A DNA stretch of 64,000 nt, taken from Ignavibacteriales bacterium. GTDB taxonomy: Bacteria > Bacteroidota > Ignavibacteria > UBA10030 > SZUA-254. Shown here in pieces: positions 1-64,000 of the stretch. The notes beneath the pieces are model-generated. The model saw only the letters and a program-made list of their open reading frames with translations. It was not told the origin of the DNA and ran no database searches. Both the position numbers and the translations under genes were made by a program. The stretch is taken from NCBI GenBank assembly GCA_016214905.1, contig JACRMQ010000007.1:631695-695694 (forward strand). The letters run 5' to 3'. How positions within the stretch are numbered: the first letter of the stretch is position 1; the number at the start of each line of letters is the position of its first letter.

Positions 1-1
1 T

Positions 2-166
2 GAACAATCGGTGGGTGATAACCTGGATTTGCTTATGACACGAATACAAAATGTACCCGAAGTACCGGTAAATCCGTATAACTTAAATCCAGCTGTTTTC
101 GATTCAACACGGAGAGCGTTAGCTAGAGCTGGGTATAACTTTGATGAATTTGAGAACAATGATTAA
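2..166 (+). CDS. 3' end of an upstream gene (partial, product unknown)
   Basis: Frame is open from the window edge (...NPAVFDSTRRALARAGYNFDEFENND*) and ends at TAA 164-166. Same strand as the following operon. No recognisable motif. Confidence 0.35.
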   Translation, partial: EQSVGDNLDLLMTRIQNVPEVPVNPYNLNPAVFDSTRRALARAGYNFDEFENND

Positions 167-197
167 AACAAAAAAATAATTTAAGAAAGGATAAACA

Positions 198-746
198 ATG
201 ATCGACTCAAAAACTGTATTGTTAGGACAAACAATAGCCTACACCCTTTATGTCCTTGCTATCATGTTGGTGGTGGGCTGGTTTGCCTATAAGGTTACAA
301 GAGATAAAGGTACCAATCAAATTAAACCGGCTCTTTTTTATTCATTCGTCGGATTACTTGTTGTCATCGGTGTCTCGTTGCATATCGCTACGCATGAAAC
401 TATACCATGGAAACCGATGGATCTGAATCGGGCGGAGATTCAGGCGGATCGGGAATTCAACATCTCGGTTGCAGACCACAAGTTCTTGCTTCCTTCGGAA
501 AAGTTAATGATCAAAACAAACGAAAAGGTGAGATTCAATGTAACTTCAAATGATCTGACATACGGTTTCGGATTGTTCCGAAAAGATAATTCGATGGTCT
601 TCCAAATGCAGGTAATTCCCGGACACAATAACGATATCCTCTGGCAATTCGACCGCGCGGGTGTTTATTCAATCCGCTCGACAGAATATTCCGGCTGGAA
701 GGGGATTACCATGATCGTCCGTGACGCAGTTGAAGTAACCGATTAA
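198..746 (+). CDS. Cupredoxin-type subunit II-like protein of a heme-copper oxidase family enzyme, CuA site absent
   Basis: 182 aa with an N-terminal TM segment followed by a beta-rich domain. Where ba3/aa3 subunit II carries the CuA loop CxExCGxxHxxM, this protein reads STEYSGWKGITM (both Cys are Ser, the His is missing). Sits 22 nt upstream of the subunit I gene. Confidence 0.65.
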   Translation: MIDSKTVLLGQTIAYTLYVLAIMLVVGWFAYKVTRDKGTNQIKPALFYSFVGLLVVIGVSLHIATHETIPWKPMDLNRAEIQADREFNISVADHKFLLPSEKLMIKTNEKVRFNVTSNDLTYGFGLFRKDNSMVFQMQVIPGHNNDILWQFDRAGVYSIRSTEYSGWKGITMIVRDAVEVTD

Positions 747-768
747 ATTTCCATAAACGAAAGAGAGA

Positions 769-2397
769 ATGAATATGAGCTTTATACAAACATTTATAAA
801 CGGCGAGCAAGGTTTATTTAAGCCGAACACCCTTACGCCGATGCAGAAGCTTGCATTACGATTCGTCGTTGTGGGCTTGCTTTATTACGGTTTGGCTGTT
901 GTCGAAGGAATGATCATGCGTTTATACGAGGTCGCTCCTTTTTCACTCGTTTCAAACGAACAGTTCTTTGCCATACTAACCGCACATCCGTTAGTTGGAA
1001 TTTTTGGCTCGACATATTCCATAGTTTTCGGAGCGTTCTTATTCCTCGTTCCGTTTCTTATGAAAAAACCATTATGGAGTATCAAACTTGGCAATTGGAC
1101 ATTGTGGTTAATTGCCGTGGGAACTTTTCTTTTCTGGTTCTCCGGGTTCGTTTCGCACTACAGTCCGCTCTACACACTTTACTGGCCCCTGCCGGCAGAC
1201 TTCACTCAGTTCAGTGTGGTTGGTGGAATATTCTTCATCCTCGGTATTGCGATAGTGATGGTGGGTACTATTTTCTTCGTCATAAATATCTTCAAGACAA
1301 TAACCTATACTCCACAAGGATGGGAAAAACAAAATGGCGGCGCCTTGCTGAAATCGGCGCTTGGCTTGACAGGACTAGGAAATCTTTTTTCTAAAAAGAA
1401 GAAGGAACATTTAGTCTCTTTACCGGTTGCCGCTATTGCAAGAGGCACAGTCGATACGGCATTCAACGCAGGCATCATCGTTTTCACCGGTGTGCTGATT
1501 CTCGTTTATATGGTTGCGGAGCTTTTTGGAGTCAGTTTAAAACATTCGGCAGTTGATGCACTGCTTTATAAAAACTGGTTCTGGTGGGGACTTGACCTCA
1601 TTGCCGATGGATTAGTATTAATATTTGTTGCCGGTACGTGGTATTTACTTGCGACGATGATTACCGGAAAAAAACTTTTCATGGAGAATGTTGCGCGTGC
1701 CGCATTGTTCGTTGAGATGGTTGTCTCGTGGACAGTTTGGTCACATCATTTGATGTCCGATCAGGCACAACCGGGTATTCTAAAAATTGTTTCCGGTGAG
1801 ATGGTAACCGCATTTGAACTTATTACGCAAGGTCTGGCATTTTTCATAACGCTTGTAACTCTCTGGAGTGCGAGACCGCTCAAAATGACTCATCCGTTAA
1901 AATTCTTGCTCGGCGGATTATTGGGATTTGCCTTAGCAGTTCCTGCCGGGATTATGCAGGCAGATTTGGGCTTGAATAGAATTCTCCATAACACGCAATG
2001 GATCGTAGGTCCACACGTGCATGTTGCAATATTAGTTGGTCTGACAATGACATTATATTCCGCGATCTATTTGTTATTACCGATTCTCACGAACGGCGCA
2101 AAATTGTACAGCGATAAACTTGCAAGCTTCCATTTCTGGGCGCACCTGATCGGGGGAATCGGGATGGGCGCTTTTATGGGCATGGCGGGATTGCAGGGAA
2201 TGCTGCGGCGGACAATTTATTTTGAAGGTGAATTTACTCGTTATATGATTCTCGCGGCTCTTTCGGGTTCATTGCTGTTGATTGCATTCCTCGCGTTTTT
2301 CTATAACATAGTTATGACGGTGGGATTGAACGGAGTAATAGGAATCTTTTCTCCATCGAAATTAAAAACGAAGGATTTGATTCCGGCAAGTAAATAG
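769..2397 (+). CDS. Heme-copper oxidase superfamily catalytic subunit I (B-family-like, atypical active site)
   Basis: 542 aa polytopic membrane protein. HH pair in WSHHLMSD and H-x-H heme-ligand pair in GPHVHVAIL. The segment FWWGLDLIADGL aligns, from memory, with T. thermophilus ba3 FWWTGHPIVYFW, so the first CuB His and the cross-linked Tyr are both Asp. Confidence 0.85.
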   Translation: MNMSFIQTFINGEQGLFKPNTLTPMQKLALRFVVVGLLYYGLAVVEGMIMRLYEVAPFSLVSNEQFFAILTAHPLVGIFGSTYSIVFGAFLFLVPFLMKKPLWSIKLGNWTLWLIAVGTFLFWFSGFVSHYSPLYTLYWPLPADFTQFSVVGGIFFILGIAIVMVGTIFFVINIFKTITYTPQGWEKQNGGALLKSALGLTGLGNLFSKKKKEHLVSLPVAAIARGTVDTAFNAGIIVFTGVLILVYMVAELFGVSLKHSAVDALLYKNWFWWGLDLIADGLVLIFVAGTWYLLATMITGKKLFMENVARAALFVEMVVSWTVWSHHLMSDQAQPGILKIVSGEMVTAFELITQGLAFFITLVTLWSARPLKMTHPLKFLLGGLLGFALAVPAGIMQADLGLNRILHNTQWIVGPHVHVAILVGLTMTLYSAIYLLLPILTNGAKLYSDKLASFHFWAHLIGGIGMGAFMGMAGLQGMLRRTIYFEGEFTRYMILAALSGSLLLIAFLAFFYNIVMTVGLNGVIGIFSPSKLKTKDLIPASK

Positions 2398-2413
2398 TTA
2401 TTCTTTAAATTGT

Positions 2414-2448
2414 AAAGCCCATTCTGATGAATATTCAGGGTGGGCTTT
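2414..2448 (+). terminator. Rho-independent terminator candidate after the oxidase operon
   Basis: Perfect 8-bp stem aaagccca (2414-2421) / tgggcttt (2441-2448), 17 nt after the stop codon. The trailing T-run is weak (agtattt). Confidence 0.5.
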
Positions 2449-3012
2449 AGTATTTGTGAGAATAAGAAGCCTAGGGTGGAGATGTATAAGTAATAAATGT
2501 TATTTTGTTTTGATATTGATTTTTGCACCCTTGTTGAAGGCTGATGAAACACTCAATGCACAATCCCAAAAATATCAAGTTGTATTTCAGTGATACCCTG
2601 TTAAAAAGAAGCCGAAGATTTATCTCGGGGTCACAAATAAATAAGCCGAATCTTTTCAGAATCGGCATTCAGTGTAGCGGGGGCGTGCGTTGCAGATGAT
2701 AGAAAGATAATCTCATTACCGGAAGAGCTATTTCTCTATCCAATTCTGGAAAATGTGCATTAACTCCTATATGAAACAGTAATATTTCTTTGTGTCATTT
2801 ATAATTAAGCTAACCATACTCTGCCTATTGATGGGGTTTAGAGGTTTTTCCATATCTCTATTACGTTCTGATAATTTACGCTCGTTGAGGATTTGCTTTT
2901 TCTCAAGTTACGCAGCCATTCGCTCGCGACTGTCCCACGATTGAAGAGAGAAGAAAACTCATGGACAGAATAATTCGCGGGACAGAAAATCGTCGCTCGC
3001 TCATAGACGGTT

Positions 3013-3146
3013 GCGGAATGTTACACGGGCTATGCCCTCGTTCCGCTTCTTCGCTCCGCGAACGGTGCGGAACATCGAGAAGTCCGCAATGCGTGCGATC
3101 GAATCGTGAGCAAAAAAAGCTCACGTTCGCCCTCACTGCGGACTTC
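3013..3146. repeat. GC-rich cluster of nested and mutually exclusive hairpins in a 1.1 kb gene-free region
   Basis: ttccgc (3041-3046) can pair with gcggaa (3013-3018) or with gcggaac (3067-3073). There is a 10-bp outer stem gaagtccgca (3079-3088) / tgcggacttc (3137-3146) enclosing cgtgagc-a7-gctcacg (3105-3125). Local GC is far above the flanks. Confidence 0.45.
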
Positions 3147-3569
3147 CCGCGCAACAAAATGTGATATTTTTCTACACCTAGCTACCCTCTAAAAGAATAG
3201 TTATACTAGTAGAATTGTCTTTTGGTCCCGAGCTATTGTCCATAAAAAGATCTGCCCGTTGATATCGATCTTCCTACCGCATAAAAAACAACAGGAAATA
3301 TTTCTTCCGGCTTCTTCGATTTTATTAAAAAATTTAATGTCTTTGTTCTCTTGCATTTCCCCTTTTGATGTGTTATATCAACGGCACATAAACGCTATTA
3401 GTGCCATTAATATATTTGGGATATTGAAATTTGAATCCAGTTTTTCACAATCCTACTTGCTTTCTTCTCTAATACCTCGTATATTTGTACGATAATATTG
3501 AGTAATTAGCAAGTGAATACTTGTAGATTACCTGTAAATCTCAGCAATTTTTACGATATTTACGAGATA

Positions 3570-4379
3570 ATGGCAATAGACGAAAAAGACATACGAGTAT
3601 TTTTTGAATCTCATCCTGTTTTCACTATAGACGAACTCCGAGAATTTTATTCGCTTTCGGATAACAGTCGAGAAGCTTCCGATATAATCCTCTACAATAA
3701 GAGGATGGAACGAATAGGAAGGATAAGGGATGGTTTATACTTTTCCGTTCGACCAGGTCAAAACACTCAGCACACATCGGTCGATCCATATTTAGTTGCA
3801 TCAAAGCTTGCACCCGACGCAGTGCTTGCCTTTCACACAGCGCTTGACCTTTTGGGTTTTGGCCACAGCATCTTCAACACTTATTACTATTTCTCAAATC
3901 GGTTCCGTCCGGCATTTCGGTTCCAGAATGGACATTTCCGTGCTGTCGTAACTCCCGAGAAACTGCAAAAGAAATCACAGGTAAACTTCGGTACAGAAAA
4001 AGTTGAACGCCTTGGTATGAAGTTTCTTGTCACAGGGAAAGAGCGAACACTCGTGGAAGCTCTTGAGCGGCCGCAGTGTTGTGGTGGCTTTGAGGAAATG
4101 TACCGCTCGTTAGAAAAAATACCATATCTGCAACCGGATGTCATCCTCGGCTATCTTCAACTCCGTGAGCAAAAAAATCTATACGCTCGAGTGGGATTCT
4201 TTCTAGAACAACACCGAAACGATTTTCATGTTGAAGAATCATTCCTTGAGAAGTTACGCCGAAATGTTTCTACACAACCTGTGTACTGGGTTACAACTCG
4301 TAAGGGAGGTGTTCTTGCGAAAAGGTGGAATTTGATCGTACCCGAAGCGGTTATGCATCGCAAGTGGGAGGAGTTCTGA
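3570..4379 (+). CDS. AbiEi-like antitoxin/transcriptional regulator (type IV TA), assigned mainly by pairing
   Basis: The stop overlaps the start of the AbiEii-type gene (TGATG at 4377-4381). Size and position are typical of AbiEi, but I recognise no diagnostic motif. ATG 3570 is preferred over the GTG at 3513 used by the ORF track. Confidence 0.6.
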   Translation: MAIDEKDIRVFFESHPVFTIDELREFYSLSDNSREASDIILYNKRMERIGRIRDGLYFSVRPGQNTQHTSVDPYLVASKLAPDAVLAFHTALDLLGFGHSIFNTYYYFSNRFRPAFRFQNGHFRAVVTPEKLQKKSQVNFGTEKVERLGMKFLVTGKERTLVEALERPQCCGGFEEMYRSLEKIPYLQPDVILGYLQLREQKNLYARVGFFLEQHRNDFHVEESFLEKLRRNVSTQPVYWVTTRKGGVLAKRWNLIVPEAVMHRKWEEF

Positions 4380-5338
4380 TGTTTTCTAAGGAGTATCTTA
4401 CAAAGCTTTCTAATAAGTCCGGGTTTCGCCCTGATAGTTTACAAAAACAAATGACGCTTCTTGATCTATTGCGAGAAATAAACAGACATCCGCTTCTCAG
4501 TAAACAATTTGCCCTGAAAGGTGGTACCGCCATAAATCTTTTCTGGTTTCAGTTGCCGCGTCTCTCGGTGGATATTGATCTTAATTATGTTGGCAGTCCG
4601 GATCGGGAAACGATGCTTAGGGATCGTACCCAATTAGAAAAGGAAGTTAAAAAACTCATTCAATCACGCGGTATCTCAGTTGAGAATGCTCCTGCAGAAC
4701 ATGCTGGTGCCAAATGGCGTCTGCGAGCGCCCAATGCTTTCGGTAGCAATTTTACACTCGAAGTTGATCTCAATTTCATTATGCGAGTTCCAGTGTGGGG
4801 TTTGGAGATGATGAAGCCGTATCCCTTAGATGAAGATTATCTGTTCAATTGTAACATTGTATCGTTTGAAGAGTTATTCGCTGGTAAAATCAAGGCATTG
4901 TTTGATCGTTCAGCATCAAGGGATTTGTATGATGTGTATAAATTGTCCCAAAGTTCGATAACATACGATGCGGATAAGTTAAGAAAAAATTTGATCCTGT
5001 TTGGTGTCACATGTAATGATGATTGGAGAAAGAAAGATTTTCGGACTATTGATGATGTGAATCAGAAAATGATAGATGAGCTACTTAGCCCGCTTCTCAG
5101 AGCCACCGAGTTGGTTGATCTTGATAATATAAAGAAAGTCTCGAAAGTATTTCTTTCCACTCTTATGGATTATAATAAGAGCGAACATCTCTTCATGAAC
5201 CGTTTCTTGGATGAAGGAATATATGAACCCGAACTCCTTTTTACTGATGTTAATCAATCCGAACGATTGAAGAATCATCCTGCTGTCTTGTGGAAATTAC
5301 AGAATCATCGAAAACATTTGGGTCTTGATAGGAAATAA
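4379..5338 (+). CDS. AbiEii/AbiGii-family nucleotidyltransferase toxin
   Basis: FALKGGTAINLFWFQLPRLSVDIDLNY matches the GG(T/S)A...DxD nucleotidyltransferase core of the DUF1814/AbiEii family. ATG 4379 overlaps the upstream stop; the longer ORF start at 4325 would overlap by 55 nt. Confidence 0.85.
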   Translation: MFSKEYLTKLSNKSGFRPDSLQKQMTLLDLLREINRHPLLSKQFALKGGTAINLFWFQLPRLSVDIDLNYVGSPDRETMLRDRTQLEKEVKKLIQSRGISVENAPAEHAGAKWRLRAPNAFGSNFTLEVDLNFIMRVPVWGLEMMKPYPLDEDYLFNCNIVSFEELFAGKIKALFDRSASRDLYDVYKLSQSSITYDADKLRKNLILFGVTCNDDWRKKDFRTIDDVNQKMIDELLSPLLRATELVDLDNIKKVSKVFLSTLMDYNKSEHLFMNRFLDEGIYEPELLFTDVNQSERLKNHPAVLWKLQNHRKHLGLDRK

Positions 5339-5358
5339 CGAATATCATCTAACTTTTT

Positions 5359-7998
5359 ATGTCTGAACGTCATACACGAAAAACCCTGATTGACCCACTT
5401 CTCGAAGAAGCCGGATGGAGTGTTGTGGCTTCGAAGGATGGTTTGGATTATCGTAAATATTCGAACCATGCTCTCGAAGAATTCCCGACTGCCAACGGTC
5501 CTGCTGATTATGCTCTCGTTCAAAATGGTGAGATCGTGGGTATAGTGGAAGCAAAGAAAGAGGAACTCAGTCCACAGAATGTTTTAAACCAAGCAAAACG
5601 CTATGCACTCGGTGTTGAACAGAGTTCGTTTGATTTCAATGGCTATCGTGTGCCGTTTCTCTATTCCACTAATGGTCGTCAAATATGGTTCGAAGATATT
5701 AGAAGAATTGGTAGCCGTTCGAGAGAGATTAAAAATTTTCACACACCTGATGCCTTGCAAGAATTATTGCAGAAGGATGATCAGGGTGCTCGTGTGTGGC
5801 TTCAAGGTAATCATATTCCTGATGATTTCTTGAGACCATATCAAATAAAAGCCATCCAAAAAATTGAAGAAGCACTTCTTGTAAACAGACGCCGTATGCT
5901 CGTGGCAATGGCAACTGGTACAGGGAAGACACTCACGACAATATCTCTTCTTTATCAACTATTGAAATCTGGATACGCTAAGCGCATCTTATTCCTTGTT
6001 GATCGCCGCGCCTTGGCTGCGCAAGCTGTAAGTGCAATGGCAGCATTCGAAGCAGAACCCGGAATCAAGTTCGATAGAGCATATGAAGTGTACAGCCAGC
6101 GGTTTCAAAGAGAAGATCTTGACGAAGACGTTAAATTCGATCCAAAAGTTTTGCCGAATCATTATCTCACTGACCCCGATCCCGGCCATGCGTTCATTTA
6201 TGTTTGTACAGTACAGCGCATGCAAATCAATCTGTTTGGTAAAAGTTCTGTTTTCGGTTCCGGCGATATTGATGTGGATGAAGAAGCTGAAAAACTCCAT
6301 ATCCCGATCCATGCATTCGATTGTATCATTGCCGATGAATGTCATCGGGGATATACATCGGCGGAAGAAAGTAGATGGCGCGAGGTGCTCGATCATTTCG
6401 ATGCTGTTAAAATCGGGCTTACTGCTACACCGGCTGCTCACACAAAAGCGTATTTCACAGATGTTGTTTATCGCTACGATTATGAGCAAGCTGTGCGGGA
6501 GGGATTTCTTGTAGACTATGATTCTGTACGCATCCATTCCGATGTCCGTATAAAAGGAATCTTTCTACAGGAAGGGGAAGAAGTAAAACTAAAGGATCCT
6601 CAAACTGGTCAAATGTCGCTTGATATCCTTGAGGATGAGCGAGAATTTGATCCTACTGATATTGAAAAGAAAATTACATCAACCGATTCTAATCGTAAGA
6701 TTGTGAACGAGTTTGCAAAATACGCTCATGAGCAGGAACAGAAACTTGGAAGATTTCCGAAAACATTAATCTTTGCTCAAAACGATTTACCGCATACTTC
6801 ACACGCCGACCAGCTTGTTTCAATGCTCCGTGATGAATTTAATCGTGGCGATGATTTTGTCCAGAAGATCACTGGCTCTCCTACTGTTGATAGACCTCTG
6901 CAGTTGCTCAGAAAGTTTCGGAACCGCCCAGAGCCGGGGATCGTTGTCACGGTCGATATGCTTTCTACTGGTGTTGATGTTCCGAAGATTGAAAACATTG
7001 TCTTTATTCGTCCGGTGAAATCTCGTATACTCTTCGAGCAAATGATGGGGAGAGGAACACGTAAATGCGACGAGATCAACAAATCTAATTTCACTGTGTT
7101 CGATACGCTTGGTGTATTGGAATACTTTGCGAAAGCAAGTGCCTTTACAATTGATCCACCAGAGAAACCAACCCGCACTCTCCGTGAGATCATCGATGAT
7201 ATTTATAACAACAAAGACTCAGATTATAATGTCAAAGTTCTTATCAGGCGATTCCAGCGGATTCATAAAAACGTCACCTCCGAGGGTCGCCGGGAACTTG
7301 CCAAGTTTATTCCGAATGGTGATATCGGTGCTTTCGCCAAAGATTTGCCGCGCAAGTTAAAGCATGAGTGGACAAATACAATGAACTTTCTGAAAAATAG
7401 TGAGTTTATCGAACTGTTGGAGAACTATCCTCGTGCAAAACCTGTCTTCATCATTGATGATGTTACTGAGGATACTGTCACATCTGAAGTATTAATAAGA
7501 GGCAAGTACAAACCTGTGGATTATATTCAAGCTTTTACCAAGTTTGTGAAAGAGAATGTTGCCACGTATGAGGCGCTCGGTATCTTGCTTAACCGTCCAA
7601 AGGATTTCAAAACGGAGCTGCTATACCAGATACGAAAGACACTTGAAACTCAGCCGGAACAGTTCACCGAGAAAAATCTTCGTAAAGCGTATCAACACGA
7701 ATTGGCTGATATCATCTCGATCATCAAACACGCCGCGAAAAATGAACCTCTGTTGTCTGCTCAAGAGCGTGTTGACCAAGCAATTACAAAGATTAAACAC
7801 CGACACCAATTCACGCCTGAGCAGGAGGGCTGGCTAAAACTGATTCGTGACCATCTTGCTCAAAATCTCTTGATTGATGAAAGGGATTTCAAAGTGATTC
7901 CCTTCTCTCGACGTGGTTCATGGAAAGTTGCTGATAAGGTATTTGAAGGGAAACTCAAAGAGTTATTGAAAGAAATTAATGAAGCGATGGTAGCATAA
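5359..7998 (+). CDS. hsdR: Type I restriction endonuclease subunit R
   Basis: N-terminal PD-(D/E)xK-like motif (PADYALV...GIVEAKK). SF2 helicase motif I MATGTGKT, motif II ADECHRG, motif VI QMMGRGTRK. The long C-terminal helical extension resembles EcoEI-type R subunits. Sits in an operon with hsdM/hsdS. Confidence 0.9.
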   Translation: MSERHTRKTLIDPLLEEAGWSVVASKDGLDYRKYSNHALEEFPTANGPADYALVQNGEIVGIVEAKKEELSPQNVLNQAKRYALGVEQSSFDFNGYRVPFLYSTNGRQIWFEDIRRIGSRSREIKNFHTPDALQELLQKDDQGARVWLQGNHIPDDFLRPYQIKAIQKIEEALLVNRRRMLVAMATGTGKTLTTISLLYQLLKSGYAKRILFLVDRRALAAQAVSAMAAFEAEPGIKFDRAYEVYSQRFQREDLDEDVKFDPKVLPNHYLTDPDPGHAFIYVCTVQRMQINLFGKSSVFGSGDIDVDEEAEKLHIPIHAFDCIIADECHRGYTSAEESRWREVLDHFDAVKIGLTATPAAHTKAYFTDVVYRYDYEQAVREGFLVDYDSVRIHSDVRIKGIFLQEGEEVKLKDPQTGQMSLDILEDEREFDPTDIEKKITSTDSNRKIVNEFAKYAHEQEQKLGRFPKTLIFAQNDLPHTSHADQLVSMLRDEFNRGDDFVQKITGSPTVDRPLQLLRKFRNRPEPGIVVTVDMLSTGVDVPKIENIVFIRPVKSRILFEQMMGRGTRKCDEINKSNFTVFDTLGVLEYFAKASAFTIDPPEKPTRTLREIIDDIYNNKDSDYNVKVLIRRFQRIHKNVTSEGRRELAKFIPNGDIGAFAKDLPRKLKHEWTNTMNFLKNSEFIELLENYPRAKPVFIIDDVTEDTVTSEVLIRGKYKPVDYIQAFTKFVKENVATYEALGILLNRPKDFKTELLYQIRKTLETQPEQFTEKNLRKAYQHELADIISIIKHAAKNEPLLSAQERVDQAITKIKHRHQFTPEQEGWLKLIRDHLAQNLLIDERDFKVIPFSRRGSWKVADKVFEGKLKELLKEINEAMVA

Positions 7999-8034
7999 GA
8001 ATCTGCATACATTAACAAAATAAGGACTGTTAAA

Positions 8035-9312
8035 ATGACAGAATTACAATCAGATTATGTTCTAGTTCCACCTGGAAAAGAACCAAGTGAAAGAATTATA
8101 ACTTTAATTAAAGATTTTAGAACACAGATAGAAATTCTCGAGGTTAAGAACGCACAACAAATCCAATTGTTCCAGGATGGAAAGAACGATGCCTATTATA
8201 TTGACACGCACATTCTTTCAAGTGTGGTTGGAGATTTTCTAGATTACGCCGCTTCTCTTGATCCAGAAGAACAAGAAGAAATTAAAGCCAATAGAAATCT
8301 ACAATCAATCCACAAAGCATTCTTGAGGATGCAGGATGATGCTAAAAAAGGTCGTCAGTTCAATGACATAATTGTTGAGTTCCTTCCTACAGGAACCAAA
8401 GCTGATAAACCATTGAAGATTTTTGGAGGACAACATAGATCTAAATCTATCGAGGAAGCAGTAAAAAGTGGAATCGAACGTTATCATGGTTTTCGAGTTT
8501 ATTTTGGATTGACGGTTCACCAGCGAAGTGACATTGCTCAGGTATCTAATACCAACATAAGCGTACCGATCGATCTTTTTGATAGGATGCAAGAAACACT
8601 AATTGGACCGGAATTACGAAATTGGTGTCGAAAAATTGGTTTGTTAGGTACTAAAGATGATTTCGCTGAAAGAAAAAATTCAGAAGGTATAATTACTGCA
8701 AGGATGGCTAGAACCTTTGTTGTCAACTATATCATTGGGAAAGAAATCAAAGGTGTTTCAATGAACAAACCCTTTGAGAATCTAGTAGGTAATGATGCAA
8801 ATGAAAAATATATTTCTCTTTCCCAAGATCAAAGACAGCAATATTTTAACGATCCTGATTTACTGGCCGCTGGCAAGCAATTTGCTTTATTACATAAGAC
8901 TCAAATGGAACGTGTGAAGAGTGACACGGAGCTATCTAAAATTAACGAATTCAAGACAAAGGCACTTACTCCTAGTGTTTTATCTGCCTGGTTTTTTTGT
9001 TCGGGTTTACTTCAAAGAGATAAGAAGAAATTGGAAAAATTATATCAACTTCCCTTGAAATCAAAGGGAAAGAATCCACTTGCTGTGAAGGAAATGTCTG
9101 AATATAAACATCAATCGGATCCCAAAACCTATCGAGGATTAGGTACTCGAACTGAAAAGAAGGAGAGAGGAAAGTTGATTGAATTATTTTTACTCTATTC
9201 TGATAAGCAAGAACCTAAAATAACAACTCCTCTTATCGATGCTGCAGTCACAAACTATTTGTCGTACATACTGATTGAAGAGCGAAAGAAAAAAGCGGCT
9301 AAAATAAAATGA
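8035..9312 (+). CDS. ParB/Srx-fold (DGQHR/DGQQR-box-like) protein of unknown function, nested in the R-M operon
   Basis: 425 aa. LKIFGGQHRSKSIEEA resembles the DGQHR box of DndB-type proteins and the DGQQR box of DUF262-type ParB-like domains. The remaining ~280 aa has no motif I recognise. The stop overlaps the next start (ATGA at 9309-9312). Confidence 0.5.
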   Translation: MTELQSDYVLVPPGKEPSERIITLIKDFRTQIEILEVKNAQQIQLFQDGKNDAYYIDTHILSSVVGDFLDYAASLDPEEQEEIKANRNLQSIHKAFLRMQDDAKKGRQFNDIIVEFLPTGTKADKPLKIFGGQHRSKSIEEAVKSGIERYHGFRVYFGLTVHQRSDIAQVSNTNISVPIDLFDRMQETLIGPELRNWCRKIGLLGTKDDFAERKNSEGIITARMARTFVVNYIIGKEIKGVSMNKPFENLVGNDANEKYISLSQDQRQQYFNDPDLLAAGKQFALLHKTQMERVKSDTELSKINEFKTKALTPSVLSAWFFCSGLLQRDKKKLEKLYQLPLKSKGKNPLAVKEMSEYKHQSDPKTYRGLGTRTEKKERGKLIELFLLYSDKQEPKITTPLIDAAVTNYLSYILIEERKKKAAKIK

Positions 9313-9842
9313 AAGCTAAAAAGATGAGTATCGTAAAATTAGTTTTCGACCTTATTGAAGATAGTAATTATTTTCTCAAAGAAGCTGAAAAGTTAGAGAA
9401 TAATTCTTCGGTCCAGCAACGATTCCTAAGAGCATCCCTCCTGAGTGTTTGGTCTGGATTTGAAGGTTGGATTAATAAGACTTGTTCTGATTTAGCAAAA
9501 ACGATTACTGATATTACCGTGCATGAAAAAGGTTTCTTAGTCGAAAAAAGGATTGAGATGAAGAACGGTTTATTCGTGTTGACAAACTCTGATAAATATG
9601 AAACCATAGAGAATAAGGTCGATTATTTGCTTAGGAATTTTGGAAACCGTAGGCTCGATAAGTCAAATAAACATTGGCAAAACTTTAAATTTGTCAAAGA
9701 ATTACGTGATTCCATTGTTCATCCTAAGAAAATTAATCCACCGCATTTATCGATTTCAAACGTACGTTTAGCTATAGAAACTATTAAATATTATTTACAG
9801 TTGCTCTCGATAAGGATTTACAAAACTAAACTTGAGATATAA
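9309..9842 (+). CDS. HEPN-domain protein (putative RNase effector)
   Basis: 177 aa. C-terminal ELRDSIVHPKK is a canonical R-x4-H HEPN motif, and the N-terminal half looks helical. Translationally coupled to the preceding gene; ends 5 nt before hsdM. Confidence 0.55.
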   Translation: MKAKKMSIVKLVFDLIEDSNYFLKEAEKLENNSSVQQRFLRASLLSVWSGFEGWINKTCSDLAKTITDITVHEKGFLVEKRIEMKNGLFVLTNSDKYETIENKVDYLLRNFGNRRLDKSNKHWQNFKFVKELRDSIVHPKKINPPHLSISNVRLAIETIKYYLQLLSIRIYKTKLEI

Positions 9843-9847
9843 TAATT

Positions 9848-11269
9848 ATGCCTGACGTCGTCCAAAAACTCTGGGGATTCTGTAATACGCTCCGTCATGA
9901 TGGAATCGGTTATGGCGATTACATCGAACAGCTTACGTATCTCCTTTTTCTAAAACTCGCTGACGAAAAAGGTGTCGGCGTTCCAAAAAATTATTCATGG
10001 CAGCACCTCAAGAGCTTGTCAGGTACAACACTCACCGATCATTACATCGAGATGCTGAGAAAACTCGGTAAAGAGAAGGGTATTCTCGGCGACATCTTCG
10101 CCGGTGCGCTATCCAAGTTCCGTGAACCGGTCAACCTCAAGCGACTTATCTCACTTATAGATGAAACAGAGTGGTCGGAGCTTGATGTCGATCTCAAGGC
10201 GGATGCATACGAGGGACTTCTACAAAAGTACGCCGCCGAGCAAAAGGGTGCTGGACAATACTTCACACCTCGTGAAGCGATTCGCTCAATCGTTCGCTGC
10301 ATGAAACCGGATATCCGTGAGAATCCTGAGTTCAATATCCATGATCCCGCTGCAGGTACAGCCGGATTTCTCATCGGTGCATTCGAGTGGATGATGAAAC
10401 AAACCAATCAAGGTGCATCATTCACACGTGAAGATCGTATGCGCCTTCTCAAGCGAACATTCTCCGGTATGGATATCGTTCTCGAAACTCGCCGCCTTGC
10501 CCTGATGAACCTTTACATTCATGAAGTCGAAGCGCAAATTTATTATGGCGATTCGCTGGCAGAAGGTCCGCATACAAGCAAGAGGTACAATTGTGTTCTC
10601 ACCAATCCTCCATTCGGCACAAAGGGTGGAGGTGAATCACCCAACAGGGACGACTTCACTGTGAAAACATCCAATAAGCAGCTCAACTTCATACAACATG
10701 TGATGCAAATCTTGAAAACCGGTGGACGTGCAGCAATGGTTTTACCTGATAACGTCTTGTTTGAAGATCACGCCGGCAAAGAAGTCAGGCAAATCTGGAT
10801 GAAAGATTGCGATCTTCATACGATTCTCCGTCTTCCCATCGGTACGTTCACGCCATACTCACCGGGAGTGAAAGCCAATGTTGCCTTCTTCCGAAAAGGA
10901 TTACTAACCGAAGAAGTGTGGATGTACGATTCACGAACGAATACTGAAAAAATCGCCAAACGTAAGCCGCTCACGGCTGTGTACTTCGAGGATTTCGAGA
11001 AGTGCTACGGTAACGATCCAAACGGACATCCCAAATCCAAACGTAAAGAGACGGACCGATTCAAACGCTTTACTCGTAAAGAAATTGAAAAACGAGATGA
11101 CAACCTCGATATCTTCTGGCTTAGAGATGAGAGTCGCGAAGATAACGAGAACCTCCCTGAGCCTGAAGACCTGATTACAACAGCCATTGACGAGCTTCAA
11201 TCCGCTGTGGATGAACTGAACGATGTTATGTTAATACTCCAGAACGGCAATGGCAAAAAGAAAGTCTAA
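9848..11269 (+). CDS. hsdM: Type I R-M N6-adenine DNA methyltransferase subunit M
   Basis: SAM-binding motif I HDPAAGTAGFL and catalytic motif IV LTNPPFGTKGG. The HsdM N-terminal helical domain is present. Confidence 0.92.
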   Translation: MPDVVQKLWGFCNTLRHDGIGYGDYIEQLTYLLFLKLADEKGVGVPKNYSWQHLKSLSGTTLTDHYIEMLRKLGKEKGILGDIFAGALSKFREPVNLKRLISLIDETEWSELDVDLKADAYEGLLQKYAAEQKGAGQYFTPREAIRSIVRCMKPDIRENPEFNIHDPAAGTAGFLIGAFEWMMKQTNQGASFTREDRMRLLKRTFSGMDIVLETRRLALMNLYIHEVEAQIYYGDSLAEGPHTSKRYNCVLTNPPFGTKGGGESPNRDDFTVKTSNKQLNFIQHVMQILKTGGRAAMVLPDNVLFEDHAGKEVRQIWMKDCDLHTILRLPIGTFTPYSPGVKANVAFFRKGLLTEEVWMYDSRTNTEKIAKRKPLTAVYFEDFEKCYGNDPNGHPKSKRKETDRFKRFTRKEIEKRDDNLDIFWLRDESREDNENLPEPEDLITTAIDELQSAVDELNDVMLILQNGNGKKKV

Positions 11270-12836
11270 TACCATTCTGAATCCATCGAAGGCGCGTAAA
11301 GAATCTGATTTTACACCACCTAACGGTTTACCACCAGGATGGGCCAATGTTGTTCTCGAAGAGGTCTTGCTTTCAATCGAGAATGGGAATCGTCCAAAAG
11401 GTGGGGTTCGAGCATACACTAGCGGTGTACCTAGTATTGGAGGTGAACACTTAAATGATGATGGCGGTTTCAAATTTGATAATATTCGCTACGTTCCGGA
11501 GGATTTCTACCAGAAACTTAATAGAGGCAAAATTAAACTTCAGGATGTGCTTATCGTAAAAGATGGAGCAACCACAGGTAAAGCATCTTTCATTAACAGT
11601 GATTTCCCTTACAAAAGTGCAGCTGTCAATGAACACGTGTTCATCATTCGTGGATGTCCTCAAGTGATCGACCAACGATATCTGTTTAGGTACCTTTTCT
11701 CTAAAGCAGGCCAAGAACAAATCGACAGTAACTTTAAAGGTTCAGCTCAAGGAGGTATAAATTCGACTTTCATATTAAATTTCTTCCTTCCTCTTCCACC
11801 TCTCCCGGAGCAAGATCGCATTATTGAGAAGCTTGAGAAGCTGTTAGAGCGAGTCGAACGAGCCAAGGCATCCATCGAGAACGTTCCGAAGATTATCAAA
11901 CAATTCCGTCAGGCAGTTCTTGCTGCTGCCTGCTCAGGTAAGTTAGTCGAGCAGGATTCTTCTGATGAACCAGCATCTGAGCTGCTCAAGCGCATCCGCA
12001 TCGAGCGAAGAAAGAAATGGGAAGAAGATCTACATGCTCGCCGAAGCTCAAAGAGCGTAGGCGAGATTATCAAAGGCAAAGATCCGAAGAAATACAAGTA
12101 CGAAGAGCCAGTGGAACCGGATACATCAGAGTTGCCAGAGTTACCGAATGGGTGGGTGTGGGCATTTCTTGATGATGTTTGTCCATCAATCCAAGACGGA
12201 ACACATTATTCACCAAAAGTTCAATACAAAGAGCCGGGGAAAGATCGATATCTTTATATCACATCGAAGAACATAAAGGATGAAGGGATTGATCTTACGG
12301 ATGTTACTTATATAGATACCAAAATTCATGCAGATATATTCAAAAGATGTAATCCGGAGAACGGTGATGTCCTGCTCATAAAAGATGGTGCTATAACTGG
12401 TCGAGCGACTATCAACAACTTAGATGAAGAATTCAGCTTGCTTTCAAGTGTTGCATTGCTGAAGACAAATCACCAAATACTAACTCCTAAATATTTACGA
12501 AATTACTTGGTGAGCCCGTTAGGATTTAAAATTATAACAGGGCAAGTTACAGGGTCTGCAATTACACGTATTGTTCTCCATAAGATAAAGAGTTCGCCAA
12601 TATCGATACCACCATTAGCTGAACAGAAGCGCATCGTTGCCAAAGTTGAAGAACTCTTCACCCTTGCCGATACTATCGAAGCATCAGTCAAAAAAGCCCA
12701 AGCCAACGCTGAGAGAATTAAACAGTCACTCCTTACAAAAGCATTTCGTGGTGAGTTAGTCGAGCAGGATCCGAATGATGAATCGGCAAGTGTGCTGCTT
12801 GAAAGGATACAAGAAGAAAAGAAGAAACAGCAGTAA
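11250..12836 (+). CDS. hsdS: Type I R-M specificity subunit S
   Basis: Two target-recognition halves, each followed by the conserved helix LPPLPEQDRIIEKLEKLL or IPPLAEQKRIVAKVEELF. Overlaps hsdM by 20 nt. Confidence 0.9.
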   Translation: MAKRKSNTILNPSKARKESDFTPPNGLPPGWANVVLEEVLLSIENGNRPKGGVRAYTSGVPSIGGEHLNDDGGFKFDNIRYVPEDFYQKLNRGKIKLQDVLIVKDGATTGKASFINSDFPYKSAAVNEHVFIIRGCPQVIDQRYLFRYLFSKAGQEQIDSNFKGSAQGGINSTFILNFFLPLPPLPEQDRIIEKLEKLLERVERAKASIENVPKIIKQFRQAVLAAACSGKLVEQDSSDEPASELLKRIRIERRKKWEEDLHARRSSKSVGEIIKGKDPKKYKYEEPVEPDTSELPELPNGWVWAFLDDVCPSIQDGTHYSPKVQYKEPGKDRYLYITSKNIKDEGIDLTDVTYIDTKIHADIFKRCNPENGDVLLIKDGAITGRATINNLDEEFSLLSSVALLKTNHQILTPKYLRNYLVSPLGFKIITGQVTGSAITRIVLHKIKSSPISIPPLAEQKRIVAKVEELFTLADTIEASVKKAQANAERIKQSLLTKAFRGELVEQDPNDESASVLLERIQEEKKKQQ

Positions 12837-12870
12837 AATAATCACATAAAGAAGCGAAAAGGTTCACATA

Positions 12871-13275
12871 ATGCCATTTGATGATGAAACCATAGAATTA
12901 GTGTTCGAAAAAGCAAATGGAAAATGCCACTACTGTGGTAAGCAGCTATCATGGGCAAATTACGGTCGCCGAGACGCGCGAGGTGGCTGGGAAATTGATC
13001 ACAGTTTTCCTCGTTCTCGCGGAGGAACTGATCATCTTAATAATCTTGTACCATCGTGCTGGACATGTAACCTGGATAAGAGTAATACTTCGAGTAAACA
13101 ATTCAAACGATATGCTGAACCATTGAAACGAGATCGCAAAAAGAAAAGAATAGAAAAAACGGTAACCGAGATCCTTGGTATAGCTGCTATCGGAGCGCTT
13201 CTCATAATAGGAGCTAAGATGCTCTCCAACTGGCTCGACAAGAGCAATCAGTCTGATAACCCTCCGAATCCATAA
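12871..13275 (+). CDS. HNH endonuclease with C-terminal transmembrane anchor
   Basis: CHYCGKQL...WEIDHSFPRSRGGTDHLNNLVPSCWTCNLDKS is a beta-beta-alpha-Me HNH motif with CxxC...CxxC. A basic linker (KRDRKKKR) follows, then the hydrophobic helix ILGIAAIGALLIIGAKML. Confidence 0.8.
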   Translation: MPFDDETIELVFEKANGKCHYCGKQLSWANYGRRDARGGWEIDHSFPRSRGGTDHLNNLVPSCWTCNLDKSNTSSKQFKRYAEPLKRDRKKKRIEKTVTEILGIAAIGALLIIGAKMLSNWLDKSNQSDNPPNP

Positions 13276-13345
13276 ATAGATTTGTACCTACTCACACCCC
13301 TGTTCCGAAGTATTTCGGGAAAGATATTCATTATTTTTCTCTCCC

Positions 13346-13383
13346 TTTTTTGAATATAGTTGCGCACACTTGTCTTTTTCGGC
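13346..13383 (+). repeat. 38-nt direct repeat, copy A (left boundary of the ImmA-PIN-giant cassette)
   Basis: ttttttgaatatagttgcgcacacttgtctttttcggc matches 21442-21479 at 36 of 38 positions in the same orientation. The flanking sequence is unrelated. Confidence 0.85.
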
Positions 13384-13396
13384 ACGTCTTTGTTCA

Positions 13397-13432
13397 GTTG
13401 ACAAAATGTAATATTTTTCGTATATTGTCAAC
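13397..13432 (+). promoter_or_regulatory. Sigma70-type promoter embedded in an 8-bp inverted repeat (candidate operator of the XRE-ImmA regulator)
   Basis: TTGACA (13398-13403), 17-nt spacer, TATATT (13421-13426). Inverted repeat gttgacaa (13397-13404) / ttgtcaac (13425-13432). A GGAG lies 6 nt before ATG 13451. Confidence 0.6.
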
Positions 13433-13450
13433 CAGAGAAATGGAGAATTT

Positions 13451-14521
13451 ATGATTGGTATTCGAATTAAACAAGCTCGGTTAGCAGCGGGCTTTTCCTT
13501 ACGAGAATTGGCAGAAAAGACGGATAATTATATAAGTGCACAAGTTATACATAAGTATGAACTTGGTAAATCTATGCCCGGCTCCGATGTGTTGCTTAAA
13601 TTAACAAAAGCGTTAGGAGTAAAGATGGAATTTTTCTTTCGTCCTTTAACTCAAAATGTATCACTTAGTTTACCTGCATATCGAAAACGTGCAACGGCTT
13701 CGGTTAAACATCTTCAATCCGTTCAATCCCATGCAAAAGATTGGGTCGAAAAATACCTAGAAGTTGAATCACTCTTCTCCGATCATCGGGTTTTAAAAGT
13801 ATCTTTACCCAAAGAACAAGATCGATTTATATCTAAGTTGGTGGATGTAGAACATTTAACTAAAGAACTGAGAAAACATTGGAAACTTGGGATTGATCCT
13901 ATCGAACATCTAACTGAAGTTCTTGAAGATAGAGGAGTGAAGGTTGTCATGCTGGAAGGCGAGGATGATTTTGACGGTCTATCTTGCTGGGCAAATGACG
14001 AAATCCCCGTAATTGTTGTGAAGAAAAATCAAACTTCCGATAGATTACGTTTCAGTATCGCTCACGAACTTGGCCATCTGCTTATGAAATTATCATCGTC
14101 TGTTAATCCGGAGAAAGCTTCAGACCGTTTTGCAGGTTCCTTTCTTGTCCCCGAAGAAGCCGTCCGGCTTGAACTTGGGGAATCGAGAAATAAACTCAGT
14201 GTTTTTGAACTAAGGTCGATTAGAAAAAAGTATGGTATGAGCATTCAGGCATGGATATACAGAGCAAAGGATGTAGGTGTCATCACTGAAAATTATGCGA
14301 CGTCAATTTTTCGATTATTTAAAAAATTAGGTATCCATACCAAGGAACTTGGAGATCAGCTTCCTTCCGAGCAACCAAAACGTTATGAACGTTTAGTCAT
14401 TCAGGCTGTTGAAGAAGGATTGTTATCCCCAGCCCGTGCAGCTGAGTTGCTTGGCATATCACTTAACGAATTCCGAAAAAATCTTAAGGGTGGCTTTGAA
14501 AGATCCGACACTAGTTCTTGA
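13451..14521 (+). CDS. XRE-family HTH fused to an ImmA/IrrE (COG2856) zinc metallopeptidase domain
   Basis: N-terminal HTH (IGIRIKQARLAAGFSLRELAEKTDNYISAQVIHKYELGKSMP). HExxH site in FSIAHELGHLLM. Confidence 0.85.
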   Translation: MIGIRIKQARLAAGFSLRELAEKTDNYISAQVIHKYELGKSMPGSDVLLKLTKALGVKMEFFFRPLTQNVSLSLPAYRKRATASVKHLQSVQSHAKDWVEKYLEVESLFSDHRVLKVSLPKEQDRFISKLVDVEHLTKELRKHWKLGIDPIEHLTEVLEDRGVKVVMLEGEDDFDGLSCWANDEIPVIVVKKNQTSDRLRFSIAHELGHLLMKLSSSVNPEKASDRFAGSFLVPEEAVRLELGESRNKLSVFELRSIRKKYGMSIQAWIYRAKDVGVITENYATSIFRLFKKLGIHTKELGDQLPSEQPKRYERLVIQAVEEGLLSPARAAELLGISLNEFRKNLKGGFERSDTSS

Positions 14522-14987
14522 CACAAGTATATGTGTCGATCTTTCCAATGGGAAGCTGCTCGAAATTGCATTGCAGCTACACTATACATTTCTTTTACCA
14601 GATGTCATCGCTGGTGAGTTAATGGATCCACAGGGAGAAGACTTGCTGAAGATAGGTTATAAGGTAATTAATCTTGCACCCGAACAAATCGGTTACATCG
14701 AAATATTAAATCAAAAATACAGTCAGCCTTCGAGAGCCGATTTATTTGCGCTTGCATCAGCAAAATATCTCTCGTGTATTTTGCTGACAGGAGATCAATC
14801 ACTTCGTAAAGCTGCAGACACAGAATCAGTAGAAGTTCATGGAATATTATGGTTGTTAGACAAACTTGTATTTGGCAAGCTAATCACTGCGGATTTTGCT
14901 TCCCATTCACTTAATAATATAATCGAAAGCGGAAGCTGGTTACCCAAAAAAGAAATCGAAACGCGATTGAAGAAATGGAAAAAATAA
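14490..14987 (+). CDS. PIN-domain protein (COG2405/DUF3368-like)
   Basis: LVLDTSICVDL is the N-terminal acidic PIN motif. ILLTGDQSLRKAADTESVEVHGILWLLDKLVFGKLI follows the DD..aR..A...G..v.GtlgvL pattern. GTG 14490 is proposed as the start (32-nt overlap with the upstream gene); the ORF-track start at 14409 would overlap by 113 nt. Confidence 0.7.
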   Translation: MALKDPTLVLDTSICVDLSNGKLLEIALQLHYTFLLPDVIAGELMDPQGEDLLKIGYKVINLAPEQIGYIEILNQKYSQPSRADLFALASAKYLSCILLTGDQSLRKAADTESVEVHGILWLLDKLVFGKLITADFASHSLNNIIESGSWLPKKEIETRLKKWKK

Positions 14988-15041
14988 TGCTGTTAAAATT
15001 CTCGCTTGAAATTAATCAAGTTAAATTATTATTAATAGATT

Positions 15042-18000
15042 TTGAGATCAAACATCGTGCGTGACGATTTTTCACAATCAGTGAAGGAATTACTTGCTAA
15101 GCGAGTTAATTATCTTTGCTCAAATCCGAAGTGTTTGAGACAAACTTTAGGACCACATTCCGATCAATCAAAATTTGTTAGTGTTGGAGTAGCGGCTCAC
15201 ATTACTGCAGCAGCACCAGGTGGAAAAAGATATGATCGGTCGCTCTCTAAAAAAGAGAGAATGAGTTCGAGGAATGGTATCTGGCTCTGCACAGATTGCG
15301 CAAAAATAATTGACACTGATGAGGTTGCATACCCAGTGGATCTCTTGCAAACATGGAAAAGAAGCGCAGAGACTTTAGCATCGAAGGCTTTCCAAAGCGG
15401 GTTTTCAATTGCGAGTGAGGGGTCGTCATTGTCGCTATTGTACTCAATTAATGCTGATAACCAAGAATTAGTATCCCAAATTAATACGATTACTGAAAAA
15501 GAATTGGAAGATCAACGTCAATCTTGGCGTGAAGGAAAAAGAGAAGACGCTCAACTATGGATATCTTCAGTTAAAACAAACGATACAATATGGTTAGCTC
15601 TGCCAGGCGAAACTAAAGGCAAAATTCTGAATTTTGAAGCAGCTATCGGTCTTGATAGTATGAGTGACATCAATCATGTCCAAATATTAATCAACCAAGC
15701 AGGACAAATCGCACCTTCTGTAAATCAAGTCCGTCTACGAGCGATGCTTACATACAAAATGTCCGGTCCAATTGATGCAATCAAACTTCTTGACGAACAG
15801 ACGGACATCGATGGACTTAATCTAAAAGCAGCTTTATATCTTGAAACTGGAGAAATACAAAAGTGCGAAGAAATATTCGTCTGCGATGGTGGATTGGATG
15901 CACTTACAAAGCAAAAACCCAACGCAGAGGTGTTCAGAATTCGTGCGCTTCTACATCTTGTAAAACGTGAGATTGATCTATCTCGACTCGCGATTCGAAA
16001 AGCATTGGAGCTTCAACCCAAGTGGGAAAGTATCAGAATTACTGCAGCTCTGATAAACTATTTCTGTGTTATTGTTCCTGCCGCACTTCCTGCACGACTC
16101 ATGCCTTGGCCTGAGCCTGTCGATTGGCGAGCTCTTAAACGTGATAACGATAGCGTTAGATATCTCCGCGAGGCAACAGAGACCTTCAAAGAGCTCATTG
16201 AATCTCATAGGAACAATCTCGAAATACGCCAAACATTCGAATCATGGTTTATTGCTTGTCTATTAAATGATGCTATGCGGCAAGACGAAGCGATAGCGTG
16301 CTGCCAGAATTTCTTAAAAGATGATCCTGCTCACTATCGAATAGTTGCTTGGGTAACTTCTCGTAACTTGGATATAGACCTTCGACCGTCGATACATACT
16401 CTTGAGAATCTTATTAGAAGAAAGAATGCTACAGCCATTCATGTTGTTATTCTCGTTAGTTGCTATTTGATAAAAAAACGTTCGACCAAGGCTATTAAAT
16501 TGCTTCAACAGCAAAAGAATATCTTTCTCCAACAGAAAGGTAAAGAGCTTTGGCACTTCTGGAACGTTCAATCTTATGTAGTTGGAGAAGATATCAAAGG
16601 TGCCGCACGTGCCATAAAGGAGTGCTCGACAGAGATCAATACACAATCGCTGGAAGAGATGATTCTGCATGCCCAATTCATAAAGGATGGAAAGCCGGAA
16701 CCATTAATCGAATATCTCGAATCAATTCACAGGAAAACTAACGATCCAATATATTTGCTTGAAGCGTGTGAAGTAATGGCTCAGGGGGGCAATTGGAAAT
16801 ATGTATCCGAGCGCGCTGACATACTAATTAAGGAAGTTCAAAGTATTCAAGCGGTGAGGTTAACAGCTATATCGACACTAAATAATGGTGACCCAGGAAC
16901 TTGTCTGAAGATCATTGATGATCACATCCATATTTTCCCCGACCGTCAACTCCCAAGTGATCTCCGTCGAGTCAGAATCCAAGCGACACGAGCTCTCGGT
17001 TTGTTGCCAGATGCCTTAGCCGAAGCTGAAAAACTTGCTCACGATGATTCATCTACAACAAATATTCTCAATTGTGCTCAATTGTATTTCGAAACTGGTG
17101 ACTTGAAAGGTCTCGCGACTAATGCGAGACTGCTTATTGATCGTACAGATGTCACTTCTGAACAATTATTGAATTTGGTACGGTTAGTTAATTTGGGGGA
17201 CCATAATTTAGCATGTGCACTATGGCGAAAAGCTATGAATAATGGAATCCCTGATTCTACTGTTTCTCTGGCTTTTGGGCTTGCATTTCAGCTTGGGCTC
17301 GAAAAGGAAATTGGTTCACTTCATAAGCGAATGGCTGACCTCAGTCATTCTAGTCGTCATGGTGTTAAAATGTTTTCTCTCGATGATTTAATTTCCCTTA
17401 TAAAGAATCAGCGAGAGCATACTGAAAAAATAGAAGACGCTTACAATAATGGGATTGCACCAATACACCTTATTGTTGAGCTAGCCAATAAGACACTTGT
17501 GGAGCTTTATCATTGGTCTTTGACTAAGCGTGAACAAGCACGCGATCCTCAATATCAATCATATCTCTTAGCGCGTCATGGAGGCAAACTACTAATGAAT
17601 TGTTTCCCCCAGGAAGCTCCTTCATGGAACCTCCACTTAGACATTACAAGTATTCTACTCGCAGAGCACTTGGGTATATTTGATTTCATTGAAAAATCAT
17701 TTACTCCAATTATGATTCCAATGGAAACGATACCTGCACTTCTTTATATGCAAGAGCGGATGAAATACCATCAACCTAGTCGATTGGAGGAATTTCGAGC
17801 TATCCTTAATATGATTGAGATGCAAAAGATTTTTGTAATTGAGGATCGACTTAAAGAAGAATATGAGAATCATTCTCTTATAGAAGAGATGGGTATGGAC
17901 TGGGTCTCCCTGCTTGAGAACGCACGGATAAAGAATGGTTATCTCGTCGATTTTCTTCCACTTATAAAAAATGATCGGAGTGGTCCTCCCAGTGCTCTTT

Positions 18001-21000
18001 CCCGTGAAATGAGTCAATTGATCCTTGATAAACGTGCCGTTATAGAATCACTATACAAATTTGGTCCTTTGACAAGCGACAATTATAAGCATGCACTCGA
18101 AGCAAATGGCTATTCGAAAGATAATGAGTGTAACGGTCAAGTGCCCACGCAGGGAAAGAATCTACTTTTCCATTTCAATACAATTGAAGGATTTTCTAGC
18201 TCTGGAATGCTTGATGCTCTATGTGAACGATTCACTGTCTACATTGAAAAGAATGAACTAGACCATATTAAAGCAGAGCTAGATTCTAATCAACAAACAA
18301 CAGAGGTATTCCACTGGTTGGGTGTTTTGATTGACCGACTTCGAAGTGGTGTAGATAAGAATGTCTATTCAATTCTTCCTGCTGTTCAATCAGATAAGAA
18401 AAGTGAAGATATCGGTAATGATCTTGAGAGTAAGTGTCTCAGATCCTTATTTCAATACAAGGTTGCACCAGGGGACGTGATATGGTCAGATGATCGTTTC
18501 ATGAACAGTTATGCCCATCGTGATGGGGCACCAATAGTCGGAGTAAACGAAATATTAAAAGGACTTGTCGCAGCCGGGTCTATCAATGAGGATGTTTACT
18601 ATGAGAAGATAAGTCGGCTACGTGCTGGAAATGTCCTATTTGTTCCAGTACTAACCGAAGAAATTCTATATCATATACGACACGCACATGTTCATGAGGG
18701 AACCCTTGTCGAGACCGATGATCTCATAATACTTCGACGTTACATCTCCTACTGTTTATCAAAAGGTCACCTTCTCCAGCGTCAGCCAATGCAGGAAAAT
18801 GCACCGAACAGAGACGGTGAGATTGCTTTTATCATAAGTCTAGGTCGTGCCTTAAATGAAGCGCTTGTTGAGATTTGGTGGGACGAAAATGAAGAAGAGA
18901 GAATTCTGCTTGCAAGGTCAGAATGGGTTCTGAACAATCTACTTATGAATCACCTCGCCATTTTTGAACAGACGGGCTTACATAAACCTGAGCACGATGA
19001 CCTCTTCATTACGGCACTTAGTCTTTCAATTCTCTTGACCCACGCCATCCAGTTCAAAATTAAGTCTTCATCGCTAAAAGAAACTCCGCGTCAAAAGTAC
19101 TTTCGGTGGTTATACCACCGCGTTCTTCGGATGCGATTCGAAGCCGATCCGCACCTTCCAGAAATTGTTGCAAATCAAATCAACAAGACACTGCAATCAA
19201 TGCCTATCAAAAGCGCTGATCCGCAGACTATCAGTGCAGAATTGTTCATCCTGCAATCCTATTTTCATGATCTCCCCGAACCAATTCGTGAAGCACTTTC
19301 GAAGGATCATGACTTCATGGAGAGTATTGGATTGAAATATGGTCCACTTGTAACAGTAGCAGAACATTCATTTGAAGCCCAGACATTTTACAGTGCTGTT
19401 TTGGAGGCAATTAATGGGAGAGAAGTAATAGCATCAACGACTCATCCTGAAAAGAGAGATATTACCTTTATGCCAATGTTGGAGGGCAGATCTGATGGTT
19501 TTTGCATCATAAACCCTTCTACAAATGAAAGACTTCAGGTTGTAGAGGAGACAATTGGAATACTCCGAGATTCTATAAACGAACAACAGACTTTTCTAAA
19601 ACAACATCGATCTTGGTTCGATGTTGATGAAGAAACATACACAAAAATCTCTACTGAGATTCTTTCAATTCGAGATGCTCGAGGAAGGATGGATGAGATC
19701 CAATCATGGCGTGATAGAAGTATGAGCGTTCATTACCAAACCATCACATCAAAAATAAGAAAGACTTCTCAGATCAATTTACAGCAACTAGATCCACCAA
19801 CAGCTGAAGGTATTCTTGGGTATCTACGTATTCCTTTGTCCGCAGGACCAGGGGCAGAGTTCAAACGTGCATTAGAGATTGCTGCAACATTGTTGATCGC
19901 AGAAGAAGGCCTTTCTGAGGCGATAAAGCGACTTTTTGCTTTGCCTGTTCCATTACCAGATGCTCTTTTAGATGCTGTCACACAACTTTCCCGGGAAAAA
20001 CGTCGATCTCTAATCAAAAGAATATTGAGAACTTCACCATCACCCGTGTCGAGAATTCATTTAATTCGTATTATCTCGGATTGTCTTACGGATTCACCAT
20101 CTTATCTATATCTGTTACGTCGAATTGTCAGAGGGTTGCTAAGTGATGAGGGAAAAGAATGCTTTGGAGCGTTTTCAAGTGTTCTGAAATACTTCAATGA
20201 AGAATTTACTCATTCAAATAAATTTACGAAAATACCTTATCATATTCGGTTGGCAGCTTGCTGGGCGCACTCGAACCAAATTTTTTCGATATTCGTTTTC
20301 GAGGGAACACCGATAAAATGGATAGAAGAAACCTTTTCAATCTCGCGGCAACGGTTGCCTTCTGATGTCTTCAAGCGAGATCCTGAGTATTGGTTCAATA
20401 TTATCCACCCCCGACGAATCAATAGGCTAGGATTCCTACTTTCAGGTATTGGATATTCGTTCGGACAAAATGCTTTACACATAGTCAATGAGCATATACT
20501 AGGTATAATTACTGAGGTAGCCTTTCCTGTTATCAATGGTAAACCATTCCCGTCTCATGAGATTTTGCTTGATCCTTCTCTCTTTAATGATTCGGTGAAT
20601 TCATTTCTTAGCGGCGATCGCGGTGAGAAACTGGCGCCATTGCTTGGCAACGACTTGGCCGACATGCTCAGCAAAGCATCACTTGAAACCTCGACTCTTG
20701 ATGTGGTCAAGTCTCTTATCGAGCGACAAACCGATTTCTCACTTTGGGCATTATTACACGCGTTGATCGGTGAGTTGCCTCCCCCGAAGGAGGTCGCGGA
20801 ACATTTGAAATCCTTGATGCGAAAAAGTGACTTGCTCGAGATCTACCATTCTAATGTCGAAGCTGGACAGTTCGCAGTGCTTATGTTAACCCAACAGTTG
20901 ATCAATCTTAAGGATGAAGGATTGCGTCAGAGGTTTCGCAGTCAACTGATTGCGTTGACAAAATATCTTGCAGACAATCTTTCTACTACCAAGATATCAA

Positions 21001-21245
21001 GGCAAGACGAATACCCAAACAAAATACAATATGTTCTTGTTAAGTCTGCATTCAATATTTCGGTTGCAGTAGAGCCACCCAGAGATTCGGTAGAAGGGTT
21101 TCAGGCTTTACTGACTGACCTCGTGAAAGCATGGCCAGCAATGATCCCTGCATGCAGTACTCTCGTTAATCGGTTTTGTGAGGAATTACCTATCGTCGAG
21201 GCAAAAAAGCTTTATCACTTGCTTGTTCGAATTCGATTGCACTGA
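15042..21245 (+). CDS. Giant (2067 aa) multidomain protein: N-terminal HNH-like nuclease, TPR-like array, internal PIN-like segment, ~800-aa helical C-terminal region of unknown function
   Basis: A single uninterrupted ORF. aa ~20-110: CSNPKC...VAAHITAAAPGGKRYD...RNGIWLCTDCAKIID (HNH family, with the last His replaced by Ala). aa ~180-760 is TPR-like helical repeats. LHLDITSILLAEHLG... and ...VIWSDDRFMNSYAHRDGAPIVGVNEILKGLVAAGSI resemble a split PIN. No Walker A motif seen. The start is uncertain (TTG 15042 or GTG 15057). Confidence 0.75.
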   Translation: MRSNIVRDDFSQSVKELLAKRVNYLCSNPKCLRQTLGPHSDQSKFVSVGVAAHITAAAPGGKRYDRSLSKKERMSSRNGIWLCTDCAKIIDTDEVAYPVDLLQTWKRSAETLASKAFQSGFSIASEGSSLSLLYSINADNQELVSQINTITEKELEDQRQSWREGKREDAQLWISSVKTNDTIWLALPGETKGKILNFEAAIGLDSMSDINHVQILINQAGQIAPSVNQVRLRAMLTYKMSGPIDAIKLLDEQTDIDGLNLKAALYLETGEIQKCEEIFVCDGGLDALTKQKPNAEVFRIRALLHLVKREIDLSRLAIRKALELQPKWESIRITAALINYFCVIVPAALPARLMPWPEPVDWRALKRDNDSVRYLREATETFKELIESHRNNLEIRQTFESWFIACLLNDAMRQDEAIACCQNFLKDDPAHYRIVAWVTSRNLDIDLRPSIHTLENLIRRKNATAIHVVILVSCYLIKKRSTKAIKLLQQQKNIFLQQKGKELWHFWNVQSYVVGEDIKGAARAIKECSTEINTQSLEEMILHAQFIKDGKPEPLIEYLESIHRKTNDPIYLLEACEVMAQGGNWKYVSERADILIKEVQSIQAVRLTAISTLNNGDPGTCLKIIDDHIHIFPDRQLPSDLRRVRIQATRALGLLPDALAEAEKLAHDDSSTTNILNCAQLYFETGDLKGLATNARLLIDRTDVTSEQLLNLVRLVNLGDHNLACALWRKAMNNGIPDSTVSLAFGLAFQLGLEKEIGSLHKRMADLSHSSRHGVKMFSLDDLISLIKNQREHTEKIEDAYNNGIAPIHLIVELANKTLVELYHWSLTKREQARDPQYQSYLLARHGGKLLMNCFPQEAPSWNLHLDITSILLAEHLGIFDFIEKSFTPIMIPMETIPALLYMQERMKYHQPSRLEEFRAILNMIEMQKIFVIEDRLKEEYENHSLIEEMGMDWVSLLENARIKNGYLVDFLPLIKNDRSGPPSALSREMSQLILDKRAVIESLYKFGPLTSDNYKHALEANGYSKDNECNGQVPTQGKNLLFHFNTIEGFSSSGMLDALCERFTVYIEKNELDHIKAELDSNQQTTEVFHWLGVLIDRLRSGVDKNVYSILPAVQSDKKSEDIGNDLESKCLRSLFQYKVAPGDVIWSDDRFMNSYAHRDGAPIVGVNEILKGLVAAGSINEDVYYEKISRLRAGNVLFVPVLTEEILYHIRHAHVHEGTLVETDDLIILRRYISYCLSKGHLLQRQPMQENAPNRDGEIAFIISLGRALNEALVEIWWDENEEERILLARSEWVLNNLLMNHLAIFEQTGLHKPEHDDLFITALSLSILLTHAIQFKIKSSSLKETPRQKYFRWLYHRVLRMRFEADPHLPEIVANQINKTLQSMPIKSADPQTISAELFILQSYFHDLPEPIREALSKDHDFMESIGLKYGPLVTVAEHSFEAQTFYSAVLEAINGREVIASTTHPEKRDITFMPMLEGRSDGFCIINPSTNERLQVVEETIGILRDSINEQQTFLKQHRSWFDVDEETYTKISTEILSIRDARGRMDEIQSWRDRSMSVHYQTITSKIRKTSQINLQQLDPPTAEGILGYLRIPLSAGPGAEFKRALEIAATLLIAEEGLSEAIKRLFALPVPLPDALLDAVTQLSREKRRSLIKRILRTSPSPVSRIHLIRIISDCLTDSPSYLYLLRRIVRGLLSDEGKECFGAFSSVLKYFNEEFTHSNKFTKIPYHIRLAACWAHSNQIFSIFVFEGTPIKWIEETFSISRQRLPSDVFKRDPEYWFNIIHPRRINRLGFLLSGIGYSFGQNALHIVNEHILGIITEVAFPVINGKPFPSHEILLDPSLFNDSVNSFLSGDRGEKLAPLLGNDLADMLSKASLETSTLDVVKSLIERQTDFSLWALLHALIGELPPPKEVAEHLKSLMRKSDLLEIYHSNVEAGQFAVLMLTQQLINLKDEGLRQRFRSQLIALTKYLADNLSTTKISRQDEYPNKIQYVLVKSAFNISVAVEPPRDSVEGFQALLTDLVKAWPAMIPACSTLVNRFCEELPIVEAKKLYHLLVRIRLH

Positions 21246-21441
21246 TGAGAATTTGGTTTTACGGAATCAAACAGAGTTGATTTGAGCTAACTAATTCACT
21301 CCTTCGGTTACGTTTCATATTCAAGCCGCGCAGCATTTTATATTATAACATTTGATGTGTACTACCCGGGCAGGATGAAACGTAAAGTCTAAACCGCAAA
21401 CTAAGAGCACACCCATGCTTCAGGCTTTTATTCCCAATTAA

Positions 21442-21479
21442 TTTTTTCAATATAGTTGTGCACACTTGTCTTTTTCGGC
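21442..21479 (+). repeat. 38-nt direct repeat, copy B (right boundary of the cassette)
   Basis: ttttttcaatatagttgtgcacacttgtctttttcggc, 36/38 identical to 13346-13383. Lies 197 nt after the giant gene's stop. Confidence 0.85.
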
Positions 21480-21557
21480 TGACGCCTCAAAAGAACAAGA
21501 GAGCACTTTATCATAGTCGTCCCGCATCGAAGCGGGACTAATTAACATGAGCGCAAA

Positions 21558-21609
21558 TCCTGCGGTTTTAAAATTTATTATAATATTTTTAGGTTTTTAA
21601 AACGCAGGA
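21558..21609. repeat. Long AT-rich hairpin
   Basis: tcctgcggttttaaaa (21558-21573) pairs with ttttaaaacgcagga (21595-21609), 15 bp with one bulged g, ~21-nt AT loop. Confidence 0.5.
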
Positions 21610-21668
21610 ATTGCTCACTAACTCTTACTAATCCCCATTTCTATTGACTTAATCCTACCACAACCAAG

Positions 21669-21845
21669 CCTCCGCAATCATACTGTTATTCAATAAGCCA
21701 AAACTAAAATCGGCTTCGCGATTCCATTTCTGAAAGTTTCTCGATAGGGATGGAATCGCTCTTTATTTTGCCTGCATTCACTCGCAACCGTTTATGATTG
21801 CGGAAAGTTCTCTTTGGTTACTTTCTCTTCAAAGAGAAAGTAACA
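21669..21845. ncRNA. Structured repeat element, copy 1 (candidate non-coding RNA; family not recognised)
   Basis: 177 nt sharing its ends and stem-forming segments with 23296-23473. P1 ccgcaatcata (21672-21682) / tatgattgcgg (21793-21803). P2 gcgattccat (21718-21727) / atggaatcgc (21760-21769). Terminal 12-bp hairpin at 21817-21844, plus a competing hairpin 21808-21817 / 21829-21838. Strand undetermined. Confidence 0.5.
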
Positions 21846-22180
21846 ACTCCAACTCTTATTTTCTGAGCTCCTACATTCTAACTTAACAAACGCATTGTTG
21901 CTAACTTCATCATTTGATCAGGCATCCCGACTCGATTGCCATCTAGACGGGATCTGTTCTTTCCCCAGCATAAACACAAAGTCCCACAACCGGGTGGTGA
22001 GCGCCGTGGGAGGGCCGGTCACTCACGTGGGATCCCGGAAGTGGGACAAAACCGCATCCAATCTAACACATTCCTAATTATTTTTCAAATCTCAAAACCT
22101 ACTATTCAACTCATTTAATTGACCGCTTTAAATTGAAATATATCCCCGATAAAATCCCACTCCCTCGTCAAGGGCAAGTC

Positions 22181-22208
22181 TCCCGCCACAAGAGAAGTGG
22201 CGGGATTT
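22181..22208 (+). terminator. Terminator-like hairpin in gene-free DNA
   Basis: tcccgccac (22181-22189) / gtggcggga (22197-22205), a 9-bp GC-rich stem with 7-nt loop followed by ttt. No protein gene lies upstream within ~900 nt, so it may end a small RNA or be a REP-type element. Confidence 0.35.
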
Positions 22209-22255
22209 AAATCGTGAACGCTCACAATCATATCGCTCCACTCCTTCATAAACCC

Positions 22256-22297
22256 TGTCCTGAGCGATCCCGCTCCTTGAGCGGGAGAGCCGAAGGA
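22256..22297. repeat. REP-like element of the gtcctgagcg...cgaagg family
   Basis: tgtcctgagcgatcccgctccttgagcgggagagccgaagga is nearly identical in outline to 62302-62343 (tgtcctgagcgatcccgctagaagagcgggagagtcgaagga). Contains the hairpin tcccgct/agcggga. Confidence 0.7.
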
Positions 22298-22625
22298 TCA
22301 GTCCGTTCTGCTCTATCATTGCTCGCTAAAAAATTTTGGTTCCCTCTCACGTCACCGCAGGATTGTATTCACAAACCTGTGGTGTGTGGGGAAAGAAGAA
22401 GTGGCAACATCCACGCCATTCCGTTTTACGGAAGTGTCATGTATGTCGCATATTCACTTCTTCTCTCCCCCAAAATTTTATTTCACGACCCTTGACTTCG
22501 GTCGTCCCTTTGAAATGATGATCTCTACAAGCGGTCAATCAGTTTTTGAGAAGTTTTTCGAGAAAACTGCCCTGAGCGAAGGCGAAGGGTCTGACTGCAT
22601 TTAATCACAAATACAAGAGGTCATT

Positions 22626-23219
22626 ATGTCACATCAACAACTCAACCAAATCTTTTCACAATACATTTCAACTTTGTATAACGCTGCAAAACGAATGATC
22701 GACAAACGGCATCCACAGTATGATGATAAAGTTCAAGACCTTGTCATTCTTGCGTACGAGGAATTTATCCGTAAAGTTAATGAAGGGAAAATAATGGAGC
22801 TTGCGCTTCTAATTCATTACATGAAACTTCGCAAGAAAGAAGTGCAGATAGAAATGAGAGGGTATTCCCGGACAAATAAAACTGACGTGTTCAATAAGCG
22901 GAATTATTATGAAGGGAAGTTAGAGCTTCATTCAATCGACAATTCTATCTTCAATGGTGAAGGAGACACATACGCAGATATTATTCAAGATGAATCCAAT
23001 CTTGAAGATTATCTTCATTATAAAATAGATCTTGATACCCGTTTATCAAAACTATCAGAAAAGGAGAGAATTATTTTTATGATGAAAGAAGAAGGTTACA
23101 ACGATGACGAAATCGCTCAAGCAGTGTCGGTTAACATTCAAACAGTCAAAAGTTTTATAGACCGACTTTTATTGGAATTCTCCAATAAACACTCGAATCA
23201 ATTTACACTTCAACTTTAA
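22626..23219 (+). CDS. Sigma-70-family-like factor / region-4 HTH protein (phage or mobile-element type)
   Basis: 197 aa. The C-terminal LSEKERIIFMMKEEGYNDDEIAQAVSVNIQTVKSFIDRL looks like a sigma region 4 / LuxR-type HTH. The N-terminal half is only loosely region-2-like. Confidence 0.55.
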   Translation: MSHQQLNQIFSQYISTLYNAAKRMIDKRHPQYDDKVQDLVILAYEEFIRKVNEGKIMELALLIHYMKLRKKEVQIEMRGYSRTNKTDVFNKRNYYEGKLELHSIDNSIFNGEGDTYADIIQDESNLEDYLHYKIDLDTRLSKLSEKERIIFMMKEEGYNDDEIAQAVSVNIQTVKSFIDRLLLEFSNKHSNQFTLQL

Positions 23220-23295
23220 CTTACCTATAATTCCCACCGAAAAGGATTCCGTCTCAGCCAAATGAGACGGAATTCCACTTCCTATATGTTTTTCC

Positions 23296-23473
23296 CCTCC
23301 GCAATCACACTGTTTTACAATAGCCCTTAACAAAATGAGCTTTGCGATTCCGTCATTCATAGCCATGATCAGGCTAAGGAATCGCTTTTTAATCATGCTG
23401 CTATTTCGAAAGCAACCGTTTGTGATTGCGGAAAGTTCTCTTTGGTTACTTTCTCTCCAAAGAGAAAGTAACA
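23296..23473. ncRNA. Structured repeat element, copy 2
   Basis: P1 ccgcaatcaca (23299-23309) / tgtgattgcgg (23421-23431). P2 23344-23351 / 23378-23385. Terminal hairpin 23445-23456 / 23461-23472. Perfect competing hairpin ttctctttgg (23436-23445) / ccaaagagaa (23457-23466). Ends 110 nt upstream of the next gene. Confidence 0.5.
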
Positions 23474-23582
23474 ATTAATCAATTTCTTTCTTGACGACTG
23501 AATGAAAATCCATCCACAATAACTTTGGTATAAGAAGTATGCAATCAACAATAATCCAAAACAATTAAAAGGAGATTTTACA

Positions 23583-24302
23583 ATGAACACACAAAGAGAA
23601 TTTGTGCAACTCAAAGAGCACTACATCGCAGACGTCACGCTGAAATTTGCCACCGGTCTTAAGAAGGAAGGTCAATTCGGTCCGTATTTACTTTATTCCG
23701 TTCAACACGAAGGGAAAGAGAAGTTCTTGAAAGTTACGGATCGGTTGGAGAAGCAGTTCCGTAAGTTCGACGTGAAAGCCGGTCAAGTAGTAAGCTTGTT
23801 AAAAGAAACCATCACACCGAAAAATGGTGAGCCGTTTACGGTGATAAATGTACTCGAATGCAAGGATGCACCTCACGAAGTGATGGATTCCCAAAAACCC
23901 GAGAAAAAGGAGGAGTTGATTCCACAAAAAGTGGAAAGTGCTCAACCCATCCCACAAACACCAGAAGGTTTTTCCGGTGATACATTAACAATGTATCAAT
24001 CCTTACATGATGCAGTCGACATCACAAAAACCATTGATGGAGTGGAGTGGAGAAATACCGACATCGAAAAAATCGGTGTTTGTTTGTTTCTCTCACGCAC
24101 CGGACAGCTTACAGTCGATAAGGTTCTTTCCAATGGTAATGGAAACGGTAAGCGCTTACATCGTTCTGCACCAAAGGCGCATCAGCCTCTGGCTGATAAG
24201 AAAGTTGAAGATGTGAAACCAGCTACAGTCCCTGAAAAGGTTCAAGAAATGGTTCCGGTACCAGCTGAGGTAGCCGTTGAAAAAGACGACTTGCCATTCT
24301 AG
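23583..24302 (+). CDS. Hypothetical protein with SSB-type acidic C-terminal tip (possible phage ssDNA-binding protein)
   Basis: 239 aa ending ...VEKDDLPF, resembling the D-D-D-I-P-F tip of bacterial and phage SSBs. A Pro/Glu-rich linker precedes it. The N-terminal ~95 aa could be an OB fold, but I recognise no canonical SSB motif. Good RBS (aaaggag). Confidence 0.45.
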   Translation: MNTQREFVQLKEHYIADVTLKFATGLKKEGQFGPYLLYSVQHEGKEKFLKVTDRLEKQFRKFDVKAGQVVSLLKETITPKNGEPFTVINVLECKDAPHEVMDSQKPEKKEELIPQKVESAQPIPQTPEGFSGDTLTMYQSLHDAVDITKTIDGVEWRNTDIEKIGVCLFLSRTGQLTVDKVLSNGNGNGKRLHRSAPKAHQPLADKKVEDVKPATVPEKVQEMVPVPAEVAVEKDDLPF

Positions 24303-24322
24303 CAGTTCAGAAAATAAATCGA

Positions 24323-24349
24323 AGGCACGGTTCAAACCGTGCCTATTTT
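24323..24349 (+). terminator. Rho-independent terminator
   Basis: aggcacgg (24323-24330), ttcaaa loop, ccgtgcct (24337-24344), then atttta. Lies 21 nt after the stop codon. Confidence 0.75.
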
Positions 24350-24380
24350 AAAATCACATTTTATATGAAAGGCATCTATC

Positions 24381-24893
24381 ATGACCGAAACATTATACGA
24401 AATCACAAAAGACCTGATCATTCTCAATAATCTTGACGAAGTCGATTCGACTAATGGACAGGAGGGAAACGATAAACTCGAACAACTTCAACAAGCTCTC
24501 GATAATCTCAATATGAAATTTATTGATAAGGTTTGTAACATCGTGAAATTTGTTAAGAATCTTGAGGCACACCGGGATGCTTTGGCTGCCGAAGCTAAAC
24601 GGCTTGCTGAACGAAAACGATCATTCGATTCTCGAATTGACTGGCTTAAGAAATATGTTAAAAACGCTATGGAAGTAACTCAATCAAATAAAATCAAATA
24701 TGCGTTTTTTACAATTTATGTTGCACCAAGCCAACCGAGTGTCGAGGTTAGAAATATCGATGAAGTTGAGGAGGAGTTCCTCAAGGTGAAAAAGGAGGTC
24801 GATAAAACAAAAATCATGGAACAGGTGAAATCTACCGGAGTTATTCCCAGTGGAGTAGAAATCGTTCAAGGTACGCACCTTGTGATTCGATAA
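24381..24893 (+). CDS. Siphovirus Gp157-like protein
   Basis: 170 aa. Central coiled-coil NLEAHRDALAAEAKRLAERKRSFDSRIDWLKKYV, then F...V..S.PSVEV...D...EEF...K...DK..I and GV.I....HL.IR. This follows the Gp157 family pattern as I remember it. Confidence 0.6.
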   Translation: MTETLYEITKDLIILNNLDEVDSTNGQEGNDKLEQLQQALDNLNMKFIDKVCNIVKFVKNLEAHRDALAAEAKRLAERKRSFDSRIDWLKKYVKNAMEVTQSNKIKYAFFTIYVAPSQPSVEVRNIDEVEEEFLKVKKEVDKTKIMEQVKSTGVIPSGVEIVQGTHLVIR

Positions 24894-24901
24894 AAAACGA
24901 T

Positions 24902-24932
24902 GATACCGTCTCTCCATTTCCGAGACGGTATC
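24902..24932 (+). terminator. 11-bp hairpin directly after the Gp157-like gene
   Basis: gataccgtctc (24902-24912) / gagacggtatc (24922-24932). No clear T-run follows. It occupies the first 11 codons of the tracked ORF 24900-25163, arguing against that start. Confidence 0.4.
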
Positions 24933-24944
24933 GCTTACTTACAC

Positions 24945-25163
24945 ATGGAAAAGAAAATTCAAAAGTTCAGCAAGGAAGGCGACCTTGTCTTAGTCGAGGT
25001 ATGCGGAGAACTCCATTTCGGAGTTGTTGCGTTTGCTTCCCGACGCTGCATCTGGACAAGCGCACCGTTGGAGCGCGGTACAATTCTCGGTGTGAAAGTC
25101 GCCGCTTTACCAGAGAAGCAAAGAATCTACACTTATGAACCTTTCGAAGATTCAGGATTGTAA
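24945..25163 (+). CDS. Small hypothetical protein (72 aa)
   Basis: The ATG at 24945 lies after the hairpin. No motif recognised. Ends exactly where the A-poor sequence begins. Confidence 0.3.
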   Translation: MEKKIQKFSKEGDLVLVEVCGELHFGVVAFASRRCIWTSAPLERGTILGVKVAALPEKQRIYTYEPFEDSGL

Positions 25164-25380
25164 TGCTACGATTCTGCCTGCCGATACGTGCTTGGTTTGA
25201 GTTCGCTCTCGTGGGTTCTGCAAGATACAGCCCCGTTCTCGCCACACAAGCCTTTCGCCTTCGACTTCATTCACTTCGTTCATTCCGCTCAGGCTCAACC
25301 CTCGTTTGTGCAGCTCTGCTCCTCACTCGTTTGCAAAAGGATGCGCCTTTGAATGTCACACCTTTTGCATAAAACTTCGT

Positions 25381-26130
25381 TGCGGTGCTCGCTTCCGCAC
25401 TCGGGCTGACGGGCATTGCGTGGCTGCGCATGCGGGGCTGTGCGCTTATGAGTGTTTTTTCGCTTCGCCTCGCTCAGTTGCGTGGCGGGCGTCAGTCGGT
25501 TGCTTCGGCTTGGGCTGGCTGGCGTTGGCGTTTCGCCTGCGTGTTCGCCCTCTTGGTTTCGTTATGTTTTCTTCTTTTGCTTCCGTTGGCTTCTGTGGTT
25601 CTCGGTCGCTTCCTGCGTCCGCTCAGTCGCTGGTTTCCTCTGTTGTCGGTGCTGTGTGTTCTGGTTCTTCCGCTTCGCTTGCTGTTGGCTGTTCGGTGGG
25701 CGCTGATGCTTTCGTGCTCTCTTCCGTTCCGTGTTCCGTTGTGTCTCGTCTCTCTGTGTTTGCCGCTTTCGGTTTCGGTGGTTTCGGTTCGTGTTCTCTC
25801 TCTGCTGTTTCTGCTGTGCTTGCTGCTGCTCGTTGTGGTGCTCGTGTTCGCTGGTGGGCTGGCGGTTTGCCTTCCGTTCCGTTGCGTCAGCGCCTTGCTT
25901 TGCGTTCTGTTGCTCTCGTCCGTTTCCTTGCCCGTCGTCCGCCGTCTGTTCTTGTTTGCTTTCTCTCGTCTCCTCGTTCTCGTGGTTCGCTGCTGGCGTG
26001 TCGTCTCGCTGTTCGCTCTGGTGTCGCTGTGTTTGTCTTTTGTGTCGGTTTCTCTCCAGTTCGTCTTCCTCGTGTCGGTCGTGGCTCTTGGTTGCCCGTT
26101 CAGGTTGCTGGTCTTTCTGCTTTTCGCTGG
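25381..26130. other. Adenine-free (+ strand) / thymine-free (- strand) tract, stop-free in all six frames
   Basis: Hand count gives 14 A in 750 nt, and only 5 A in 25501-26100. A sampled 60-nt line is T ~47%, G ~28%, C ~25%. Flanks are ~30% A. A graded A-poor shoulder runs 25165-25380. Five overlapping tracked ORFs here exist only because stop codons are impossible. Confidence 0.9.
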
Positions 26131-26214
26131 CAGCAGGCATCATAGGTGTGGTTAAAGAATAGGTGTTCAATTCATTTGTGTATTTGGTATAACATTAACA
26201 AGAAAGGATTCAAT

Positions 26215-26607
26215 ATGAAAACGAAATCATTTTTCATTTCAACAATACTCGTCATTATCTGTGAGATTATTTTTCAAGGACAAATCATAGCTGATGTCAA
26301 GAAGGCAATTCAAAATCTTCAGGAAGGTCTTGATGAGGCAATCCTTACAATAATTCCGGATGAAAGAAAATTTGTTCGATTCGACAAACGTGAAGATGGA
26401 ATATTAATCTACAAAGTATCGATGCAAAAAGTTGATGAAAAGACCGTTCGAATTCGTGTCACCGGATACAGTGGAATGGATGTCATCTCTATCATAACGT
26501 ATCGAATCATTGATGGAGAAAGTTATAAAACGATTGAAGAGTACAAACATCAGAAACAAGCCACCGACATTGGTATAACAAAAACAAAGAAAGGAGTCAA
26601 ACAATGA
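26215..26607 (+). CDS. Small secreted/membrane-anchored hypothetical protein
   Basis: ATG 26215 is preceded by agaaagga. The N-terminus MKTKSFFISTILVIICEIIF looks like a signal peptide or anchor. No motif recognised. Confidence 0.5.
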   Translation: MKTKSFFISTILVIICEIIFQGQIIADVKKAIQNLQEGLDEAILTIIPDERKFVRFDKREDGILIYKVSMQKVDEKTVRIRVTGYSGMDVISIITYRIIDGESYKTIEEYKHQKQATDIGITKTKKGVKQ

Positions 26608-26804
26608 TTGACATTCAACTTACTGAAGATGAAGATCACTCTATTATCCAAGCCCTCGAATCAGAGCGAGACATATTTATCAAGGATTTAAACACAAGTT
26701 CCTTAAGCATTGTACGTGAAGTGTCGAACAGAGTAATCGACCATAATAATTCGTTGATCAGAAAGCTCGAAGAACAAGTTGGAGTTAGTATTGGAATTAT
26801 TTAG
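26604..26804 (+). CDS. Small hypothetical protein (66 aa)
   Basis: ATGA overlap with the upstream gene suggests coupling. Acidic and helical-looking, no motif recognised. Confidence 0.4.
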   Translation: MIDIQLTEDEDHSIIQALESERDIFIKDLNTSSLSIVREVSNRVIDHNNSLIRKLEEQVGVSIGII

Positions 26805-26857
26805 AGTTTTCGGCTGTTTACATAATTAACATAAAACTTTTGATAGGAACCGTAGCC

Positions 26858-27733
26858 ATGTTTCAAAGAAAACACAATTTTGATTACTCAAAATCACTTT
26901 ATATCTTTGCGTTATTCTACATAACGCTGACAATTCCGACATTTGCTCAACATCATTATAATAACTGGATTCATCGGAATGCAACCGACACAACAATTGC
27001 CCGTTGCTGGGACGACTCGCTTACCTTTGCTATGTTTCCCCCCGGTTCTATGATGGGAATGATGTTCCCAGATTCAATTTACTGTCGTATCGATCGAATG
27101 CATCTTGATAGTTTGGACCATCCGCACGATTCAACATTTATGGGTTGGCATCGGATCGAAATTGGGCGCGATAGCACCCGCTTTGATATGATGGACGATT
27201 CCATGATGAGCGTAAACCATATGATGCAGTTTATGACAGGGTTACAGTGTCAGTTGCGTTGGGATAGTCTTTACACCGATTCTCTCCATAGGCGATGGAA
27301 GCCGACCGGTGTGCGCGGTTGGAATGGTACACAATGGGTAAATTTATCAGACGTTTCATTTATTGGTACTACTGCCACAGTGAAGACCTCCCAAGTATAT
27401 GCAGCAATCGCATTTGTGGGGACACCGTCTGAGGTCACAGGAATTTCCCCAACGGTAACAACACCATCGCAATACAAATTGGAGCAAAACTATCCAAATC
27501 CATTTAATCCCTCTACCGAGATCCTCTTCAACATCCCGTTGACTGAGAATGTAACGTTGGAAGTTTACAACGTGCTTGGTAAGGTTGTTGCAACACTTTT
27601 TGACAATCAACCATTGAGCGCCGGAGAACATTCTGTGCTATTCGATGCAAACAACTTAGCAAGCGGAATTTACTTCTATAGCATGAGAGCCGGTCAATAT
27701 AAATCGACTCAAAAAATGATTTTATTAAGGTAA
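26858..27733 (+). CDS. T9SS C-terminal sorting domain-containing secreted protein, Met/His/Asp-rich
   Basis: The C-terminus YKLEQNYPNPFNPSTEILFNIP...VTLEVYNVLGKVVATLFD...ASGIYFYSMRAGQYKSTQKMILLR is a typical Por/T9SS CTD. The N-terminal part is rich in M, H and D (MMGMMFPDS, MMDDSMMSVNHMMQFM). Confidence 0.8.
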   Translation: MFQRKHNFDYSKSLYIFALFYITLTIPTFAQHHYNNWIHRNATDTTIARCWDDSLTFAMFPPGSMMGMMFPDSIYCRIDRMHLDSLDHPHDSTFMGWHRIEIGRDSTRFDMMDDSMMSVNHMMQFMTGLQCQLRWDSLYTDSLHRRWKPTGVRGWNGTQWVNLSDVSFIGTTATVKTSQVYAAIAFVGTPSEVTGISPTVTTPSQYKLEQNYPNPFNPSTEILFNIPLTENVTLEVYNVLGKVVATLFDNQPLSAGEHSVLFDANNLASGIYFYSMRAGQYKSTQKMILLR

Positions 27734-28044
27734 GAAAATACTTTAATTGAGAAATTTCTGAGGGATTGATCCGAGGGTCTTTACTGTCATTCCAGCATGT
27801 TTTAAGCTGCCTGCCAATGGCACAAAGGCATGCCGAAAGAAGCGTTTGGGAATGAAAACACTAAATTTACTTAATAGCAATCCATAGATTGGATAATTTG
27901 AAATAATAAATATTTAAAATTGAGTAATAACAAGCAAAATAAGAAATATTTTAAATAATATGATCTTGGTATTTTGTGTTTCATGAAAATTATTGTATCT
28001 TTTTAAGGAACGGATCGTACAAAAGTAGTGTTACAATTAATAAC

Positions 28045-28455
28045 ATGGTAAGCTCATTTAAATATCGCTCGGTTGCTATACTCCTTGCTGGAATCTTTTC
28101 GGTTTTCAACATAGGGTTGCCGATTGCTTTGCATTATTGCAAGATGATGGAAACAGTATCAAGCAATTCATGCGAGATGTGCACTACACATAAAAAAGAG
28201 AGCAAAGATATCCAAATTTCTAAACCGGAATCCTCTTGCTGCAAAACAATACTTGGGGTAGATCGCAATCAAACAGAGTTTCTGCAAACACAAAACGATG
28301 TAGTAACTCAAACACAAAATTACTCAACTACTGCGATAATCTACGATTCAAACATTTTTGAATCGACGACTTTTTCAAAATCAATTTTTAACGATACACA
28401 CTCTCCTCCTCTCACCGAAGATATACCTATATTTATCTCTTCTCTCCTTATTTAA
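28045..28455 (+). CDS. Small Cys-rich membrane protein preceding RND operon 1
   Basis: One TM helix (VAILLAGIFSVFNIGLPIAL), then HYCKMM...SCEMCTTHKK...SSCCKT. Occupies the same position as the gene at 37858-38205 before RND operon 2. Confidence 0.45.
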   Translation: MVSSFKYRSVAILLAGIFSVFNIGLPIALHYCKMMETVSSNSCEMCTTHKKESKDIQISKPESSCCKTILGVDRNQTEFLQTQNDVVTQTQNYSTTAIIYDSNIFESTTFSKSIFNDTHSPPLTEDIPIFISSLLI

Positions 28456-28577
28456 TTCTCGTAATAGTTCAATAAAACTACATTATTGACTTTTGTCAAT
28501 GATGTTGTTACATTTTGCCGTCATTCCGGACTCATTCTGGAATGGCAATATAAGCATTGAATTTATTACGAGGAATT

Positions 28578-29834
28578 ATGAACAAAATATTTTTATTATT
28601 GGTTACGGTTCTATTAGCTGCGCAAATTTATAGTCAACCAGTAACTCGGCCAGTGCAATTGGACAGTCTAATCTCTGAAGCGATGAAGAACAATCCTGAA
28701 ATCCAAGCGGCTCTCGCACAGGTTGATGTAATGCGAGCTAAAGTATCTCAAGCTGGTACTCTTGATGATCCTGAGTTGAAATTCATGCAGGAAGGTATGC
28801 CCGATTTCAAATTCAATGAGGCGATGTTCTCGCGTCTTGAGCTGATGCAAATGGTTCCATTTCCGACAAAACTTGGGACACAAAAGGATCTATCTGTTAT
28901 CCAGAAACGGTTTTCCCAAAGTGACCAGCTTGAAAAAGTGAACGAGGTTTTGGCGAAACTGAAATCTACATACGTAGAGTTATGGTTCATCCAGCAAAAC
29001 ATCGCAATTGCTCAAGAAAACTCCCGACTCATGAAGCAATTTTTATCCATTGCACAGACGAAATACACAGCCGGTCAGGTGCCGCAGCAGGATATACTGA
29101 AAGCGCAAATCGAGATATCAATGATCGGTAATGAACAGATTTCATTTCGACAAAAAGAATTAAGTATGAAGGCAATGATGATGTCGCTGCTAAATCGGGA
29201 TACCAAAGACACTATCTCTATAGCGGTGATACCTTCTGAGGTTTCATTTTCAATGGACCTAGACTCAGTTTTGAGTTTTGCATTGCACAACCGTCCAATG
29301 ATCATTAAAGACTCGTTGATGATTGATGAGAGCAAAACAATGCTTTCCATGGCGAAGCAGGAATATCTTCCCGATTTCAAATTTGGAATCGAGAGAATGA
29401 CGGAACCGATGGGTTCATTCACGGGCTGGAGTGTTAGTGCGGGAATCACACTTCCTTTTGCACCCTGGACACTCGGAAAAGCGAGCACTCGTGTAGATGA
29501 AGCGAATGCCGCAATAATCAAGTCGAACGCATCTTACACTTCAACTCGAAATATGGTCGCAAGCAACGTCAAAGATTTATATTACAAGGCAAGTGGAGCA
29601 AAGAAACAACTCGATATTTTCAACTCGGAAATTCTTCCTCAAGCAAAGCAATCAGTGCAGGCAAGCTTAACAGCATATCAAACAGGAACGACAGATTTTT
29701 TGATGTTGATCGATGCATACCGGACACTCGTCAATCTTTCAAAGGAATATTTCATGACACGGATGCAATTCGAGCAAGCAATTGCAGAGTTGGAACGTGA
29801 AGCCGGTACCCAGTATTTATCAGATTTAAAGTAA
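28578..29834 (+). CDS. TolC-family outer membrane efflux protein (CzcC/CusC-like)
   Basis: Signal peptide, two-repeat helical architecture, first gene of a C-B-...-A metal RND operon. ATG 28578 has an aggaa RBS. Confidence 0.8.
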   Translation: MNKIFLLLVTVLLAAQIYSQPVTRPVQLDSLISEAMKNNPEIQAALAQVDVMRAKVSQAGTLDDPELKFMQEGMPDFKFNEAMFSRLELMQMVPFPTKLGTQKDLSVIQKRFSQSDQLEKVNEVLAKLKSTYVELWFIQQNIAIAQENSRLMKQFLSIAQTKYTAGQVPQQDILKAQIEISMIGNEQISFRQKELSMKAMMMSLLNRDTKDTISIAVIPSEVSFSMDLDSVLSFALHNRPMIIKDSLMIDESKTMLSMAKQEYLPDFKFGIERMTEPMGSFTGWSVSAGITLPFAPWTLGKASTRVDEANAAIIKSNASYTSTRNMVASNVKDLYYKASGAKKQLDIFNSEILPQAKQSVQASLTAYQTGTTDFLMLIDAYRTLVNLSKEYFMTRMQFEQAIAELEREAGTQYLSDLK

Positions 29835-29849
29835 GGAAAGGATTTTAAT

Positions 29850-31214
29850 ATGAAAAAGAATATTATCATCAGCGCAATTATCATTGTCATTGTAGGTTTA
29901 GCAGGATTATATTTTTATCCGAAACTATTTCCATCTAAACCTGAACGAAAAATTCTCTACTGGACCGATTCTATGATTCCCGGTGATAGAAGCGATCATC
30001 CCGGTAAATCGCCAATGGGAATGGATAGAACTCCTGTCTATGCAGACGAGTCACAACCGGAAACAGCGAACCAAAAAACATCTGCTGATGAGAGTTACTA
30101 CACTTGCCCGATGCATCCATCTGTTAAGAGTGACCATCCGGGGGCATGCCCGGTATGCGGAATGAATTTGGTTAAACGTACCGATCAAGTTGAGCTGACG
30201 AAAGAAGAACATCAGTCGCTCGGGCAAGTGACATTATCGCCAACGAAGCAAGTACTTGCAAATGTTTCAACTTCAACTGCAATGAAGATGTCGTTGGAAA
30301 AAGAAATCCGCGCTGTGGGTAAAATCGCTTATGCTGAACAGAACTTCAGACAAATAAGCACACGGTTCCCGGGACGGATTGATAAACTTTACCTCACTTA
30401 CGAGGGGCAACAGGTAAAAAAAGACGATCCTGTTGCTGATGTTTACAGTCCGGAAGCTATATCCGCTCAACAGGAATACTTACTCGCTAAGCAATCTAAT
30501 TCCTCGGAGCTTCTTCAACAGTCAAAACAGAAACTTCTTCTGTGGGGATTTACTGAATCGCAATTGAATGAACTTGATTACTTAAAGATTGTCAGGAATA
30601 CATTCACGCTCCACTCTCCTATTAGCGGAACAGTGTTGAAGAAAAATATCCAGCAACAGCAATATGTATCTACCGGTGAAAATCTTTTTGATGTTGCCGA
30701 TCTTTCCACAGTCTGGATGTATGCAGACATTTACGAGTACGAAATTCAGGGTGTAAAAGTCGGGCAAATAGTTGAAGCCAAGAGTGATGCATATTCCGAT
30801 AAAACATTTACGGGTAAGATAACATTCATAAGTCCCACTGTTGATCCTTCATCAAGGACAGTGCGTATTCGTGCAGAAATTGCGAATGAATCTGCTGACC
30901 TTAGATTAGATATGTTCGTTAATGCTACAGTTAAAGTAAAGCTATCAGAAAGCATTGTCGTTCCAATAACCGCAGTTCTCTCGACTGGAGCAAAGCAAGT
31001 TGTATGGGTTCAAAAGGTTGCAGGTGTCTTTGAACCAAGGCTGGTAAAAATCGGTGGACGTTCAAATGAATATGTACAAATTATAGAAGGAATCAACGAA
31101 GGTGAAACAATTGTAAGCTCAGGTGGCTACCTAATTGATTCAGAGAGTCAGATGCAAACACCTGCAAGCTCAAAATCAACCGAACATGCTGGTATGAAAA
31201 TGGATAAAAAATAA
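29850..31214 (+). CDS. RND efflux periplasmic adaptor (CusB/CzcB-like) with N-terminal heavy-metal-binding domain
   Basis: YYTCPMHPSVKSDHPGACPVCGMNL is an HMBD motif. A biotinyl-lipoyl / beta-barrel MFP core follows (LHSPISGTVLKKNI..., VPITAVL). Confidence 0.85.
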   Translation: MKKNIIISAIIIVIVGLAGLYFYPKLFPSKPERKILYWTDSMIPGDRSDHPGKSPMGMDRTPVYADESQPETANQKTSADESYYTCPMHPSVKSDHPGACPVCGMNLVKRTDQVELTKEEHQSLGQVTLSPTKQVLANVSTSTAMKMSLEKEIRAVGKIAYAEQNFRQISTRFPGRIDKLYLTYEGQQVKKDDPVADVYSPEAISAQQEYLLAKQSNSSELLQQSKQKLLLWGFTESQLNELDYLKIVRNTFTLHSPISGTVLKKNIQQQQYVSTGENLFDVADLSTVWMYADIYEYEIQGVKVGQIVEAKSDAYSDKTFTGKITFISPTVDPSSRTVRIRAEIANESADLRLDMFVNATVKVKLSESIVVPITAVLSTGAKQVVWVQKVAGVFEPRLVKIGGRSNEYVQIIEGINEGETIVSSGGYLIDSESQMQTPASSKSTEHAGMKMDKK

Positions 31215-31227
31215 AGGAGAGACAACT

Positions 31228-31617
31228 ATGAGTTACTATTTCAGTAAAATAAAAAAAGATATATCATTCGATAAAGTAATTGAAGCTGTAATCGGAAATC
31301 TAAAAAATGAGGGTTTCGGCATTCTGACTGAAATTGATGTAAAGGAAACCTTAAAGAAAAAACTTGACGTCAATTTCAGGAAATATAAAATTTTGGGCGC
31401 ATGCAACCCGCCGTTTGCTTATCGGGCACTGCAAGCTGAGGATAAGATTGGAATAATGCTACCATGCAATGTGATTATTCAAGAAATCTCTAAAGGTACT
31501 GTCGAGATCGCAACGGTCGATCCTGTTGCATCGATGCAATCTGTGAACAATCCTCAATTGGCAGACGTTGCAAATGAAATTCAGAACAAGTTGCGCCGAG
31601 TCATTGAAAATCTATAA
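31228..31617 (+). CDS. DUF302 domain protein
   Basis: GFGILTEIDVKETLKKKLDVNFRKYKILGACNPPFAYRAL...MLPCNVI is the characteristic DUF302 core. A paralogue lies at 52321-52722. Confidence 0.8.
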   Translation: MSYYFSKIKKDISFDKVIEAVIGNLKNEGFGILTEIDVKETLKKKLDVNFRKYKILGACNPPFAYRALQAEDKIGIMLPCNVIIQEISKGTVEIATVDPVASMQSVNNPQLADVANEIQNKLRRVIENL

Positions 31618-31634
31618 ACAGAAAAGGAAATTAT

Positions 31635-32162
31635 ATGCAAAACATACATCCGTATTTTGTTCACTTTCCGATTGCGATTCTTTCAGTCGGATTGCTTTGG
31701 GACTTGCTTGGTATTTTGTTAAAGAAAGAATCATTCAAGAATGCCGGCTGGTGGGCACAAGTTTTCGGAGTTATCGCGATTGTCATAACGGTCACCACCG
31801 GACTAATTGCTGCCAACACCGTTCCACATAATGAAGCTTCTCATGAAATTATGGAAACTCATGAAACTATTGGATTGATAGTCGCAGGCGCTTTTATTCT
31901 ACTGTTGATCTGGAGAAGTTTCTTGAAGACCTCTTTACCATTGAGAAAGTCATATCAAACCATCTATTTAGCTATTGGGATTCTTGCCGTAGTTACAATG
32001 CTTTATGGTGCGCATCTTGGCGGAAAATTAGTGTACGAATTTGGCGTTGGTGGAAGTGCCGTGCAACAGTCGGCACACACCCATCAGCATACTGAAACAA
32101 ATGAGGAACATGGGCATGAAAGTGATCCTGATTCCTCAGGCGAATCGGAACATCAACATTAA
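31635..32162 (+). CDS. DUF2231-like membrane protein with His-rich C-terminal tail
   Basis: HPYFVHFPIAIL start and four TM helices. The tail is HTHQHTETNEEHGHESDPDSSGESEHQH. Confidence 0.6.
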   Translation: MQNIHPYFVHFPIAILSVGLLWDLLGILLKKESFKNAGWWAQVFGVIAIVITVTTGLIAANTVPHNEASHEIMETHETIGLIVAGAFILLLIWRSFLKTSLPLRKSYQTIYLAIGILAVVTMLYGAHLGGKLVYEFGVGGSAVQQSAHTHQHTETNEEHGHESDPDSSGESEHQH

Positions 32163-32193
32163 CTCATAACTATTAATTATAAGGAACAACACA

Positions 32194-32640
32194 ATGAAAC
32201 GATCCACATTTTATTTGGCAACTATTATTCTGAGCACCTTTATCGTAGCTGCGAACAGCCACGCTCAATGCTCGATGGGTTCAAGTGGACATCAACATGG
32301 CGCAAATAATCCAGAGTCACATTCTGTGCATAAAGTCGTAGCTCAATCAAAAGGTTATGCGTTCATTAACGATGATGGTATGCAGCAAGCTAATATAACA
32401 ATAAGAGATGGCTATCATCCGAACACTATCATAGTGAAAAGGGGAATCCCTCTTCGTCTTAATTTTGATCTTCAGGAAGAAGGATGCACTGCTACAGTTA
32501 TTATCAGGGAGTTCGATATTAAGAAATTGTTGACTCCTTTTGAGATCGCATCTGTGGAATTTACACCAGATATTTCCGGGTCGTTCACTTTTGCCTGCCC
32601 AATGAACATGATTGAAGGTTCGATCGTGGTAAAGGAATAA
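32194..32640 (+). CDS. Cupredoxin-like domain periplasmic protein
   Basis: Signal peptide, then a beta-rich domain ending SGSFTFACPMNMIEGSIVV, typical of cupredoxin_1 proteins in metal operons. Confidence 0.6.
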   Translation: MKRSTFYLATIILSTFIVAANSHAQCSMGSSGHQHGANNPESHSVHKVVAQSKGYAFINDDGMQQANITIRDGYHPNTIIVKRGIPLRLNFDLQEEGCTATVIIREFDIKKLLTPFEIASVEFTPDISGSFTFACPMNMIEGSIVVKE

Positions 32641-32642
32641 CA

Positions 32643-33269
32643 ATGATTGGCATAAAAACAATAGTGAAACAGATGTTGATACAAAACAGGACTATCACTA
32701 TTATAAATCTAATTTTGATATCCTCGTCTTTGCTGTCTTCCGGATGCATGATGTCGGGGATGATGATGGATCATTCTTCTCATGAACAAAATGCTGATCG
32801 GGAACAGAATCTTCATGATAATTTTATTAAAGAGATTGTCACCGATGATTATAGAGTTGTTGCTGAGATTCCGACCGCAATAATTGATAGAGAATCATTT
32901 GTGTTTCTTCGGATTTATCCGTTGAACGACTCTACTCTTCTACAAGCGGAAGGTATGGTTACGCTTTTAGATGTTCGTAATAATACTGATGTAGTCTCTA
33001 GTCAAAAGTTTATTGTTCCGAACAATCAGGAGTATGCATATAAATTCAGCTTGCAACATCCATCCGATTATCGAATAATCTTTGAGATCGAATCAATAAA
33101 CGAAAATAAACTTATTAAGCCAATCATTGCCGATGCTTTGGTGAAATCTCAACTGTTAAGCGAACATTCAAATGAAAATGGCGGTTTTAAAATATCAACC
33201 CCGGTCATCATTGGAAGTGTGATCATGGCTTCGATGATGATAATTATGATAATGGCGAAAACATTTTAG
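32643..33269 (+). CDS. Hypothetical lipoprotein-like protein with C-terminal TM helix
   Basis: SSGC lipobox-like sequence followed by a Met/His cluster (MMSGMMMDHSSHEQ). C-terminal hydrophobic helix. No family recognised. Confidence 0.4.
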   Translation: MIGIKTIVKQMLIQNRTITIINLILISSSLLSSGCMMSGMMMDHSSHEQNADREQNLHDNFIKEIVTDDYRVVAEIPTAIIDRESFVFLRIYPLNDSTLLQAEGMVTLLDVRNNTDVVSSQKFIVPNNQEYAYKFSLQHPSDYRIIFEIESINENKLIKPIIADALVKSQLLSEHSNENGGFKISTPVIIGSVIMASMMIIMIMAKTF

Positions 33270-33318
33270 TTACAAGACAATATATTAAATCAAACAATAA
33301 ATATAAGGAGAATTATCA

Positions 33319-33672
33319 ATGAAAAACATCCAATTTGCAATAGCAATTATCGTGGTGGGCTTGTTAGGCATGCGGTACACCATTGTAGCACGAGAACACG
33401 ACCACAAACAACATCAAATGAAGACAACTCAATCAAAAGAACAGACAAAGGAAGTTTACACCTGTCCGATGCACCCGGAAGTAACTTCTGATAAAGCAGG
33501 TAAATGCCCGAAATGTGGAATGGCGTTGAAAAAAAAGGCAATGTCAAAAGGGGAAACTAAATCTGAGAAAAAAACAGAAATGTATGCGTGTCCAATGCAT
33601 CCGGATGAAAAGTCTGACAAGACTGGTAATTGTTCTAAATGTGGGATGAAGTTAGAAAAAATTAAAAAATAA
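33319..33672 (+). CDS. Tandem heavy-metal-binding-domain (HMBD) protein
   Basis: Two copies of the motif: YTCPMHPEVTSDKAGKCPKCGMAL and YACPMHPDEKSDKTGNCSKCGMKL, after a signal/anchor helix. Confidence 0.75.
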   Translation: MKNIQFAIAIIVVGLLGMRYTIVAREHDHKQHQMKTTQSKEQTKEVYTCPMHPEVTSDKAGKCPKCGMALKKKAMSKGETKSEKKTEMYACPMHPDEKSDKTGNCSKCGMKLEKIKK

Positions 33673-33721
33673 AGTATTAAGAAAACATAAACAATTAAAA
33701 ACAATATTGAAAGGAAGTAGA

Positions 33722-34303
33722 ATGAATATCAAACTAATTATCACAACATTATTAATCGCACTTGGCATTATAGGTTGCTCAAAAGAAGCGACATCACCCA
33801 CAAGTTCGAACCAAACGCCAATTTTTTCAATAAGCCCAAAGGATGGAGAAGCTAATGTACGCTTAGATGCGACTATCACATTAAACTTTGCACAGCCCGT
33901 TGTGCGTGGCATAGTAGAAAATAATTTATATCTCATGAGTGCTCGCGGCATGGATGATTCTCTCCACCCTGCGGGAGATTCAATGGGATATGGAATGATG
34001 AATGAAACGATGATGGATTCTATGAAAATGCTCCATATGATGAATCAGCACCGCGCAAAGGGAAAATATCTTTGGAATGGAGATAGTACACGATGCATAT
34101 TCACACCCGATTCAATGATGATCTCCGGAATGCAATACATGGTACGCATGGGCACCGACATGGTTAAAATGATGGAGAACCGATTAGGCGACATGAATAT
34201 GATGGGTAACCATGGAAATGGTGTGATGAAAAATGAAATGTATTATCATTTTACAACAATGGACACCTCAAAAGTTGGATCAGGACACAATGGGCACCAT
34301 TAA
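33722..34303 (+). CDS. Met/His-rich lipoprotein with Ig-like (SbsA/Big_5-type) domain
   Basis: Lipobox LGIIGCSK. ISPKDGEANVRLDATITLNFAQPV is Big_5-like. Many MxxM/HM clusters suggest Cu(I)/Ag(I)-type binding. Confidence 0.55.
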   Translation: MNIKLIITTLLIALGIIGCSKEATSPTSSNQTPIFSISPKDGEANVRLDATITLNFAQPVVRGIVENNLYLMSARGMDDSLHPAGDSMGYGMMNETMMDSMKMLHMMNQHRAKGKYLWNGDSTRCIFTPDSMMISGMQYMVRMGTDMVKMMENRLGDMNMMGNHGNGVMKNEMYYHFTTMDTSKVGSGHNGHH

Positions 34304-34444
34304 AATGAAAGTAGTAAAATATATTTAATGAAAGCTAAGCAGTTGAACGTAAATCCTTTCCCCATCCCCGCTCACCGATTGTGAGAGGGGAGTTCAGAAT
34401 AATCTGGACAGGGTAAAGAAATATGAATAGTAACAGAGGTCATC

Positions 34445-37400
34445 ATGATAGAAAAAATAATTGAGTACTCGGCACGAAATAAATTTGTTATCATCCTTAT
34501 TTATTCCATCCTAATCGGATGGGGTATCTGGTCGGTGTATAACACACCAGTTGATGCGATTCCAGATCTTTCAGATAATCAGGTTATTGTGTTCACATCG
34601 TGGATGGGACGATCACCAAAAATTATGGAGGATCAAATTACTTATCCTCTGGTGAGCAACCTTCAGGGACTTCCGAAAGTCAAAGCAGTTCGGGCGCAAT
34701 CAATGTTCGGTATGTCGTTCATCTACATCATCTTCGAAGACAACGTCGATATTTATTGGGCACGAAGCCGCGTGCTTGAGAAACTCAATTATGCCTCCTC
34801 TTTCCTTCCGTCCGGTGTCATCCCAACGCTTGGTCCTGATGGAACAGGAGTCGGTCACGTTTACTGGTACACAGTTGAGGGAAAAGATTATGATCTTGCC
34901 GAACTTCGTGCAATTCAAGATTGGTATATCCGCTACCAACTTAACTCTGTTCCCGGTGTTGCAGAAGTTGCAAGTGTCGGTGGCTTTGTAAAGCAATATC
35001 AGGTTGATCTCGACCCAAACAAGCTTGTAGCTTACGATGTAAACTTTAATTCGATTGTCGATGCAATTAAAAACACTAACCGTGATGTAGGTGGGAAGAT
35101 TATCGAATCGAATTCTCTTCAGATGTTCGTTCGCGGACAAGGATATGTCAAATCAGTGAAAGAGATTGAAAGAATTCCGATAGGCACCGGCAAAGATGGT
35201 GTTCCGATTTATATAAAAAATGTTGGGACAGTCCAGCTTGGTAACGACTTCCGGCTTGGAATGATGGACAAAAACGGACAAGGTGAGGTTGTCGGCGGTA
35301 TTATCGTAATGCGTTATGGCGAGAATGCAAAAGATGTAATTGAGCGGGTGAAGGAAAAAATCGTCGAGGTTCAAAAAGGATTGCCAAAAGGTGTTGAAAT
35401 AAAAACAGCATACGACCGCTCCGATTTAATTGAACGATCTATTAACACTTTACGAAGCGCTCTTATTGAAGAAGCGCTTATTGTGAGTCTCGTTGTTATG
35501 GTTTTCATCTTCCACTTCAGAAGTGCACTTCGCATTTTAATTGAGTTACCTGTTTCGGTGCTGATGGCATTCATCCTGATGAAACAGTTTGGTATAACAT
35601 CAAACATCATGAGTCTAGGAGGATTAGCTATTGCGATTGGCGTGCTGGTAGATTCATCGATTGTGCTTGTGGAAAATGCTTATCGCAACATCGCACACGC
35701 ACAACATGAAGGCGGCGTCATTGATTATACAGAAATCTCTATCCGTTCCGCTCAACAGGTTGGCAGGGCAATATTTTTCTCGCTTGCAATCATCGTTGTT
35801 TCATTCCTTCCTGTATTTTTATTGGAAGGACAAGAGGGTAAACTCTTCCACCCTCTCGCATTCACAAAAACATTTGCGCTTGCTGCATCGGCGATTATCT
35901 CGATTACACTTGTGCCGATGCTGATGACGATGTTGATGCGCGGAAAATTCAAACCTGAAGAAAAGAATCCTATCTCACGCTTTGTAATGAAGATATATGA
36001 ACCGATTCTCAAGAGAGCGTTAAAATTTCGTAAGACAACGCTTGCGCTCAACTTGTTAGCTCTTTTAATTACGATCCCGATGATTCTCAGCATCGGTTCT
36101 GAATTCATGCCTCCGCTTGATGAAGGAAGTTTGCTCTTTATGCCGGTAACTCTGCCGAATGTTTCAATCACCGAAGCGAAAAGAATTCTTCAGGTTCAGG
36201 ATAAAATTATTGCTGACTTTCCAGAAGTTGATCAAGTTCTCGGAAAAGTTGGACGTGCTGAAACTTCAACCGATCCCGCTCCAATCAGCATGATTGAGTC
36301 AATTATTCTCCTCAAACCAAAATCTCAATGGCGAAAAGGAATGACGAAGGATGATATTATTTCTCAGCTTGATCAGAAATTACAAATCCCCGGAGTTCGA
36401 AACGGATGGACACAGCCGATCATCAACCGCATAAACATGCTTTCGACAGGCGTAAGAACCGATTTAGGTGTGAAAGTTTTCGGTGATGATCTTGACACTC
36501 TCGAAAGATTGGCTATTGAAGCCGAGAACATTTTAAAAACTGTCCCTGGCGCGGCTGATCTTTACGCAGAGAGAGTTATTGGCGGAGAATTTCTAGACAT
36601 TAATGTTAAACCCGAGGCAGTTGCACGATATGGCATCAATGTTGGAGATGTTTTAAATGTAATTGAAACTGCAATAGGCGGAGAAAATATTTCAACAACA
36701 GTTGAAGGCAGACGCCGCTTCCCAATCCGTGTCCGCTTTGCAAAAGATTATCGCGATAATATCGATGCACTAAAGCGATTGCTTGTACCTGTTCCTCGGA
36801 TGAGTAGCTCATCAATGGAATCTTCACAACCAATAGGATCTTCGTCAGGTGGTATGGGTTCGATGAATACATCTTCCTTATTTGCGAAGCCAATTGTCAA
36901 TTCACAATTATCAATTGACAATTCCAAATTTACCTTTATACCGTTAGCACAATTAGCAGATATCAAACAATCTCCCGGTCCACCGATGATCAACAGTGAA
37001 AATAGTCTCCTCCGCTCTATTGTGTTTCTTAATGTACGTGGAAGAGATATGGGTGGATTTGTTAACGACGCTAAAGTTGCTCTCGACAAAAATCTAAAAC
37101 TCCCTCCAGGATATTATGTATCATGGAGCGGTCAATATGAAAATCAAATCAGAGCAAAGAAGCGGTTGGAAATTGTTTTGCCAATTGTATTCTCTATAAT
37201 TTTTATAATGCTTTATTTTACATTCAAATCAGCCCTCGAAGCATCGATGGTAATGCTCTCAGTTCCGTTTGCACTGATAGGTGGAGTATATCTGATTTAT
37301 TTTTTAGGATACAACTTCAGTGTTGCTGTTTGGGTTGGATTCATTGCCTTGTATGGTGTAGCTGTAGAGACTGGCGTTGTTATGGTGATTTATCTCCACG

Positions 37401-37711
37401 AAGCACTTAACAAATATTTGCAAAAAGGAACAATCACAAATGCGGATATCACTCAGGCAACTCTCGAAGGTGCAGTTCTTCGACTCCGCCCAAAACTAAT
37501 GACTGTCGCAACTAATCTGATTGGCTTATTGCCGATTATGTGGAGCACCGGCACCGGTTCTGATGTTATGAAACCAATTGCTGCACCAATGATTGGCGGG
37601 ATTATTACTTCGGCAATTCACGTCCTATTTGTAACTCCGGTAATCTTTTCTATGATGAAAGAAGCGGCATTGAAGCGAGGTACATTGAAGATGAGTGAGA
37701 TGAAACATTAA
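34445..37711 (+). CDS. CusA/CzcA-family heavy-metal efflux RND transporter (operon 1)
   Basis: 1088 aa with 12-TM RND topology. Family-typical N-terminus IIEYSARNKFVIILI and AIPDLSDNQVIV. Confidence 0.95.
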   Translation: MIEKIIEYSARNKFVIILIYSILIGWGIWSVYNTPVDAIPDLSDNQVIVFTSWMGRSPKIMEDQITYPLVSNLQGLPKVKAVRAQSMFGMSFIYIIFEDNVDIYWARSRVLEKLNYASSFLPSGVIPTLGPDGTGVGHVYWYTVEGKDYDLAELRAIQDWYIRYQLNSVPGVAEVASVGGFVKQYQVDLDPNKLVAYDVNFNSIVDAIKNTNRDVGGKIIESNSLQMFVRGQGYVKSVKEIERIPIGTGKDGVPIYIKNVGTVQLGNDFRLGMMDKNGQGEVVGGIIVMRYGENAKDVIERVKEKIVEVQKGLPKGVEIKTAYDRSDLIERSINTLRSALIEEALIVSLVVMVFIFHFRSALRILIELPVSVLMAFILMKQFGITSNIMSLGGLAIAIGVLVDSSIVLVENAYRNIAHAQHEGGVIDYTEISIRSAQQVGRAIFFSLAIIVVSFLPVFLLEGQEGKLFHPLAFTKTFALAASAIISITLVPMLMTMLMRGKFKPEEKNPISRFVMKIYEPILKRALKFRKTTLALNLLALLITIPMILSIGSEFMPPLDEGSLLFMPVTLPNVSITEAKRILQVQDKIIADFPEVDQVLGKVGRAETSTDPAPISMIESIILLKPKSQWRKGMTKDDIISQLDQKLQIPGVRNGWTQPIINRINMLSTGVRTDLGVKVFGDDLDTLERLAIEAENILKTVPGAADLYAERVIGGEFLDINVKPEAVARYGINVGDVLNVIETAIGGENISTTVEGRRRFPIRVRFAKDYRDNIDALKRLLVPVPRMSSSSMESSQPIGSSSGGMGSMNTSSLFAKPIVNSQLSIDNSKFTFIPLAQLADIKQSPGPPMINSENSLLRSIVFLNVRGRDMGGFVNDAKVALDKNLKLPPGYYVSWSGQYENQIRAKKRLEIVLPIVFSIIFIMLYFTFKSALEASMVMLSVPFALIGGVYLIYFLGYNFSVAVWVGFIALYGVAVETGVVMVIYLHEALNKYLQKGTITNADITQATLEGAVLRLRPKLMTVATNLIGLLPIMWSTGTGSDVMKPIAAPMIGGIITSAIHVLFVTPVIFSMMKEAALKRGTLKMSEMKH

Positions 37712-37857
37712 CTAAACACTCTCAACAATTCAACATGATAAAAATCAACCTGAACATGTTAAAGAAACCTCGATTGAGAATTACATCCCCACTTATATAG
37801 TGGCGAGATTTGATAGTTGATTTGAATGTTATCAAAAATATTTTTAAATTATAACCA

Positions 37858-38205
37858 ATGATATTAAAATTCTCAAAATATTACCTGCAAACGACAAATC
37901 TGGTCGTGGTTTTGTGCCTCACAATTTCCATGTTTTGGTGTGGTGATATTAACTGCTTTAACGATAACAATACTGAACAATGTTCAACTTTGGTTTGTGA
38001 GTTTATCGGCAGTCATCAGAATTCACCCTCTAATCCCGATGACAATCATTCCGATAACTGTACCTGCATCTGTCACATACCGGCAATCGCAAGTGTTTTA
38101 TCCATTGTATCATCTTCATTTCAGCCGGAGAATAACACAGTAGTTATCTCATTCTCCATTCCAACAGCTCCAGTCCAAAACATTTACCACCCTCCAAAAG
38201 CGTAA
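37858..38205 (+). CDS. Small Cys/His-rich membrane protein preceding RND operon 2
   Basis: One TM helix, then CGDINCFNDNNTEQCSTLVCEF...HSDNCTCICHIPAI. Positional analogue of 28045-28455. Confidence 0.4.
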   Translation: MILKFSKYYLQTTNLVVVLCLTISMFWCGDINCFNDNNTEQCSTLVCEFIGSHQNSPSNPDDNHSDNCTCICHIPAIASVLSIVSSSFQPENNTVVISFSIPTAPVQNIYHPPKA

Positions 38206-38282
38206 CTCTCTAACGCTGCTGCCCGATTATTCCGGGTTTTTATAATTCATAAATTTAAAAAATCTTATAAGCGAGGTTCGCT

Positions 38283-39536
38283 TTGTTACGTTTATTTATT
38301 CAAATGGGACTGTTATTTCTATTAAGCTGGATTACTTCATTCTCCCAGATTGTGGAACAACTCTCCATTCACGATGCAATCTCTATTGCACTAAAAAATA
38401 ATCCACAATCAATCTCTTCATTAAATCAAATTGATGCTGAGCGAGGACGATTTTGGCGGGGTGTTTCACCGTCGTCTCCTTCCGTCGCGGTCAACTATCA
38501 ATACATTCCAAAAGGAAACAGTATAAAACAATTCGGAGAACGAACGGTAGAAATAAGTCAATCGTTGGAATTTCCTACAAATATTTTATTTCGTGGTATG
38601 CAATTATCTTCCAAAGTTACGATTGCTGAGGCAGAATATTCTTCGACCTCAATTGCAATTACGTCACGAGTCAAGATTGCATATTACGACGTGCTCGCCA
38701 AACAGAAAAAAATAGAACTTGCCGAAGAAAATCTTGCTATTGCCGACGACTTCGCTCGCAAAGCGGAAATCCGTTATAACGTCGGTGAAGCCACAAACCT
38801 GGAACGATTGACTGCTAATGTGCAACGCACACAGGCACGAAACGGTTTAGATGTGGCTGAGAATGATCTTAAAATTTCCCTCGGTGAATTGTACTACACA
38901 CTCGGACGTGGAAAGGAAGCTCAACCGAATGAAATCATTCTAACAGATAGTTTAATCTATCAACCGATCAAAGAGACATTGGAGCAATTAACAGAAAGGG
39001 CTTTTGCCATTAATCCACAAATTAAGGCAGCATCCGGCAGAGTATCAGTTGCTTCAATGGATCGAACTTTGGCATGGTCGAGTTTTCTGCCAAACCTGAA
39101 CGCATCTTATTATCGTCAGACTGTAGATGGTAACTCGGATTTCTACGGTGTGTCTTTTGGAATTTCCCTGCCTCTCTGGTTTTTATTCGATCAGCGTGGT
39201 CAGATTCAGGAAGCATCGGCAAACTTAAATATTGCTGAATCTGATTTACGATCTCTAAATAATTTCATTAGTGTGAATGTAAAAAACGCATTTTTAGATA
39301 TGAAAAACGATGAGCGGCAAATCATACTGCATCAGACAAATATTCTTCCTCAGGCAGAAGAAGTGTACCGTACCGCTCTTGCAAGTTATGAAGCAGGCGA
39401 AATCACTTACATAGAATTTTTACAAGCCCGACAAACACTAATTTCATCGCGGAACGAATATGTTGAAGAACTGTCTCGCTACAGCACATCGCTGGCGAAG
39501 TTAGAATTTGCCGTCGGCGCTTCAATCAATCAATAA
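38283..39536 (+). CDS. TolC-family outer membrane efflux protein (operon 2)
   Basis: Signal peptide and TolC-like repeat architecture. TTG 38283 with gagg 7 nt upstream; ATG 38304 is the alternative start. Confidence 0.8.
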   Translation: MLRLFIQMGLLFLLSWITSFSQIVEQLSIHDAISIALKNNPQSISSLNQIDAERGRFWRGVSPSSPSVAVNYQYIPKGNSIKQFGERTVEISQSLEFPTNILFRGMQLSSKVTIAEAEYSSTSIAITSRVKIAYYDVLAKQKKIELAEENLAIADDFARKAEIRYNVGEATNLERLTANVQRTQARNGLDVAENDLKISLGELYYTLGRGKEAQPNEIILTDSLIYQPIKETLEQLTERAFAINPQIKAASGRVSVASMDRTLAWSSFLPNLNASYYRQTVDGNSDFYGVSFGISLPLWFLFDQRGQIQEASANLNIAESDLRSLNNFISVNVKNAFLDMKNDERQIILHQTNILPQAEEVYRTALASYEAGEITYIEFLQARQTLISSRNEYVEELSRYSTSLAKLEFAVGASINQ

Positions 39537-39562
39537 TATTTTATTATAGTAAGGTATATATC

Positions 39563-40741
39563 ATGAATTCAAGAATTTATTTCCCAATTTTAGTATTAAT
39601 CATCGGTAGTCTCATGGCGCCCGGTTGCGGCGACAAATCTAAAGATGATAACACAACAGAACAACATGAAACGGAACATGAGGTCGTCACTTTAGCAAAA
39701 AAGAGCGCATCCGATATTGGTCTCACTCTTTTTACCGCAAAGATGATTCCATTAACAGGAGTATTAACCGCTCCAGCTAAAGTTTTACCAAATCAGGATC
39801 TTGAAGCACAGGTCGGTTCACTGATGCAAGGAAGAGTGCATCAAGTATTTGTGCAAGTCGGCGATTATGTAAAAGCAGGGCAAACTTTATTGACGGTTGA
39901 AGGTCTCGACGTCGGCACGATTAAAGCCGGATTCTTAAAAGCAAAGGCAACTCTCGATTATGAAAAAACAAATTATGAAAGACAGAAGAAATTATTCGAT
40001 GAAAAAATAGGATCGCAAAAAGCTTTATTAGAAAGCCAAGCTGAATATGAAAAGGCGCTCGCGGAATACAAGGCGGAAGATAAAAGAATTCACTCAGTCG
40101 GTCTTAGTGATGAAGACGTAACAAATGAAAAGATCGGCGAAGAACATACTTCCGGCACATTGCCTATTAAATCGCACATTGACGGCATTGTTGTTGAAAG
40201 AAATGTTGTTATCGGGCAATTTGTCGACGCGACAACAAACGCTTTCAAAGTAATCAACACAAATTCTGTTTGGGTAGATGGACAAATTTATGAAAAGGAT
40301 TTAGCAAAGATAAGCCAAAAAACAAATGCTGTATTCACTACGACAACTTTTCCGAACGAGAAATTTAACGGACGGATAATATACATTGGTCAAACGGTTG
40401 ACGAGCAGTCAAGAACAATTACCGTACGCGTGGAGTTCAGCAATCCAAACAATAAACTGAAACCGCAAATGTTCGGTGAATTGAGAATCCCAATCGGTGC
40501 GAAGGCAGAAGCAATAATGATCCCGGATGAAGCTGTGGTGAAAGAAACCGGACAGGAATATGTGTTCGTTCAAACGAGCGATACAACCTTTGAGAAAAGA
40601 AATGTCATCACCGGAACGATTGCTGATACTAAGATAGAAATCAAGAATGGATTAAAAGAAGGTGAAACAGTCGCATCCAAAGGTGTGTTTTATTTAAAGA
40701 GCGAACTGAAAAAAGATGAATTAACAGGAGATGAACACTGA
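39563..40741 (+). CDS. RND efflux periplasmic adaptor subunit (operon 2)
   Basis: Lipobox MAPGCG and an MFP core (IKSHIDGIVVERNV, MIPDEAVV). Its TGA overlaps the next ATG. Confidence 0.85.
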   Translation: MNSRIYFPILVLIIGSLMAPGCGDKSKDDNTTEQHETEHEVVTLAKKSASDIGLTLFTAKMIPLTGVLTAPAKVLPNQDLEAQVGSLMQGRVHQVFVQVGDYVKAGQTLLTVEGLDVGTIKAGFLKAKATLDYEKTNYERQKKLFDEKIGSQKALLESQAEYEKALAEYKAEDKRIHSVGLSDEDVTNEKIGEEHTSGTLPIKSHIDGIVVERNVVIGQFVDATTNAFKVINTNSVWVDGQIYEKDLAKISQKTNAVFTTTTFPNEKFNGRIIYIGQTVDEQSRTITVRVEFSNPNNKLKPQMFGELRIPIGAKAEAIMIPDEAVVKETGQEYVFVQTSDTTFEKRNVITGTIADTKIEIKNGLKEGETVASKGVFYLKSELKKDELTGDEH

Positions 40742-43700
40742 TGTTAGAAAAAATAATTTCTTTGACGCTGAACCAGAAAGGAACTATCATTTTTCTTTCT
40801 CTTCTTATTGTCGCATTCGGATTGTATTCATATTTAACTTTACCAATTGATGCTTTCCCGGATGTAACAAACATTCAAGTTGAAGTAGTAAGCCATGCGG
40901 ATGGACTGTCGGCTATCGAGATTGAAAGAAACGTTACGTATCCTATAGAGATGGCGATGCGCGGATTGCCGGATGTTGAACAAATGCGTTCGGTTACAAA
41001 GTTCGGACTTTCAATCGTGACTATAATTTTCAAAGACGACGTCGATATTTATTTTGCCCGCCAGTTGGTTTTTGAACGGTTAGCTGAGGCAAGGGAAAAT
41101 GTTCCCAAAGGCGTTGAAGTCGCTTTGGGACCAATGGCAACGGTAATGGGAGAAATTTATCAGTACACACTCGAGGGTGAGATGCCGAAGGATTCTCTTC
41201 AAAAAATATCTTACTTAACAAACTTGAGAACAATTCAAGAGTGGATCATCACACCGCAATTTAAAAACGTTGCCGGAGTAAATGAAATCAATTCTTTCGG
41301 CGGTTACTTTAAGCAGTATCAAGTTATAGTATCACCCGAAAAATTACTGAAGTACGCAATAACAGCAGATGAGGTTTATTCCGCTATTGAGAATAACAAT
41401 CAAAATGTTGGCGGAAATATTCTGGAAAGAAATTCCGATCAATATATCGTCCGCGGTGTTGGATTGATAAAAGATGTAAGCGATATAGAAAACATTGTGC
41501 TGAAATCCCACGAAGGAACACCGACTTACATAAGAGATGTTGCACAAGTTCAGATTGGCGAAGCAGTTCGGATGGGCGCAGCAATGATCAACGGTAATAA
41601 TGAATGTGTCGGTGGTATAGTGATGATGCTTCGCGGTGAGAACAGCCGCGAAGTTGTTAAGCGAGTAGAAGATAAGGTTAGAGAAATAAATGAGAACAAT
41701 ATCCTTCCTGATGGAATTAAAATAGTGCCTTATTATGATAGAAGTGATATAGTTAACGCAAGCGTGAATACGGTAAACAAAGCGTTGATTGAGGGCGCTA
41801 TTCTTGTGCTGATAGTATTGTATTTATTGCTAAGAAGTTTTAGAGGAAGCTTTGTTGTGTTGATTGCCCTGCCTCTTTCCCTCCTTGTTACATTTATCGT
41901 TATGAGGATTGTCGGATTGAGCGCGAACTTAATGTCGCTCGGCGGACTTGCGATCTCCATCGGGATGATCATAGATGCAACGATCATTCAAGTCGAAAAT
42001 GTGCAGAGGCACCTCAGTGATGGCGGCAATAAACATCCAAAATTATTGACAGTTCTTAGAGCGGTGCTGGAAGTGAGAAAACCGAGTATCTTCGGAGAGC
42101 TTATCATTGCTATCACGTTCATTCCGATTCTTTCGTTGGAGGGAATTGAAGGAAAGATGTTCGGACCGCTTGCTGAAACAGTTGCGATAGCGCTTCTCTC
42201 ATCATTGTTCCTTTCCATTTTTGTCATACCGGTTCTCTGCGCCATCTTTCTGAAACCTCAGCAGGAAAAAGAAAGCATCATCATGAAGTATGCAACAAAA
42301 TATTATCTTCCGCTTTTAGAATATACCATGAAGAAAAAGATGCTGATCTTAACTATTTCCGGATTATTTTTAATTGCCACATTGTTCCTCTTCACAAGAT
42401 TGGGAACCGAATTCATACCAATAATGGACGAGGGTGCGTTCGATATGGATGTTGCGTTGCTTCCGGGAGTTTCACTTTCGAAAGCTATGGAAGTAAATCA
42501 GCTTGCTGGTCAGAAAATGAAAGAATTTGACGAATTGGATATCGTCGTATCGCGAACCGGTCAAACGGGAGTTGCACTTGATACCCGCGGTGTAGATAAA
42601 ACCGGTTACGTTGGAATCTTAAAACCAAAGGGCGATTGGAAGCGGGATATTTCCAGAGAAGAACTGACAAATGAGATGCGTGAATCTTTGGAATCGATAC
42701 CGGGACTCGGTTTCGGATTCAGCCAGCCGATCCAGTGCAGAATTGACGAGTTGGTCGCCGGAACGCGCGCTCAATTGATTCTAAAACTGTTCGGTGAAGA
42801 TATTGATATACTCAAAAATAAATCGGATGAAATTTCTAAAGTTCTGTCTTCAATCGAAGGAGGAACCGATTTGTTGACTGAAAAGGTTTCGGGACAGCCA
42901 TACTTAACTGTAAACATTGACCGTTCGAAAATAGCTCGGTATGGATTGAACATAAGCGATGTTCAGAATGTCATAGAAATAGCTGTCGCCGGAAAATCTG
43001 CCTCCAAGTTTTATGAAGAGAACAGAAACTTTGATATCACCGTCCGTTTACCGGAAGAAAAAAGAAATTCGATTGAAGCGATAGAAAACATATTAGTTCC
43101 TACAAAAACGGGAATGAATATTCCTCTTGCGCAATTAGCCGACGTAAAAATGATCGAGGGACCGGTTCAGATAAGCAGGCAAGATGGAATAAGAAGAATC
43201 GGCATCGAGATGAACATCAGCGGAAGGGATATCGGAAGTTTTGTTGCCGAGGCAAAAGAAAAAATAAAAGCTAATGTTCAACTACCGGCAGGTTATTTTT
43301 TGACCTGGGGCGGACAGTTTGAAAATCAGCAGAGAGCAATGAACAAGCTCATGATCATCGGACCCGTTGCCGTCGGATTAATACTGCTTCTCTTATTTGT
43401 AACATTCAGGTCAGTTCGATTAGCGCTGTTAGTAATCTCGAACTTGCCCTTCGCTCTTATTGGTGGAGTTTTCTCTCTCTACATTTCCGGATTGTATTTA
43501 TCTGTTCCGGCTTCAGTCGGATTTATTGTTTTGTTCGGCGTGGCTGTGCTAAACGGTGTTGTCTTGGTCTCACACATTTCACAATTGCGTGAAGAAGGAA
43601 TTATTCTGCAAGACGCAATCAGAAAAGGTAGTCTTGACAGATTGCGGCCTGTGTTAATGACGGCATCAATTGCAATTTTCAGTCTTATGCCGATGCTCTT

Positions 43701-43845
43701 TGCAAGCGGAGCCGGATCGGAAATTCAAAAACCGCTTGCAACAGTAGTTGTTGGCGGATTGATTACTTCGACTTTGTTGACATTGTTAATCATTCCATCT
43801 GTTTACAGTTGGTTTGAGAAGAAACAAGTTGAAGCGGAAATGTAA
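40741..43845 (+). CDS. CzcA/CusA-family heavy-metal efflux RND transporter (operon 2)
   Basis: 1034 aa RND permease with AFPDVTNIQVEV and 12 TM helices. Confidence 0.95.
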   Translation: MLEKIISLTLNQKGTIIFLSLLIVAFGLYSYLTLPIDAFPDVTNIQVEVVSHADGLSAIEIERNVTYPIEMAMRGLPDVEQMRSVTKFGLSIVTIIFKDDVDIYFARQLVFERLAEARENVPKGVEVALGPMATVMGEIYQYTLEGEMPKDSLQKISYLTNLRTIQEWIITPQFKNVAGVNEINSFGGYFKQYQVIVSPEKLLKYAITADEVYSAIENNNQNVGGNILERNSDQYIVRGVGLIKDVSDIENIVLKSHEGTPTYIRDVAQVQIGEAVRMGAAMINGNNECVGGIVMMLRGENSREVVKRVEDKVREINENNILPDGIKIVPYYDRSDIVNASVNTVNKALIEGAILVLIVLYLLLRSFRGSFVVLIALPLSLLVTFIVMRIVGLSANLMSLGGLAISIGMIIDATIIQVENVQRHLSDGGNKHPKLLTVLRAVLEVRKPSIFGELIIAITFIPILSLEGIEGKMFGPLAETVAIALLSSLFLSIFVIPVLCAIFLKPQQEKESIIMKYATKYYLPLLEYTMKKKMLILTISGLFLIATLFLFTRLGTEFIPIMDEGAFDMDVALLPGVSLSKAMEVNQLAGQKMKEFDELDIVVSRTGQTGVALDTRGVDKTGYVGILKPKGDWKRDISREELTNEMRESLESIPGLGFGFSQPIQCRIDELVAGTRAQLILKLFGEDIDILKNKSDEISKVLSSIEGGTDLLTEKVSGQPYLTVNIDRSKIARYGLNISDVQNVIEIAVAGKSASKFYEENRNFDITVRLPEEKRNSIEAIENILVPTKTGMNIPLAQLADVKMIEGPVQISRQDGIRRIGIEMNISGRDIGSFVAEAKEKIKANVQLPAGYFLTWGGQFENQQRAMNKLMIIGPVAVGLILLLLFVTFRSVRLALLVISNLPFALIGGVFSLYISGLYLSVPASVGFIVLFGVAVLNGVVLVSHISQLREEGIILQDAIRKGSLDRLRPVLMTASIAIFSLMPMLFASGAGSEIQKPLATVVVGGLITSTLLTLLIIPSVYSWFEKKQVEAEM

Positions 43846-43882
43846 ATGAAGTATACCGAGGTTGTTTAAAAAAAATATTACT

Positions 43883-43976
43883 GGTAGCCGCAGACTTTTG
43901 AGCCGAAGGCTCATCCGCCTTTGGCGGAATGTCTGCGAAAACATGGCATAAACGCAACCTGAAGGTTGCGGCTACC
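43883..43976. repeat. Multi-stem GC-rich intergenic element
   Basis: Outer 10-bp stem ggtagccgca (43883-43892) / tgcggctacc (43967-43976). It encloses hairpins gagcc-gaa-ggctc (43900-43912), ccgcc-ttt-ggcgg (43915-43927) and caacc-tgaa-ggttg (43955-43968), plus gcagac/gtctgc. Confidence 0.5.
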
Positions 43977-44032
43977 GCCCAAAATCTAATTTTTAGTCAA
44001 CCCCGTATTTTATAAATTATAAGGAGAATAAA

Positions 44033-44374
44033 ATGAAAGAGATTAAAGCAATAATAAGACCGTTCAAATTGGATGATGTAATCACTGCTCTTCATAGAAT
44101 TGAAGGGTTACCGGGTGTTACTATTTCTAAGATTAAGGGATTTGGTAAATCAAAAGCGAAAGATTCGAAAGATGCAATCAGAGAAGGACTACACGATTAT
44201 GTGGAAAAAATAAAAATAGAACTTGTTGTGCATGATGAAATGGTTGATGAGGTTGTAAGCGTGATACAGAAATATTCGCACACAGGAAATACGGGGGATG
44301 GAAAAATATTCATCATCAACATAGAAGACGTGATCAAGATCCGAACAAACGAGCGGGGTGAGAAAGCGATTTAG
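44033..44374 (+). CDS. P-II family signal-transduction protein associated with the RND operon
   Basis: 113 aa. MKEIKAIIRPFKLDDVITAL...GDGKIFIINIEDVIKIRTNERGEKAI is a canonical P-II fold sequence. Confidence 0.85.
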   Translation: MKEIKAIIRPFKLDDVITALHRIEGLPGVTISKIKGFGKSKAKDSKDAIREGLHDYVEKIKIELVVHDEMVDEVVSVIQKYSHTGNTGDGKIFIINIEDVIKIRTNERGEKAI

Positions 44375-44402
44375 GTAACGAAAGGAGTGATAAAAAAGTA
44401 CC

Positions 44403-45581
44403 ATGACTATCGTAATTAGTTTGTATCGAATTACAGCATTAGTATTCTTGCTATGGTTCCTAATCCCAACCAATGTGATTGGGCAACAGCGTAATACCGA
44501 CAGTAAGAAAGTGATGGCGCAGGCTGAGGAATATCTAAATGCCGGAAAGTTCACGTCGGCAGTTTCTCTGCTTGATGAAATCATTGCAACTGATTCACTA
44601 AATGCGAAGGCGTTTAATCTTCTCGGTCGTGCATACCTTTCCACAAAGCAATTTCAGGAAGCAGAGCGATTCTTTAAACTTGCGCTCAAAATTGATGAAC
44701 GGTATGTCGATGCGAATCTTGGCTTAGCTATTGCTCTTCTGTCCGATGGAAAGGCAAACGAGGCGAAAAGGTATGCCCTTCTTGCATTACCCGATGATTC
44801 AACGAAAATGGATGCGCTCAATATCCTCGGCGAAATAACAGCAGGAGAAGAAGATATTGATGGTGCACGCCGTTATTACGAACAAATCCTAAAGATAGAT
44901 AGCACTCATTATGATGCTCTCACAAACCTCGGTGTGCTGTACCAGAAAGCCGGAAGTGAGGTGCAGGCGCTACAGTATTTTCAGAAAGCCGTAAAATTTC
45001 ATCCGATGAGACCATCTGCTTTTCATAATCTTGGTGTGTTATACAGCGTCATGGGACGGTTACATGAAGCCATAGTAACTTTGAATACTGCTGCCTCCAT
45101 TGATTCCGCAAATCCAAAGTCTGTTCGCACATTAGGGATAGTTTATTTGCAGCAAGGTCTATTCGGAGAAGCCATAAGAACGTTTCAAAGAGCTCTCGAA
45201 CGAGACTTTTTCGATATCGAAAGCCGTGTTGGCAATGCGCTCGGATATTGGTTGCAGCAAGAGTACGACAGTGCGTTAAGGGAGATAAACGACCTTGCCT
45301 CGCTGGGAATTCGTTTCAACCGGATGGAATTGTTCCTTGCAAATATCTATTTTCAGAAAAAGGATTATGATCGGGCGATCGAGTTTGCCCTTGAGGATCA
45401 CAAGCAGAATCCATCACAGGCTGAAGGACATTATTTGCTTTTCGTTCTCTATAGGCTGAAGGGTGAAGAGGAAAGAGCCATTGATGAGTTTAAGGAAGCC
45501 TCTACAATTATGGAGGAAAATCCTAAGGCTTCATTATTTTTCAGTATAAATAGTTACTTTCCTACTGAAGAGAGAAAGTGA
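44403..45581 (+). CDS. TPR repeat protein with signal/anchor
   Basis: Repeated A..lG.ay......eA...f.kAl..dp units throughout. Confidence 0.75.
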   Translation: MTIVISLYRITALVFLLWFLIPTNVIGQQRNTDSKKVMAQAEEYLNAGKFTSAVSLLDEIIATDSLNAKAFNLLGRAYLSTKQFQEAERFFKLALKIDERYVDANLGLAIALLSDGKANEAKRYALLALPDDSTKMDALNILGEITAGEEDIDGARRYYEQILKIDSTHYDALTNLGVLYQKAGSEVQALQYFQKAVKFHPMRPSAFHNLGVLYSVMGRLHEAIVTLNTAASIDSANPKSVRTLGIVYLQQGLFGEAIRTFQRALERDFFDIESRVGNALGYWLQQEYDSALREINDLASLGIRFNRMELFLANIYFQKKDYDRAIEFALEDHKQNPSQAEGHYLLFVLYRLKGEEERAIDEFKEASTIMEENPKASLFFSINSYFPTEERK

Positions 45582-45814
45582 AGCGGCCGATAAAATCATA
45601 TTATCAGATCTTCGAGAGTGCCCCTGACCGTTGGATTGTTCTTATTGCTGTGGGGGTATTTATTTTTATTATTTACCTTCTGCTAAAGGTATAGCCGATG
45701 TTGAATCGTTTGAAATTGATAACTCGAAATGTAAATTGAGCACGTGAACGAACCACGTTGCTATCATAATTAACTGAAACATTAAACACATTCAAAGAAA
45801 GTGAGGGTATTTAC

Positions 45815-46681
45815 ATGAACACAACACGAAGTTTGGGGACAGTTCTCAGCGTGTTTGCGCTGTTGACCCTTATACTCTCCGGCTGCTACACCCAAATGGA
45901 GACCACACGAGACGGGCAGTACTCCGATGAGTATTACTCATCGGAATCTGGCACGACCGCTGTGGATAGTAGTAAGAGCGAAATAGTCATTGATAACTAT
46001 TACAATGACGGTTATGGCTACGGCTGGTATCCTAGCTATCGTTTTGGTTTATCCTACTACTATCCATACAGTCACTGGCCGTCGTACGGCTTTTTATCGG
46101 CATACTATAATCCGTGGTACAATAATCATCATTGGGATTATCCCTACTTTGGGTATTATTCAGGGCACTACTATTATCCATATTATGATGACTACGGTTA
46201 TGGCTACACGAACACTGACCGCCCCAGCGTGCGTCGTGGTATTCGAGATTATGGCTTAACTCGTGAGCGTGGCGAAAAGAGGCGCTCGGTCAACACGGAC
46301 AGAAACAACGAGTCGATCTCAGGTAGAAAATCCATGTCTTCACGCAAGATCAAAGTCTCACAGAGAACAATTGACCGACAACACCTTCGCAACGGCTCAC
46401 ATGCTGAGCGAAGTGACAAACCATCCTCATCATATCAGCCGAACCGGCGTATGTCTAGATCTTCTTCGTCTGGCTCGATAAGATCCAATAGCAATGGAGG
46501 TCGGCTGGATAGATCGTTCCAAAACCATGGTCGATCTTATGTGCCAACAACTCGACCTTCTCGATCAAGCTTCTCAGCACCACGCAGTAGCAGTGGATTC
46601 CGTGGTGGCGGTTTCGGAGGAGGGTCAAGAAGCAGTGGCGGCGGTTCTCGTGGCGTTGGATCAAGAGGAGGTCGTCGATGA
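45815..46681 (+). CDS. Low-complexity lipoprotein: Tyr-rich core, Ser/Arg/Gly-rich tail
   Basis: Lipobox LILSGCYT. A ~110-aa block with extreme Tyr/Gly/Trp content (YYYPYSHWPSYGF...YYSGHYYYPYYDDYGYGY), then an SR/RGG-like tail ending GGGSRGVGSRGGRR. Confidence 0.5.
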   Translation: MNTTRSLGTVLSVFALLTLILSGCYTQMETTRDGQYSDEYYSSESGTTAVDSSKSEIVIDNYYNDGYGYGWYPSYRFGLSYYYPYSHWPSYGFLSAYYNPWYNNHHWDYPYFGYYSGHYYYPYYDDYGYGYTNTDRPSVRRGIRDYGLTRERGEKRRSVNTDRNNESISGRKSMSSRKIKVSQRTIDRQHLRNGSHAERSDKPSSSYQPNRRMSRSSSSGSIRSNSNGGRLDRSFQNHGRSYVPTTRPSRSSFSAPRSSSGFRGGGFGGGSRSSGGGSRGVGSRGGRR

Positions 46682-46915
46682 TCTCGCTGTTACATCAGTC
46701 GGTAGTAGTATGGCAATTATGCGTTGTAAAATTAATTGCAGTATAGCTGCGTTACATTATTGGTGTGGGCTTGGCACCCACGTTAGTCAAGACCCTCCCA
46801 CTTGGCTGGCAAGCTGAGCCCACACTCCATTTATCATTAATGTTGAAGATCCGATGTAAATACGAACGGGGTAAGGAAACAATATGAGTACAACAAATAA
46901 AGGATTATCGGTAAA

Positions 46916-47548
46916 ATGGTAAAAAAGAAAATAGAGAAAACGCTCTCTGTACCGGAGAGTCGGACAAGAAAACCGCTACCGTTACTAATCCTTTTGGTAA
47001 TTGTGGTAGGATTTCTCGGGTACGCTGGCGTGACTCTCGTGAATAGTCTGAAAGCGCCAGACCACGTACATTCAAGAGACGACAATCCGGACCAGGTGAA
47101 GCAAGCAAACCAGACCGAGATCATGAGGTTGCAAAAGTTAATTGAGACTGGACCGAACAATGTACCCGCTTTGGCGCAACTCGGAGATTTGTATCTTCAA
47201 CAGGAAGAATATACTACCGCAGTAAAATGGTTTAATAAAGCTCTTACTGTTGATGAAAACAATGTACGTGTCTTGACTGGCTTGGGTAATGCTTACCGTC
47301 TGTCTGGAAAATCGGATGAAGGTATAGCATTACTACGTAAATCAATCGCTATTGACTCTTCTTATGCAGAATCATGGTTGCTCCTTGGCGTTGTGTACCG
47401 CTTCGAGAAGAACAAGCCCGACAGCGCACGATGGGCATGGGAGAAATTTCTCAGACTTGAATCAACAGGTGAGAATACAGAACGAGTGAAGAAAGAATTA
47501 AAGACAATCATTGCAGAACAACCGAATCGTAAAATTCTTTCTCAATGA
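46916..47548 (+). CDS. Membrane-anchored TPR protein
   Basis: One TM helix (LPLLILLVIVVGFLGYAGV), then about three TPR units (ALAQLGDLYLQQEEYTTAVKWFNKAL...). Confidence 0.6.
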   Translation: MVKKKIEKTLSVPESRTRKPLPLLILLVIVVGFLGYAGVTLVNSLKAPDHVHSRDDNPDQVKQANQTEIMRLQKLIETGPNNVPALAQLGDLYLQQEEYTTAVKWFNKALTVDENNVRVLTGLGNAYRLSGKSDEGIALLRKSIAIDSSYAESWLLLGVVYRFEKNKPDSARWAWEKFLRLESTGENTERVKKELKTIIAEQPNRKILSQ

Positions 47549-47615
47549 GTGGTAGTATTTATTATTTTGTGTAAGCAGTGGAAAAGTGTAAATTAATAAA
47601 CAGTGAGGAAACACA

Positions 47616-49745
47616 ATGAGTCAAACAAAAAGTCAAATAAAAAGTCAAATAATCGAATGGCGAGTCGCCAACCTTGATTGTGAGAATGAAGCTGCACAAA
47701 TTCGACGCGGCTTGGAACACCTTCCGGGAATCAAAGAACTTCGCGTGTTTCCCAAATCGGCAAAGGTTATGATTTCCATAGATGAGGCTATACTCAAATC
47801 CGACGCCGTAAAGTCAGCCTTAACACAAATGGGTTTTCCGGTTCTCCCGTCAAGGTCTGTTGCCGAAGCGCCCAAGCCGTGGAAAAATCCAAAAGTCATT
47901 ACCTCGGTACTCTCTGGAGTGATTCTCGGTCTTACATATCTTTTGGAGAATGTTGCCGGACTCGGTCTGCTACCCTCATCCATACTCTACGCCGCGGGAA
48001 TGCTGATCGGTGGATACTACTTTGGAAGAGAAGCGCTCGAAGAATTGTTCAAAGAGTGGGAGGTTGGCATCGAGTTGTTGATGAGCGTTGCTGCCATTGC
48101 TTCATTCGCATTAGGTCAGCCAGCTGAAGCATTGACTCTCGTATTTCTTTATTCAATTTCGGAAGCGCTTGAGAGTTACACTGAAGCAAAGACAAGAAAT
48201 GCCATCCGTGCGCTTATGGACTTGTCTCCAAAGTTTGCAACAGTGAAACGGAACGGTCAGGAGTTGGAAATCCCTGTGGAAGAGATTGCTCTTGGTGATG
48301 TCTTTCTTGTGCGACCCGGACAGTCCATGCCGACCGATGGAAAGGTGATGCGAGGTTCGTCGAGTGTAAATCAAGCGCCTGTCACGGGCGAGTCCGTTCC
48401 GGTTGAAAAAGGCATTGGCGACATGGTGTTTGCTGGGACAATCAACGAAGAAGGCGCTCTCGAAGTCGAAGCAACAAAGACGTTTGAGAACAATACACTT
48501 GCCCGCATCATTCATCTCGTTGAAGAAGCTCAGGAAGAAAAGGGAAAATCGGAACGATTCATTCGGCGATTCGGAAAATGGTATAGCCCCGCCGTGCTAC
48601 TTGTTGGAATACTTGTCGGTCTCATTCCTGCCATTTTTGATGGAGCATGGTGGGAGTGGGCTGTGCGCGCAACCGTATTCGTCGTTGCCGCATCTCCTTG
48701 CGCTCTCGTGATTTCAATTCCAATCACAATGGTGTCTGCACTCGGCACTGGCGCTCGTAAGGGTGTTCTAATCAAAGGTGGTGTCTATTTGGAAGAACTT
48801 GCAAAAGTCAAGGTCGTAGCTCTCGATAAAACAGGAACGCTCACACTCGGTAAGCCGCAAGTGTCGGATGTCGTTTCTCTCAATCAGCGAACGGAAAGCG
48901 AAGTACTAAAGCTTGCCGCATCAGTTGAACGCTATTCTCAACACCCTCTTGCAAAAGCGATAGTTGAAGAAACGGAAAAGAGAATGATTGTGTTTCCCAG
49001 CGCCGAAGAATTTCAATCGCTCACCAGTCAAGGTGTGGCGGCTTTGGTTGAGGGAAAAAAGATTTTTGTTGGAAGCCCGGTATTCTATACACAAGCCCTT
49101 GCACTGGACATCACTGCCTTCAAGAATCGTATTGACACACTGCAACGGGAAGGCAAGACAGTTGTGTTAGTCGGAAACGAAAGAGAGATTTACGGGACAA
49201 TAGCCATCAGAGATGGCATCAGACCCAATGCGAAGGAAACATTGAACGCATTGCGGAAGCAAGGTATTCAACGGATTGTGATGCTCACTGGTGATAACGC
49301 CGCAACTGCATCAGCTATTGCTCATGAGACGGGCGTTGACGAATTCTTTGCTGACTTAAAGCCGGAAGACAAATGCGTCAAGATTAAACTTCTTGAAGAG
49401 AAATATGGAAGAGTCATGATGGTGGGTGACGGCGTTAATGATGCACCTGCCTTGGCGCTTGCCACAGTAGGAATTGCAATGGGTGCTGCCGGAACAGACG
49501 TAGCAATGGAAACAGCAGATGTAGCACTAATGGGAGATGATCTCTCAAAACTTCCGTATGCTCTGTACCTTGCGCATCGCACGAAGCATGTAGTCCGACA
49601 GAATCTTGCTTTATCGATGGTTGTCATTGGTTCATTGGTCGTCGGCTCGCTTTCAGGCGGATTTACGCTGCCGATTGCTGTGATCGGACATGAACTAAGT
49701 GAGTTGGCTGTTATTGCGAGCGGACTGCGGTTGCTTAAAGGATAA
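47616..49745 (+). CDS. Heavy-metal-translocating P1B-type ATPase with SPC transmembrane motif
   Basis: TGES (VTGESVP), DKTGTLT, MLTGDN, GDGVNDAP. The TM metal site reads AASPCALVIS (SPC, not CPC), and the last TM carries HELSE. The N-terminal HMA-like domain has a single Cys (NLDCENEAAQI). Confidence 0.93.
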   Translation: MSQTKSQIKSQIIEWRVANLDCENEAAQIRRGLEHLPGIKELRVFPKSAKVMISIDEAILKSDAVKSALTQMGFPVLPSRSVAEAPKPWKNPKVITSVLSGVILGLTYLLENVAGLGLLPSSILYAAGMLIGGYYFGREALEELFKEWEVGIELLMSVAAIASFALGQPAEALTLVFLYSISEALESYTEAKTRNAIRALMDLSPKFATVKRNGQELEIPVEEIALGDVFLVRPGQSMPTDGKVMRGSSSVNQAPVTGESVPVEKGIGDMVFAGTINEEGALEVEATKTFENNTLARIIHLVEEAQEEKGKSERFIRRFGKWYSPAVLLVGILVGLIPAIFDGAWWEWAVRATVFVVAASPCALVISIPITMVSALGTGARKGVLIKGGVYLEELAKVKVVALDKTGTLTLGKPQVSDVVSLNQRTESEVLKLAASVERYSQHPLAKAIVEETEKRMIVFPSAEEFQSLTSQGVAALVEGKKIFVGSPVFYTQALALDITAFKNRIDTLQREGKTVVLVGNEREIYGTIAIRDGIRPNAKETLNALRKQGIQRIVMLTGDNAATASAIAHETGVDEFFADLKPEDKCVKIKLLEEKYGRVMMVGDGVNDAPALALATVGIAMGAAGTDVAMETADVALMGDDLSKLPYALYLAHRTKHVVRQNLALSMVVIGSLVVGSLSGGFTLPIAVIGHELSELAVIASGLRLLKG

Positions 49746-49818
49746 TTTTACTTTATTTTTAGTTATGCGTTAGCATAACAATTTGAACCCTTATGCGTCT
49801 TTATATTTGGCATACATA

Positions 49819-50397
49819 ATGAAAAAAACACACCAGGACTTAGATGAAGATAAACTCCTTATATTGTTGGAGGAATCTAAAGAAGGTAATCCTAAAGCCT
49901 TGGGTAAAATTTGTGAACATTTTTACCCAAAGATATATCGTTTTCTTTTCTACCGTGTTAATGGTATTGAAAATGCAGAAGATCTAACTGGAGAAGTGTG
50001 TGCGAGAGTAATTCAATCTATGAATGAACAAAAAGGATCATTTACATCATGGATTTACACTATTGCTTCTAACATGGTTACAGATCATTATCGTCGTAGA
50101 TCAGTACGATCAATAGTTGAAATGAAAGAAGATTTAGCCGAAACCGTTGGCTACAATGACAATTCTATGGAAAACTCGTTGACACAGAATGAATTAAAAG
50201 ATGCAATACTTCAACTAACGGAAGAACAACAAAAAGTGATAACCCTTAAATTCATTGAAGGATATGAGACGGAAGAGATTGCGAATATGCTTAGTAAATC
50301 AGCAGGAGCGGTTCGGGCTATCCAATTCAGAGCATTAACAGCGCTGCGAACACTGTTCGGCGCTTATGAGAAGTTGGGAAAGGAGAAGATAGACTGA
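49819..50397 (+). CDS. ECF-type sigma-70 family RNA polymerase sigma factor
   Basis: Region 2 (FYPKIYRFLFYRV, SWIYTIASNMVTDHYRR) and region 4 (EEQQKVITLKFIEGYETEEIANMLSKSAGAVRAIQFRAL). Confidence 0.85.
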   Translation: MKKTHQDLDEDKLLILLEESKEGNPKALGKICEHFYPKIYRFLFYRVNGIENAEDLTGEVCARVIQSMNEQKGSFTSWIYTIASNMVTDHYRRRSVRSIVEMKEDLAETVGYNDNSMENSLTQNELKDAILQLTEEQQKVITLKFIEGYETEEIANMLSKSAGAVRAIQFRALTALRTLFGAYEKLGKEKID

Positions 50398-51282
50398 ATG
50401 GAAAGAGATATTGAATTGCTTTTGGATAATTGCATCAAGGAATTGAGAAATGGGAAAAGCATTGAGGAGTGCTTGGCTGGATATCCTGATCTTGTCGGCC
50501 AATTGAAGCCGTTATTGATGCTGGTTGAAAAGATTCAAGCAGTACCACAACCGGAACCAGCACCTGAAGCAATATCAGCGGCATTGATAACTATAGGTCA
50601 GCAATTAGCAAATCGTACTATAGATCAGAAAGCGTCCAATACCTATCGGAAGAAACACAAAATAATTTCTTTTCTAAATATTTTTCAGCGACCTAAATTA
50701 CTATGGGCGCTCAATGCTACGTTTGTATTACTCATTATTGTTTTCGGAATCACCACAATATCCGCCAATAGCCTCCCCGGCGATATACTGTATCCGATAA
50801 AACTCGTTACTGAAAAGGTAAAGTTTCTGCTCACATTCGATTCCGAGAAGAAAGCAGAACTTCGCTTGACCTTCTCCGACAAGCGTCTAGAGGAAATGAT
50901 AAAAACTTTTCAGCGATCCAATGCTCTTGACACGATGTTACTAAAGGCAATGCTTGATGAAGCAAAATTGGCACTCGAGGAAAATAAACAACCGACTCAA
51001 ACAGCATCTCTTTTTCTTACTAAGCTCAGTCACACGAATGCACTACAGAAAGATGTGTTAAAAAGAATTCGTTCGCAAGCTGATCCATCAAGCCGCCCCA
51101 TTGTGGATAAGGCAATAGGTATGTGTGATATGCGTGACCGTTGGATGCGGGGTATGATGGATGATCAGAATGATAACCATTCAATAAATTCCGATTCGGT
51201 ATATTCAACATCCCCCGGGTCTCAGAGAAAGGAACAGTCAAAGAAGTGCGAATGGGGTCCCGGTTGTGATTGGATGCGATAA
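50398..51282 (+). CDS. Putative anti-sigma factor (single TM, DUF5667-like periplasmic domain)
   Basis: Starts 1 nt after the sigma gene's stop. Central TM helix LLWALNATFVLLIIVFGITTI. The call rests on position and topology. Confidence 0.5.
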   Translation: MERDIELLLDNCIKELRNGKSIEECLAGYPDLVGQLKPLLMLVEKIQAVPQPEPAPEAISAALITIGQQLANRTIDQKASNTYRKKHKIISFLNIFQRPKLLWALNATFVLLIIVFGITTISANSLPGDILYPIKLVTEKVKFLLTFDSEKKAELRLTFSDKRLEEMIKTFQRSNALDTMLLKAMLDEAKLALEENKQPTQTASLFLTKLSHTNALQKDVLKRIRSQADPSSRPIVDKAIGMCDMRDRWMRGMMDDQNDNHSINSDSVYSTSPGSQRKEQSKKCEWGPGCDWMR

Positions 51283-51381
51283 AAATGCTACCGATCGGGT
51301 AATAGGATAACAATTTTTATTATTGTGCGTCTTATTATGTGAACTCACAATTGTATAACGATAAATAAAAGGATTAAAATA

Positions 51382-51909
51382 ATGTTCACAAAAACCAGAT
51401 ATTTCAAAGCATTAATTGCTATCTTTGGGATAGTAGCAACATTTGCGATAATATCAAGCTTTGCTTCTGCGCAAGGTTGGGGTTGCTGCAGGGGTAATAA
51501 TGAATCACGGTGGTCGAATGCTAATGTTCCTGAGAAGTATTGGCTCACAACAGATCAAAGATCCCAAATACGGGATATATGGTCTGAATACGAGAGCAAA
51601 ATATTACCCATAGAGAAAGAATTGAACTCCATGAGGATAGAAGCACAAGGTTATACCTCTCGTTCTGGTGCTGATGTCGGAAAAATCAAGTCTTATAGAA
51701 CAGAGATTAGAAATCTGGAAGACAAGATTCAAGACCTCCGCTTAGATAACAGAGGTGAAATCAATAAGATTCTGACCAAAGAGCAGAGAGTGTACTTCGG
51801 CGATAATTACGATTGGTGGAACATGGATCATGACAGGATGGGCAATATGGGAGATAGTATGGGCACGCATGATGACTGCTCAATGATGTCAGACCGGTGG
51901 GGTTGGTAG
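51382..51909 (+). CDS. Spy/CpxP/ZraP-family periplasmic protein
   Basis: Signal peptide. LTxxQ-type motifs LTTDQRSQIRDIW and LTKEQRVYF. Met/His/Asp-rich C-terminus. Confidence 0.6.
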   Translation: MFTKTRYFKALIAIFGIVATFAIISSFASAQGWGCCRGNNESRWSNANVPEKYWLTTDQRSQIRDIWSEYESKILPIEKELNSMRIEAQGYTSRSGADVGKIKSYRTEIRNLEDKIQDLRLDNRGEINKILTKEQRVYFGDNYDWWNMDHDRMGNMGDSMGTHDDCSMMSDRWGW

Positions 51910-51990
51910 TTGTATAATCAAACGAGAGGGTGGAAACAAATTGATCTGCCCTCTCATTTTCAAACTAAACATTTTATTAAGGAAAAAGCA

Positions 51991-52266
51991 ATGATGTGGA
52001 ATTCAGGTTGTTCATGGTGGTGGGGACCCGGATATTTTTTCGGCGGACCGTTCGGTATGATAATTGGCATCGTTTTCTGGGCGTTAGTTGCTTATGCCAT
52101 ATTCCGGTTAATTCTTAACGTAGTGAATCGATCCTTTGTAGCGACCAAGTCCGAAAAACCCTTGAGCAAAGAAGAAACTGCCATGGAAATACTTAAACGA
52201 AGATATGCGAAAGGTGAGATAGACGGTGAGGAATTTACACGGAGGAAGAAAGATTTAGCAGAATGA
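51991..52266 (+). CDS. SHOCT-domain membrane protein
   Basis: The C-terminal AMEILKRRYAKGEIDGEEFTRRKKDL is a SHOCT motif. N-terminal Trp/Gly-rich TM segment. ATG 51991 with aagga RBS. Confidence 0.7.
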   Translation: MMWNSGCSWWWGPGYFFGGPFGMIIGIVFWALVAYAIFRLILNVVNRSFVATKSEKPLSKEETAMEILKRRYAKGEIDGEEFTRRKKDLAE

Positions 52267-52320
52267 CTCTGTCCAAACAGAGCTATTTTTTAATTTGCTT
52301 TCATAGAAAGGAAATAGACA

Positions 52321-52722
52321 ATGGAAACGACAAAATACGCATTTAAAACAACGGTGAACCTCTCGTACAATGAGGCAATCCAAAAAGTCACCGAAGAACT
52401 AAAGAAAGAAGGGTTTGGCGTTTTAACAGAGATTGACGTGAAGGAAACACTGAAGAAAAAGTTAGATGTCGACTTTCGAAAATACAAAATCTTAGGCGCT
52501 TGCAATCCGCCAAACGCCTTCAAAGCCCTGCAGGCTGAGACCGACATCGGACTTATGCTTCCGTGCAACGTTGTTGTATACGAAGGTAATGACGGAAAAA
52601 CAATCGTCGCTGCCGTTGATCCGGTTGCTTCGATGATGGCAATCGAAAACGCTTCACTCGGTCAGGTTGCCAATGACGTGAGATCAAAGCTTCAACGAGC
52701 GATTAAGGCATTAGAGCAGTAA
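52321..52722 (+). CDS. DUF302 domain protein (paralogue of 31228-31617)
   Basis: GFGVLTEIDVKETLKKKLDVDFRKYKILGACNPPNAFKAL...MLPCNVV. Confidence 0.8.
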   Translation: METTKYAFKTTVNLSYNEAIQKVTEELKKEGFGVLTEIDVKETLKKKLDVDFRKYKILGACNPPNAFKALQAETDIGLMLPCNVVVYEGNDGKTIVAAVDPVASMMAIENASLGQVANDVRSKLQRAIKALEQ

Positions 52723-52954
52723 AAAAGGATTAAGCATTAAGAAACTTACCAGAATCTTGACTGTTGATCCCACAACCCTAGCTAGGTGGGACAAAGGCAA
52801 GAGCAAACCAATGCCAACATTAAGAAATCAGTTGAATAAACTCATTAATGGCGCAGACTCAGGTATTTTAGAAAATGTTGACCTTGATGTAACAATTCAT
52901 TTGCAAAGGACAGTCCCTTATCGTATATTATCGATAAACGATTATAAGATTATT

Positions 52955-53293
52955 ATGGCATTTAGCAAGAAGAGCAGTTTTGACAAGCGACAGTCGAGAG
53001 TTTCTGGGTATGCAAATGCTCTATCGCATCCGGCGCGCGTCGCGATTCTTGAAACTCTTGCCAAACGCAAGAGTTGTATTTGTGGTGAAATCGTAGAAGT
53101 TCTACCCCTCGCACAATCAACTGTTTCCCAACATCTAAAGGAACTACGCGAGATAGGATTGATCAAGGGTGAAATTGAAGGACTGCGCTCGTGTTACTGC
53201 ATCAATACAGAAAAGTGGCGCGAGATGGTCGATGAAATCCGAAAATTCTTTGATGAAATCAATAGTAGTCTGCCAAATCAAAAATGTTGCTAA
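52955..53293 (+). CDS. arsR: ArsR/SmtB-family metalloregulator
   Basis: ALSHPARVAILETLAKRKSCICGEIVEVLPLAQSTVSQHLKELREIGLI is a canonical ArsR wHTH with a Cys pair, and there is a C-terminal CC. ATG 52955 is preferred; the tracked ORF start at 52757 adds an unrelated HTH fragment. Confidence 0.8.
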   Translation: MAFSKKSSFDKRQSRVSGYANALSHPARVAILETLAKRKSCICGEIVEVLPLAQSTVSQHLKELREIGLIKGEIEGLRSCYCINTEKWREMVDEIRKFFDEINSSLPNQKCC

Positions 53294-53312
53294 AGGCATT
53301 GGAGAATAGATT

Positions 53313-54161
53313 ATGAACAAACCGGATAATGTTAAGAAAATGGTCAAAGATAAATATGCTCACATCGCCGAGCAGACGACTGAAGAAAATGCGAAGTCTT
53401 GTTGTGGTGTGGGAGGATGTTGCACTGTAGATTACGCTGTCTTTGCCGAGGACTATTCCAAGATGCAGGGCTATGTTGCAGATGCGGACTTAGGCCTTGG
53501 ATGTGGAATCCCAACGGAATTCGCGCAGATGAAACCTGGTGATATCGTCATCGATTTAGGATCGGGAGCCGGGAATGATGTCTTCGTATCTCGTGCGATC
53601 GTGGGAGAGAAAGGAAAGGTTATCGGAGTTGATATGACGGAAGCAATGATAGTCAAGGCCCGAGCAAATTGTGAAAAGCTCGGTTTCAAGAATGTTGAGT
53701 TCCGTCTTGGCGAAATTGAAAAACTTCCTATAGCTTCAGGTATCGCCGATGTCGTGATCAGTAATTGCGTGCTCAATCTCGTTCCTAATAAAGAGAAAGC
53801 ATTTCAAGAAATCTTCCGTGTATTAAAGACGGGGGGCCGGTTTAGCATTTCTGACGTCGTGACTTCTGGGCTCTTACCTGAAAAAATATTAGGGGCAGCG
53901 GAGTTGTATGTGGGATGTGTAGCAGGCGCTCTCAAAAAGTCCGATTATCTTGCTACCATTCAAAAGGCAGGATTTGAAAATATCCGTGTCGTAAAGGAGA
54001 AGCCGGTTACCATCCCAGATGAGATTCTCTTGCAATATTTGGGCAGGGATGATCTCGACAACAGATATCATGCCTCCAATAACGCAATTCTAAGCATTAC
54101 TGTCTACGCAGAAAAGCAAGCATGTTGTGCACCCGGTTGTTGCGGCAAAACGGCATCGTAA
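53313..54161 (+). CDS. arsM: Arsenite S-adenosylmethionine methyltransferase
   Basis: N-terminal Cys cluster SCCGVGGCC, LGLGCGIP, SAM motif I VIDLGSGAGNDV, and ISNCVLNLVP with the conserved Cys. Cys-rich C-terminus. Confidence 0.85.
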   Translation: MNKPDNVKKMVKDKYAHIAEQTTEENAKSCCGVGGCCTVDYAVFAEDYSKMQGYVADADLGLGCGIPTEFAQMKPGDIVIDLGSGAGNDVFVSRAIVGEKGKVIGVDMTEAMIVKARANCEKLGFKNVEFRLGEIEKLPIASGIADVVISNCVLNLVPNKEKAFQEIFRVLKTGGRFSISDVVTSGLLPEKILGAAELYVGCVAGALKKSDYLATIQKAGFENIRVVKEKPVTIPDEILLQYLGRDDLDNRYHASNNAILSITVYAEKQACCAPGCCGKTAS

Positions 54162-54182
54162 ATAGTTAATGAGGTGACATCA

Positions 54183-54449
54183 ATGGAAAATACAACAAAG
54201 AACAACAGCCCACACGGCTGTGATTGTGAACCGGGGTGTTGCGAAACTAAAAAACCTGCGGGTTGGAAAATAATCGCATCTGTGGTCATCATTCTTGCCG
54301 CAACCATCATTGTTATTATCAAACTTTCTGATCATGGAAAAGCAAGAAACAGCGGTGGTATGATTCATACAGAAGATACTTCTTCTTGCAGTACAGGAAC
54401 CGTTGACACCAATAAATGTGACACCACTAAATCAAAATGTTGTCCCTGA
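54183..54449 (+). CDS. Small Cys-rich single-TM protein
   Basis: HGCDCEPGCCETKK, a TM helix, then a C-terminal CSTGTVDTNKCDTTKSKCC. No family recognised. Confidence 0.4.
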   Translation: MENTTKNNSPHGCDCEPGCCETKKPAGWKIIASVVIILAATIIVIIKLSDHGKARNSGGMIHTEDTSSCSTGTVDTNKCDTTKSKCCP

Positions 54450-55150
54450 TGGAAGAATGGATTAGAAATATCGCCAATGCAGATATCACTTCTGCGTCAA
54501 TGCTTCCCGCCGCATTCCTGCTGGGGATGTTGGGAGCATTTAGTTCCTGCTGTAATTTTGCAGTGATAGGAGCAATTGCAGGATATTCTGGAAAACTTGG
54601 AAATGAGCAAAAGAAGAAAACGATTATGTTTAGCAGCATTTCGTTCTTGATCGGAACAGTCATATCTCTAGGGTTAATCGGAGCCCTTTCTGGTTATATA
54701 AGCCATTATCTCATTCAATCAATAGGAAATTACTGGAAAATAGCAGCGGGAATATTATCAATTCTATTCGGCCTTGCAACATTAAATTGGTTTCAATTTA
54801 AATTACCATCCGTCAAAACAGAAACTACTCAAATAAGAGAAGGAATATTGCCTGCATTAATTTTCGGTCTTGCCATTGGTGGCTTATCTACTGCTTGTAA
54901 CACTGGTTGCAATCCTCTGTTCCCGATTGTAATTGGCGCTTCTTTTTTAAAAGGTGGCGCATTCTGGGGCGCATTAATGCTGGTATTATTTGCATTGGGA
55001 TATGGTCTGCCTTTGACTGCAGCGATGATCGGTATTGGATGGGGTTCCGGGAAAATTTCATTGTTCATCGATAAATTCAATATTGTGCTGCAGTACGCTT
55101 CAGGTTTTCTCCTTATCACAATAGGGTTCTATTTAATAGTCACTTTGTAG
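54437..55150 (+). CDS. CcdA/DsbD-type transmembrane thiol-disulfide electron transporter
   Basis: Six TM helices with Cys in TM1 (LGAFSSCCNFAV) and a second Cys region (STACNTGCNPLFP). Overlaps the upstream gene by 13 nt. Confidence 0.65.
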   Translation: MLSLMEEWIRNIANADITSASMLPAAFLLGMLGAFSSCCNFAVIGAIAGYSGKLGNEQKKKTIMFSSISFLIGTVISLGLIGALSGYISHYLIQSIGNYWKIAAGILSILFGLATLNWFQFKLPSVKTETTQIREGILPALIFGLAIGGLSTACNTGCNPLFPIVIGASFLKGGAFWGALMLVLFALGYGLPLTAAMIGIGWGSGKISLFIDKFNIVLQYASGFLLITIGFYLIVTL

Positions 55151-55162
55151 CGATTGTGTCGG

Positions 55163-56197
55163 ATGGATAATTATATCTCTGGAAGTATTCATACGCATGC
55201 AGGCGATGTTTTGAGGGTCACCGAAACATTAAGTTTGACCGATCATATCGGTGCAGTGAAGGTGCGTTGGGGAATTAACAGAAATAATTATCGAGTGAAT
55301 CCCGGTATATACATAATTGGATCTCCCGATGATAAATCTGATGTATTCATTTCTGCGAATTATAAGTTAAGCTTCGATACATTACGGAAGAATCTCACCG
55401 GACTGAACGCTTGGATATTAGTATTAGATACTGAGGGCATTAATGTATGGTGTGCAGCGGGTAAGGGAACTTTCGGGACGAAAGAACTTGTACGTCGGAT
55501 CGGACTGACAAACATCGAAAAAATCATTTCACATAAATACTTGATTGCCCCTCAACTTGGGGCATCGGGAATTTCAGCCCACAGAGTCGAGGAACAGACA
55601 GGGTTCAAGATCAGATTTGGTCCGGTCAGATGCTCTGATATAAAAAAATATATTTCGGCGGGCTATAAGGCAACACCGGAAATGCGAAAAGTGAATTTTC
55701 GGTTTACTGACCGTCTGAAATTAATTCCTGTAGAATTGGTTTTTGGGAGATATTACCTTCTCACAGTCCTTGCAATATTCTTTATCCTAGCGGATCTTAA
55801 CAAGGGTGGGTATTCAGTAGATCTTGCTTGGACCACGGGTGGCCGCGCTGTCGTGAATATTCTCGTTGCCTATTTTTCGGGAACAACTTTAACACCAATG
55901 TTTTTGTCAATGATTCCAGGAAGAAGTTTCGCATTCAAAGGTTTTTTAACCGGCATGCTGGTATCAATTATGTTGAGTATTCTTGGCTGTACGGGATCTT
56001 CATTAATAGAAAGAATAAGCTGGATTTTAATTGTCACAGCAATATCTTCATTCCTGTCGATGAATTTTACGGGCGCTTCTACGTTTACATCTTTGTCAGG
56101 AGTAAAAAAAGAAATGAAAATTGCCATGCCACTGCAGATCATAAGTGCGGGCTTGGGATGTATCATGTGGATGTTATCTCTGTTCTATATGCCATGA
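55163..56197 (+). CDS. hgcA: Mercury methylation corrinoid protein HgcA
   Basis: The cap-helix signature GINVWCAAGKGTFGT matches N(V/I)WCA(A/G)GK. Preceded by ANYKLSFDTLRKNLTGLNAWILVLDT and followed by a ~5-helix TM domain. Confidence 0.85.
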   Translation: MDNYISGSIHTHAGDVLRVTETLSLTDHIGAVKVRWGINRNNYRVNPGIYIIGSPDDKSDVFISANYKLSFDTLRKNLTGLNAWILVLDTEGINVWCAAGKGTFGTKELVRRIGLTNIEKIISHKYLIAPQLGASGISAHRVEEQTGFKIRFGPVRCSDIKKYISAGYKATPEMRKVNFRFTDRLKLIPVELVFGRYYLLTVLAIFFILADLNKGGYSVDLAWTTGGRAVVNILVAYFSGTTLTPMFLSMIPGRSFAFKGFLTGMLVSIMLSILGCTGSSLIERISWILIVTAISSFLSMNFTGASTFTSLSGVKKEMKIAMPLQIISAGLGCIMWMLSLFYMP

Positions 56198-56490
56198 GCA
56201 AACTCGTCTATTTAAAAAATGTAGTCACATTAAAGCTCGACTCCGAGAGATGCAATGGATGTAGAATGTGCATTGAAGTATGTCCCCACGATGTTTTTGG
56301 GATTGCGAATAAGAGAGCATTTATTAAGAACAAAGATTATTGCATGGAATGCGGAGCGTGTGCAAACAATTGTTGTGAAGGGGCAATTTATGTCAAATCG
56401 GGTGTTGGTTGCGCGACGGGTATTCTTAATGGATTTCTCCGAGGTGGAGAACCAACATGTGATTGCTCCTCCGATGCTTCATGTTGTTGA
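56194..56490 (+). CDS. hgcB: Mercury methylation ferredoxin HgcB
   Basis: 98 aa. Two 4Fe-4S motifs (CNGCRMCIEVCP; CMECGACANNC, containing the C(M/I)ECGAC signature) and a C-terminal Cys-Cys. ATGA overlap with hgcA. Confidence 0.85.
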   Translation: MSKLVYLKNVVTLKLDSERCNGCRMCIEVCPHDVFGIANKRAFIKNKDYCMECGACANNCCEGAIYVKSGVGCATGILNGFLRGGEPTCDCSSDASCC

Positions 56491-56493
56491 ATT

Positions 56494-56593
56494 TGGTTGA
56501 TGAAGTTGTAAACGTGATGGGAAAATATTTGTTAGTAATGTGGAAGATGTGATAAAGAGTAGAACAAACGAACGCGGACAGAGTGCAATTTGA
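56494..56593 (+). pseudogene. Remnant of a P-II family gene (3' end with internal deletion/frameshift)
   Basis: 56516-56590 translates DGKIFVSNVEDVIKSRTNERGQSAI*, compared with [26 protein letters not shown] in the intact gene at 44033-44374. Just upstream, in another frame, LVDEVVNV matches MVDEVVSV. No N-terminal part or start codon is present. Confidence 0.7.
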
Positions 56594-56651
56594 AATATAA
56601 ACCTCCGCATACTTTGATTTATTCTTCCAATAGTTTACATAGAAGATCGTT

Positions 56652-57593
56652 ATGAAGATACAACATACATTTAACGATGAACACAACCACGATTTCCATG
56701 AATCGAAGCGACACATAGAGAAGAGAACATTAATTGTCGTTTTATTAACTATCGCGACTATGGCGACAGAGATTACGGCGGGAATGATGTTTCACTCGAT
56801 GGCTCTCCTCGCCGATGGTTGGCATATGGGCACACACGCAACGGCATTAGGAATTTCACTACTGGCATACGTGCTGGCACGACGCCATTCTTTGGATAAA
56901 CGTTACGCCTTTGGAACGTGGAAGATAGAAATCCTTGGCGCATATACAAGCGCGCTCATTCTCGGGATCGTTGGGCTCTCGTTAGTTGTCGCATCTGTCG
57001 ACCGCTTAATGAATCCTCAAGCTATCGATTACACTTTAGCAATTATTGTTGCTGTTGCCGGTTTGCTGGTTAATATCTTCAGTGCGTTCATTATGAGTAC
57101 AGGTAGTACACATAAACATTCCTCTCACTCTGAAGCTTCACATTCTTCTCACACTCATCACGACTTAAATCTTCGGTCAGCGTATCTCCACGTCCTTGCC
57201 GATGCCGCAACATCGGTGCTTGCAATTGCCGCTCTTATTGGAGGGCAAATGTTTGGATGGATTTGGCTCGATCCTATGGCAGGATTAGTCGGCGCAGCCA
57301 TGATTGCCCGATGGACTGTTTCTCTCTTGCGTGACAGCTCAGCAATTCTGTTGGACAGAGAAATGGATTCGCCGTTGGTGGAACGAATAAGAACTGCTAT
57401 TGAAGTTGATGGCAGCAGCAAGGTGAATGATCTTCATCTGTGGCGGGTCAGCGACGCGCGCTACGCATGCATTGTGTCGGTATGTTCAACTGTGCCGCAT
57501 TCAGTCGAACGCTACCGGAAAACATTAAGTGGTTTTAAAGAGATTACACACCTAACTATAGAAACACATTGGCACGAAGAATATGCCAAATGA
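56652..57593 (+). CDS. Cation diffusion facilitator (CzcD/ZitB-like) transporter
   Basis: Six-TM CDF core (ALLADGWHMGTHA, HVLADAATSV), His-rich loop HKHSSHSEASHSSHTHHD, and a C-terminal cytoplasmic domain. Confidence 0.9.
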   Translation: MKIQHTFNDEHNHDFHESKRHIEKRTLIVVLLTIATMATEITAGMMFHSMALLADGWHMGTHATALGISLLAYVLARRHSLDKRYAFGTWKIEILGAYTSALILGIVGLSLVVASVDRLMNPQAIDYTLAIIVAVAGLLVNIFSAFIMSTGSTHKHSSHSEASHSSHTHHDLNLRSAYLHVLADAATSVLAIAALIGGQMFGWIWLDPMAGLVGAAMIARWTVSLLRDSSAILLDREMDSPLVERIRTAIEVDGSSKVNDLHLWRVSDARYACIVSVCSTVPHSVERYRKTLSGFKEITHLTIETHWHEEYAK

Positions 57594-58133
57594 ATTTTTT
57601 GTGTTTGAAGTGATAATATAACAATTTCAACACCACAAGTCTTTTTCCCCTGAACCTAAATCTGCTGTGTTTGCTCACAGAGTCTTGAAGAACAATCCGG
57701 ACTATAGCTCACTGGCAACATTTGTCATGTTTTTCTGAATTCAAGTAATTTATTTTGATCTGTACAATATCCACACTGCAAATCAAACAATGGCATTCTA
57801 GGTTCTGGATTTGACTTTTCCTTTTTCATCTATTATATTCTAGCTGTGTGAACCGCCTCCCGAGCAATAGCTTCGACTTTTATATAGCCGAAACTATATA
57901 ATTAACAAATCCGCGTAATTTCTGATTACACATAAAGAGCCAATTAACGAAGAACTGTATTCATTGTTATTCAATGACTATGTTAGTATATTTTATTTAT
58001 TGCAAATAACTATTTAATTCAAAGAGTCCAATAGACCTTCGAGTCACAGAGACCTAACCGCGCTTTTCGGATCGCATTTCCGATGAGCGGGTTCAGGTCT
58101 TTTTATTTTCTATTTATATTAGAAAGGTACTCG

Positions 58134-58364
58134 ATGGATCCATTGAAAGATTATAAACGTACTCGCCTTCCATTTAACAAGCTGCTGAATATATCTCCCG
58201 ATACAAAAGAGGTACTGCTAAATAACTATGGCAATGTGCGAGCGATACTCGACGATGGTATTGTTATCATCCAAACAAAAAAGCTAAAAGGTCAGCAAAG
58301 AGAACTTATTCAAATCGATACAAATGTTCAACCACCTACACTCAAGTTTATAATTGAGGATTGA
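58134..58364 (+). CDS. Small hypothetical protein (76 aa)
   Basis: ATG 58134 within the tracked ORF. No motif recognised; included only because the region is otherwise gene-free. Confidence 0.3.
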   Translation: MDPLKDYKRTRLPFNKLLNISPDTKEVLLNNYGNVRAILDDGIVIIQTKKLKGQQRELIQIDTNVQPPTLKFIIED

Positions 58365-58591
58365 AGAAAGAATATTAATCTCTGTGTGATCGATTGAATA
58401 ATTGAAGCACGAGTAGATGTAGATAAGGATAAATATCAATTTCTAATATTTATACAATCAAAGCAACTCGATTTCATTGACGGTGATCGAGACTCTGGGA
58501 AAAAATACTCAAGCCCGCAGTAATATCAATTTAATTGGTGCAGTAAGAAGAAGAGAACTAAGGAAAACCTCTATCTTCGCGGGTAGGAGTT

Positions 58592-59536
58592 GTGCTCGAA
58601 GAATTCATCGGAGGCAGTCACGCAATCTGTAAATTGCGAAAATCGCTTCCTACATTTTCAAATGACGTAACACCTTTAGTGATTATAGGTGAGGCGGGAG
58701 TAGGCAAACATCTGTTTGCATCGCATATCCATGCTTATTCCCCGAGATCCAACTTAGAACAAATTTCACTCAACTTTTCTCTTCTTTCCGATCGTGATCA
58801 ACGAATAGCACTTTTCGGTTGCGGACCTCCCGAACTCTCATCAACACGAAAAAGTGTTCTTGAACACCCCACCACGGTAATACTCAAACATATAGATAAA
58901 GCTAATCATTTTATTCAGAATCAACTTGCTACCTCAATGGCAGCTAACCTTGTTACTCGTCCAGGATTGAATGAATCATTCCGAATTACTGCTCGTCTTA
59001 TATTCACCTTCCAAAAACCAATTCCAATCTTATTAAAGAAAAATCAAATCTCATTACAGTTAGCAGAGATTATCCAACCTTTCAAATCCATTTCTATCCC
59101 GCCTCTTCAAGAACGTCAAGAAGATATCATATTGCTCGCAAAGTACTATCACCTAAAATATCGTTATCAATATCCCCGATCCACAATTCGCTGTTTAACT
59201 TCAGATAATAAGATTGATCCCGATCTTTTACATTTGATAACCACTCATCGCTGGAAGGAAAATGTTCGTGATCTCACTGCATACCTTCGCTCAATTATTG
59301 TCTTCCCTTATGATGAAGAGCTTAACCATCCTGAGAAACTTGAGGTTATGAAAATGTTGACAATGATCGATGCTGGAAATGAATTTTCATTACCGGAGTT
59401 TCTTTCTAAGATCGAGCGAGGTTTTGTCGAAAGAGCCATCAATAAATATCAAGGGAAAATGACAAAAGTTGCCCAAAAGTTAGGGTTAACCGAAGGAGCA
59501 ATTCGAAAGAAACACAAGCCAAACAGATCAATTTGA
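58592..59536 (+). CDS. Sigma-54-interaction-domain (AAA+) regulator with Fis-type HTH, degenerate and lacking a receiver domain
   Basis: Walker A IIGEAGVGKHLFA. RWKENVRDL corresponds to WPGNVREL. C-terminal HTH MTKVAQKLGLTEGAIRKK. The GAFTGA loop position reads GCGPPELSSTRK. Confidence 0.65.
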   Translation: MLEEFIGGSHAICKLRKSLPTFSNDVTPLVIIGEAGVGKHLFASHIHAYSPRSNLEQISLNFSLLSDRDQRIALFGCGPPELSSTRKSVLEHPTTVILKHIDKANHFIQNQLATSMAANLVTRPGLNESFRITARLIFTFQKPIPILLKKNQISLQLAEIIQPFKSISIPPLQERQEDIILLAKYYHLKYRYQYPRSTIRCLTSDNKIDPDLLHLITTHRWKENVRDLTAYLRSIIVFPYDEELNHPEKLEVMKMLTMIDAGNEFSLPEFLSKIERGFVERAINKYQGKMTKVAQKLGLTEGAIRKKHKPNRSI

Positions 59537-59725
59537 TTAGCTGATATGGATTGACTTTTCATAGAAACCATCATGTTTTCGAGGAATTACCTTTATGAAC
59601 GGTTTCTACATTTTTTTGAATAACAATGATTTTCGTTTGTTTTACGGGAAGAATTTTTGAAATAATCGTACAAAAATCCTGCTTGTCTCACCGTCATTCT
59701 CTTTGTTAATTACTACCGAAAAATT

Positions 59726-59800
59726 AAGTGCTGCTGTATAACTAACTTTTTTAAAAGTGCTGTTATAGCATAACACGAATTTATAAAACTGCTGTTATGG
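59726..59800 (+). promoter_or_regulatory. Three direct repeats (consensus AARTGCTGTTAT) upstream of the integrase-like gene
   Basis: aagtgctgctgtata (59726-59740), aagtgctgttatagc (59755-59769), aaactgctgttatgg (59786-59800). Spacing is 29 and 31 nt. Confidence 0.5.
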
Positions 59801-59838
59801 TCATTTTAGTAGCTATATAGAAAAAATATTTTGGAGAA

Positions 59839-60741
59839 ATGTCAGTGATAAATGAATCAAATCAATCGTTGGATGATCAAATCAAACTCCCCCTGCTTGC
59901 TGAATTCATAGAGAAGCTAAGGTTAAAGAAACATACTCAGGGGACATTGCAGGCGTACCAATCTGACTTAATTAAATTTTCACATTACCTTTCCGGAATA
60001 GATATCGGTTCAAGCGAAGAAAGTGCTTTGAATGTCACTCCCCAGCATATCGAATCGTACATCCAAAAATTTATTCAAACTGGCTCTAAATTCTCAACGA
60101 TACGAAGGACTTTAATAGTTATCAAAACGTACTTCGATTACCTACTCGGAAAAAAGGTCGTTATCTCGAATCCGGCTGCTTCCATCAAGTTTTTTCCTGT
60201 GTATAACGATATCCTTGATGAAGAAAAAATTCTTTCTATGCTTCAGTATCTCATCGCTCACCAGCAAACCGATAACCAATCCCTTTTGATTCGCTACAAA
60301 CGAGATGAGCTCATCCTGATGTTCATGCTGCTCTATGGTGTCAGGCAATACCATATTCCGATATTGAGATTGTCTTCAATTCAGCAGAACGGTCAGTCGG
60401 TAATCATCAATGTCAATGACAATTTTAGTTTCAAGCTGAGCGGTGCCATGCTTCTCCAGCTTCATGACTATCTTTCATCTCGGAATACAAATGCTGATAG
60501 AATATTCCACGATCCGTTAAGCGGGAAACCGATATCAATTTCTTGCAATAGAATTCTATTGCAGGAACTAAACTACGCTTTGCATCTTGATTGCACTCCG
60601 CTGGTACTTCATCATACACACCTCTATCTGAAAAATAGACATGGTTTGATGAATGAACTTCTACAAAAAATCAGTTATCTGCATTCGCAAGCCACGGATC
60701 ATTCAAAATATTTGATTCAAGGGGTATCGACTTATGCGTAA
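59839..60741 (+). CDS. Tyrosine-recombinase-like protein (XerC/D-type fold, active site apparently degenerate)
   Basis: N-terminal SAM-like core-binding domain (FIEKLRLKKHTQGTLQAYQSDLIKFSHYL). LLYGVRQYHIPILRLSSI corresponds to LLYxTGLRxSE. The HxxR box reads LHHTHL. Confidence 0.55.
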   Translation: MSVINESNQSLDDQIKLPLLAEFIEKLRLKKHTQGTLQAYQSDLIKFSHYLSGIDIGSSEESALNVTPQHIESYIQKFIQTGSKFSTIRRTLIVIKTYFDYLLGKKVVISNPAASIKFFPVYNDILDEEKILSMLQYLIAHQQTDNQSLLIRYKRDELILMFMLLYGVRQYHIPILRLSSIQQNGQSVIINVNDNFSFKLSGAMLLQLHDYLSSRNTNADRIFHDPLSGKPISISCNRILLQELNYALHLDCTPLVLHHTHLYLKNRHGLMNELLQKISYLHSQATDHSKYLIQGVSTYA

Positions 60742-61120
60742 TGCGTTTCCGATATCCCTATTTTTCATTCTGAGCTTTGTGCAATGCAATATGCCAAATG
60801 TTACAGACGATCCGGCTCTTGTGAGTAATCTCCGTTTTTCACCAAGCGCGTTCGACTCATTCAGAAGAAATACAGAGCTGAAATACACTCTAAAAAATCC
60901 ATCTGAAGTTAGCATTTATATCATGAAGAAAGACTCTTTGCAAAATGACGTACTTGTCAAAACTCTTGTTGAGAATGCCGTCGAAACGAAAGGCACTCAT
61001 TCAACTACCTGGCTTGGTGAAACTAATCAACGATACTTTGCTCCGGTCGGTATCTATTTCGGCGTCCTCAAAATCGGTTCACGCCGCTTTGAAACATCAG
61101 TCCAAGTCTTTCACTTTTAA
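60734..61120 (+). CDS. Lipoprotein with FlgD-Ig-like beta-sandwich domain
   Basis: Lipobox-like SFVQC. LRFSPSAF...TELKYTLKNPSEVSIYI...GTHSTTWLGE...GIYFGVLKIG resembles FlgD Ig-like / T9SS-CTD-like folds. Confidence 0.45.
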   Translation: MRNAFPISLFFILSFVQCNMPNVTDDPALVSNLRFSPSAFDSFRRNTELKYTLKNPSEVSIYIMKKDSLQNDVLVKTLVENAVETKGTHSTTWLGETNQRYFAPVGIYFGVLKIGSRRFETSVQVFHF

Positions 61121-61241
61121 ATAATCATGAACAAAAGAAGCATAACTAATAAAAATCAATAATTAACAATTAATCATTAACTATTCACAATTCACAACTC
61201 ATAATTCATCCTTTATCCTTCATAATTATAAAGAGGTTCTT

Positions 61242-62114
61242 ATGTGCACACACTATTTTTCCCGAAGCATGAATCGCCGACTTGCCTCTGCAACAAGTCC
61301 GGTTCTCCTTCTAATTTTCCTCGTGCTCGGTGCAATTCTCTGGATTGCCGGTTGCAACAAAGATACACCGATCGCAGTTACGACAAAACCACCATTGGAA
61401 GTCCAATCTGGAACAACCGGCGAAGAATTTCTCATCAGTGTTCTCGATGAAATCGATAACATTACTGAGTACGTTCTGCGAAACGGAAATACATCTCAGC
61501 AAAAGATGACACTGAATGAGCTAAGTTCGGCTCTGCCAACCAAACAACGTAAAATGGTGGTATCATCCACGACAATCGACACCACTTATATTTATGGTGA
61601 AGTCACTAAGGATGGATATTGTGCCGTAGTCACTGAAAAGCACGCCTATCCCAAGGGCATACTCCTTATCACAGTCCGTAAAACCTATGGTAAACCACCA
61701 ATTGCGATTGTTTCGGAAACGAAAAAGTTCATTTCCGAACAGGATTTTCTAAATGATACGACTCAACAGTCAACAATCTCCGAAGTTTACGGTCTCTCAA
61801 TCGATACGATCGTCACTCATGTCCAGAGAAATGGTGTAGTGGAGACATACACTTTCCGTTTACCCGTTATTACAAGCATTCTTAATCCGCAAGACGGAAC
61901 CGTCCGGGTTACAAAACGTTACGGAGGTTCAGGCGCGGTTTATTCTGAAGTGAGAGACGGTTACAATAACCTGATTCAGGTACGGATCACTAGTTGCGGT
62001 CCGGAAGGGGAAGTCATCACATATACAGAATATCCCGATGCATCATGGCGGAATGTCAAAGTGTTCGGACAATCTGACGGCTCAATCCTCCGGGAAATTA
62101 CCTCCGGTCCATAA
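61242..62114 (+). CDS. Hypothetical lipoprotein
   Basis: Signal peptide plus lipobox WIAGCNKD. No motif recognised. Confidence 0.45.
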   Translation: MCTHYFSRSMNRRLASATSPVLLLIFLVLGAILWIAGCNKDTPIAVTTKPPLEVQSGTTGEEFLISVLDEIDNITEYVLRNGNTSQQKMTLNELSSALPTKQRKMVVSSTTIDTTYIYGEVTKDGYCAVVTEKHAYPKGILLITVRKTYGKPPIAIVSETKKFISEQDFLNDTTQQSTISEVYGLSIDTIVTHVQRNGVVETYTFRLPVITSILNPQDGTVRVTKRYGGSGAVYSEVRDGYNNLIQVRITSCGPEGEVITYTEYPDASWRNVKVFGQSDGSILREITSGP

Positions 62115-62183
62115 TAGGAGTAGAGTGTGATTCCCCGGAGGGGATTCCCTCGGAACGTAATCGCACCATCTCCCGGCTCGAAT

Positions 62184-62235
62184 ATCTCCCCCTTCTCTTC
62201 AAGGCTTGTCCTGAGCTAAGTCGAAGGGGGGAGAT
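62184..62235. repeat. REP-like hairpin element (gtcctgagc...tcgaagg family)
   Basis: atctcccccttc (62184-62195) pairs with gaaggggggagat (62223-62235) around ggcttgtcctgagctaag. Confidence 0.65.
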
Positions 62236-62278
62236 TACAGAGGGGGTCAAAAAAACTATGATAAAAAGACATACATAC

Positions 62279-62379
62279 AATCTCTCTTCTCCGACAAGGC
62301 TTGTCCTGAGCGATCCCGCTAGAAGAGCGGGAGAGTCGAAGGAGGGAGATTATAACTTGTCCCGCACGAATGTGCGGGA
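62279..62379. repeat. REP-like element, second copy, plus adjacent GC hairpin
   Basis: aatctctcttctccgac...ggcttgtcctgagcgatcccgctagaagagcgggagagtcgaaggagggagatt (62279-62351), then tcccgcac-gaat-gtgcggga (62360-62379). Compare gtcccgc-atcgaa-gcgggac at 21519-21538. Confidence 0.65.
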
Positions 62380-62395
62380 GTAGGGGTCATAAAAC

Positions 62396-63034
62396 GTGAA
62401 ACAAAAAATAATATCAATTCTATTTCTTTTACTTGAATTATCTAGTGCTGGTTATGCTCAATCATCAGCCATAATAAGCGCGGTTGATTCTCTTGATATG
62501 AAATTACTTGAAATCGAAATCTCCAAAGCGGACCTTCAAGTTCGCCAAACAAATTTCTGGCATCGGATTGTTCCACAAATACATGTCTCAGCAAGTCTCG
62601 GCATGAAGGATATAATCTTTGTTAATCCAACGAACTTTGTTCCCTATATCCTGCCCAAAGATGCATACCGGTTATCAATTAGTATTTCCATTAATGAAAT
62701 TCTCGACTTCGATAAGCACACAAACGTTGAGCTCGAATTGGAACAACTTCATACGCGTTATAATCGGTTAAAGAAACAACAAAGCAATGAACGATCTATT
62801 TTAATTCTACAATCAATTGAACTTGATTCACTCTGTGCGATGGCAAAAGATGAGCTGAAGCTGAAGGAAGATATTCTCAAGTTCAAGACCTTATGCTTTC
62901 AACAGGGGAAAATTGAATTCGATGAATTTCTCAAATCGCAGTTGGATCTTTTGAGCGTTAGAAAATCACTAATCGGGATCAATAAACAAAGAAAAGAACT
63001 CTCTTGGATACTATATGGAGGAAATATCAAATGA
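62396..63034 (+). CDS. Secreted coiled-coil hypothetical protein
   Basis: Signal peptide (LELSSAGYAQS). Helical heptad-like sequence faintly reminiscent of a half TolC repeat. GTG start. Confidence 0.4.
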   Translation: MKQKIISILFLLLELSSAGYAQSSAIISAVDSLDMKLLEIEISKADLQVRQTNFWHRIVPQIHVSASLGMKDIIFVNPTNFVPYILPKDAYRLSISISINEILDFDKHTNVELELEQLHTRYNRLKKQQSNERSILILQSIELDSLCAMAKDELKLKEDILKFKTLCFQQGKIEFDEFLKSQLDLLSVRKSLIGINKQRKELSWILYGGNIK

Positions 63035-63411
63035 AATATTGTTTACCGTTTGTCTTATTCATTCTTTTTAATTCAAACATCATTGGTGGAACCGTCCCCC
63101 GGCATTGTCCCATCCACCACACATCGGGAAGGGGGAGTGATTCGCTAAACAATGAATCAGTCACTCTTACCCTCCCGACTCCTTTATACCGGAATGATCA
63201 AATCTCACTCACTCTTGAATGCGATACTTATATCGAGCTTCGTCTTTATAATATTCTTGGTCAACTTGTTACGGTATTCGCAGATGGAAATTATTCGACT
63301 GGAATATATCATTTCTATCTAAGTGATGGAGATTATTCTTCTGGTGTCTATTTTCTTGCTTTAAAGACCATGGATGCAAGAGATATAAAGAAAATCATTT
63401 ATCTCAGGTAA
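63031..63411 (+). CDS. Small T9SS C-terminal sorting domain protein
   Basis: ATGA overlap with the upstream gene. The C-terminus IELRLYNILGQLVTVFADG...SGVYFLALKTMDARDIKKIIYLR is a T9SS CTD. Confidence 0.65.
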   Translation: MKYCLPFVLFILFNSNIIGGTVPRHCPIHHTSGRGSDSLNNESVTLTLPTPLYRNDQISLTLECDTYIELRLYNILGQLVTVFADGNYSTGIYHFYLSDGDYSSGVYFLALKTMDARDIKKIIYLR

Positions 63412-63420
63412 TATTCGAAA

Positions 63421-64000
63421 TGATAAACGGTGCCGAAGAAATAATCGGTGGTGTTCCGGGGCAACATCTTGATCCGATGCTTCTTGCGCAATCTCAAACC
63501 AAAGAGTCTATCGGTTTCATTATGATTTCATATTCTCTGGATCAGGATTCCGTGCAGAATCGAAAATTCTATGATCTTCTTTTTCTTAAAGGACCAACAA
63601 TTTACGAGTGTGCGCGTCTCAATCAGGATCTACGATTCAAGCTAAACATCGATACTGCACTTCAAACATTTAAAGAGAAACGTGAAGGAAATAATACTCA
63701 AGTCTATTTGTATCGTGCACCGGAAGAAATAATTCACCGCTTTCGCTCAACATTTTATTACGAACCCTGTCTGAAGGTGCATATCGAAGCGCTAACAAAA
63801 AAACAGATTATCGGCTTGTTAAAAACTAGTCGCTGTCAGCAAGGAATCATTGAATGTAACGAGTTCACACGGCCTAAACCCGATATTCATCTCGTAGAAA
63901 TACATTCATCGGATGAGTTATTAAATTTTCAGCCAACACTCAAACATGGCAGATTGTTGCTATATGATATTGAGAAGAATAAGGAAATTATTCGAGAGCG
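63421..64000 (+). CDS. 5' part of a gene running off the window (product unknown)
   Basis: ATG 63421, then 193 codons without a stop to the window end (MINGAEEIIGGVPGQHLDPMLLAQSQ...). Not in the ORF track because it is incomplete. Confidence 0.45.

Follow-up and report, generated by a model that had tools for sequence, protein, structure and literature searches.

Probable side-by-side arrangement of a Rosmer-like repressor-protease/PIN cassette and a stand-alone giant TPR/PIN/GreA-like protein in a bacterial defence island

Related systems

The TPR-GreA/B-C-PIN (TGP) conflict systems carry swappable N-terminal effectors, HNH being listed among them, and their genes mostly stand alone (Kaur, Iyer, Burroughs & Aravind 2021, eLife, PMC8195603). 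The canonical proteins have roughly 850-1300 aa, with the TPR followed by GreA/B-C and a single C-terminal PIN domain. The double-PIN form is represented in the supplement of that paper by one table line only, a 2304-aa 'SIR2+TPR+PIN+PIN' protein. Agp of the Bab/Agp system from E. coli ECOR25 is an experimentally studied TGP. It guards against phage T5, and mutations in its GreA/B-C domain abolish the defence (bioRxiv 10.1101/2024.11.07.622273).

Repressors joined with M78 (ImmA/IrrE) proteases are found in several described systems. In the NetFlax toxin-antitoxin network, the ImmA antitoxin node is reported to have PIN-like toxin partners and to include the RosmerTA antitoxin (Ernits et al. 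2023, PMC10440598), so that the pairing of COG2856/ImmA with a PIN-like partner, which the first-pass annotation of the present locus took as known, is indeed a described one. RosmerTA consists of RmrT and RmrA (Millman et al. 2022). CapH/CapP and ImmR/ImmA combine an HTH repressor and an M78 protease with an operator overlapping the promoter. Finally, Cap5 is a SAVED-HNH effector of CBASS (PDB 7rwk, 7rwm, 8fm1).

The locus and its setting

The window analysed is a stretch of 64,000 nucleotides from an Ignavibacteriales bacterium. Positions 13397-21245 probably hold two separable defence modules that are neighbours within a defence island. Both are of kinds already described: a Rosmer-like pair of a repressor-protease and a PIN toxin, and a stand-alone, HNH-headed giant TPR/PIN/GreA-like protein (Table 1). 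The first-pass annotation had read three plus-strand ORFs as one candidate operon matching no named system. The three ORFs exist, with the start codons of the PIN gene and the giant gene moved to 14496 and 15057, respectively. The claim that no named system is matched fails against the RmrA models found by gene 1 and against PF24407 and the TGP class in the case of the giant. The defence-island setting is borne out by AbiEi/AbiEii, a Type I R-M system and a small HNH gene directly upstream of the three genes.

Table 1. Features of the two modules, with positions in the window
Feature	Position	Strand	Size or basis
Predicted promoter/operator region of module A	13397-13432	+	sigma-70-like match inside palindrome
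Gene 1, XRE-HTH + M78 (ImmA/IrrE) zinc-protease protein, RmrA-like antitoxin/repressor	13451-14521	+	356 aa
Gene 2, DUF3368 PIN-like protein, putative toxin	14496-14987	+	163 aa, TTG start
Spacer, AT-rich, PIN gene to giant gene	14988-15056	+	69 nt
Giant residues 1-115, Cap5-type HNH nuclease module	15057-15401	+	profile matches, invariant residues
Giant residues 136-770, TPR superhelix	15462-17366	+	~635 aa; AF2, Foldseek, TPR Pfam matches
Giant residues 775-843, HTH_upst_double_PIN (PF24407), diagnostic family domain	17379-17585	+	Pfam
Giant residues 853-1195, 'double PIN', a tandem of PIN-like alpha/beta domains	17613-18641	+	profile, AF2, invariant residues
Giant residues 1196-1430, helical linker region	18642-19346	+	AF2 model B helices, pLDDT mostly >80
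Giant residues 1431-1500, short beta-rich domain, candidate GreA/B C-terminal (FKBP-like) domain in circular permutation	19347-19556	+	profile, AF2
Giant residues 1501-2062, C-terminal alpha-solenoid (HEAT/ARM-like), then stop codon	19557-21245	+	AF2 model B

The two-gene cassette

The product of gene 1 had been called an XRE and ImmA regulator, and this stands. Pfam HTH_3 is matched over residues 6-62 (E=2.6e-14; HTH at 13457-13636) and Peptidase_M78 over residues 159-272 (E=1.5e-13; 13925-14266), and the HELGH motif is intact (residues 205-209; 14063-14077). Fourteen RmrA models of PADLOC were matched, the best one (E=1.7e-53) nearly over the full length, residues 2-320. The protein also matches the PADLOC models of capP (8.9e-17) and capH (1.1e-6). 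Its score against the NCBIfam spr1629 antitoxin, 128 bits, is below the cut-off of 335.

The longest ORF at gene 2 spans 14409-14987. The start is most likely the TTG at 14496, as judged by the fit to the database protein P0121 and its homologues, and gene 2 would therefore overlap gene 1 by 26 nt. Its product matches DUF3368 under the Pfam cut-off (E=7.4e-5) and PIN weakly (0.01). The sole PADLOC match is PDC-S70 (7.6e-4, full length), and none of the PADLOC RmrT models was matched at E<=1. In the comparison of 17 homologues, the PIN acidic residues D9, E41, D82 and D100 are kept; D9, D15, E41, D82, H115 and G116 do not vary, and D100 hardly does. The earlier call of a small PIN protein holds for this DUF3368 PIN-like product. 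An RmrA-like gene is always adjacent to the gene 2 homologues, and the overlap recurs in every locus showing the RmrA-like gene whole.

A consensus scan of 12700-22700 gave TTGACA-17-TATATT at 13398-13426 as the best sigma-70-like match (11/12), the scan being for sigma-70-type sites only and the host possibly belonging to the Bacteroidota/FCB group, in which promoters are of other types. This match lies within the perfect palindrome GTTGACAA-N20-TTGTCAAC, which is unique in the window. In all five compared loci that carry a gene 1 homologue, GTTGACAA-N20/21-TTGTCAAC is present once, just upstream of that gene; L002 and L003 are identical to the window and L011, L012 and L013 are independent. 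Promoter and palindrome are conserved in three independent loci besides the window's own. No copy was found in the eight loci with the giant only, and the literature search found no prior description of such a conserved palindromic operator.

The cassette resembles RosmerTA in its antitoxin-like HTH + M78 protein, in the overlapping gene of a small, variable putative toxin and in its location in a defence island. It differs in that the gene 2 product falls outside the PADLOC RmrT models and the gene 1 product remains under the spr1629 cut-off. RmrT families are diverse. The missing RmrT match therefore weakens the formal RosmerTA membership and not the functional analogy. The HTH repressor, the M78 protease and an operator overlapping the promoter are shared with CapH/CapP and ImmR/ImmA. 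Unlike these, gene 1 fuses HTH and protease in one polypeptide and is paired with a putative toxin, and control over a CBASS, integrase or prophage module is not evident.

Module A (13397-14987) is probably a toxin-antitoxin-like cassette of two genes that regulates itself and belongs to the Rosmer/ImmA kind. With its XRE HTH, the gene 1 product would bind the palindrome, within which the -35 and -10 elements of its own gene lie, and it would also keep the PIN-like DUF3368 RNase, whose translation is coupled to its own, from acting. As in ImmR/ImmA, CapH/CapP and RosmerTA, a signal of infection or damage would activate the M78 protease, upon which the repressor/antitoxin function would be lost and the PIN toxin freed.

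The giant protein

The longest ORF at the giant gene begins with TTG and covers 15042-21245, which gives the 2067 aa of the first-pass annotation. The gene is real and the length is not: since homologues all open with M-R-D-D-F and the database protein P0001 has 2062 aa, sequence comparison places the start at GTG 15057 and the product at 2062 aa. The gap before it consequently becomes 69 nt instead of the 54 nt reported earlier.

The N-terminus had been taken for an HNH-family nuclease, and profiles confirm this. That of residues 1-125 reached E=1.9e-17 with PDB entry 9om4 'HNH endonuclease' and ~1e-10 with the SAVED-HNH structures of Cap5, namely 7rwm, 7rwk and 8ysq. In PADLOC, the head matched PDC-M68A (1.4e-21), a CBASS endonuclease effector (1.7e-13) and SAVED_HNH (4e-12). 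The zinc ligands are C21, C26, C78 and C81; H48, N73, D86 and D88 are the predicted catalytic residues. Residues 1-115 are homologous to the HNH domain of Cap5 and share with it the zinc ligands and the AHI...N...C-x2-C/H...D-x-D pattern. However, the giant has no SAVED domain, there is no cyclase in the neighbourhood, and the neighbours scanned gave no matches to CBASS components; activation by a cyclic oligonucleotide in the manner of Cap5 is therefore not expected. The same module, with 40-60% identity, heads NACHT, HEAT, WD40 and canonical TGP proteins, including the canonical 1231-aa TGP protein P0054.

The earlier claim of about 600 aa of TPR-like repeats was likewise confirmed. In the AF2 model (pLDDT 87.6), residues 136-770 are all-helical with pLDDT mostly >85. 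The top Foldseek matches of this model are the TPR solenoids of Ctr9, APC/C TPR subunits, Ski3 and OGT, and family members match TPR_19, ANAPC3 and TPR_2. The following PF24407 domain was found at E=8e-16 (58.5 bits, cut-off 27) and is present in 11/11 members scanned.

PIN-likeness, also proposed at first, is suggested by sub-threshold profile matches, invariant Asp residues and the predicted fold only. PF20698 PIN-TPR-GreABC was matched with 18.9 bits (E=0.0018), short of the cut-off of 27.8, and in 5/11 members, the best at 3e-4. In the AF2 model, this region folds into two beta-alpha-beta sandwiches, whose strands are at 858-964 and 1035-1161. D862, D1145, D1146, R1147 and R1189 are invariant and E879 is nearly so. 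For the beta-rich domain further on, PF24388 Permuted_GreAB-C gave E=0.0095 (16 bits, cut-off 27), with matches in 9/11 members (best 1e-4) and a precomputed annotation on the homologue P0023; model residues 569-634 of AF2 model B show the order beta-beta-alpha-beta-beta-beta-beta. Thus, the giant passes the PF24407 cut-off, but PF24388 and PF20698, although at the expected positions, stay under their gathering cut-offs. No paper describing any of the three families was found in the literature.

Residues 1196-1430 had no Pfam family match. Residues 1501-2062 are all-helical in AF2 model B (pLDDT ~90), and Foldseek gave weak CRM1/karyopherin-like matches (E ~2e-4, TM <0.2). The whole-model Foldseek search returned solenoid matches only, and therefore no catalytic fold is confirmed by structure. 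The giant lacks a Walker A motif and gave no Pfam match to an NTPase family, in line with what the first-pass annotation had said of the P-loop. The reading as a STAND/Avs NTPase was rejected, the P-loop NTPase (NACHT/AAA) module being absent.

Module B (15057-21245) is probably a stand-alone 2062-aa sensor-effector of the TGP kind. Its constant body would sense infection, most likely via RNA polymerase or a phage protein altering the polymerase, and the PIN site would cut transcripts. The exchangeable N-terminal Cap5-type HNH DNase would then be released as a cell-killing or DNA-degrading effector. It is rather unlikely that the protein is defensive with the PIN-like and GreA-like parts being structural, so that the TPR and C-terminal solenoids contact a phage protein directly, in the way of an Avs-type sensor that lacks the NTPase, and the HNH is the sole active enzyme. 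The sub-threshold PIN and GreAB-C matches agree with this, as does the non-significant hhalign comparison of the two regions with the alignment of HNH-headed canonical TGP proteins. So does the share of solenoid, more than 1150 residues, and the HNH head is common to many NACHT/STAND sensors. Yet D862, D1145 and D1146 make up three of the nine invariant columns in A2, the 49-sequence alignment of residues 1-1195, and R1147 is invariant too, which is unexpected for a pure scaffold; the effect of the GreA/B-C mutations in Agp also speaks against this reading.

The giant family and its relation to TGP proteins

Judged from sequence, the giant is a large TGP variant of a 'double-PIN' subfamily, as follows from its PF24407 membership and from the weak PIN-TPR-GreABC and Permuted_GreAB-C matches. 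Like TGP genes, it is one large gene whose N-terminal effector varies, has a long TPR array and no NTPase, stands alone in defence contexts and has candidate TGP-type PIN and GreA/B-C-type domains with sub-threshold profiles. In contrast to them, it is about twice the size, and its TPR is followed by the HTH, two PIN-like domains, a helical region, a permuted GreA/B-C-like domain and a 560-aa solenoid. Because of this order it is a variant and not a canonical member. It differs from Agp in having no amyloid or Bell partner.

Among 38 homologues, the head is HNH in 24 and a Mrr-like REase in about 11; single proteins are headed by TIR + REase, PNP_UDP_1 or an unknown helical module. TGP proteins are defined by just such swapping of heads on a constant body (PMC8195603). 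The constant region accounts for at least 688 representatives when clustered at 50% identity. The neighbours of the homologues include TIR-pAgo, Type I R-M with Abi_C and Tn7, and TA clusters.

It is very improbable that the giant is a cellular factor of RNA processing or transcription quality control that came to lie near defence genes by chance. One homologue, P0003, is situated amid housekeeping genes, between ligA/mraZ and spoIID-type genes, the viral contigs searched held no homologue, and the literature search found no experimental data on the double-PIN subfamily, all of which would fit such a role. Against it, the distribution is patchy, with one match only among 185,579 GTDB species representatives versus hundreds of metagenomic clusters. 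Furthermore, toxin heads are exchanged among HNH, REase, TIR and PNPase, defence or mobile genes are neighbours in most loci, and two homologues carry frameshifts. Such features typically mark defence genes, as opposed to housekeeping ones.

Independence of the pair and the giant

The earlier reading of one three-gene operon or system is contradicted by the distribution of the genes. Neither an RmrA-like nor a DUF3368 gene was found beside the giant homologues in any of the 13 independent loci with usable upstream flank, an absence of the ImmA/PIN partners that the first-pass annotation had itself named as counter-evidence. No other neighbour of the giant is shared across the 13 loci. Conversely, the pair without the giant occurs in five independent loci.

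The view that, in this lineage, one transcript starting from the 13398 promoter spans both the PIN gene and the giant and is under the control of the RmrA-like repressor-protease is improbable on this evidence. By that view, loss of the repressor on infection would induce both nucleases, resembling the control of CBASS by CapH/CapP. The genes are on the same strand 69 nt apart, consensus scans of the spacer found no terminator-like site, sigma-70-like site or operator copy, and the capP and capH matches of gene 1 point the same way. In addition, the pair is followed in the five other loci by a variable gene on the same strand, in four of them at a short distance, which would fit a portable regulatory cassette. 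The gaps are 8 nt before a DEAD helicase (L031, L032), an overlap (L033), 43-91 nt (L011, L012) and 427 nt (L013). However, these downstream genes are mutually unrelated and some are housekeeping-like (ATC_hydrolase, prolyl isomerase). No second copy of the operator precedes the giant, and the lack of the pair beside the giant in the 13 other loci and the mostly stand-alone nature of TGP genes (PMC8195603) also speak against a joint unit. The sigma-70-type scope of the promoter scan weighs in the same direction, given a possible Bacteroidota/FCB host. The arrangement as two modules is therefore preferred. Within the pair, the identities of the gene 1 and gene 2 products co-vary over the loci (56% and 50%, 54% and 52%, 37% and 37%).

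Gene organization of the locus

The apparent new three-gene system consists of two portable modules. Three forward-strand reading frames (13451-14521, 14409-14987 and 15042-21245 in the ORF listing) were borne out. The second gene, encoding a DUF3368 PIN-like protein, most likely starts with TTG at 14496; this start gives 163 aa, the length of P0121 in the database, and is also where the alignment of homologues begins. This gene overlaps the preceding RmrA-like gene (XRE-HTH and M78/ImmA protease) by 26 nt. The third gene, referred to here as the giant, starts with GTG at 15057 and encodes 2062 aa, as does the database protein P0001; M-R-D-D-F opens all homologues. Because of the corrected starts of the PIN gene and the giant, the spacer between them is 69 nt and not the 54 nt initially given; the shared strand was correct. 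Two metagenomic contigs whose sequence is identical to the window carry the same arrangement of the three genes.

The first-pass annotation interpreted the three genes as one candidate novel defence system. The domains and the defence role that it proposed hold, and the unity of the system does not. Searches by tblastn with the RmrA-like and PIN proteins were negative in all 13 independent giant loci having upstream flank, and the giant is absent from all five independent loci of the RmrA-like/PIN pair. A corrected, domain-resolved annotation is now available for 7.8 kb of the defence island.

Features of the locus and AF2-predicted regions of the giant protein (nucleotide positions in the window unless residues are indicated)
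Feature	Position	Strand	Remarks
Cytochrome oxidase genes	198-2397		Further upstream of the island
AbiEi/AbiEii, complete pair	3513-5338	+	PADLOC E=2e-85 and 9e-94; left end of the island, right after the cytochrome oxidase genes
hsdR (Type I R-M)	5359-7998	+	
Two ORFs, 425 aa and 177 aa	8035-9842	+	Between hsdR and hsdM
hsdM (Type I R-M)	9848-11269	+	
hsdS (Type I R-M)	11250-12836	+	
Stand-alone HNH protein, 134 aa	12871-13275	+	Pfam HNH at 8e-11, weak PtuB-like matches; between hsdS and the RmrA-like gene
RmrA-like gene	13451-14521	+	
DUF3368 PIN-like gene	14496-14987	+	
Giant gene	15057-21245	+	2062 aa
Small zinc-ribbon-like head	residues 1-115		AF2
TPR superhelix	residues 136-770		AF2
Helical HTH	residues about 775-850		AF2
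First beta-alpha-beta PIN-like domain	residues 853-1025		AF2
Second beta-alpha-beta PIN-like domain	residues 1030-1195		AF2
Helical region	residues 1196-1430		AF2
Beta-rich domain	residues 1431-1500		AF2; Permuted_GreAB-C matches here
Alpha-solenoid	residues 1501-2062		AF2

The RmrA-like/DUF3368 cassette

The first gene product matches HTH_3 (E=2.6e-14) and Peptidase_M78 (E=1.5e-13) in Pfam and has an intact HELGH motif. In PADLOC, 14 RmrA models match it nearly end to end (best 1.7e-53), followed by capP (8.9e-17) and capH (1.1e-6); its score falls under the cut-off of the NCBIfam spr1629 antitoxin. The second product, a DUF3368 PIN-like protein, scores weakly in Pfam; its residues D9, E41 and D82 are conserved in all of 17 homologues and D100 in nearly all. 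In the literature (PMC10440598), the antitoxin of RosmerTA is reported to have an ImmA domain, and ImmA-domain antitoxins are reported to pair with PIN-like toxins. The two genes form a self-contained, probably autoregulated, Rosmer-like candidate toxin-antitoxin/defence cassette. Formal membership in RosmerTA is not established, since none of the PADLOC RmrT models matches the PIN protein.

The two genes are adjacent in five independent comparison loci (L011, L012, L013, L031/L032 and L033) and overlap wherever the RmrA-like gene is whole in the locus. From locus to locus, the sequence identities of both proteins drop in parallel. The settings are defensive or mobile, including Type I R-M with QatB/KAP NTPase, an MmeI-type enzyme, BREX and IS elements. 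Three loci, L011 (3703-3876), L012 (3699-3872) and L033 (6702-6875), share a divergently oriented gene for a highly conserved 57-aa protein (MAKNPPYGDN...) directly ahead of the RmrA-like gene; tblastn did not find this protein in the window. In L013, a helicase of more than 2000 aa (DUF4011, AAA_11/12, MTES_1575, GreA_GreB) lies directly upstream of the pair at 1-3413, with BREX genes next. This second case of the pair beside a giant protein with a GreA-type domain may be a coincidence.

The best sigma-70-like site in the scan of 12700-22700 is TTGACA-17-TATATT at 13398-13426. This predicted promoter sits within a perfect palindrome, GTTGACAA-N20-TTGTCAAC (13397-13432), which occurs once in the window. 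With a spacer of 20-21 nt, one copy was present in 5/5 RmrA-like loci then examined (three of them independent, with protein identities of 56%, 54% and 37%), always just upstream of the RmrA-like gene. None of the eight giant-only loci contained the palindrome, and no further copy turned up when the sequence before the giant was searched for the operator. The conserved candidate operator over the cassette promoter makes autoregulation of the Rosmer-like module directly testable.

The main alternative to two independent modules is that read-through from the cassette promoter transcribes the giant in this lineage. The 69-nt spacer contains no terminator-like or promoter-like site, and elsewhere variable same-strand genes follow the pair, usually at a short distance; such a link is, however, not a conserved property of either family, and we regard this explanation as unlikely. 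In one lineage represented by two contigs, a gene for a 517-aa DEAD-box helicase begins 8 nt after the pair (L031, 8509-10062; L032, 898-2451), which suggests that the pair is able to head longer operons.

Domain architecture of the giant protein

In Pfam, PF24407 (HTH_upst_double_PIN) matches the giant above the cut-off at residues 775-843 (E=8e-16), while PF20698 (PIN-TPR-GreABC, residues 861-924, E=0.0018) and PF24388 (Permuted_GreAB-C, residues 1436-1461, E=0.0095) remain sub-threshold. Among 11 family members, these signatures were found in 11, 5 and 9, respectively. The structure was predicted as two AF2 models covering residues 1-1195 (pLDDT 87.6) and 863-2062 (pLDDT 88.1). Foldseek searches of the whole halves against the PDB returned TPR and HEAT-like solenoids only, with low TM; the first half matched TPR proteins and the second, weakly, CRM1-like ones. 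The PIN, HNH and GreA-like folds were not recovered by this search, in which the models were used uncut and not by domain.

The HNH nuclease initially placed at the N-terminus is confirmed by a profile of the head, which matches 9om4 ("HNH endonuclease", 1.9e-17) and Cap5 SAVED-HNH structures (about 1e-10) in the PDB; a profile of the full family retrieved HNH and TPR entries only from the PDB sequences. Residues C21, C26, H48, N73, C78, D86 and D88 of the head are invariant. In a 49-sequence alignment of residues 1-1195, three of the nine invariant columns are the PIN-like-domain aspartates D862, D1145 and D1146; R1147 and R1189 are likewise invariant. The HNH and PIN residues of this member are intact and provide specific targets for mutation. 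The Walker A motif is absent, as noted from the start, and without a P-loop the assignment of the giant to STAND/Avs proteins is ruled out.

When sub-alignments of the giant (HTH, PIN-A, PIN-B, middle, GreA-like and C-terminal) were compared by hhalign with 16 HNH-headed canonical TGP-like proteins (TPR-GreA/B-C-PIN conflict proteins), the matches were weak (probability <=15%). They were collinear: the HTH aligned to 788-842, the start of PIN-A to 850-878 and the end of PIN-B to 978-1035. The comparison of PIN-A with PIN-B gave 35% probability. None of these matches is taken as support for the assignments.

Distribution, heads and genomic contexts of the giant family

A word-indexed search retrieved about 50 full-length homologues with 25-42% identity. 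An exhaustive phmmer search of 1.84 billion representatives, with the C-terminal 1200 aa as the query, returned 688 matches at E<=1e-30; at E<=1e-10 there were 1114, and most matches were 1,600-2,300 aa long. The double-PIN TGP-like giants are a large family, with at least 688 representatives (50% identity) matching the constant region at E<=1e-30. Among GTDB species representatives, a single homologue was found, in an Anaerolineales MAG, the window's own genome not being among the matches. The scan of viral contigs yielded none.

The N-terminal heads are exchanged within the family. Among 38 homologues, 24 carry HNH and about 11 an Mrr-like REase; TIR plus REase, PNP_UDP_1 and an unknown helical module are found in single members each. 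The same HNH head, at 40-60% identity, is also present on NACHT, HEAT, WD40 and canonical TGP proteins, the latter including P0054 (1231 aa, PF20698 at E=6e-18).

The first six homologue loci (P0003, P0011, P0010, P0033, P0040 and P0047) have no neighbour in common. Their contexts include TIR-pAgo with helicases, Type I R-M with Abi_C and Tn7, toxin-antitoxin clusters with transposases, and one housekeeping region. In L005/L006, a LexA-like repressor (LexA_DNA_bind and Peptidase_S24, 5090-5701) divergently adjoins P0011. At a distance of 4 kb downstream of P0011, genes for a TIR protein and then a Piwi-domain protein (16184-18180) are arranged in the manner of a SPARTA-like short pAgo. The homologue in L007 (5157-11361) is split by a frame change and called as ORFs of 280 and 1786 aa, and the two tblastn segments of that in L001 (10001-15758) are in different frames. 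Both are either pseudogenes or assembly errors.

Relation to the TGP class and proposed mode of action

Kaur et al. 2021 (PMC8195603) described the TGP proteins as conflict proteins, mostly encoded by genes that stand alone, in which a constant TPR/GreA-B-C/PIN body is joined to any of 13 effectors at the N-terminus, including HNH and REase. One TGP protein, Agp, protects E. coli from T5; the protection is lost when the GreA/B-C domain of Agp is mutated (bioRxiv 10.1101/2024.11.07.622273). This comparison places the giant, by its sequence features, in the double-PIN variant of the class, which had been catalogued before. The canonical forms differ from it in size and domain order, and only the giant possesses a duplicated PIN, a permuted GreA/B-C-like domain and an extra C-terminal solenoid. 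The double-PIN family has a Pfam signature and is described computationally only. The literature search found no paper on this variant and nothing specific on the permuted GreA; the DefensePredictor paper contained nothing relevant to the giant.

In the proposed mechanism, the RmrA-like protein would repress its own promoter and neutralise the PIN protein, and triggering of its protease domain would end both effects. The giant would detect infection via RNA polymerase or a phage protein; its PIN site would act on RNA, and its HNH would be let loose on DNA. A bolder reading, to which we give even less credence than to read-through, is that the double-PIN giants are a mechanistically distinct TGP branch, with a composite two-PIN nuclease and a circularly permuted GreA/B-C domain reading the state of RNA polymerase, and that the gene was captured here behind a Rosmer-type cassette. 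If true, this would be a two-tier infection-inducible system, with an RNase toxin acting first and the giant as an HNH suicide effector second.

The surrounding defence island

The genes upstream of the RmrA-like gene identify the region as a bona fide defence island. The 425-aa and 177-aa ORFs inside the Type I R-M operon have no match in Pfam or PADLOC, nor has the former in PHROGs; they may be defence cargo of unknown type. The 1.4 kb located 3' of the giant (21246-22625) has ORFs of at most 93 aa and neither Rfam matches nor tRNAs; it may mark the edge of the island or consist of degraded sequence. Scanning the whole window for Rfam families and tRNAs gave no match.

A downstream prophage was considered and set aside: the PHROG matches include no structural phage genes, with no clear ones at 22626-27733. 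This region encodes a sigma-70 region-4/ECF-like protein (22626-23219), a Siphovirus Gp157 homologue (24381-24893, E=8e-36) and a protein bearing a T9SS C-terminal sorting domain (26840-27733), the last of which points to a host from the Bacteroidota/FCB group. Further downstream, a pair of paralogues, each about 1,050 aa long (34445-37711 and 40741-43845), match phrog_7301 over the full length (E=7e-187 and 2e-218).

Follow-up and report, generated by a model that had tools for sequence, protein, structure and literature searches.

Two structured intergenic repeats flanking a sigma-like gene belong to a dispersed bacterial family with a mirror-symmetric end module

The two copies and their helices

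Two similar structured stretches flank a sigma-like gene in the window (by which we mean the whole 64-kb stretch of DNA analysed here), which raises the question of whether they serve that gene, as a preliminary description of the sequence had suggested, or belong to something more widespread. Copy 1 is found ~420 nt past a 2067-aa ORF and ~780 nt ahead of the sigma-like gene, and copy 2 between the latter (22626-23219) and a 239-aa ORF (23583-24302). Both are direct copies, co-oriented with the genes of the window, and they were the only ones recovered in the 64 kb by pattern searches and by a covariance model run with the filters off (shuffled sequence returned 0 by chance). Their features are collected in Table 1. 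Both lie on the + strand. The coordinates had been given correctly in the preliminary description, as had the conservation of the stem segments and the divergence of the interior loops: the copies are 80% identical over the 5' 40 nt and 97% over the 3' 63 nt, and have diverged in between.

Table 1. Features of the two repeat copies and of an empty site in the window.
Feature	Position	Strand	Remarks
Repeat unit, copy 1 (singlet)	21669..21845	+	Covariance model 134.5 bits over 21666-21856
P1 5' arm, copy 1	21671..21682	+	TCCGCAATCATA; partner 21793-21804
P2 hairpin, copy 1	21718..21759	+	Arms GCGATTCC (21718-21725) / GGAATCGC (21752-21759)
P1 3' arm, copy 1	21793..21804	+	TATGATTGCGGA; partner 21671-21682
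Pyrimidine block X, copy 1	21808..21815	+	TTCTCTTT; mirrors hairpin 5' arm; candidate Hoogsteen strand
Terminal hairpin H, copy 1	21817..21844	+	GTTACTTTCTCT / TCAA / AGAGAAAGTAAC
Repeat unit, copy 2 (singlet)	23296..23473	+	Covariance model 134.3 bits
P1 5' arm, copy 2	23298..23309	+	TCCGCAATCACA; partner 23421-23432
P2 hairpin, copy 2	23344..23385	+	Arms GCGATTCC (23344-23351) / GGAATCGC (23378-23385)
P1 3' arm, copy 2	23421..23432	+	TGTGATTGCGGA; partner 23298-23309
Pyrimidine block X, copy 2	23436..23443	+	TTCTCTTT; mirrors hairpin 5' arm; candidate Hoogsteen strand
Terminal hairpin H, copy 2	23445..23472	+	GTTACTTTCTCT / CCAA / AGAGAAAGTAAC
Empty site	26560..26569	+	10 nt in the window; ~250 nt there in locus L126

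The helix closing each unit, P1, is real in both copies, although it comprises 12 bp (TCCGCAATCA(T/C)A with T(A/G)TGATTGCGGA) and not the 11 bp first described. The double substitution noted within it, T21681:A21794 in copy 1 versus C23308:G23422 in copy 2, is exact and a true compensatory change, and the second helix, P2, is kept in both copies, as had also been seen. The idea that the structure is under selection was borne out by the covariation among 25 related units, in which 99% of P1 is paired and six of its nine pairs show double changes, as do five of the seven in P2. Over these 25 units, pairing reaches 96% of the cells, where shuffles give 87% and slid controls 39-53%, and 64 double-change cells were observed against 18.5 in shuffles. 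At the P1 pair where copy 1 has U:A and copy 2 has C:G, locus L126, a close relative of the window, carries U.G, the intermediate between the two, and the orthologous copy in locus L044 adds two more compensatory pairs in P1. Helices P1 and P2 are under selection, and their fold is kept by compensatory change.

The minimum free energies are -60.1 kcal/mol for copy 1 and -58.7 kcal/mol for copy 2 (z-scores of -6.9 and -5.9 versus dinucleotide shuffles). Folding of the reverse strand is just as favourable (z-scores of -7.1 and -6.8), so that folding energy alone does not pick the folded strand. The stem extension of the terminal hairpin does: 125 distinct tails hold 418 Watson-Crick, 42 G.T and 7 A.C pairs, and this ratio of six G.T to one A.C indicates that the + strand of the window is the folded one.

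A dispersed intergenic family

A search with the 3' module, GTTCTCTTTG(G)TTACTTTCTCT-loop-AGAGAAAGT(A/G)AC, gave 34 genome stretches and at least 120 metagenome stretches, the carriers being Bacteroidota and Chlorobi-like MAGs, Oscillospiraceae, Fusobacteriota and Burkholderiaceae. Among the carriers in culture are Parabacteroides distasonis, Pseudoflavonifractor capillosus ATCC 29799, Intestinimonas massiliensis, Ilyobacter polytropus DSM 2926 and Burkholderia sp. THE68. The module is often multi-copy, long contigs carrying several, and many of the matches lie at contig ends. Contigs from the source samples break at the module, where the depth is 3-4x that of the flanks and alternative flanking sequences appear, and the same breaks are seen in assemblies of other metagenomes; the family explains these breaks in the genomes that carry it. 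The units measure 180-260 nt and begin with a P1 of 9-13 bp, inside which lie two homologous half-units of ~55 nt (imperfect palindromes, CCGAAAT...ATTTCGG) whose inner arms form P2. P1 is followed by the pyrimidine block X (TTCTCTTT), a linker of 1-2 nt and a hairpin of ~12 bp, of which the 5' arm is the mirror of X and the 3' arm the matching purine run. Throughout the groups listed above, an invariant, mirror-symmetric module is joined to fast-evolving, covarying bodies; it is near-identical from one phylum to another, and such near-constancy across several phyla is unusual.

Comparison of syntenic loci reveals both gain and retention. At the empty site of the window, L126 has a full unit that is 90% identical to copy 2, the L126-only insert of ~250 nt including ~70 nt of extra flank that travels with the unit; neither a target-site duplication nor clean ends were seen in this comparison, which is the sole one between a filled and an empty site. 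The syntenic loci L057 and L093 lack copy 1. The site of copy 2 holds orthologous copies in L057, L093 and L044, at the same intergenic position, and there the repeat evolves no faster than the genes around it (77% identity versus 72-76% for the flanking genes). Between the lineages that keep a copy at this common site, the flanking proteins are only ~60% identical. Doublets of head-to-head units, which form foldback elements, occur in many genomes, with pairs 25-40 nt apart in at least 12 loci; many units have an inverted half-unit upstream of them, and Burkholderia has a foldback element of ~500 bp with ends H-X' ... X-H. Inverted ends are limited to such doublets and foldback elements of other genomes, and no terminal inverted repeats were found in the window copies, which start with CCTCCGC... 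and finish with ...GTAACAA. Sequence conservation extends past both unit ends in several subfamilies.

It is well supported that both stretches are singlets from a large, dispersed family of intergenic repeats that lies outside Rfam 15. Searches of that database gave no match in the window at gathering thresholds, none up to E = 10 over positions 21200-23700, and none overlapping the units in 18 related loci. The preliminary description had set selection on RNA structure against a recent MITE duplication. Its first half holds, since the helices are under selection, but the contrast fails: the family is dispersed, multi-copy, shared across phyla and polymorphic for presence and absence, with inverted doublets, and is short, non-coding and present in many copies, as MITEs are.

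The neighbourhood of the units is not constant. The preliminary description had asked whether copies always accompany the sigma/SSB/Gp157 module. The element is not bound to the sigma/239-aa/Gp157 module, and unrelated, ordinary genes adjoin it elsewhere (for example those for an ABC transporter, an acetyl-CoA synthetase, a metallophosphoesterase and a dioxygenase). Clustering of the ORFs around ~140 units gave no recurrent partner protein or mobilising enzyme, the largest "cluster" consisting of spurious ORFs over the conserved non-coding element in high-GC genomes. No RAYT/Y1 transposase was found in the 64-kb window or in the loci of these ~140 units, most of which are short; in these loci no transposase adjoins a unit and no integrase recurs beside the units, none of these enzymes lies near the window copies, and no autonomous relative was found; and the genes between paired units (loci L061, L032 and L033) are ordinary ones, none of them RAYT-like. 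Relative to the flanking ORFs both orientations occur, with ~60:40 in favour of co-orientation, a weak bias that is not decisive. Several known element types (integron attC, DGR template/variable repeat, retron ncRNA, IS110 bridge RNA, TnpB/IscB guide RNA, CRISPR repeat) were considered and rejected on account of missing partner genes nearby, a mismatch in layout or no Rfam match. A phage database search with the 2.4-kb region gave no match, and the module alone gave weak partial matches only. Scanning viral contigs for the P1 pattern (CCGCAATCA-N95-125-TGATTGCGG) yielded 27 matches, none of them homologous and about as many as estimated by chance. A literature search on the module sequence led only to chance matches in eukaryotic papers.

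The mirror layout of the end module

At the 3' end of each copy, a built-in switch had been proposed, in which a 12-bp hairpin competes with a 10-bp pairing that differs by one pair between the copies. Both pairings are indeed present (the alternative joins 21808-21817 to 21829-21838 in copy 1, with its equivalent in copy 2), and copy 1 has U.G at the pair in question, where copy 2 has C-G. The switch is not, however, a conserved feature of the family as a whole: a Watson-Crick alternative of at least 9 bp is found only with YCAA or TTAA loops, as in the window subfamily, and shrinks to ~6-7 bp in other subfamilies. In addition, both alternative hairpins use one and the same 3' arm and the U-tract after the hairpin is absent, which excludes an on/off terminator logic. 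The feature that stays constant across the family is the mirroring of the hairpin's 5' arm by block X upstream of it. In the 38 distinct X/hairpin types, X matched the arm better in mirror than in direct orientation in 26, worse in 3 and equally well in 9, and variants of X come with their own arm (CTCTCTTT with GAGAGAAA, CCTCTCTTTT with AGAGAAAAG, and CCCTCTCCCCT with GGGAGAGGGGA).

The window module, TTCTCTTT - GGTTAC - TTTCTCT(T) - (T/C)CAA - AGAGAAA(G), offers 7-8 possible triads. Judged by its bases, its block order (Hoogsteen pyrimidine, Watson-Crick pyrimidine, purine) matches a class IV, or pyrimidine-motif, intrastrand triple helix, and the supposed alternative hairpin is better read as a potential layout of this class. 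On the complementary strand, the same layout reads as class II. Compared with the Watson-Crick alternative (G.U and loop bases allowed), the Hoogsteen-compatible run is the longer one in 42 tails and the shorter one in 27, with ties in 32; the two are therefore about equally long, and the triplex is unproven by sequence alone. Triads of the C+.G-C type are weaker at neutral pH, and the two of this type among the eight predicted were counted against the triplex.

Among the closest precedents are the PIT/BoxC elements, which Hoyne et al. are said to have treated in 2000. PIT elements, which are the same as BoxC and TMECO, are found in E. coli and other bacteria (Holder et al. 2015, PMC4666352), and consist of three consecutive one-strand blocks of at least ~7 nt each with short connecting loops (PMC4666352). 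The window module has such blocks (ITxF class IV/II), namely a Hoogsteen pyrimidine block, its mirror as the Watson-Crick pyrimidine block, and the complementary purine block. As with PIT/BoxC, these are short intergenic repeats whose three blocks give a hairpin and a third strand; they are multi-copy, sometimes arranged as opposite-strand pairs, have no constant neighbour gene and are tied to local sequence gain and loss. TMECO is, however, G/C-rich (CCCTCNCCC...GGGNGAGGG...GGGNGAGGG), belongs to the purine-motif class II and has been described mainly in Proteobacteria, whereas the window module is A/T-rich (TTCTCTTT / TTTCTCTT / AAGAGAAA) and of the pyrimidine-motif class IV on the G.T-tolerant strand. 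Further differences are the covarying, mixed-sequence stem extension of 4-5 bp, the attachment to a covarying body of 130-200 nt (P1/P2), and the near absence of change in at least four phyla. Identity with BoxC/TMECO was rejected, the window module being A/T-rich, of other sequence and unlike the pattern CCCTCNCCC-N3-6-GGGNGAGGG-N3-GGGNGAGGG. A C-rich relative of the TMECO pattern occurs once, in the syntenic locus L057. Bacterial dispersed structured repeats and intrastrand-triplex motifs are each known, each with no agreed function, and are combined in this family. The co-variation of X with the hairpin arm provides comparative support for a triple-helix geometry, of a kind absent for BoxC/PIT in the published account (PMC4666352), beyond which the literature on intrastrand triplex repeats yielded nothing further.

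Among RNAs, ENE/MALAT1 elements place a U-rich strand in the major groove of a helix through U.A-U and C+.G-C triples, with a proposed role in protection from 3' decay. The present module resembles them, as well as triplex riboswitch pseudoknots, in its pyrimidine strand in the major groove, here predicted from the letters. It differs in that the U-rich internal loop of ENE/MALAT1 clamps a 3' A-rich tail, whereas in this module the pyrimidine block would fold back onto the purine arm of the hairpin that adjoins it on its 3' side. A far-reaching reading, which we regard as doubtful, is that the end module of 40 nt forms a genuine triple helix in RNA, with the 5' pyrimidine strand in the major groove of its own hairpin, and that it serves bacteria of at least four phyla as a portable device for bounding transcripts or protecting RNA, capping mobile structured repeats and, in some Clostridia, abutting tRNA and 5S ends inside rRNA operons; it would then be a bacterial counterpart of ENE/MALAT1-type caps.

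Boundary module, mobile element or regulator

The best explanation, to which we give about an even chance, is a dispersed structured repeat that is a co-transcribed, triplex-capped boundary module and also spreads. The unit would be transcribed along with its neighbours, and its RNA would fold compactly, with a triplex-capped hairpin at the end. This folded end may delimit transcripts, whether by halting 3' exonucleases or through termination or insulation, by analogy with REP/BIME, ERIC and pneumococcal BOX. RNA-level effects are known for REP repeats (protection of mRNA 3' ends, termination), which are the model for the proposed mechanism. The copy between the sigma-like and 239-aa genes has been retained there since the lineages diverged, and spread to new sites would require a trans-acting function on the same folded strand. 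Hints of transcription come from the rRNA operons of Oscillospiraceae, where X-H is found immediately before a tRNA and before 5S, within a transcript that is already known, and from metatranscriptome contigs that cover family members, although these may contain DNA and carry no direction. Against a boundary role counts the report that PIT/BoxC of E. coli has no promoter or terminator activity and forms no stable triplex in vivo (PMC4666352). Should the triplex form in RNA, the family would represent a novel, widely used means of marking the ends of transcripts or protecting them; should it form in single-stranded DNA, an unrecognised mobilisation system of very broad host range.

The latter prospect leads to a selfish element acting purely at the level of DNA, of the REPIN, MITE or foldback type, a real possibility although we lean against it. 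The fold would then exist in single-stranded DNA of one strand and be read by a trans-acting enzyme, for instance a strand-specific HUH/Y1 (RAYT-like) transposase, RNA effects being incidental. Multi-copy dispersal, assembly breaks and presence/absence polymorphism all suit such an element, and with both orientations relative to genes and the inverted doublets, including the Burkholderia foldback element, it fits at least as well as the RNA boundary module. A near-identical end module across phyla is expected if a horizontally moving protein reads it, the one-strand tolerance of G.T would suit HUH enzymes specific for the top strand, if such an enzyme is involved, and PIT elements are tied to local deletions (PMC4666352). 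The family also shares with REP/BIME/REPIN repeats the intergenic palindromic singlets and inverted doublets, mosaic units and hairpins kept by compensatory change, but its units of 180-260 nt with nested helices contrast with palindromes of 20-40 nt, its end module is common to several phyla, and no RAYT/Y1 was seen in the sequences examined. Similarly, MITE-like repeats (Correia/NEMIS, ERIC, pneumococcal BOX, RUP) are non-coding and multi-copy with long RNA stem-loops, BOX being modular as well, and resemble the doublets and foldback elements of other genomes in their inverted ends; the window copies differ in lacking these ends, and neither a target-site duplication, in the one filled-versus-empty comparison, nor a parent IS was found. 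It likewise speaks against a DNA-level element that no transposase, RAYT or integrase recurs beside the units or lies near the window copies, and that this one comparison gave neither a target-site duplication nor clean ends. The retention of a copy at one intergenic site, with compensatory changes, while the adjoining proteins diverged, and the exact abutment of the rRNA-operon module on tRNA and 5S gene ends also argue against it.

An independently transcribed family of sRNAs of ~180-260 nt, with the terminal hairpin as terminator or 3' cap, is improbable. The compact, covarying multi-helix units and their metatranscriptome coverage would agree with it, as would sub-threshold matches just outside the Burkholderia module to the Rfam sRNA candidate Bp1_684 (37.3 and 30.6 bits versus a cut-off of 44). 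The units have no conserved upstream promoter, however, conservation runs on beyond their ends in several subfamilies, they form doublets, and the hairpin is not followed by a U-tract.

The question raised at the outset, whether the copies are a gene-specific riboregulator or attenuator of the sigma/239-aa/Gp157 module acting through two mutually exclusive 3' hairpins, is largely answered in the negative by the distribution of the family, and we consider this reading very improbable. It draws on the co-orientation of the window copies with the genes, on the position of copy 2 in the leader of the 239-aa gene, at a site filled in four syntenic loci, and on the 10-bp alternative of the window subfamily, where two helices compete for one strand as in riboswitch and attenuator platforms. 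A promoter-like, near-consensus site at 23202-23231 would also start a transcript just upstream of copy 2, but this site is not kept in relatives and was rejected as a conserved promoter, and no conserved promoter was found upstream of the units. Most family members lie beside unrelated genes or in rRNA operons, the L126 unit is at another site, and the two units of L044 flank another gene. In contrast to riboswitch and attenuator platforms, there is no fixed regulated gene, conserved ligand core or U-tract, the two hairpins share their 3' arm, other subfamilies have lost the long Watson-Crick alternative, and no Rfam family matches. For annotation, the two stretches should be labelled as repeat elements and not as a regulator of the sigma-like gene.

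Least probable of all is a nut-like processive antitermination site, in which X would be a boxA-like NusB-NusE site followed by a boxB-like hairpin, and a universal partner would explain the conservation across phyla; X does contain CUCUUU, which we take to be the core of rrn and lambda boxA, and lies in sense orientation upstream of tRNA and 5S in rRNA operons and co-oriented with the genes of the window, but it varies along with the hairpin arm (TTTTCTTT, CTTCTTTT, CTCTCTTTT, CCCTCTCCCCT), some variants losing all resemblance to boxA, and units also occur as inverted doublets and, antisense, directly after tRNAs.

A dispersed family of structured repeats

Both copies of the structured element set out in the preliminary description are present, and they are members of a dispersed repeat family that extends across several phyla. 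They share a 5' block, CCTCCGCAATCA(T/C)ACTGTT, and an inner pairing of GCGATTCC with GGAATCGC, and their 3' blocks are 97% identical over 63 nt, the interior having diverged as had been claimed. The closing helix P1 does carry the proposed double substitution (T21681:A21794 against C23308:G23422), its length being a perfect 12 bp in both copies rather than 11. Both copies fold much more stably than shuffled sequence (z = -6.9 for copy 1 and -5.9 for copy 2), but their reverse strands do so equally well. No third copy was found in the 64-kb window by pattern searches or by a covariance model run without filters, and there are no Rfam 15 matches in it. The spacer 5' of copy 1 contains a hairpin (GTCCCGC-ATCGAA-GCGGGAC) and a long A/T-rich palindrome, CCTGCGGTTTTAAAA to TTTTAAAACGCAGG; a weak partial match to the covariance model also lies in this area.

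The sequence originates from groundwater metagenomes; among genome records, the closest are MAGs that carry the label Chlorobiaceae or Bacteroidota. In contigs of other metagenomes over the region, only the 3' module, made of a pyrimidine block (X) and a terminal hairpin (H) at ~21805–21845, is multi-copy, with many different flanks. Exact-pattern scans retrieved the module from Bacteroidota and 'Chlorobiaceae' MAGs, from Oscillospiraceae isolates (including Pseudoflavonifractor, Intestinimonas and Lawsonibacter) and from at least 120 metagenome contigs; it is also found in Burkholderia and Caballeronia, and variants occur in Ilyobacter (Fusobacteriota), Parabacteroides distasonis and Subdoligranulum. 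Long contigs contain several copies and many matches fall at contig ends; in the source samples contigs break at the module, where depth rises to 3–4x the flanking level and additional flanks are seen, one of them a tRNA 3' end abutting the hairpin. The closest described elements are the BoxC/PIT intrastrand-triplex repeats and the REP/BIME/MITE-type structured repeats, but ours misses at least one defining feature of each, and no description of it was found in Rfam 15 or in the searchable literature. Conservation of the non-coding sequence around the module extends much further in high-GC Burkholderiales-like genomes (~-600 to +300) and takes in additional GC-rich hairpins; size-fractionated rhizosphere metatranscriptomes cover a downstream segment of one such locus, L075, at very high depth.

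Covariation and the mirror layout of the 3' module

The covariation alignment comprises 25 units of the Bacteroidota/Chlorobi type. In this alignment 99% of P1 is paired and 6 of its 9 pairs show double changes (one column reads A-U 15, C-G 7, G-C 3); for P2, the helix inside P1, the figures are 88% and 5 of 7. Double-change cells number 64, against 18.5 in shuffles, and pairing drops to 39–53% in a control with the 3' partners slid. The P1 pair that distinguishes the copies (U:A in copy 1, C:G in copy 2) is U.G in the close relative L126. Two more compensatory pairs are seen in P1 of the syntenic locus L044. The 4–5 bp extension of the H stem covaries as well (GTTAC/GTAAC, GTGAC/GTCAC, GCTTA/TAAGC, CCCCA/TGGGG and others), with 42 G.T pairs against 7 A.C pairs over 125 distinct tails (the X-H ends of family members). 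This excess of G.T implies that the strand required to pair is the X-H strand, which is the + strand of the window. The helices of the family covary, and their pairing is selected on one strand.

The terminal 12-bp hairpin and the rival 10-bp pairing, previously taken as a switch, both exist in the window; the family-wide regularity is instead that X mirrors the 5' arm of H, as seen in X block/purine arm combinations such as TTCTCTTT/AAGAGAAA, TTTCTCTT/AAAGAGAA, CTCTCTTT/GAGAGAAA, CCTCTCTTTT/AGAGAAAAG, TTTTCTTT/AAAAGAAA, CTTCTTTT/GAAGAAAA, TTTTTCTTTCT/AAAAAGAAAG and CCCTCTCCCCT/GGGAGAGGGGA. Among 38 distinct X/hairpin combinations, 26 have a longer mirror than direct match, 3 a shorter one and 9 one of equal length; a Watson-Crick alternative would need the direct match. 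The end module has a mirror, triplex-type layout: a pyrimidine (Hoogsteen)-pyrimidine-purine order on one strand defines the class IV pyrimidine-motif intrastrand triplex (Hoyne et al., Holder et al.; PMC4666352), which is the order of X-H, the complementary strand being class II, and RNA forms triplexes in the pyrimidine motif only (PMC4666352). When G.U pairs and loop bases are allowed, however, the Watson-Crick alternative (9–10 bp with YCAA or TTAA loops, window copies included) and the Hoogsteen-compatible run are of similar length, the run being the longer in 42 tails, the shorter in 27 and equal in 32. In view of these comparable lengths, the sequence speaks for the triplex layout being what is conserved in the module but is no proof that a triplex forms. 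Immediately beyond the 3' end of its homologue of the 239-aa gene, the - strand of the syntenic locus L057 carries a C-rich motif of the intrastrand-triplex type, CCCTCTCCCCT-TTTAT-TCCCCTCTCCC-AAAATT-GGGAGAGGGGA, with a mirror match of 11/11 and a composition like that of the E. coli BoxC/TMECO pattern when complemented.

Action at the RNA or the DNA level

Placement in rRNA operons, metatranscriptome coverage and long retention of an orthologous copy point to the RNA level. In Pseudoflavonifractor and Lawsonibacter rRNA operons, X-H immediately precedes a tRNA and 5S, and tRNAs (the tRNA pairs in L043 and L051) are immediately followed by H and then the purine complement of X, all inside one transcript; the order in L043 and L051 is 16S, two tRNAs, 23S, two tRNAs, 5S. 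In both, the gap between the last tRNA and 5S contains a perfect TTGACA-17-TATAAT. Metatranscriptome contigs cover the Burkholderiales-type unit, and a tail is covered by one contig. The syntenic loci L057, L093 and L044 also have a unit at the copy 2 site, between the sigma-like and 239-aa genes, although their flanking proteins are only ~60% identical, and the unit is as conserved as the flanking genes.

Doublets, foldback elements, gain and loss of copies and the occurrence of both orientations relative to genes point to the DNA level. Copy 1 is absent from L057 and L093, and L044 has a second unit on the other side of the 239-aa gene. L126, whose flanks are 89.5% identical to the window over 1.5 kb, carries an extra unit, 90% identical to copy 2, between homologues of ORF 26146–26607 and the next ORF, where the window has 10 nt only. 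Full units stand head-to-head, 25–40 nt apart, in at least 12 other loci, and the Burkholderia sp. THE68 chromid has a ~500-bp foldback element with the module inverted at its two ends. Both outer flanks of this element have sub-threshold matches, in inverted orientation, to the Rfam sRNA candidate Bp1_684 (37.3 and 30.6 bits, cut-off 44). The unit body itself consists of two homologous half-units, each CCGAAAT...GGCTGG...GTGCGTT.ATTTCGG. The near-invariance of the module across phyla suggests a horizontally moving protein reader, which we count for the DNA level.

The unit may be a co-transcribed boundary structure capped by a triplex, a role that, taken alone, we propose tentatively. The same fold might also serve a mobilising function, which we propose about as tentatively. 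The attenuator first suggested is very improbable, the element not being specific to the sigma/Gp157 module and the genes around family units including no recurrent neighbour protein.

Surroundings of the copies

Every gene in this part of the window is encoded on the + strand, and the copies are directly preceded by a defence island. Downstream follow the sigma-like gene, the 239-aa ORF, a Gp157-family gene and metal-efflux genes. The window contains no tRNA genes.

Positions of the repeat units and other features (window positions unless a locus is named)
Feature	Position	Remark
Copy 1	21669–21845 (+)
Copy 2	23296–23473 (+)
Defence island	3513–21245
AbiEii	4325–5338	defence island
Type I restriction-modification R/M/S genes	5359–12836	defence island
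HNH protein	12871–13275	defence island
HTH + M78 peptidase regulator	13451–14521	defence island
2067-aa ORF	15042–21245	matches HTH_upstream_double_PIN, PIN-TPR-GreABC, permuted GreAB-C
Partial covariance-model match	21515–21649	14.4 bits, E = 0.02
Spacer hairpins	within 21519–21610
Patches kept in L093 and L057	21434–21506, 22163–22187, 22388–22470
Promoter match	23202–23231	TTTACA-18-TATAAT, 11/12 positions
(T)TTGGTATAA motif	23524–23533, 26183–26192, 26570–26578; L126 1707–1716
Adenine-poor tract	25451–26100 (+)	650 nt, ~2% A
Module variants, exactly against RNA ends	L043 (Pseudoflavonifractor phocaeensis) ~120–165, 262–301, 455–495, 3787–3838	same in L051
Foldback element	L186 (THE68 chromid) 1404–2107
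Burkholderiales-like block	L075 4461–5311 and related loci	high-depth segment 5238–5311

The last of the three conserved patches lies ~160 nt before the sigma-like gene, in a 1.4-kb non-coding region that is otherwise poorly conserved, and is a hairpin whose arms, of 16 nt each, are purine-rich (GGGGAAAGAAGAAGTG) and pyrimidine-rich (CACTTCTTCTCTCCCC). The near-consensus sigma-70-type promoter match lies at the 3' end of that gene, just upstream of a hairpin (23246–23273) and copy 2, and is not conserved in the syntenic relatives. The (T)TTGGTATAA motif, which resembles an extended -10 promoter element, repeatedly stands 20–60 nt upstream of ORF starts; one occurrence closely follows copy 2, and another follows the L126 unit, where the presence/absence polymorphism has its edge.

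The adenine-poor tract, also present in L126, has all three + frames open and a 202-aa ORF on the - strand. No reverse transcriptase was seen in the 64-kb window. In L057 and L093 the homologous sequence contains 17–19% A; at the A positions of these two loci the window has C/G/T in roughly comparable numbers (25/45/34 and 24/51/37), while positions with C, G or T are for the most part unchanged, an adenine-specific divergence like that of diversity-generating retroelements.

Follow-up and report, generated by a model that had tools for sequence, protein, structure and literature searches.

A cassette kept free of adenine on its sense strand encodes a small, predicted DprA/SLOG-like protein

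In a 64-kb window of Ignavibacteriales DNA (the window being the whole stretch that was analysed), one cassette is written almost entirely without adenine on its sense strand. The tract consists of the leader and coding sequence of a genuine plus-strand gene, the product of which is, as modelled, a small, stand-alone protein with the DprA/SLOG fold, and natural selection keeps the sense strand of the cassette A-free, site by site.

The A-less tract

Between 25381 and 26130, A accounts for 14 of 750 nt (1.9%, the remainder being C 27.6%, G 30.4% and T 40.1%), and for only 5 of the 600 nt at 25501-26100. The first-pass annotation had arrived at exactly these counts and, if anything, understated the case; its value of ~47% for T, taken from a sampled line, was somewhat high (40-42% is correct). 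The A-poor shoulder that it described as leading into the tract has 17% A, the rest of the window has 31%, and GC is, as had been said, well above that of the flanks (0.56-0.59 vs 0.41). The significance test that it proposed yields a binomial probability of 2.7e-96 for 14 or fewer A in 750 nt at p=0.308. Across the window, the number of A per 600 nt averages 185 (sd 26), and there is no second 600-nt stretch with less than 10% of any base. All six frames are open, with the overlapping entries that had been listed (ORFs of 279, 256, 84 and 143 aa on the plus strand and of 202 aa on the minus strand); no obvious tandem repeat had been seen, and none of note, tandem or dispersed, was found in the tract. 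PHROG models matched neither the two long plus-strand ORFs nor the minus-strand ORF.

An assembly artefact, against which a check had been advised, is ruled out by independent assemblies and by finished plasmids of cultured strains: 23427-27061 is 100% identical in a separate Logan assembly of run SRR12113407 (L001), on a contig from a different metagenome (L026) the encoded protein is 97% identical and A stands at 1.2%, and plasmid A of Nitrosococcus oceani ATCC 19707, a finished sequence, has a homologous A-poor tract (NC_007483.1, ~2832-3950). The folding energy is ordinary (MFE z = +1.46 sense, -1.36 antisense), and global RNA structure is rejected on these scores as the cause of A-lessness. 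The Rfam 15 covariance models gave no match at gathering score over the whole window, tRNA and tmRNA genes were not found, and BLASTN of the tract and its flanks against the INPHARED phages found no match. The search for similar tracts that had been suggested came back empty from that phage collection; about 100-110 loci were found otherwise.

The plus-strand gene and its product

25564..26145, plus strand: A-less coding sequence, 193 codons and TAG; stand-alone DprA/SLOG-like Rossmann-fold protein

The plus-strand frame ending at 26145 carries a strong period-3 signal; a word-index search returns 144 matches, and the family comes to ~1,090 clusters at 50% identity. Homologue N-termini read MFSSFASVGFCGSRSLP. 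Six residues (G12, S13, R14, G42, G46 and D48) are invariant across the homologues, as are the motifs GSR and G-x-x-G-x-D, and dN/dS for this frame is 0.09-0.25 among relatives. The AF2 model of the protein is confident (pLDDT 96.7, pTM 0.92), and its best Foldseek matches in the PDB are the DprA of H. pylori (HpDprA, 5mll/4ljk, probability 1.00, TM 0.56-0.58) and ShosA (8zva, TM 0.62). The coding sequence holds 10 A in all, four of which fall within the last three codons (stop included). The other six are in the ATG start, in the codon for the invariant Asp of GAD (25706), in three CAG codons for Gln (25625, 25889 and 26102) and in one CCA (26058).

It had been argued in the first-pass annotation that the tract is not simply a gene, with the minus-strand 202-aa ORF as the coding candidate. 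Neither view survives the period-3 signal, the hundreds of homologues, the dN/dS values and the confident fold, and both codon phase and homology belong to the plus frame. The associated readings (a non-coding stretch or a minus-strand K/Q/R/E-rich ORF, acting as template, decoy, sponge or stop-free substrate, or else an artefact) could draw on the six open frames and on the existence of the 202-aa ORF, but every indication of coding points to the plus frame, the tract recurs in independent assemblies and in finished plasmids of cultured strains, and the folding energy is ordinary on either strand; we give them next to no credence. Nothing came to light in support of a protein-sponge RNA from the minus strand or of a stop-free translational substrate. 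Nor was there support for the suggestion that a biased polymerase or reverse transcriptase uses the tract as template or made it as product: no reverse transcriptase or RVT family member appears in Pfam scans or precomputed annotations of the window and eight related loci.

Since the sense strand is kept A-free, the protein has been rebuilt from some ten types of amino acid (F, L, S, C, W, P, R, V, A and G), plus one essential Asp. With many Arg, a single Asp and no Glu it is very basic; a positive charge of this kind would suit nucleic-acid binding, and the product is probably a single-stranded nucleic-acid binder. To our knowledge, the genes of DprA and ShosA themselves are of ordinary base composition. 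The fold is shared with the DprA/Smf recombination mediators, which bind ssDNA and load RecA, and with ShosA. Those proteins have SAM and C-terminal domains; in the window protein the bare Rossmann domain of ~190 aa takes up all 193 residues (by model and alignment), and the canonical N-terminal SAM and C-terminal winged-helix (DML1-like) domains of DprA are absent. The window protein has no match among Pfam, PADLOC and NCBIfam models (none to PF02481, DNA_processg_A, at E<=1), unlike its distant relative P0088, which passes the PF02481 gathering score (31.7 bits vs a cut-off of 29.6) and gives E=0.0012 with the PADLOC ShosA model; two other relatives (P0060 and P0109) stay under the PF02481 cut-off, and TIGR00732 scores 23.6 bits vs a cut-off of 191. 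ShosA binds ssDNA (PMC11961720). In the ShosTA defence system, ShosA adjoins the PRTase/PPase toxin ShosT; the A-less gene has no ShosT-like partner, and no PRTase-like or other nucleotide-depleting partner was found in the window or in syntenic loci.

Leader and neighbouring genes

22626..23219, plus strand: sigma-70 region-4/ECF-like regulator, cluster c4 (PF08281, E=3.5e-7; phage sigma-factor PHROGs)
23583..24302, plus strand: conserved 239-aa protein, cluster c2, part of the syntenic module
24381..24893, plus strand: siphovirus Gp157-family gene, cluster c5 (PF05565, E=8e-36; phrog_253)
24900..25163, plus strand: small 87-aa upstream neighbour, cluster c6, of normal composition
25165..25380, plus strand: A-poor shoulder, 17% A, containing a 69-aa ORF (25163-25372) of doubtful reality
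25381..25563, plus strand: A-poor, non-coding, conserved leader with 8 A in 183 nt
26212..26607, plus strand: 131-aa downstream gene of normal A content
26604..26804, plus strand: small, conserved 66-aa downstream gene, cluster c3

The leader probably serves the A-less gene as its 5' untranslated region. It can be aligned as nucleotides in W-type loci, with blocks that are near-invariant, its period-3 signal is weak and its frame is not kept (the in-frame extensions of the relatives P0002 and P0003 match different frames of the window); the hairpins predicted in it show modest covariation. The last block that contains A (~25335-25378) lies within the shoulder and is kept in relatives in the upstream alignment; it may be a promoter, and a sigma-70 scan of the shoulder gave no promoter match.

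The A-less gene sits in a recombination-type module made up of the sigma-like regulator, the 239-aa protein, Gp157 and small ORFs. The regulator opens the syntenic module and is found in 14 related loci, the 239-aa protein in 17 and the 66-aa gene in 15 (~1 kb downstream of the A-less start); the 87-aa neighbour lies directly upstream of the A-less gene in 14, and Gp157 recurs beside it in L005, L007 and 14 clustered loci. Neither the 239-aa nor the 87-aa protein has a match in Pfam, PHROG or NCBIfam. In the Ignavibacteriae relative P0039, a homologue of the 131-aa gene and the A-less domain share one continuous reading frame as a fusion. The surroundings of the element include R-M and Abi genes.

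Relatives, extremes and relaxed copies

The A-less trait is found at about 100-110 loci in at least eight phyla, the Nitrosococcus oceani plasmid among them. Related modules are carried by phages, by plasmids and by integrative elements, where they often open a rightward operon and are embedded in defence islands. A tblastn search of the INPHARED phages with two family members gave no match. At the extreme, relatives have 1-2 A in 470-600 nt, start with GTG, and offer GGGGG(TG) where GGAGG would be expected. In some relatives, a second small A-less ORF lies upstream, and tracts reach 1.3-1.8 kb. Three loci (L009, L011 and L016) have a long hairpin-rich leader, and Rfam models against the structured leaders of three related loci gave nothing at E<=0.1.

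An ordinary Shine-Dalgarno sequence (SD; GGAGG or AAGGAGA), with its GA, is retained in L025, L021 and L060, and in L025 the A-less zone begins precisely at the start codon, behind the normal SD. Some family members carry added TM+HhH or RadC/JAB domains; in one subclade (L007/L008, P0014 and P0023) the A-less domain runs on in frame into a fused TM and HhH tail of 35-42% A, so that the entire message is not A-less there. There are also relaxed copies (L017, L009, L027 and L028): in L017, A at third positions is back to the level of the flanks and A at first and second positions is still low. No neighbour gene among the related loci tracks the A-less or relaxed state cleanly; L016 is strongly A-less and yet lacks Gp157 and the 87-aa gene, just as the relaxed L009, L027 and L028 do.

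Selection against adenine

That the constraint acts on the nucleic acid, as the first-pass annotation had held, is borne out. A is excluded at codon positions 1, 2 and 3 alike, at four-fold degenerate sites (3 of 155, or 1.9%, vs 30% in flanking genes) and in the non-coding leader; the rule extends to the ribosome-binding site and start codon of relatives and, in some lineages, to the adjacent small gene. Amino acids with NAN and ANN codons are avoided, and so are NNA synonymous codons. Across ~110 loci, the effect touches no base but A, no strand but that of the gene and nothing beyond this cassette. Between relatives, synonymous change has reached saturation, and dS between subclades is ~1; A still never appears. 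Relaxed copies such as L017 count toward active maintenance of A-lessness.

The sum of A and T at third positions, and GC3, are unchanged in the A-less gene and in relatives of widely differing GC; T, therefore, replaces A. This substitution, and the finding that G3 is often lower than C3, would also be expected if mutation were turning A into T. Such a mutator would be local, strand-specific and directed at adenine, would turn A mostly to T and would leave only the A's that strong selection on the protein protects, whether by depurination and A-rule bypass or by DGR-like adenine-mutagenic reverse transcription of the transcript. On such a scheme G would drain by way of A to T. At four-fold sites the gain of T does equal the loss of A, the 5' edge is gradual and the 3' edge sharp, as for a cDNA primed at its 3' end, the A's that remain belong to the start codon, to the invariant Asp and to conserved codons for Gln, and copies in other contexts have relaxed. 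But the edges fall on start and stop codons or on the boundary of a fusion domain, limits to which a mutator would be blind, the trait holds steady over at least eight phyla with unrelated replication systems, and a mutator of sufficient strength would ruin the essential A's at a high rate too. Known adenosine deaminases disfavour a 5'-G, which is opposite to the context observed here (see below), and the annotated neighbourhoods hold neither a reverse transcriptase nor a matching TR/VR repeat pair. We regard a mutational origin as improbable.

What is avoided, and on which molecule

The avoidance of A depends on the base that precedes it: ~100-fold for GA, ~16-fold for UA and ~5-fold for CA. 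Thus GGA is observed once vs 145 expected and CGA once vs 97, GTA and CTA stand at 0.06 of expectation, and CCA, TCA and GCA at 0.16-0.25. The effect crosses codon boundaries, residual A's there being preceded by C 64 times vs 36 expected (p=9e-8). Avoidance that is graded by the 5' neighbour points to an enzyme for which the context of an adenine matters.

We prefer, tentatively and as somewhat less than an even prospect, the explanation that the A-less mRNA escapes an adenine-directed RNA modifier or nuclease. Each adenine in a transcript would be a potentially lethal target of a context-reading, adenine-directed activity on single-stranded RNA, which might be a CmdT-type ADP-ribosyltransferase (CmdT modifies the A of GA), or else a toxin or endoribonuclease specific for A, and which might come from host defence or from the element's own shut-off of its host. 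A message without A from its 5' end to its stop codon could not be disabled, and its protein would still be made while other messages are blocked. The tract extends from about the putative transcript start to the stop codon, which is the path that a translating ribosome must cross, and this counts in favour of escape at the level of RNA. Of the decoy that was first proposed, the nuclease-resistant half comes closest to this explanation. CmdT ADP-ribosylates the N6 of A in GA dinucleotides of ssRNA, blocking translation (PMC11618068), and its target is the very context most strongly excluded from A-less tracts. Several observations count against RNA-level escape: CmdT alone would call for the avoidance of GA only, and not of every A; the GA-containing SDs and A-rich fused tails described above are at odds with it, the latter with A-lessness of the whole message; and the neighbouring genes, presumably cotranscribed, are rich in A.

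The dinucleotide GA is TC on the template strand, and Thermus DarT reportedly has the motif TNTC, with modified T in a TC context. This brings in a DNA-level alternative, in which the template (minus) strand lacks thymine, so that a T-directed attack on DNA (by DarT-type enzymes that ADP-ribosylate T in ssDNA, or by glycosylases for which modified or replaced T is the substrate) cannot stall RNA polymerase on the gene; in a variant of it, the cassette is exposed ahead of other DNA and meanwhile offers no sites for restriction or methylation that contain A/T. That leader, SD and start codon all lie inside the tract, that the element is located among R-M and Abi genes, and that the DprA-like ShosA binds ssDNA (PMC11961720), the encoded protein being DprA-like too, would all agree with this, and the tracts are somewhat poorer in GC-only 6-mer palindromes (0.59 of expectation) than the flanks (0.71). 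The depletion is mild, however, in tracts of raised GC, and GC-only 4-mers barely differ (0.87 vs 0.90). Restriction avoidance as the main explanation is rejected as too weakly supported by these values, and support for the other, restriction-site-free half of the decoy is weak. The plus strand, moreover, is 40% T and shows no avoidance of the DarT motif (TNTC at 0.93 of expectation, ~1 per 30 nt), so that replication would still suffer; A, and with it template T, is retained in the SD region of several loci; and protection would be limited to one cassette of a 10-40 kb element. We think an attack on DNA unlikely to be the cause.

The exclusion of A from coding and non-coding parts together, with a few A's tolerated, could also reflect nucleotide supply: the cassette would be transcribed without ATP as substrate, or its plus strand replicated without dATP, during a collapse of the adenine pool brought on by ATP nucleosidases, RADAR-type deaminases, ShosT-like purine-metabolism toxins or A-analogue chain terminators. 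In its favour, ShosT, the toxin to which the structural relative ShosA is antitoxin, is APRTase-like and disrupts purine metabolism (PMC11961720). But a strong dependence on the 5' neighbour is not predicted, translation needs ATP and GTP in any case, A-rich fused tails occur, and, as already mentioned, no nucleotide-depleting partner adjoins the gene; this seems to us very improbable. Less credible still is a translation-level account, by which the gene needs only tRNAs without U in the anticodon and stays translatable under anticodon nucleases (of the PrrC, PARIS, retron and colicin E5 types) or ribosome-dependent mRNA interferases (HigB/RelE types). It suits the avoidance of NAN, ANN and NNA codons together, and the A-less zone of L025 that starts at the start codon. 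It does not suit the many loci in which leader, inter-ORF spacers, SD and start codon are A-less, the context effect across codon boundaries, the fused tails that require the avoided tRNAs, or the equal avoidance of A at positions 1, 2 and 3, which is a misfit with position-specific A-site toxins.

Related systems

Messenger RNAs without ACA resist MazF. With these, and with CmdT, the preferred RNA-level escape would share its principle: a message without the target survives a sequence-specific attack on RNA. The motif-free messages, in contrast, omit a motif of 2-5 nt and the A-less cassette omits a whole nucleotide; its exclusion is natural, and is kept in ~1,000 protein clusters with the protein held to a ten-letter amino-acid alphabet.

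Restriction-site avoidance in entering DNA is exemplified by the first-step-transfer DNA of T5 and by the bias of EcoP15I site orientation in T7. The likeness to this, and to the leading regions of plasmids, is that of an early or anti-defence-type gene of a mobile element, with raised GC, and exclusion of A from one strand leaves the cassette without a single A/T-containing palindrome or type I site; GC-only palindromes, however, are barely scarcer in the tracts than in the flanks. The leading regions of plasmids are rich in GC, and their T-strand bears SSB and anti-defence genes that are expressed early (PMC13478746, PMC11541004). They also have an oriT, a relaxase and an Frpo-like promoter, none of which was recognised at the A-less locus; published leading-region analysis found no consistent motif depletion, and its abstract speaks of no single-base exclusion.

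Of the adenine-specific processes in phage biology, that of diversity-generating retroelements (DGRs) is the best known, and their variable regions are typically shorter than 0.6-1.8 kb, which is the length of the A-less tracts. An A-less sequence would be immune to DGR mutagenesis, or could be its end product, but there is no reverse transcriptase, Avd or template/variable repeat pair in the window or in annotated relatives. In eukaryotic secretory mRNAs, the regions that code for signal sequences are depleted of adenine and act at the RNA level (PMC2100149); the regions are short, the depletion is partial and the function is nuclear export, so that the likeness is one of composition only.

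Implications

We know of no earlier natural case of the exclusion of a single nucleotide from the sense strand of a functional cassette. Full-text literature searches (adenine-free or adenine-less genes, phage or DprA) found no relevant description, which upholds the first-pass remark that no such element had been described, and A-less gene writing seems to be undescribed. If true, this would be a new kind of adaptation, in which one nucleotide is barred from the sense strand of a functional cassette of 0.6-1.8 kb. That A has stayed excluded in many phyla while synonymous sites changed to saturation argues for a strong and widespread adenine-specific agent, acting on RNA or ssDNA, in the conflict of phage and host. 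It is a serious possibility, verging on an even one, that what we would call target-base exclusion is an unrecognised strategy of immune evasion or self-immunity, with an early cassette purged of one nucleotide on one strand (in its leader, ribosome-binding site, start codon and one or two genes), the grading GA > UA > CA as the footprint of the attacker, and a Rossmann family of about ten amino-acid types as by-product.

The hierarchy GA >> UA > CA could be used for matching candidates, such as CmdT-like ADP-ribosyltransferases, A-specific RNases and DarT-like enzymes, and since cultured carriers exist (Nitrosococcus oceani ATCC 19707, by virtue of its plasmid A, with N. halophilus, N. watsonii and Methylobacter plasmids as further carriers), the idea is directly testable. 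As the tracts are open in six frames, gene callers over-extend ORFs in them or pick the wrong strand. The reduced alphabet is a natural experiment in its own right: a confidently predicted Rossmann fold made almost wholly of F, L, S, C, W, P, R, V, A and G, Asp occurring just once, in a family that bears on protein origins and on protein design.

The adenine-less tract and its gene

Between 25381 and 26130 there are 14 adenines in 750 nt (C 207, G 228, T 301), and between 25501 and 26100 only 5 in 600 nt, exactly as the first-pass annotation had counted them. The shoulder at 25165-25380 is 17% A and the remainder of the window 31% A, and GC rises from 0.41 to 0.56-0.59 in the tract. The composition is extreme (binomial probability 2.7e-96); no further 600-nt window in the whole 64 kb has less than 10% of any base. 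The same annotation had noted six open frames and seen no tandem repeat; ORF listing bears out the former, and meaningful repeats were not found in the tract. Assembly artefact is ruled out by an independent Logan assembly (L001), identical to the window across 3.6 kb, and by a contig from a second metagenome (L026), which encodes a 97%-identical protein at 1.2% A.

The tract is a gene on the + strand. Its period-3 signal equals that of neighbouring genes in strength (power 6.5; the highest of 500 shuffles gave 3.8). The frame that closes at 26145 is rich in G at first codon positions and has 54% T at third ones, and its translation has 144 homologues at 40-97% identity; an exhaustive profile search yields 1,090 clusters when grouped at 50% identity, and 331 reach E<=1e-30. 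Since the homologues begin MFSSFASVGFCGSRSLP, the start is placed at ATG 25564. The 202-aa ORF of the - strand, which the first-pass annotation had discussed, is a by-product of composition.

25381-25563, A-poor leader
25564-26145, + strand, A-less gene, 193-aa DprA/SLOG-like protein
26212-26607, gene for a 131-aa protein, 3' of the tract

Residues G12 S13 R14, G42, G46, D48, G100 G101, R110 and R114 are invariant in the alignment, and dN/dS is 0.09-0.25. The AlphaFold2 model, of very high confidence (pLDDT 96.7, pTM 0.92), is a Rossmann-type alpha/beta domain; among solved structures, DprA of H. pylori and ShosA, an antitoxin that is itself DprA-like, come closest. The window protein matches no curated family model; a distant member, P0088, exceeds the Pfam DprA threshold. 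Its predicted fold places the protein in the DprA/SLOG superfamily, as a new branch of stand-alone type. Canonical DprA was rejected because its flanking domains are absent from the 193-aa protein, and a Shosta component because no ShosT-like gene was seen in the window or in syntenic loci. In P0039, an Ignavibacteriae MAG protein, the 131-aa product is fused in frame to the A-less domain, which hints at a functional link between the two.

Exclusion at the level of the nucleotide

At four-fold degenerate third positions of the window gene, A occurs in 3 of 155 codons (1.9%) vs 30% in flanking genes (P=5e-20), and T rises from 33% to 63%, so that A3+T3 and GC3 stay at flank values; relatives in genomes of 39%-65% GC likewise replace A with T. 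Comparison of subclades shows synonymous change at saturation (dS about 1), and even so no A turns up; its exclusion is actively maintained and is not a frozen accident. The 183-nt leader is A-poor too, and is conserved in related loci as nucleotide sequence, with modest covariation only and no conserved reading frame; in three close relatives gene callers ran the ORF into it in three different frames. Promoters were assigned by eye. Ahead of the last three codons of the CDS, A survives in the start ATG, in the codon for the GAD motif's invariant Asp, in three CAG codons for Gln and in a single CCA. Four-fold sites, saturated synonymous sites and leader together uphold the original proposal of constraint at the nucleotide level. 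The tract is a functional gene cassette under strong, strand-specific, per-site selection against adenine or an equivalent directional process.

An adenine-directed mutator giving A-to-T changes would be such a process. The exact A-to-T replacement fits it, as does the frequent G3 < C3, but the tract boundaries track gene and domain limits, and neither a reverse transcriptase nor a repeat pair was found in the window or in annotated relatives; we consider it decidedly unlikely. A diversity-generating retroelement was rejected on the same finding.

Spread among relatives

About 110 loci were recovered (species-representative genomes gave 18 of them, metagenomes 77, IMG/VR 6 and exact protein look-ups several), labelled Bacteroidota, Ignavibacteriota, Chlorobiaceae, Acidobacteria, Desulfobacterales, Anaerolineae and Rubrobacterales; Gammaproteobacterial plasmids widen this range further. 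In most, A content is 0.2-6% in the gene vs 17-35% in the flanks, many having just one or two A's per 470-600 nt. In all of them the effect is confined to base A, to the strand of the gene and to this cassette. A typical tract measures 740-790 nt, and the longest extend to 1.3-1.8 kb. The extreme loci have a GTG start and GGGGG(TG) in place of the expected GGAGG Shine-Dalgarno sequence (SD), apparently an adenine-free SD surrogate; such runs lie 6-15 nt before the GTG starts of L103, L105, L072, L078, L092, L066 and L090. A few loci (L021, L025, L060) keep a normal SD. A translation-level, tRNA-based cause runs counter to the lack of A in leader, spacers, SD and start codon, and is scarcely credible.

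One subclade has the A-less domain joined in frame to a transmembrane and helix-hairpin-helix tail of 35-42% A, and composition switches sharply at the domain end. The L017 gene has regained the A3 level of its flanks at four-fold sites (28%) and is still A-poor at positions 1 and 2, the order of decay expected after a constraint is lifted. L017 and L018 are relaxed paralogues (17% A each), ~16 kb apart on one 1.8-Mb Ignavibacteriota contig, adjoining AbiE and Fic genes on the same chromosome; they may be domesticated or decaying copies. A minority of the family has normal composition, including P0175/P0209 (about 430 aa) and P0220 (965 aa), where the domain is followed up in one polypeptide with two RadC/JAB domains, as is typical of the anti-restriction polyproteins of conjugative elements; these members suggest that the A-less state is derived. 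Ten contigs (L067, L072, L082, L083, L087, L092, L096, L098, L102, L105) start or end inside the tract; assembly may have broken there in low-complexity sequence, or the genomes may really end there.

Long tracts hold a further conserved ORF, likewise A-less and of about 75 aa, directly upstream of the DprA-like gene (motif AGSAVGSGA..RSxSGAVLVAGF..AFAxRWSGRL..AVRR..VSVPVA), in the following loci and others; some of its database homologues (P0258-P0262) have ordinary composition.

L103, 9763-9993
L067, 3687-3917
L068, 630-851
L090, 5506-5724
L108, 9665-9868

A different A-poor ORF family (motif ..SGxVWAWRA..PSPACxFxP.., annotated only as hypothetical) occupies the same upstream position in L112 (Nitrosococcus oceani plasmid A, 8321-9001) and in the upstream regions of the metagenomic loci L064 and L074. 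Some relatives have, in place of the A-poor leader, a strongly structured element of ~150-250 nt:

L009, ~4440-4740
L011, ~9700-10000
L016, ~9700-10000
L044

Its long-range pairing, GCTGCCGCAAGGG...CCCTTGCAGCAGC, surrounds internal hairpins, and the element and the leader of the window have a GGGCTGACG core in common. The element has no match in Rfam and could be a regulatory RNA or a ssDNA-type promoter.

Genomic setting

The 5' neighbours of the A-less gene are, in order, a sigma-70 r4-like gene, genes for a conserved protein of 239 aa and for a Gp157-family protein, and an ORF of 87 aa, also conserved; about 1 kb downstream of the A-less gene's start lies a conserved 66-aa ORF. Directly upstream of this module is a defence island (3513-21245):

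3513-5338, AbiEi/AbiEii
5359-7998, hsdR, type I R-M
9848-11269, hsdM, type I R-M
11250-12836, hsdS, type I R-M
13451-14521, RmrA-like HTH and M78 peptidase (PADLOC E=1.7e-53)
15042-21245, 2,067-aa TPR-GreAB-C-PIN system protein, endonuclease-like in its N-terminal region, with HTH/PIN/GreAB-C domains, the island's last gene

Two copies of a ~170-nt element (21669-21846 and 23296-23474; 80-97% identical, 1,628 nt apart), each ending in a perfect-looking hairpin, GTTACTTTCTCT..AGAGAAAGTAAC, flank the sigma-like gene, the second just 5' of the 239-aa gene. The pair is probably the structured repeat of the first-pass annotation, and the unit that it repeats may be a promoter, an operator or a terminator.

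Relatives in integrative elements share the element with an integrase, a PolB-exo-like gene and a switch of HTH/M78 type, and the A-less gene is often first in a rightward string of small genes. Those on phage contigs adjoin an SU10-type adaptor, amidase or capsid gene. Plasmid carriers among cultured strains include Nitrosococcus oceani ATCC 19707, N. halophilus, N. watsonii, Methylomagnum, Methylobacter and Methylocaldum; on N. oceani plasmid A the tract (about 1.1 kb, 1-8% A vs 23% overall) spans the homologue and an upstream ORF and adjoins hicAB, DUF932 and parAB.

Sequence context of avoidance

How strongly A is avoided varies with the base before it.

NNA codons in about 37 dereplicated A-less genes (observed; expected from flanking-gene codon usage; ratio)
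GGA: 1; 145; 0.007
CGA: 1; 97; 0.010
GTA: 6; 97; 0.06
CTA: 3; 49; 0.06
CCA: 11; 70; 0.16
TCA: 45; 209; 0.22
GCA: 48; 193; 0.25

C precedes 60% of residual A's, and those preceded by G are mostly in the essential Asp codon. Across codon boundaries the base before a first-position A is C in 64 cases vs 36 expected, G in 19 vs 33 and T in 23 vs 37 (p=9e-8). The 14 A's of 25381-26130 repeat the pattern: C stands before nine, G before three (the Asp codon among them) and T before two (the start codon among them). This hierarchy, GA > UA > CA, is what a context-reading enzyme would leave, and would not arise from nucleotide supply, tRNA choice or out-of-frame stop avoidance, the last failing because GGA and CGA are not stops. 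Synthesis of the cassette independent of ATP or dATP, brought to mind by ShosA's partner toxin, which disturbs purine metabolism (PMC11961720), does not predict context dependence, and a ShosT-like purine-metabolism partner is absent from the gene's neighbourhood; we regard it as very improbable.

An apparently new phenomenon and its possible meaning

Full-text searching of the literature turned up no account of adenine-free genes in prokaryotes or phages, and on that ground single-base exclusion appears to be a new phenomenon, in a protein whose fold belongs to a known superfamily. There are partial analogies. Messages that lack its motif resist MazF, and first-entering DNA avoids restriction sites. 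Others are the adenine-poor coding regions of eukaryotic signal sequences, and plasmid leading regions, which are GC-rich and hold early genes (PMC11541004, PMC13478746).

One possibility is protection of the template strand, which would offer no T to DarT-like or glycosylase attack. A sense GA is TC on the template, but TNTC abounds on the + strand, at 0.93 of expectation, and restriction avoidance is only weakly supported; we consider this unlikely. We tentatively prefer, at somewhat less than even odds, that an A-less mRNA escapes adenine-directed attack. Agents could be A-specific RNases or a CmdT-like activity. The anti-phage toxin CmdT ADP-ribosylates adenine N6 in GA dinucleotides of ssRNA, blocking translation (PMC11618068), and is, by analogy, a direct precedent. 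Against escape of the mRNA stand the A-rich fused tails, the few loci with a normal SD and the consideration that attack limited to GA would not demand the loss of every A. If it is correct, each A would expose the sense polynucleotide, in single-stranded form, to a potentially lethal hit; the simplest candidate is the mRNA between its 5' end and the stop codon, and the A-less message would stay translatable while the adenine-directed activity is on.
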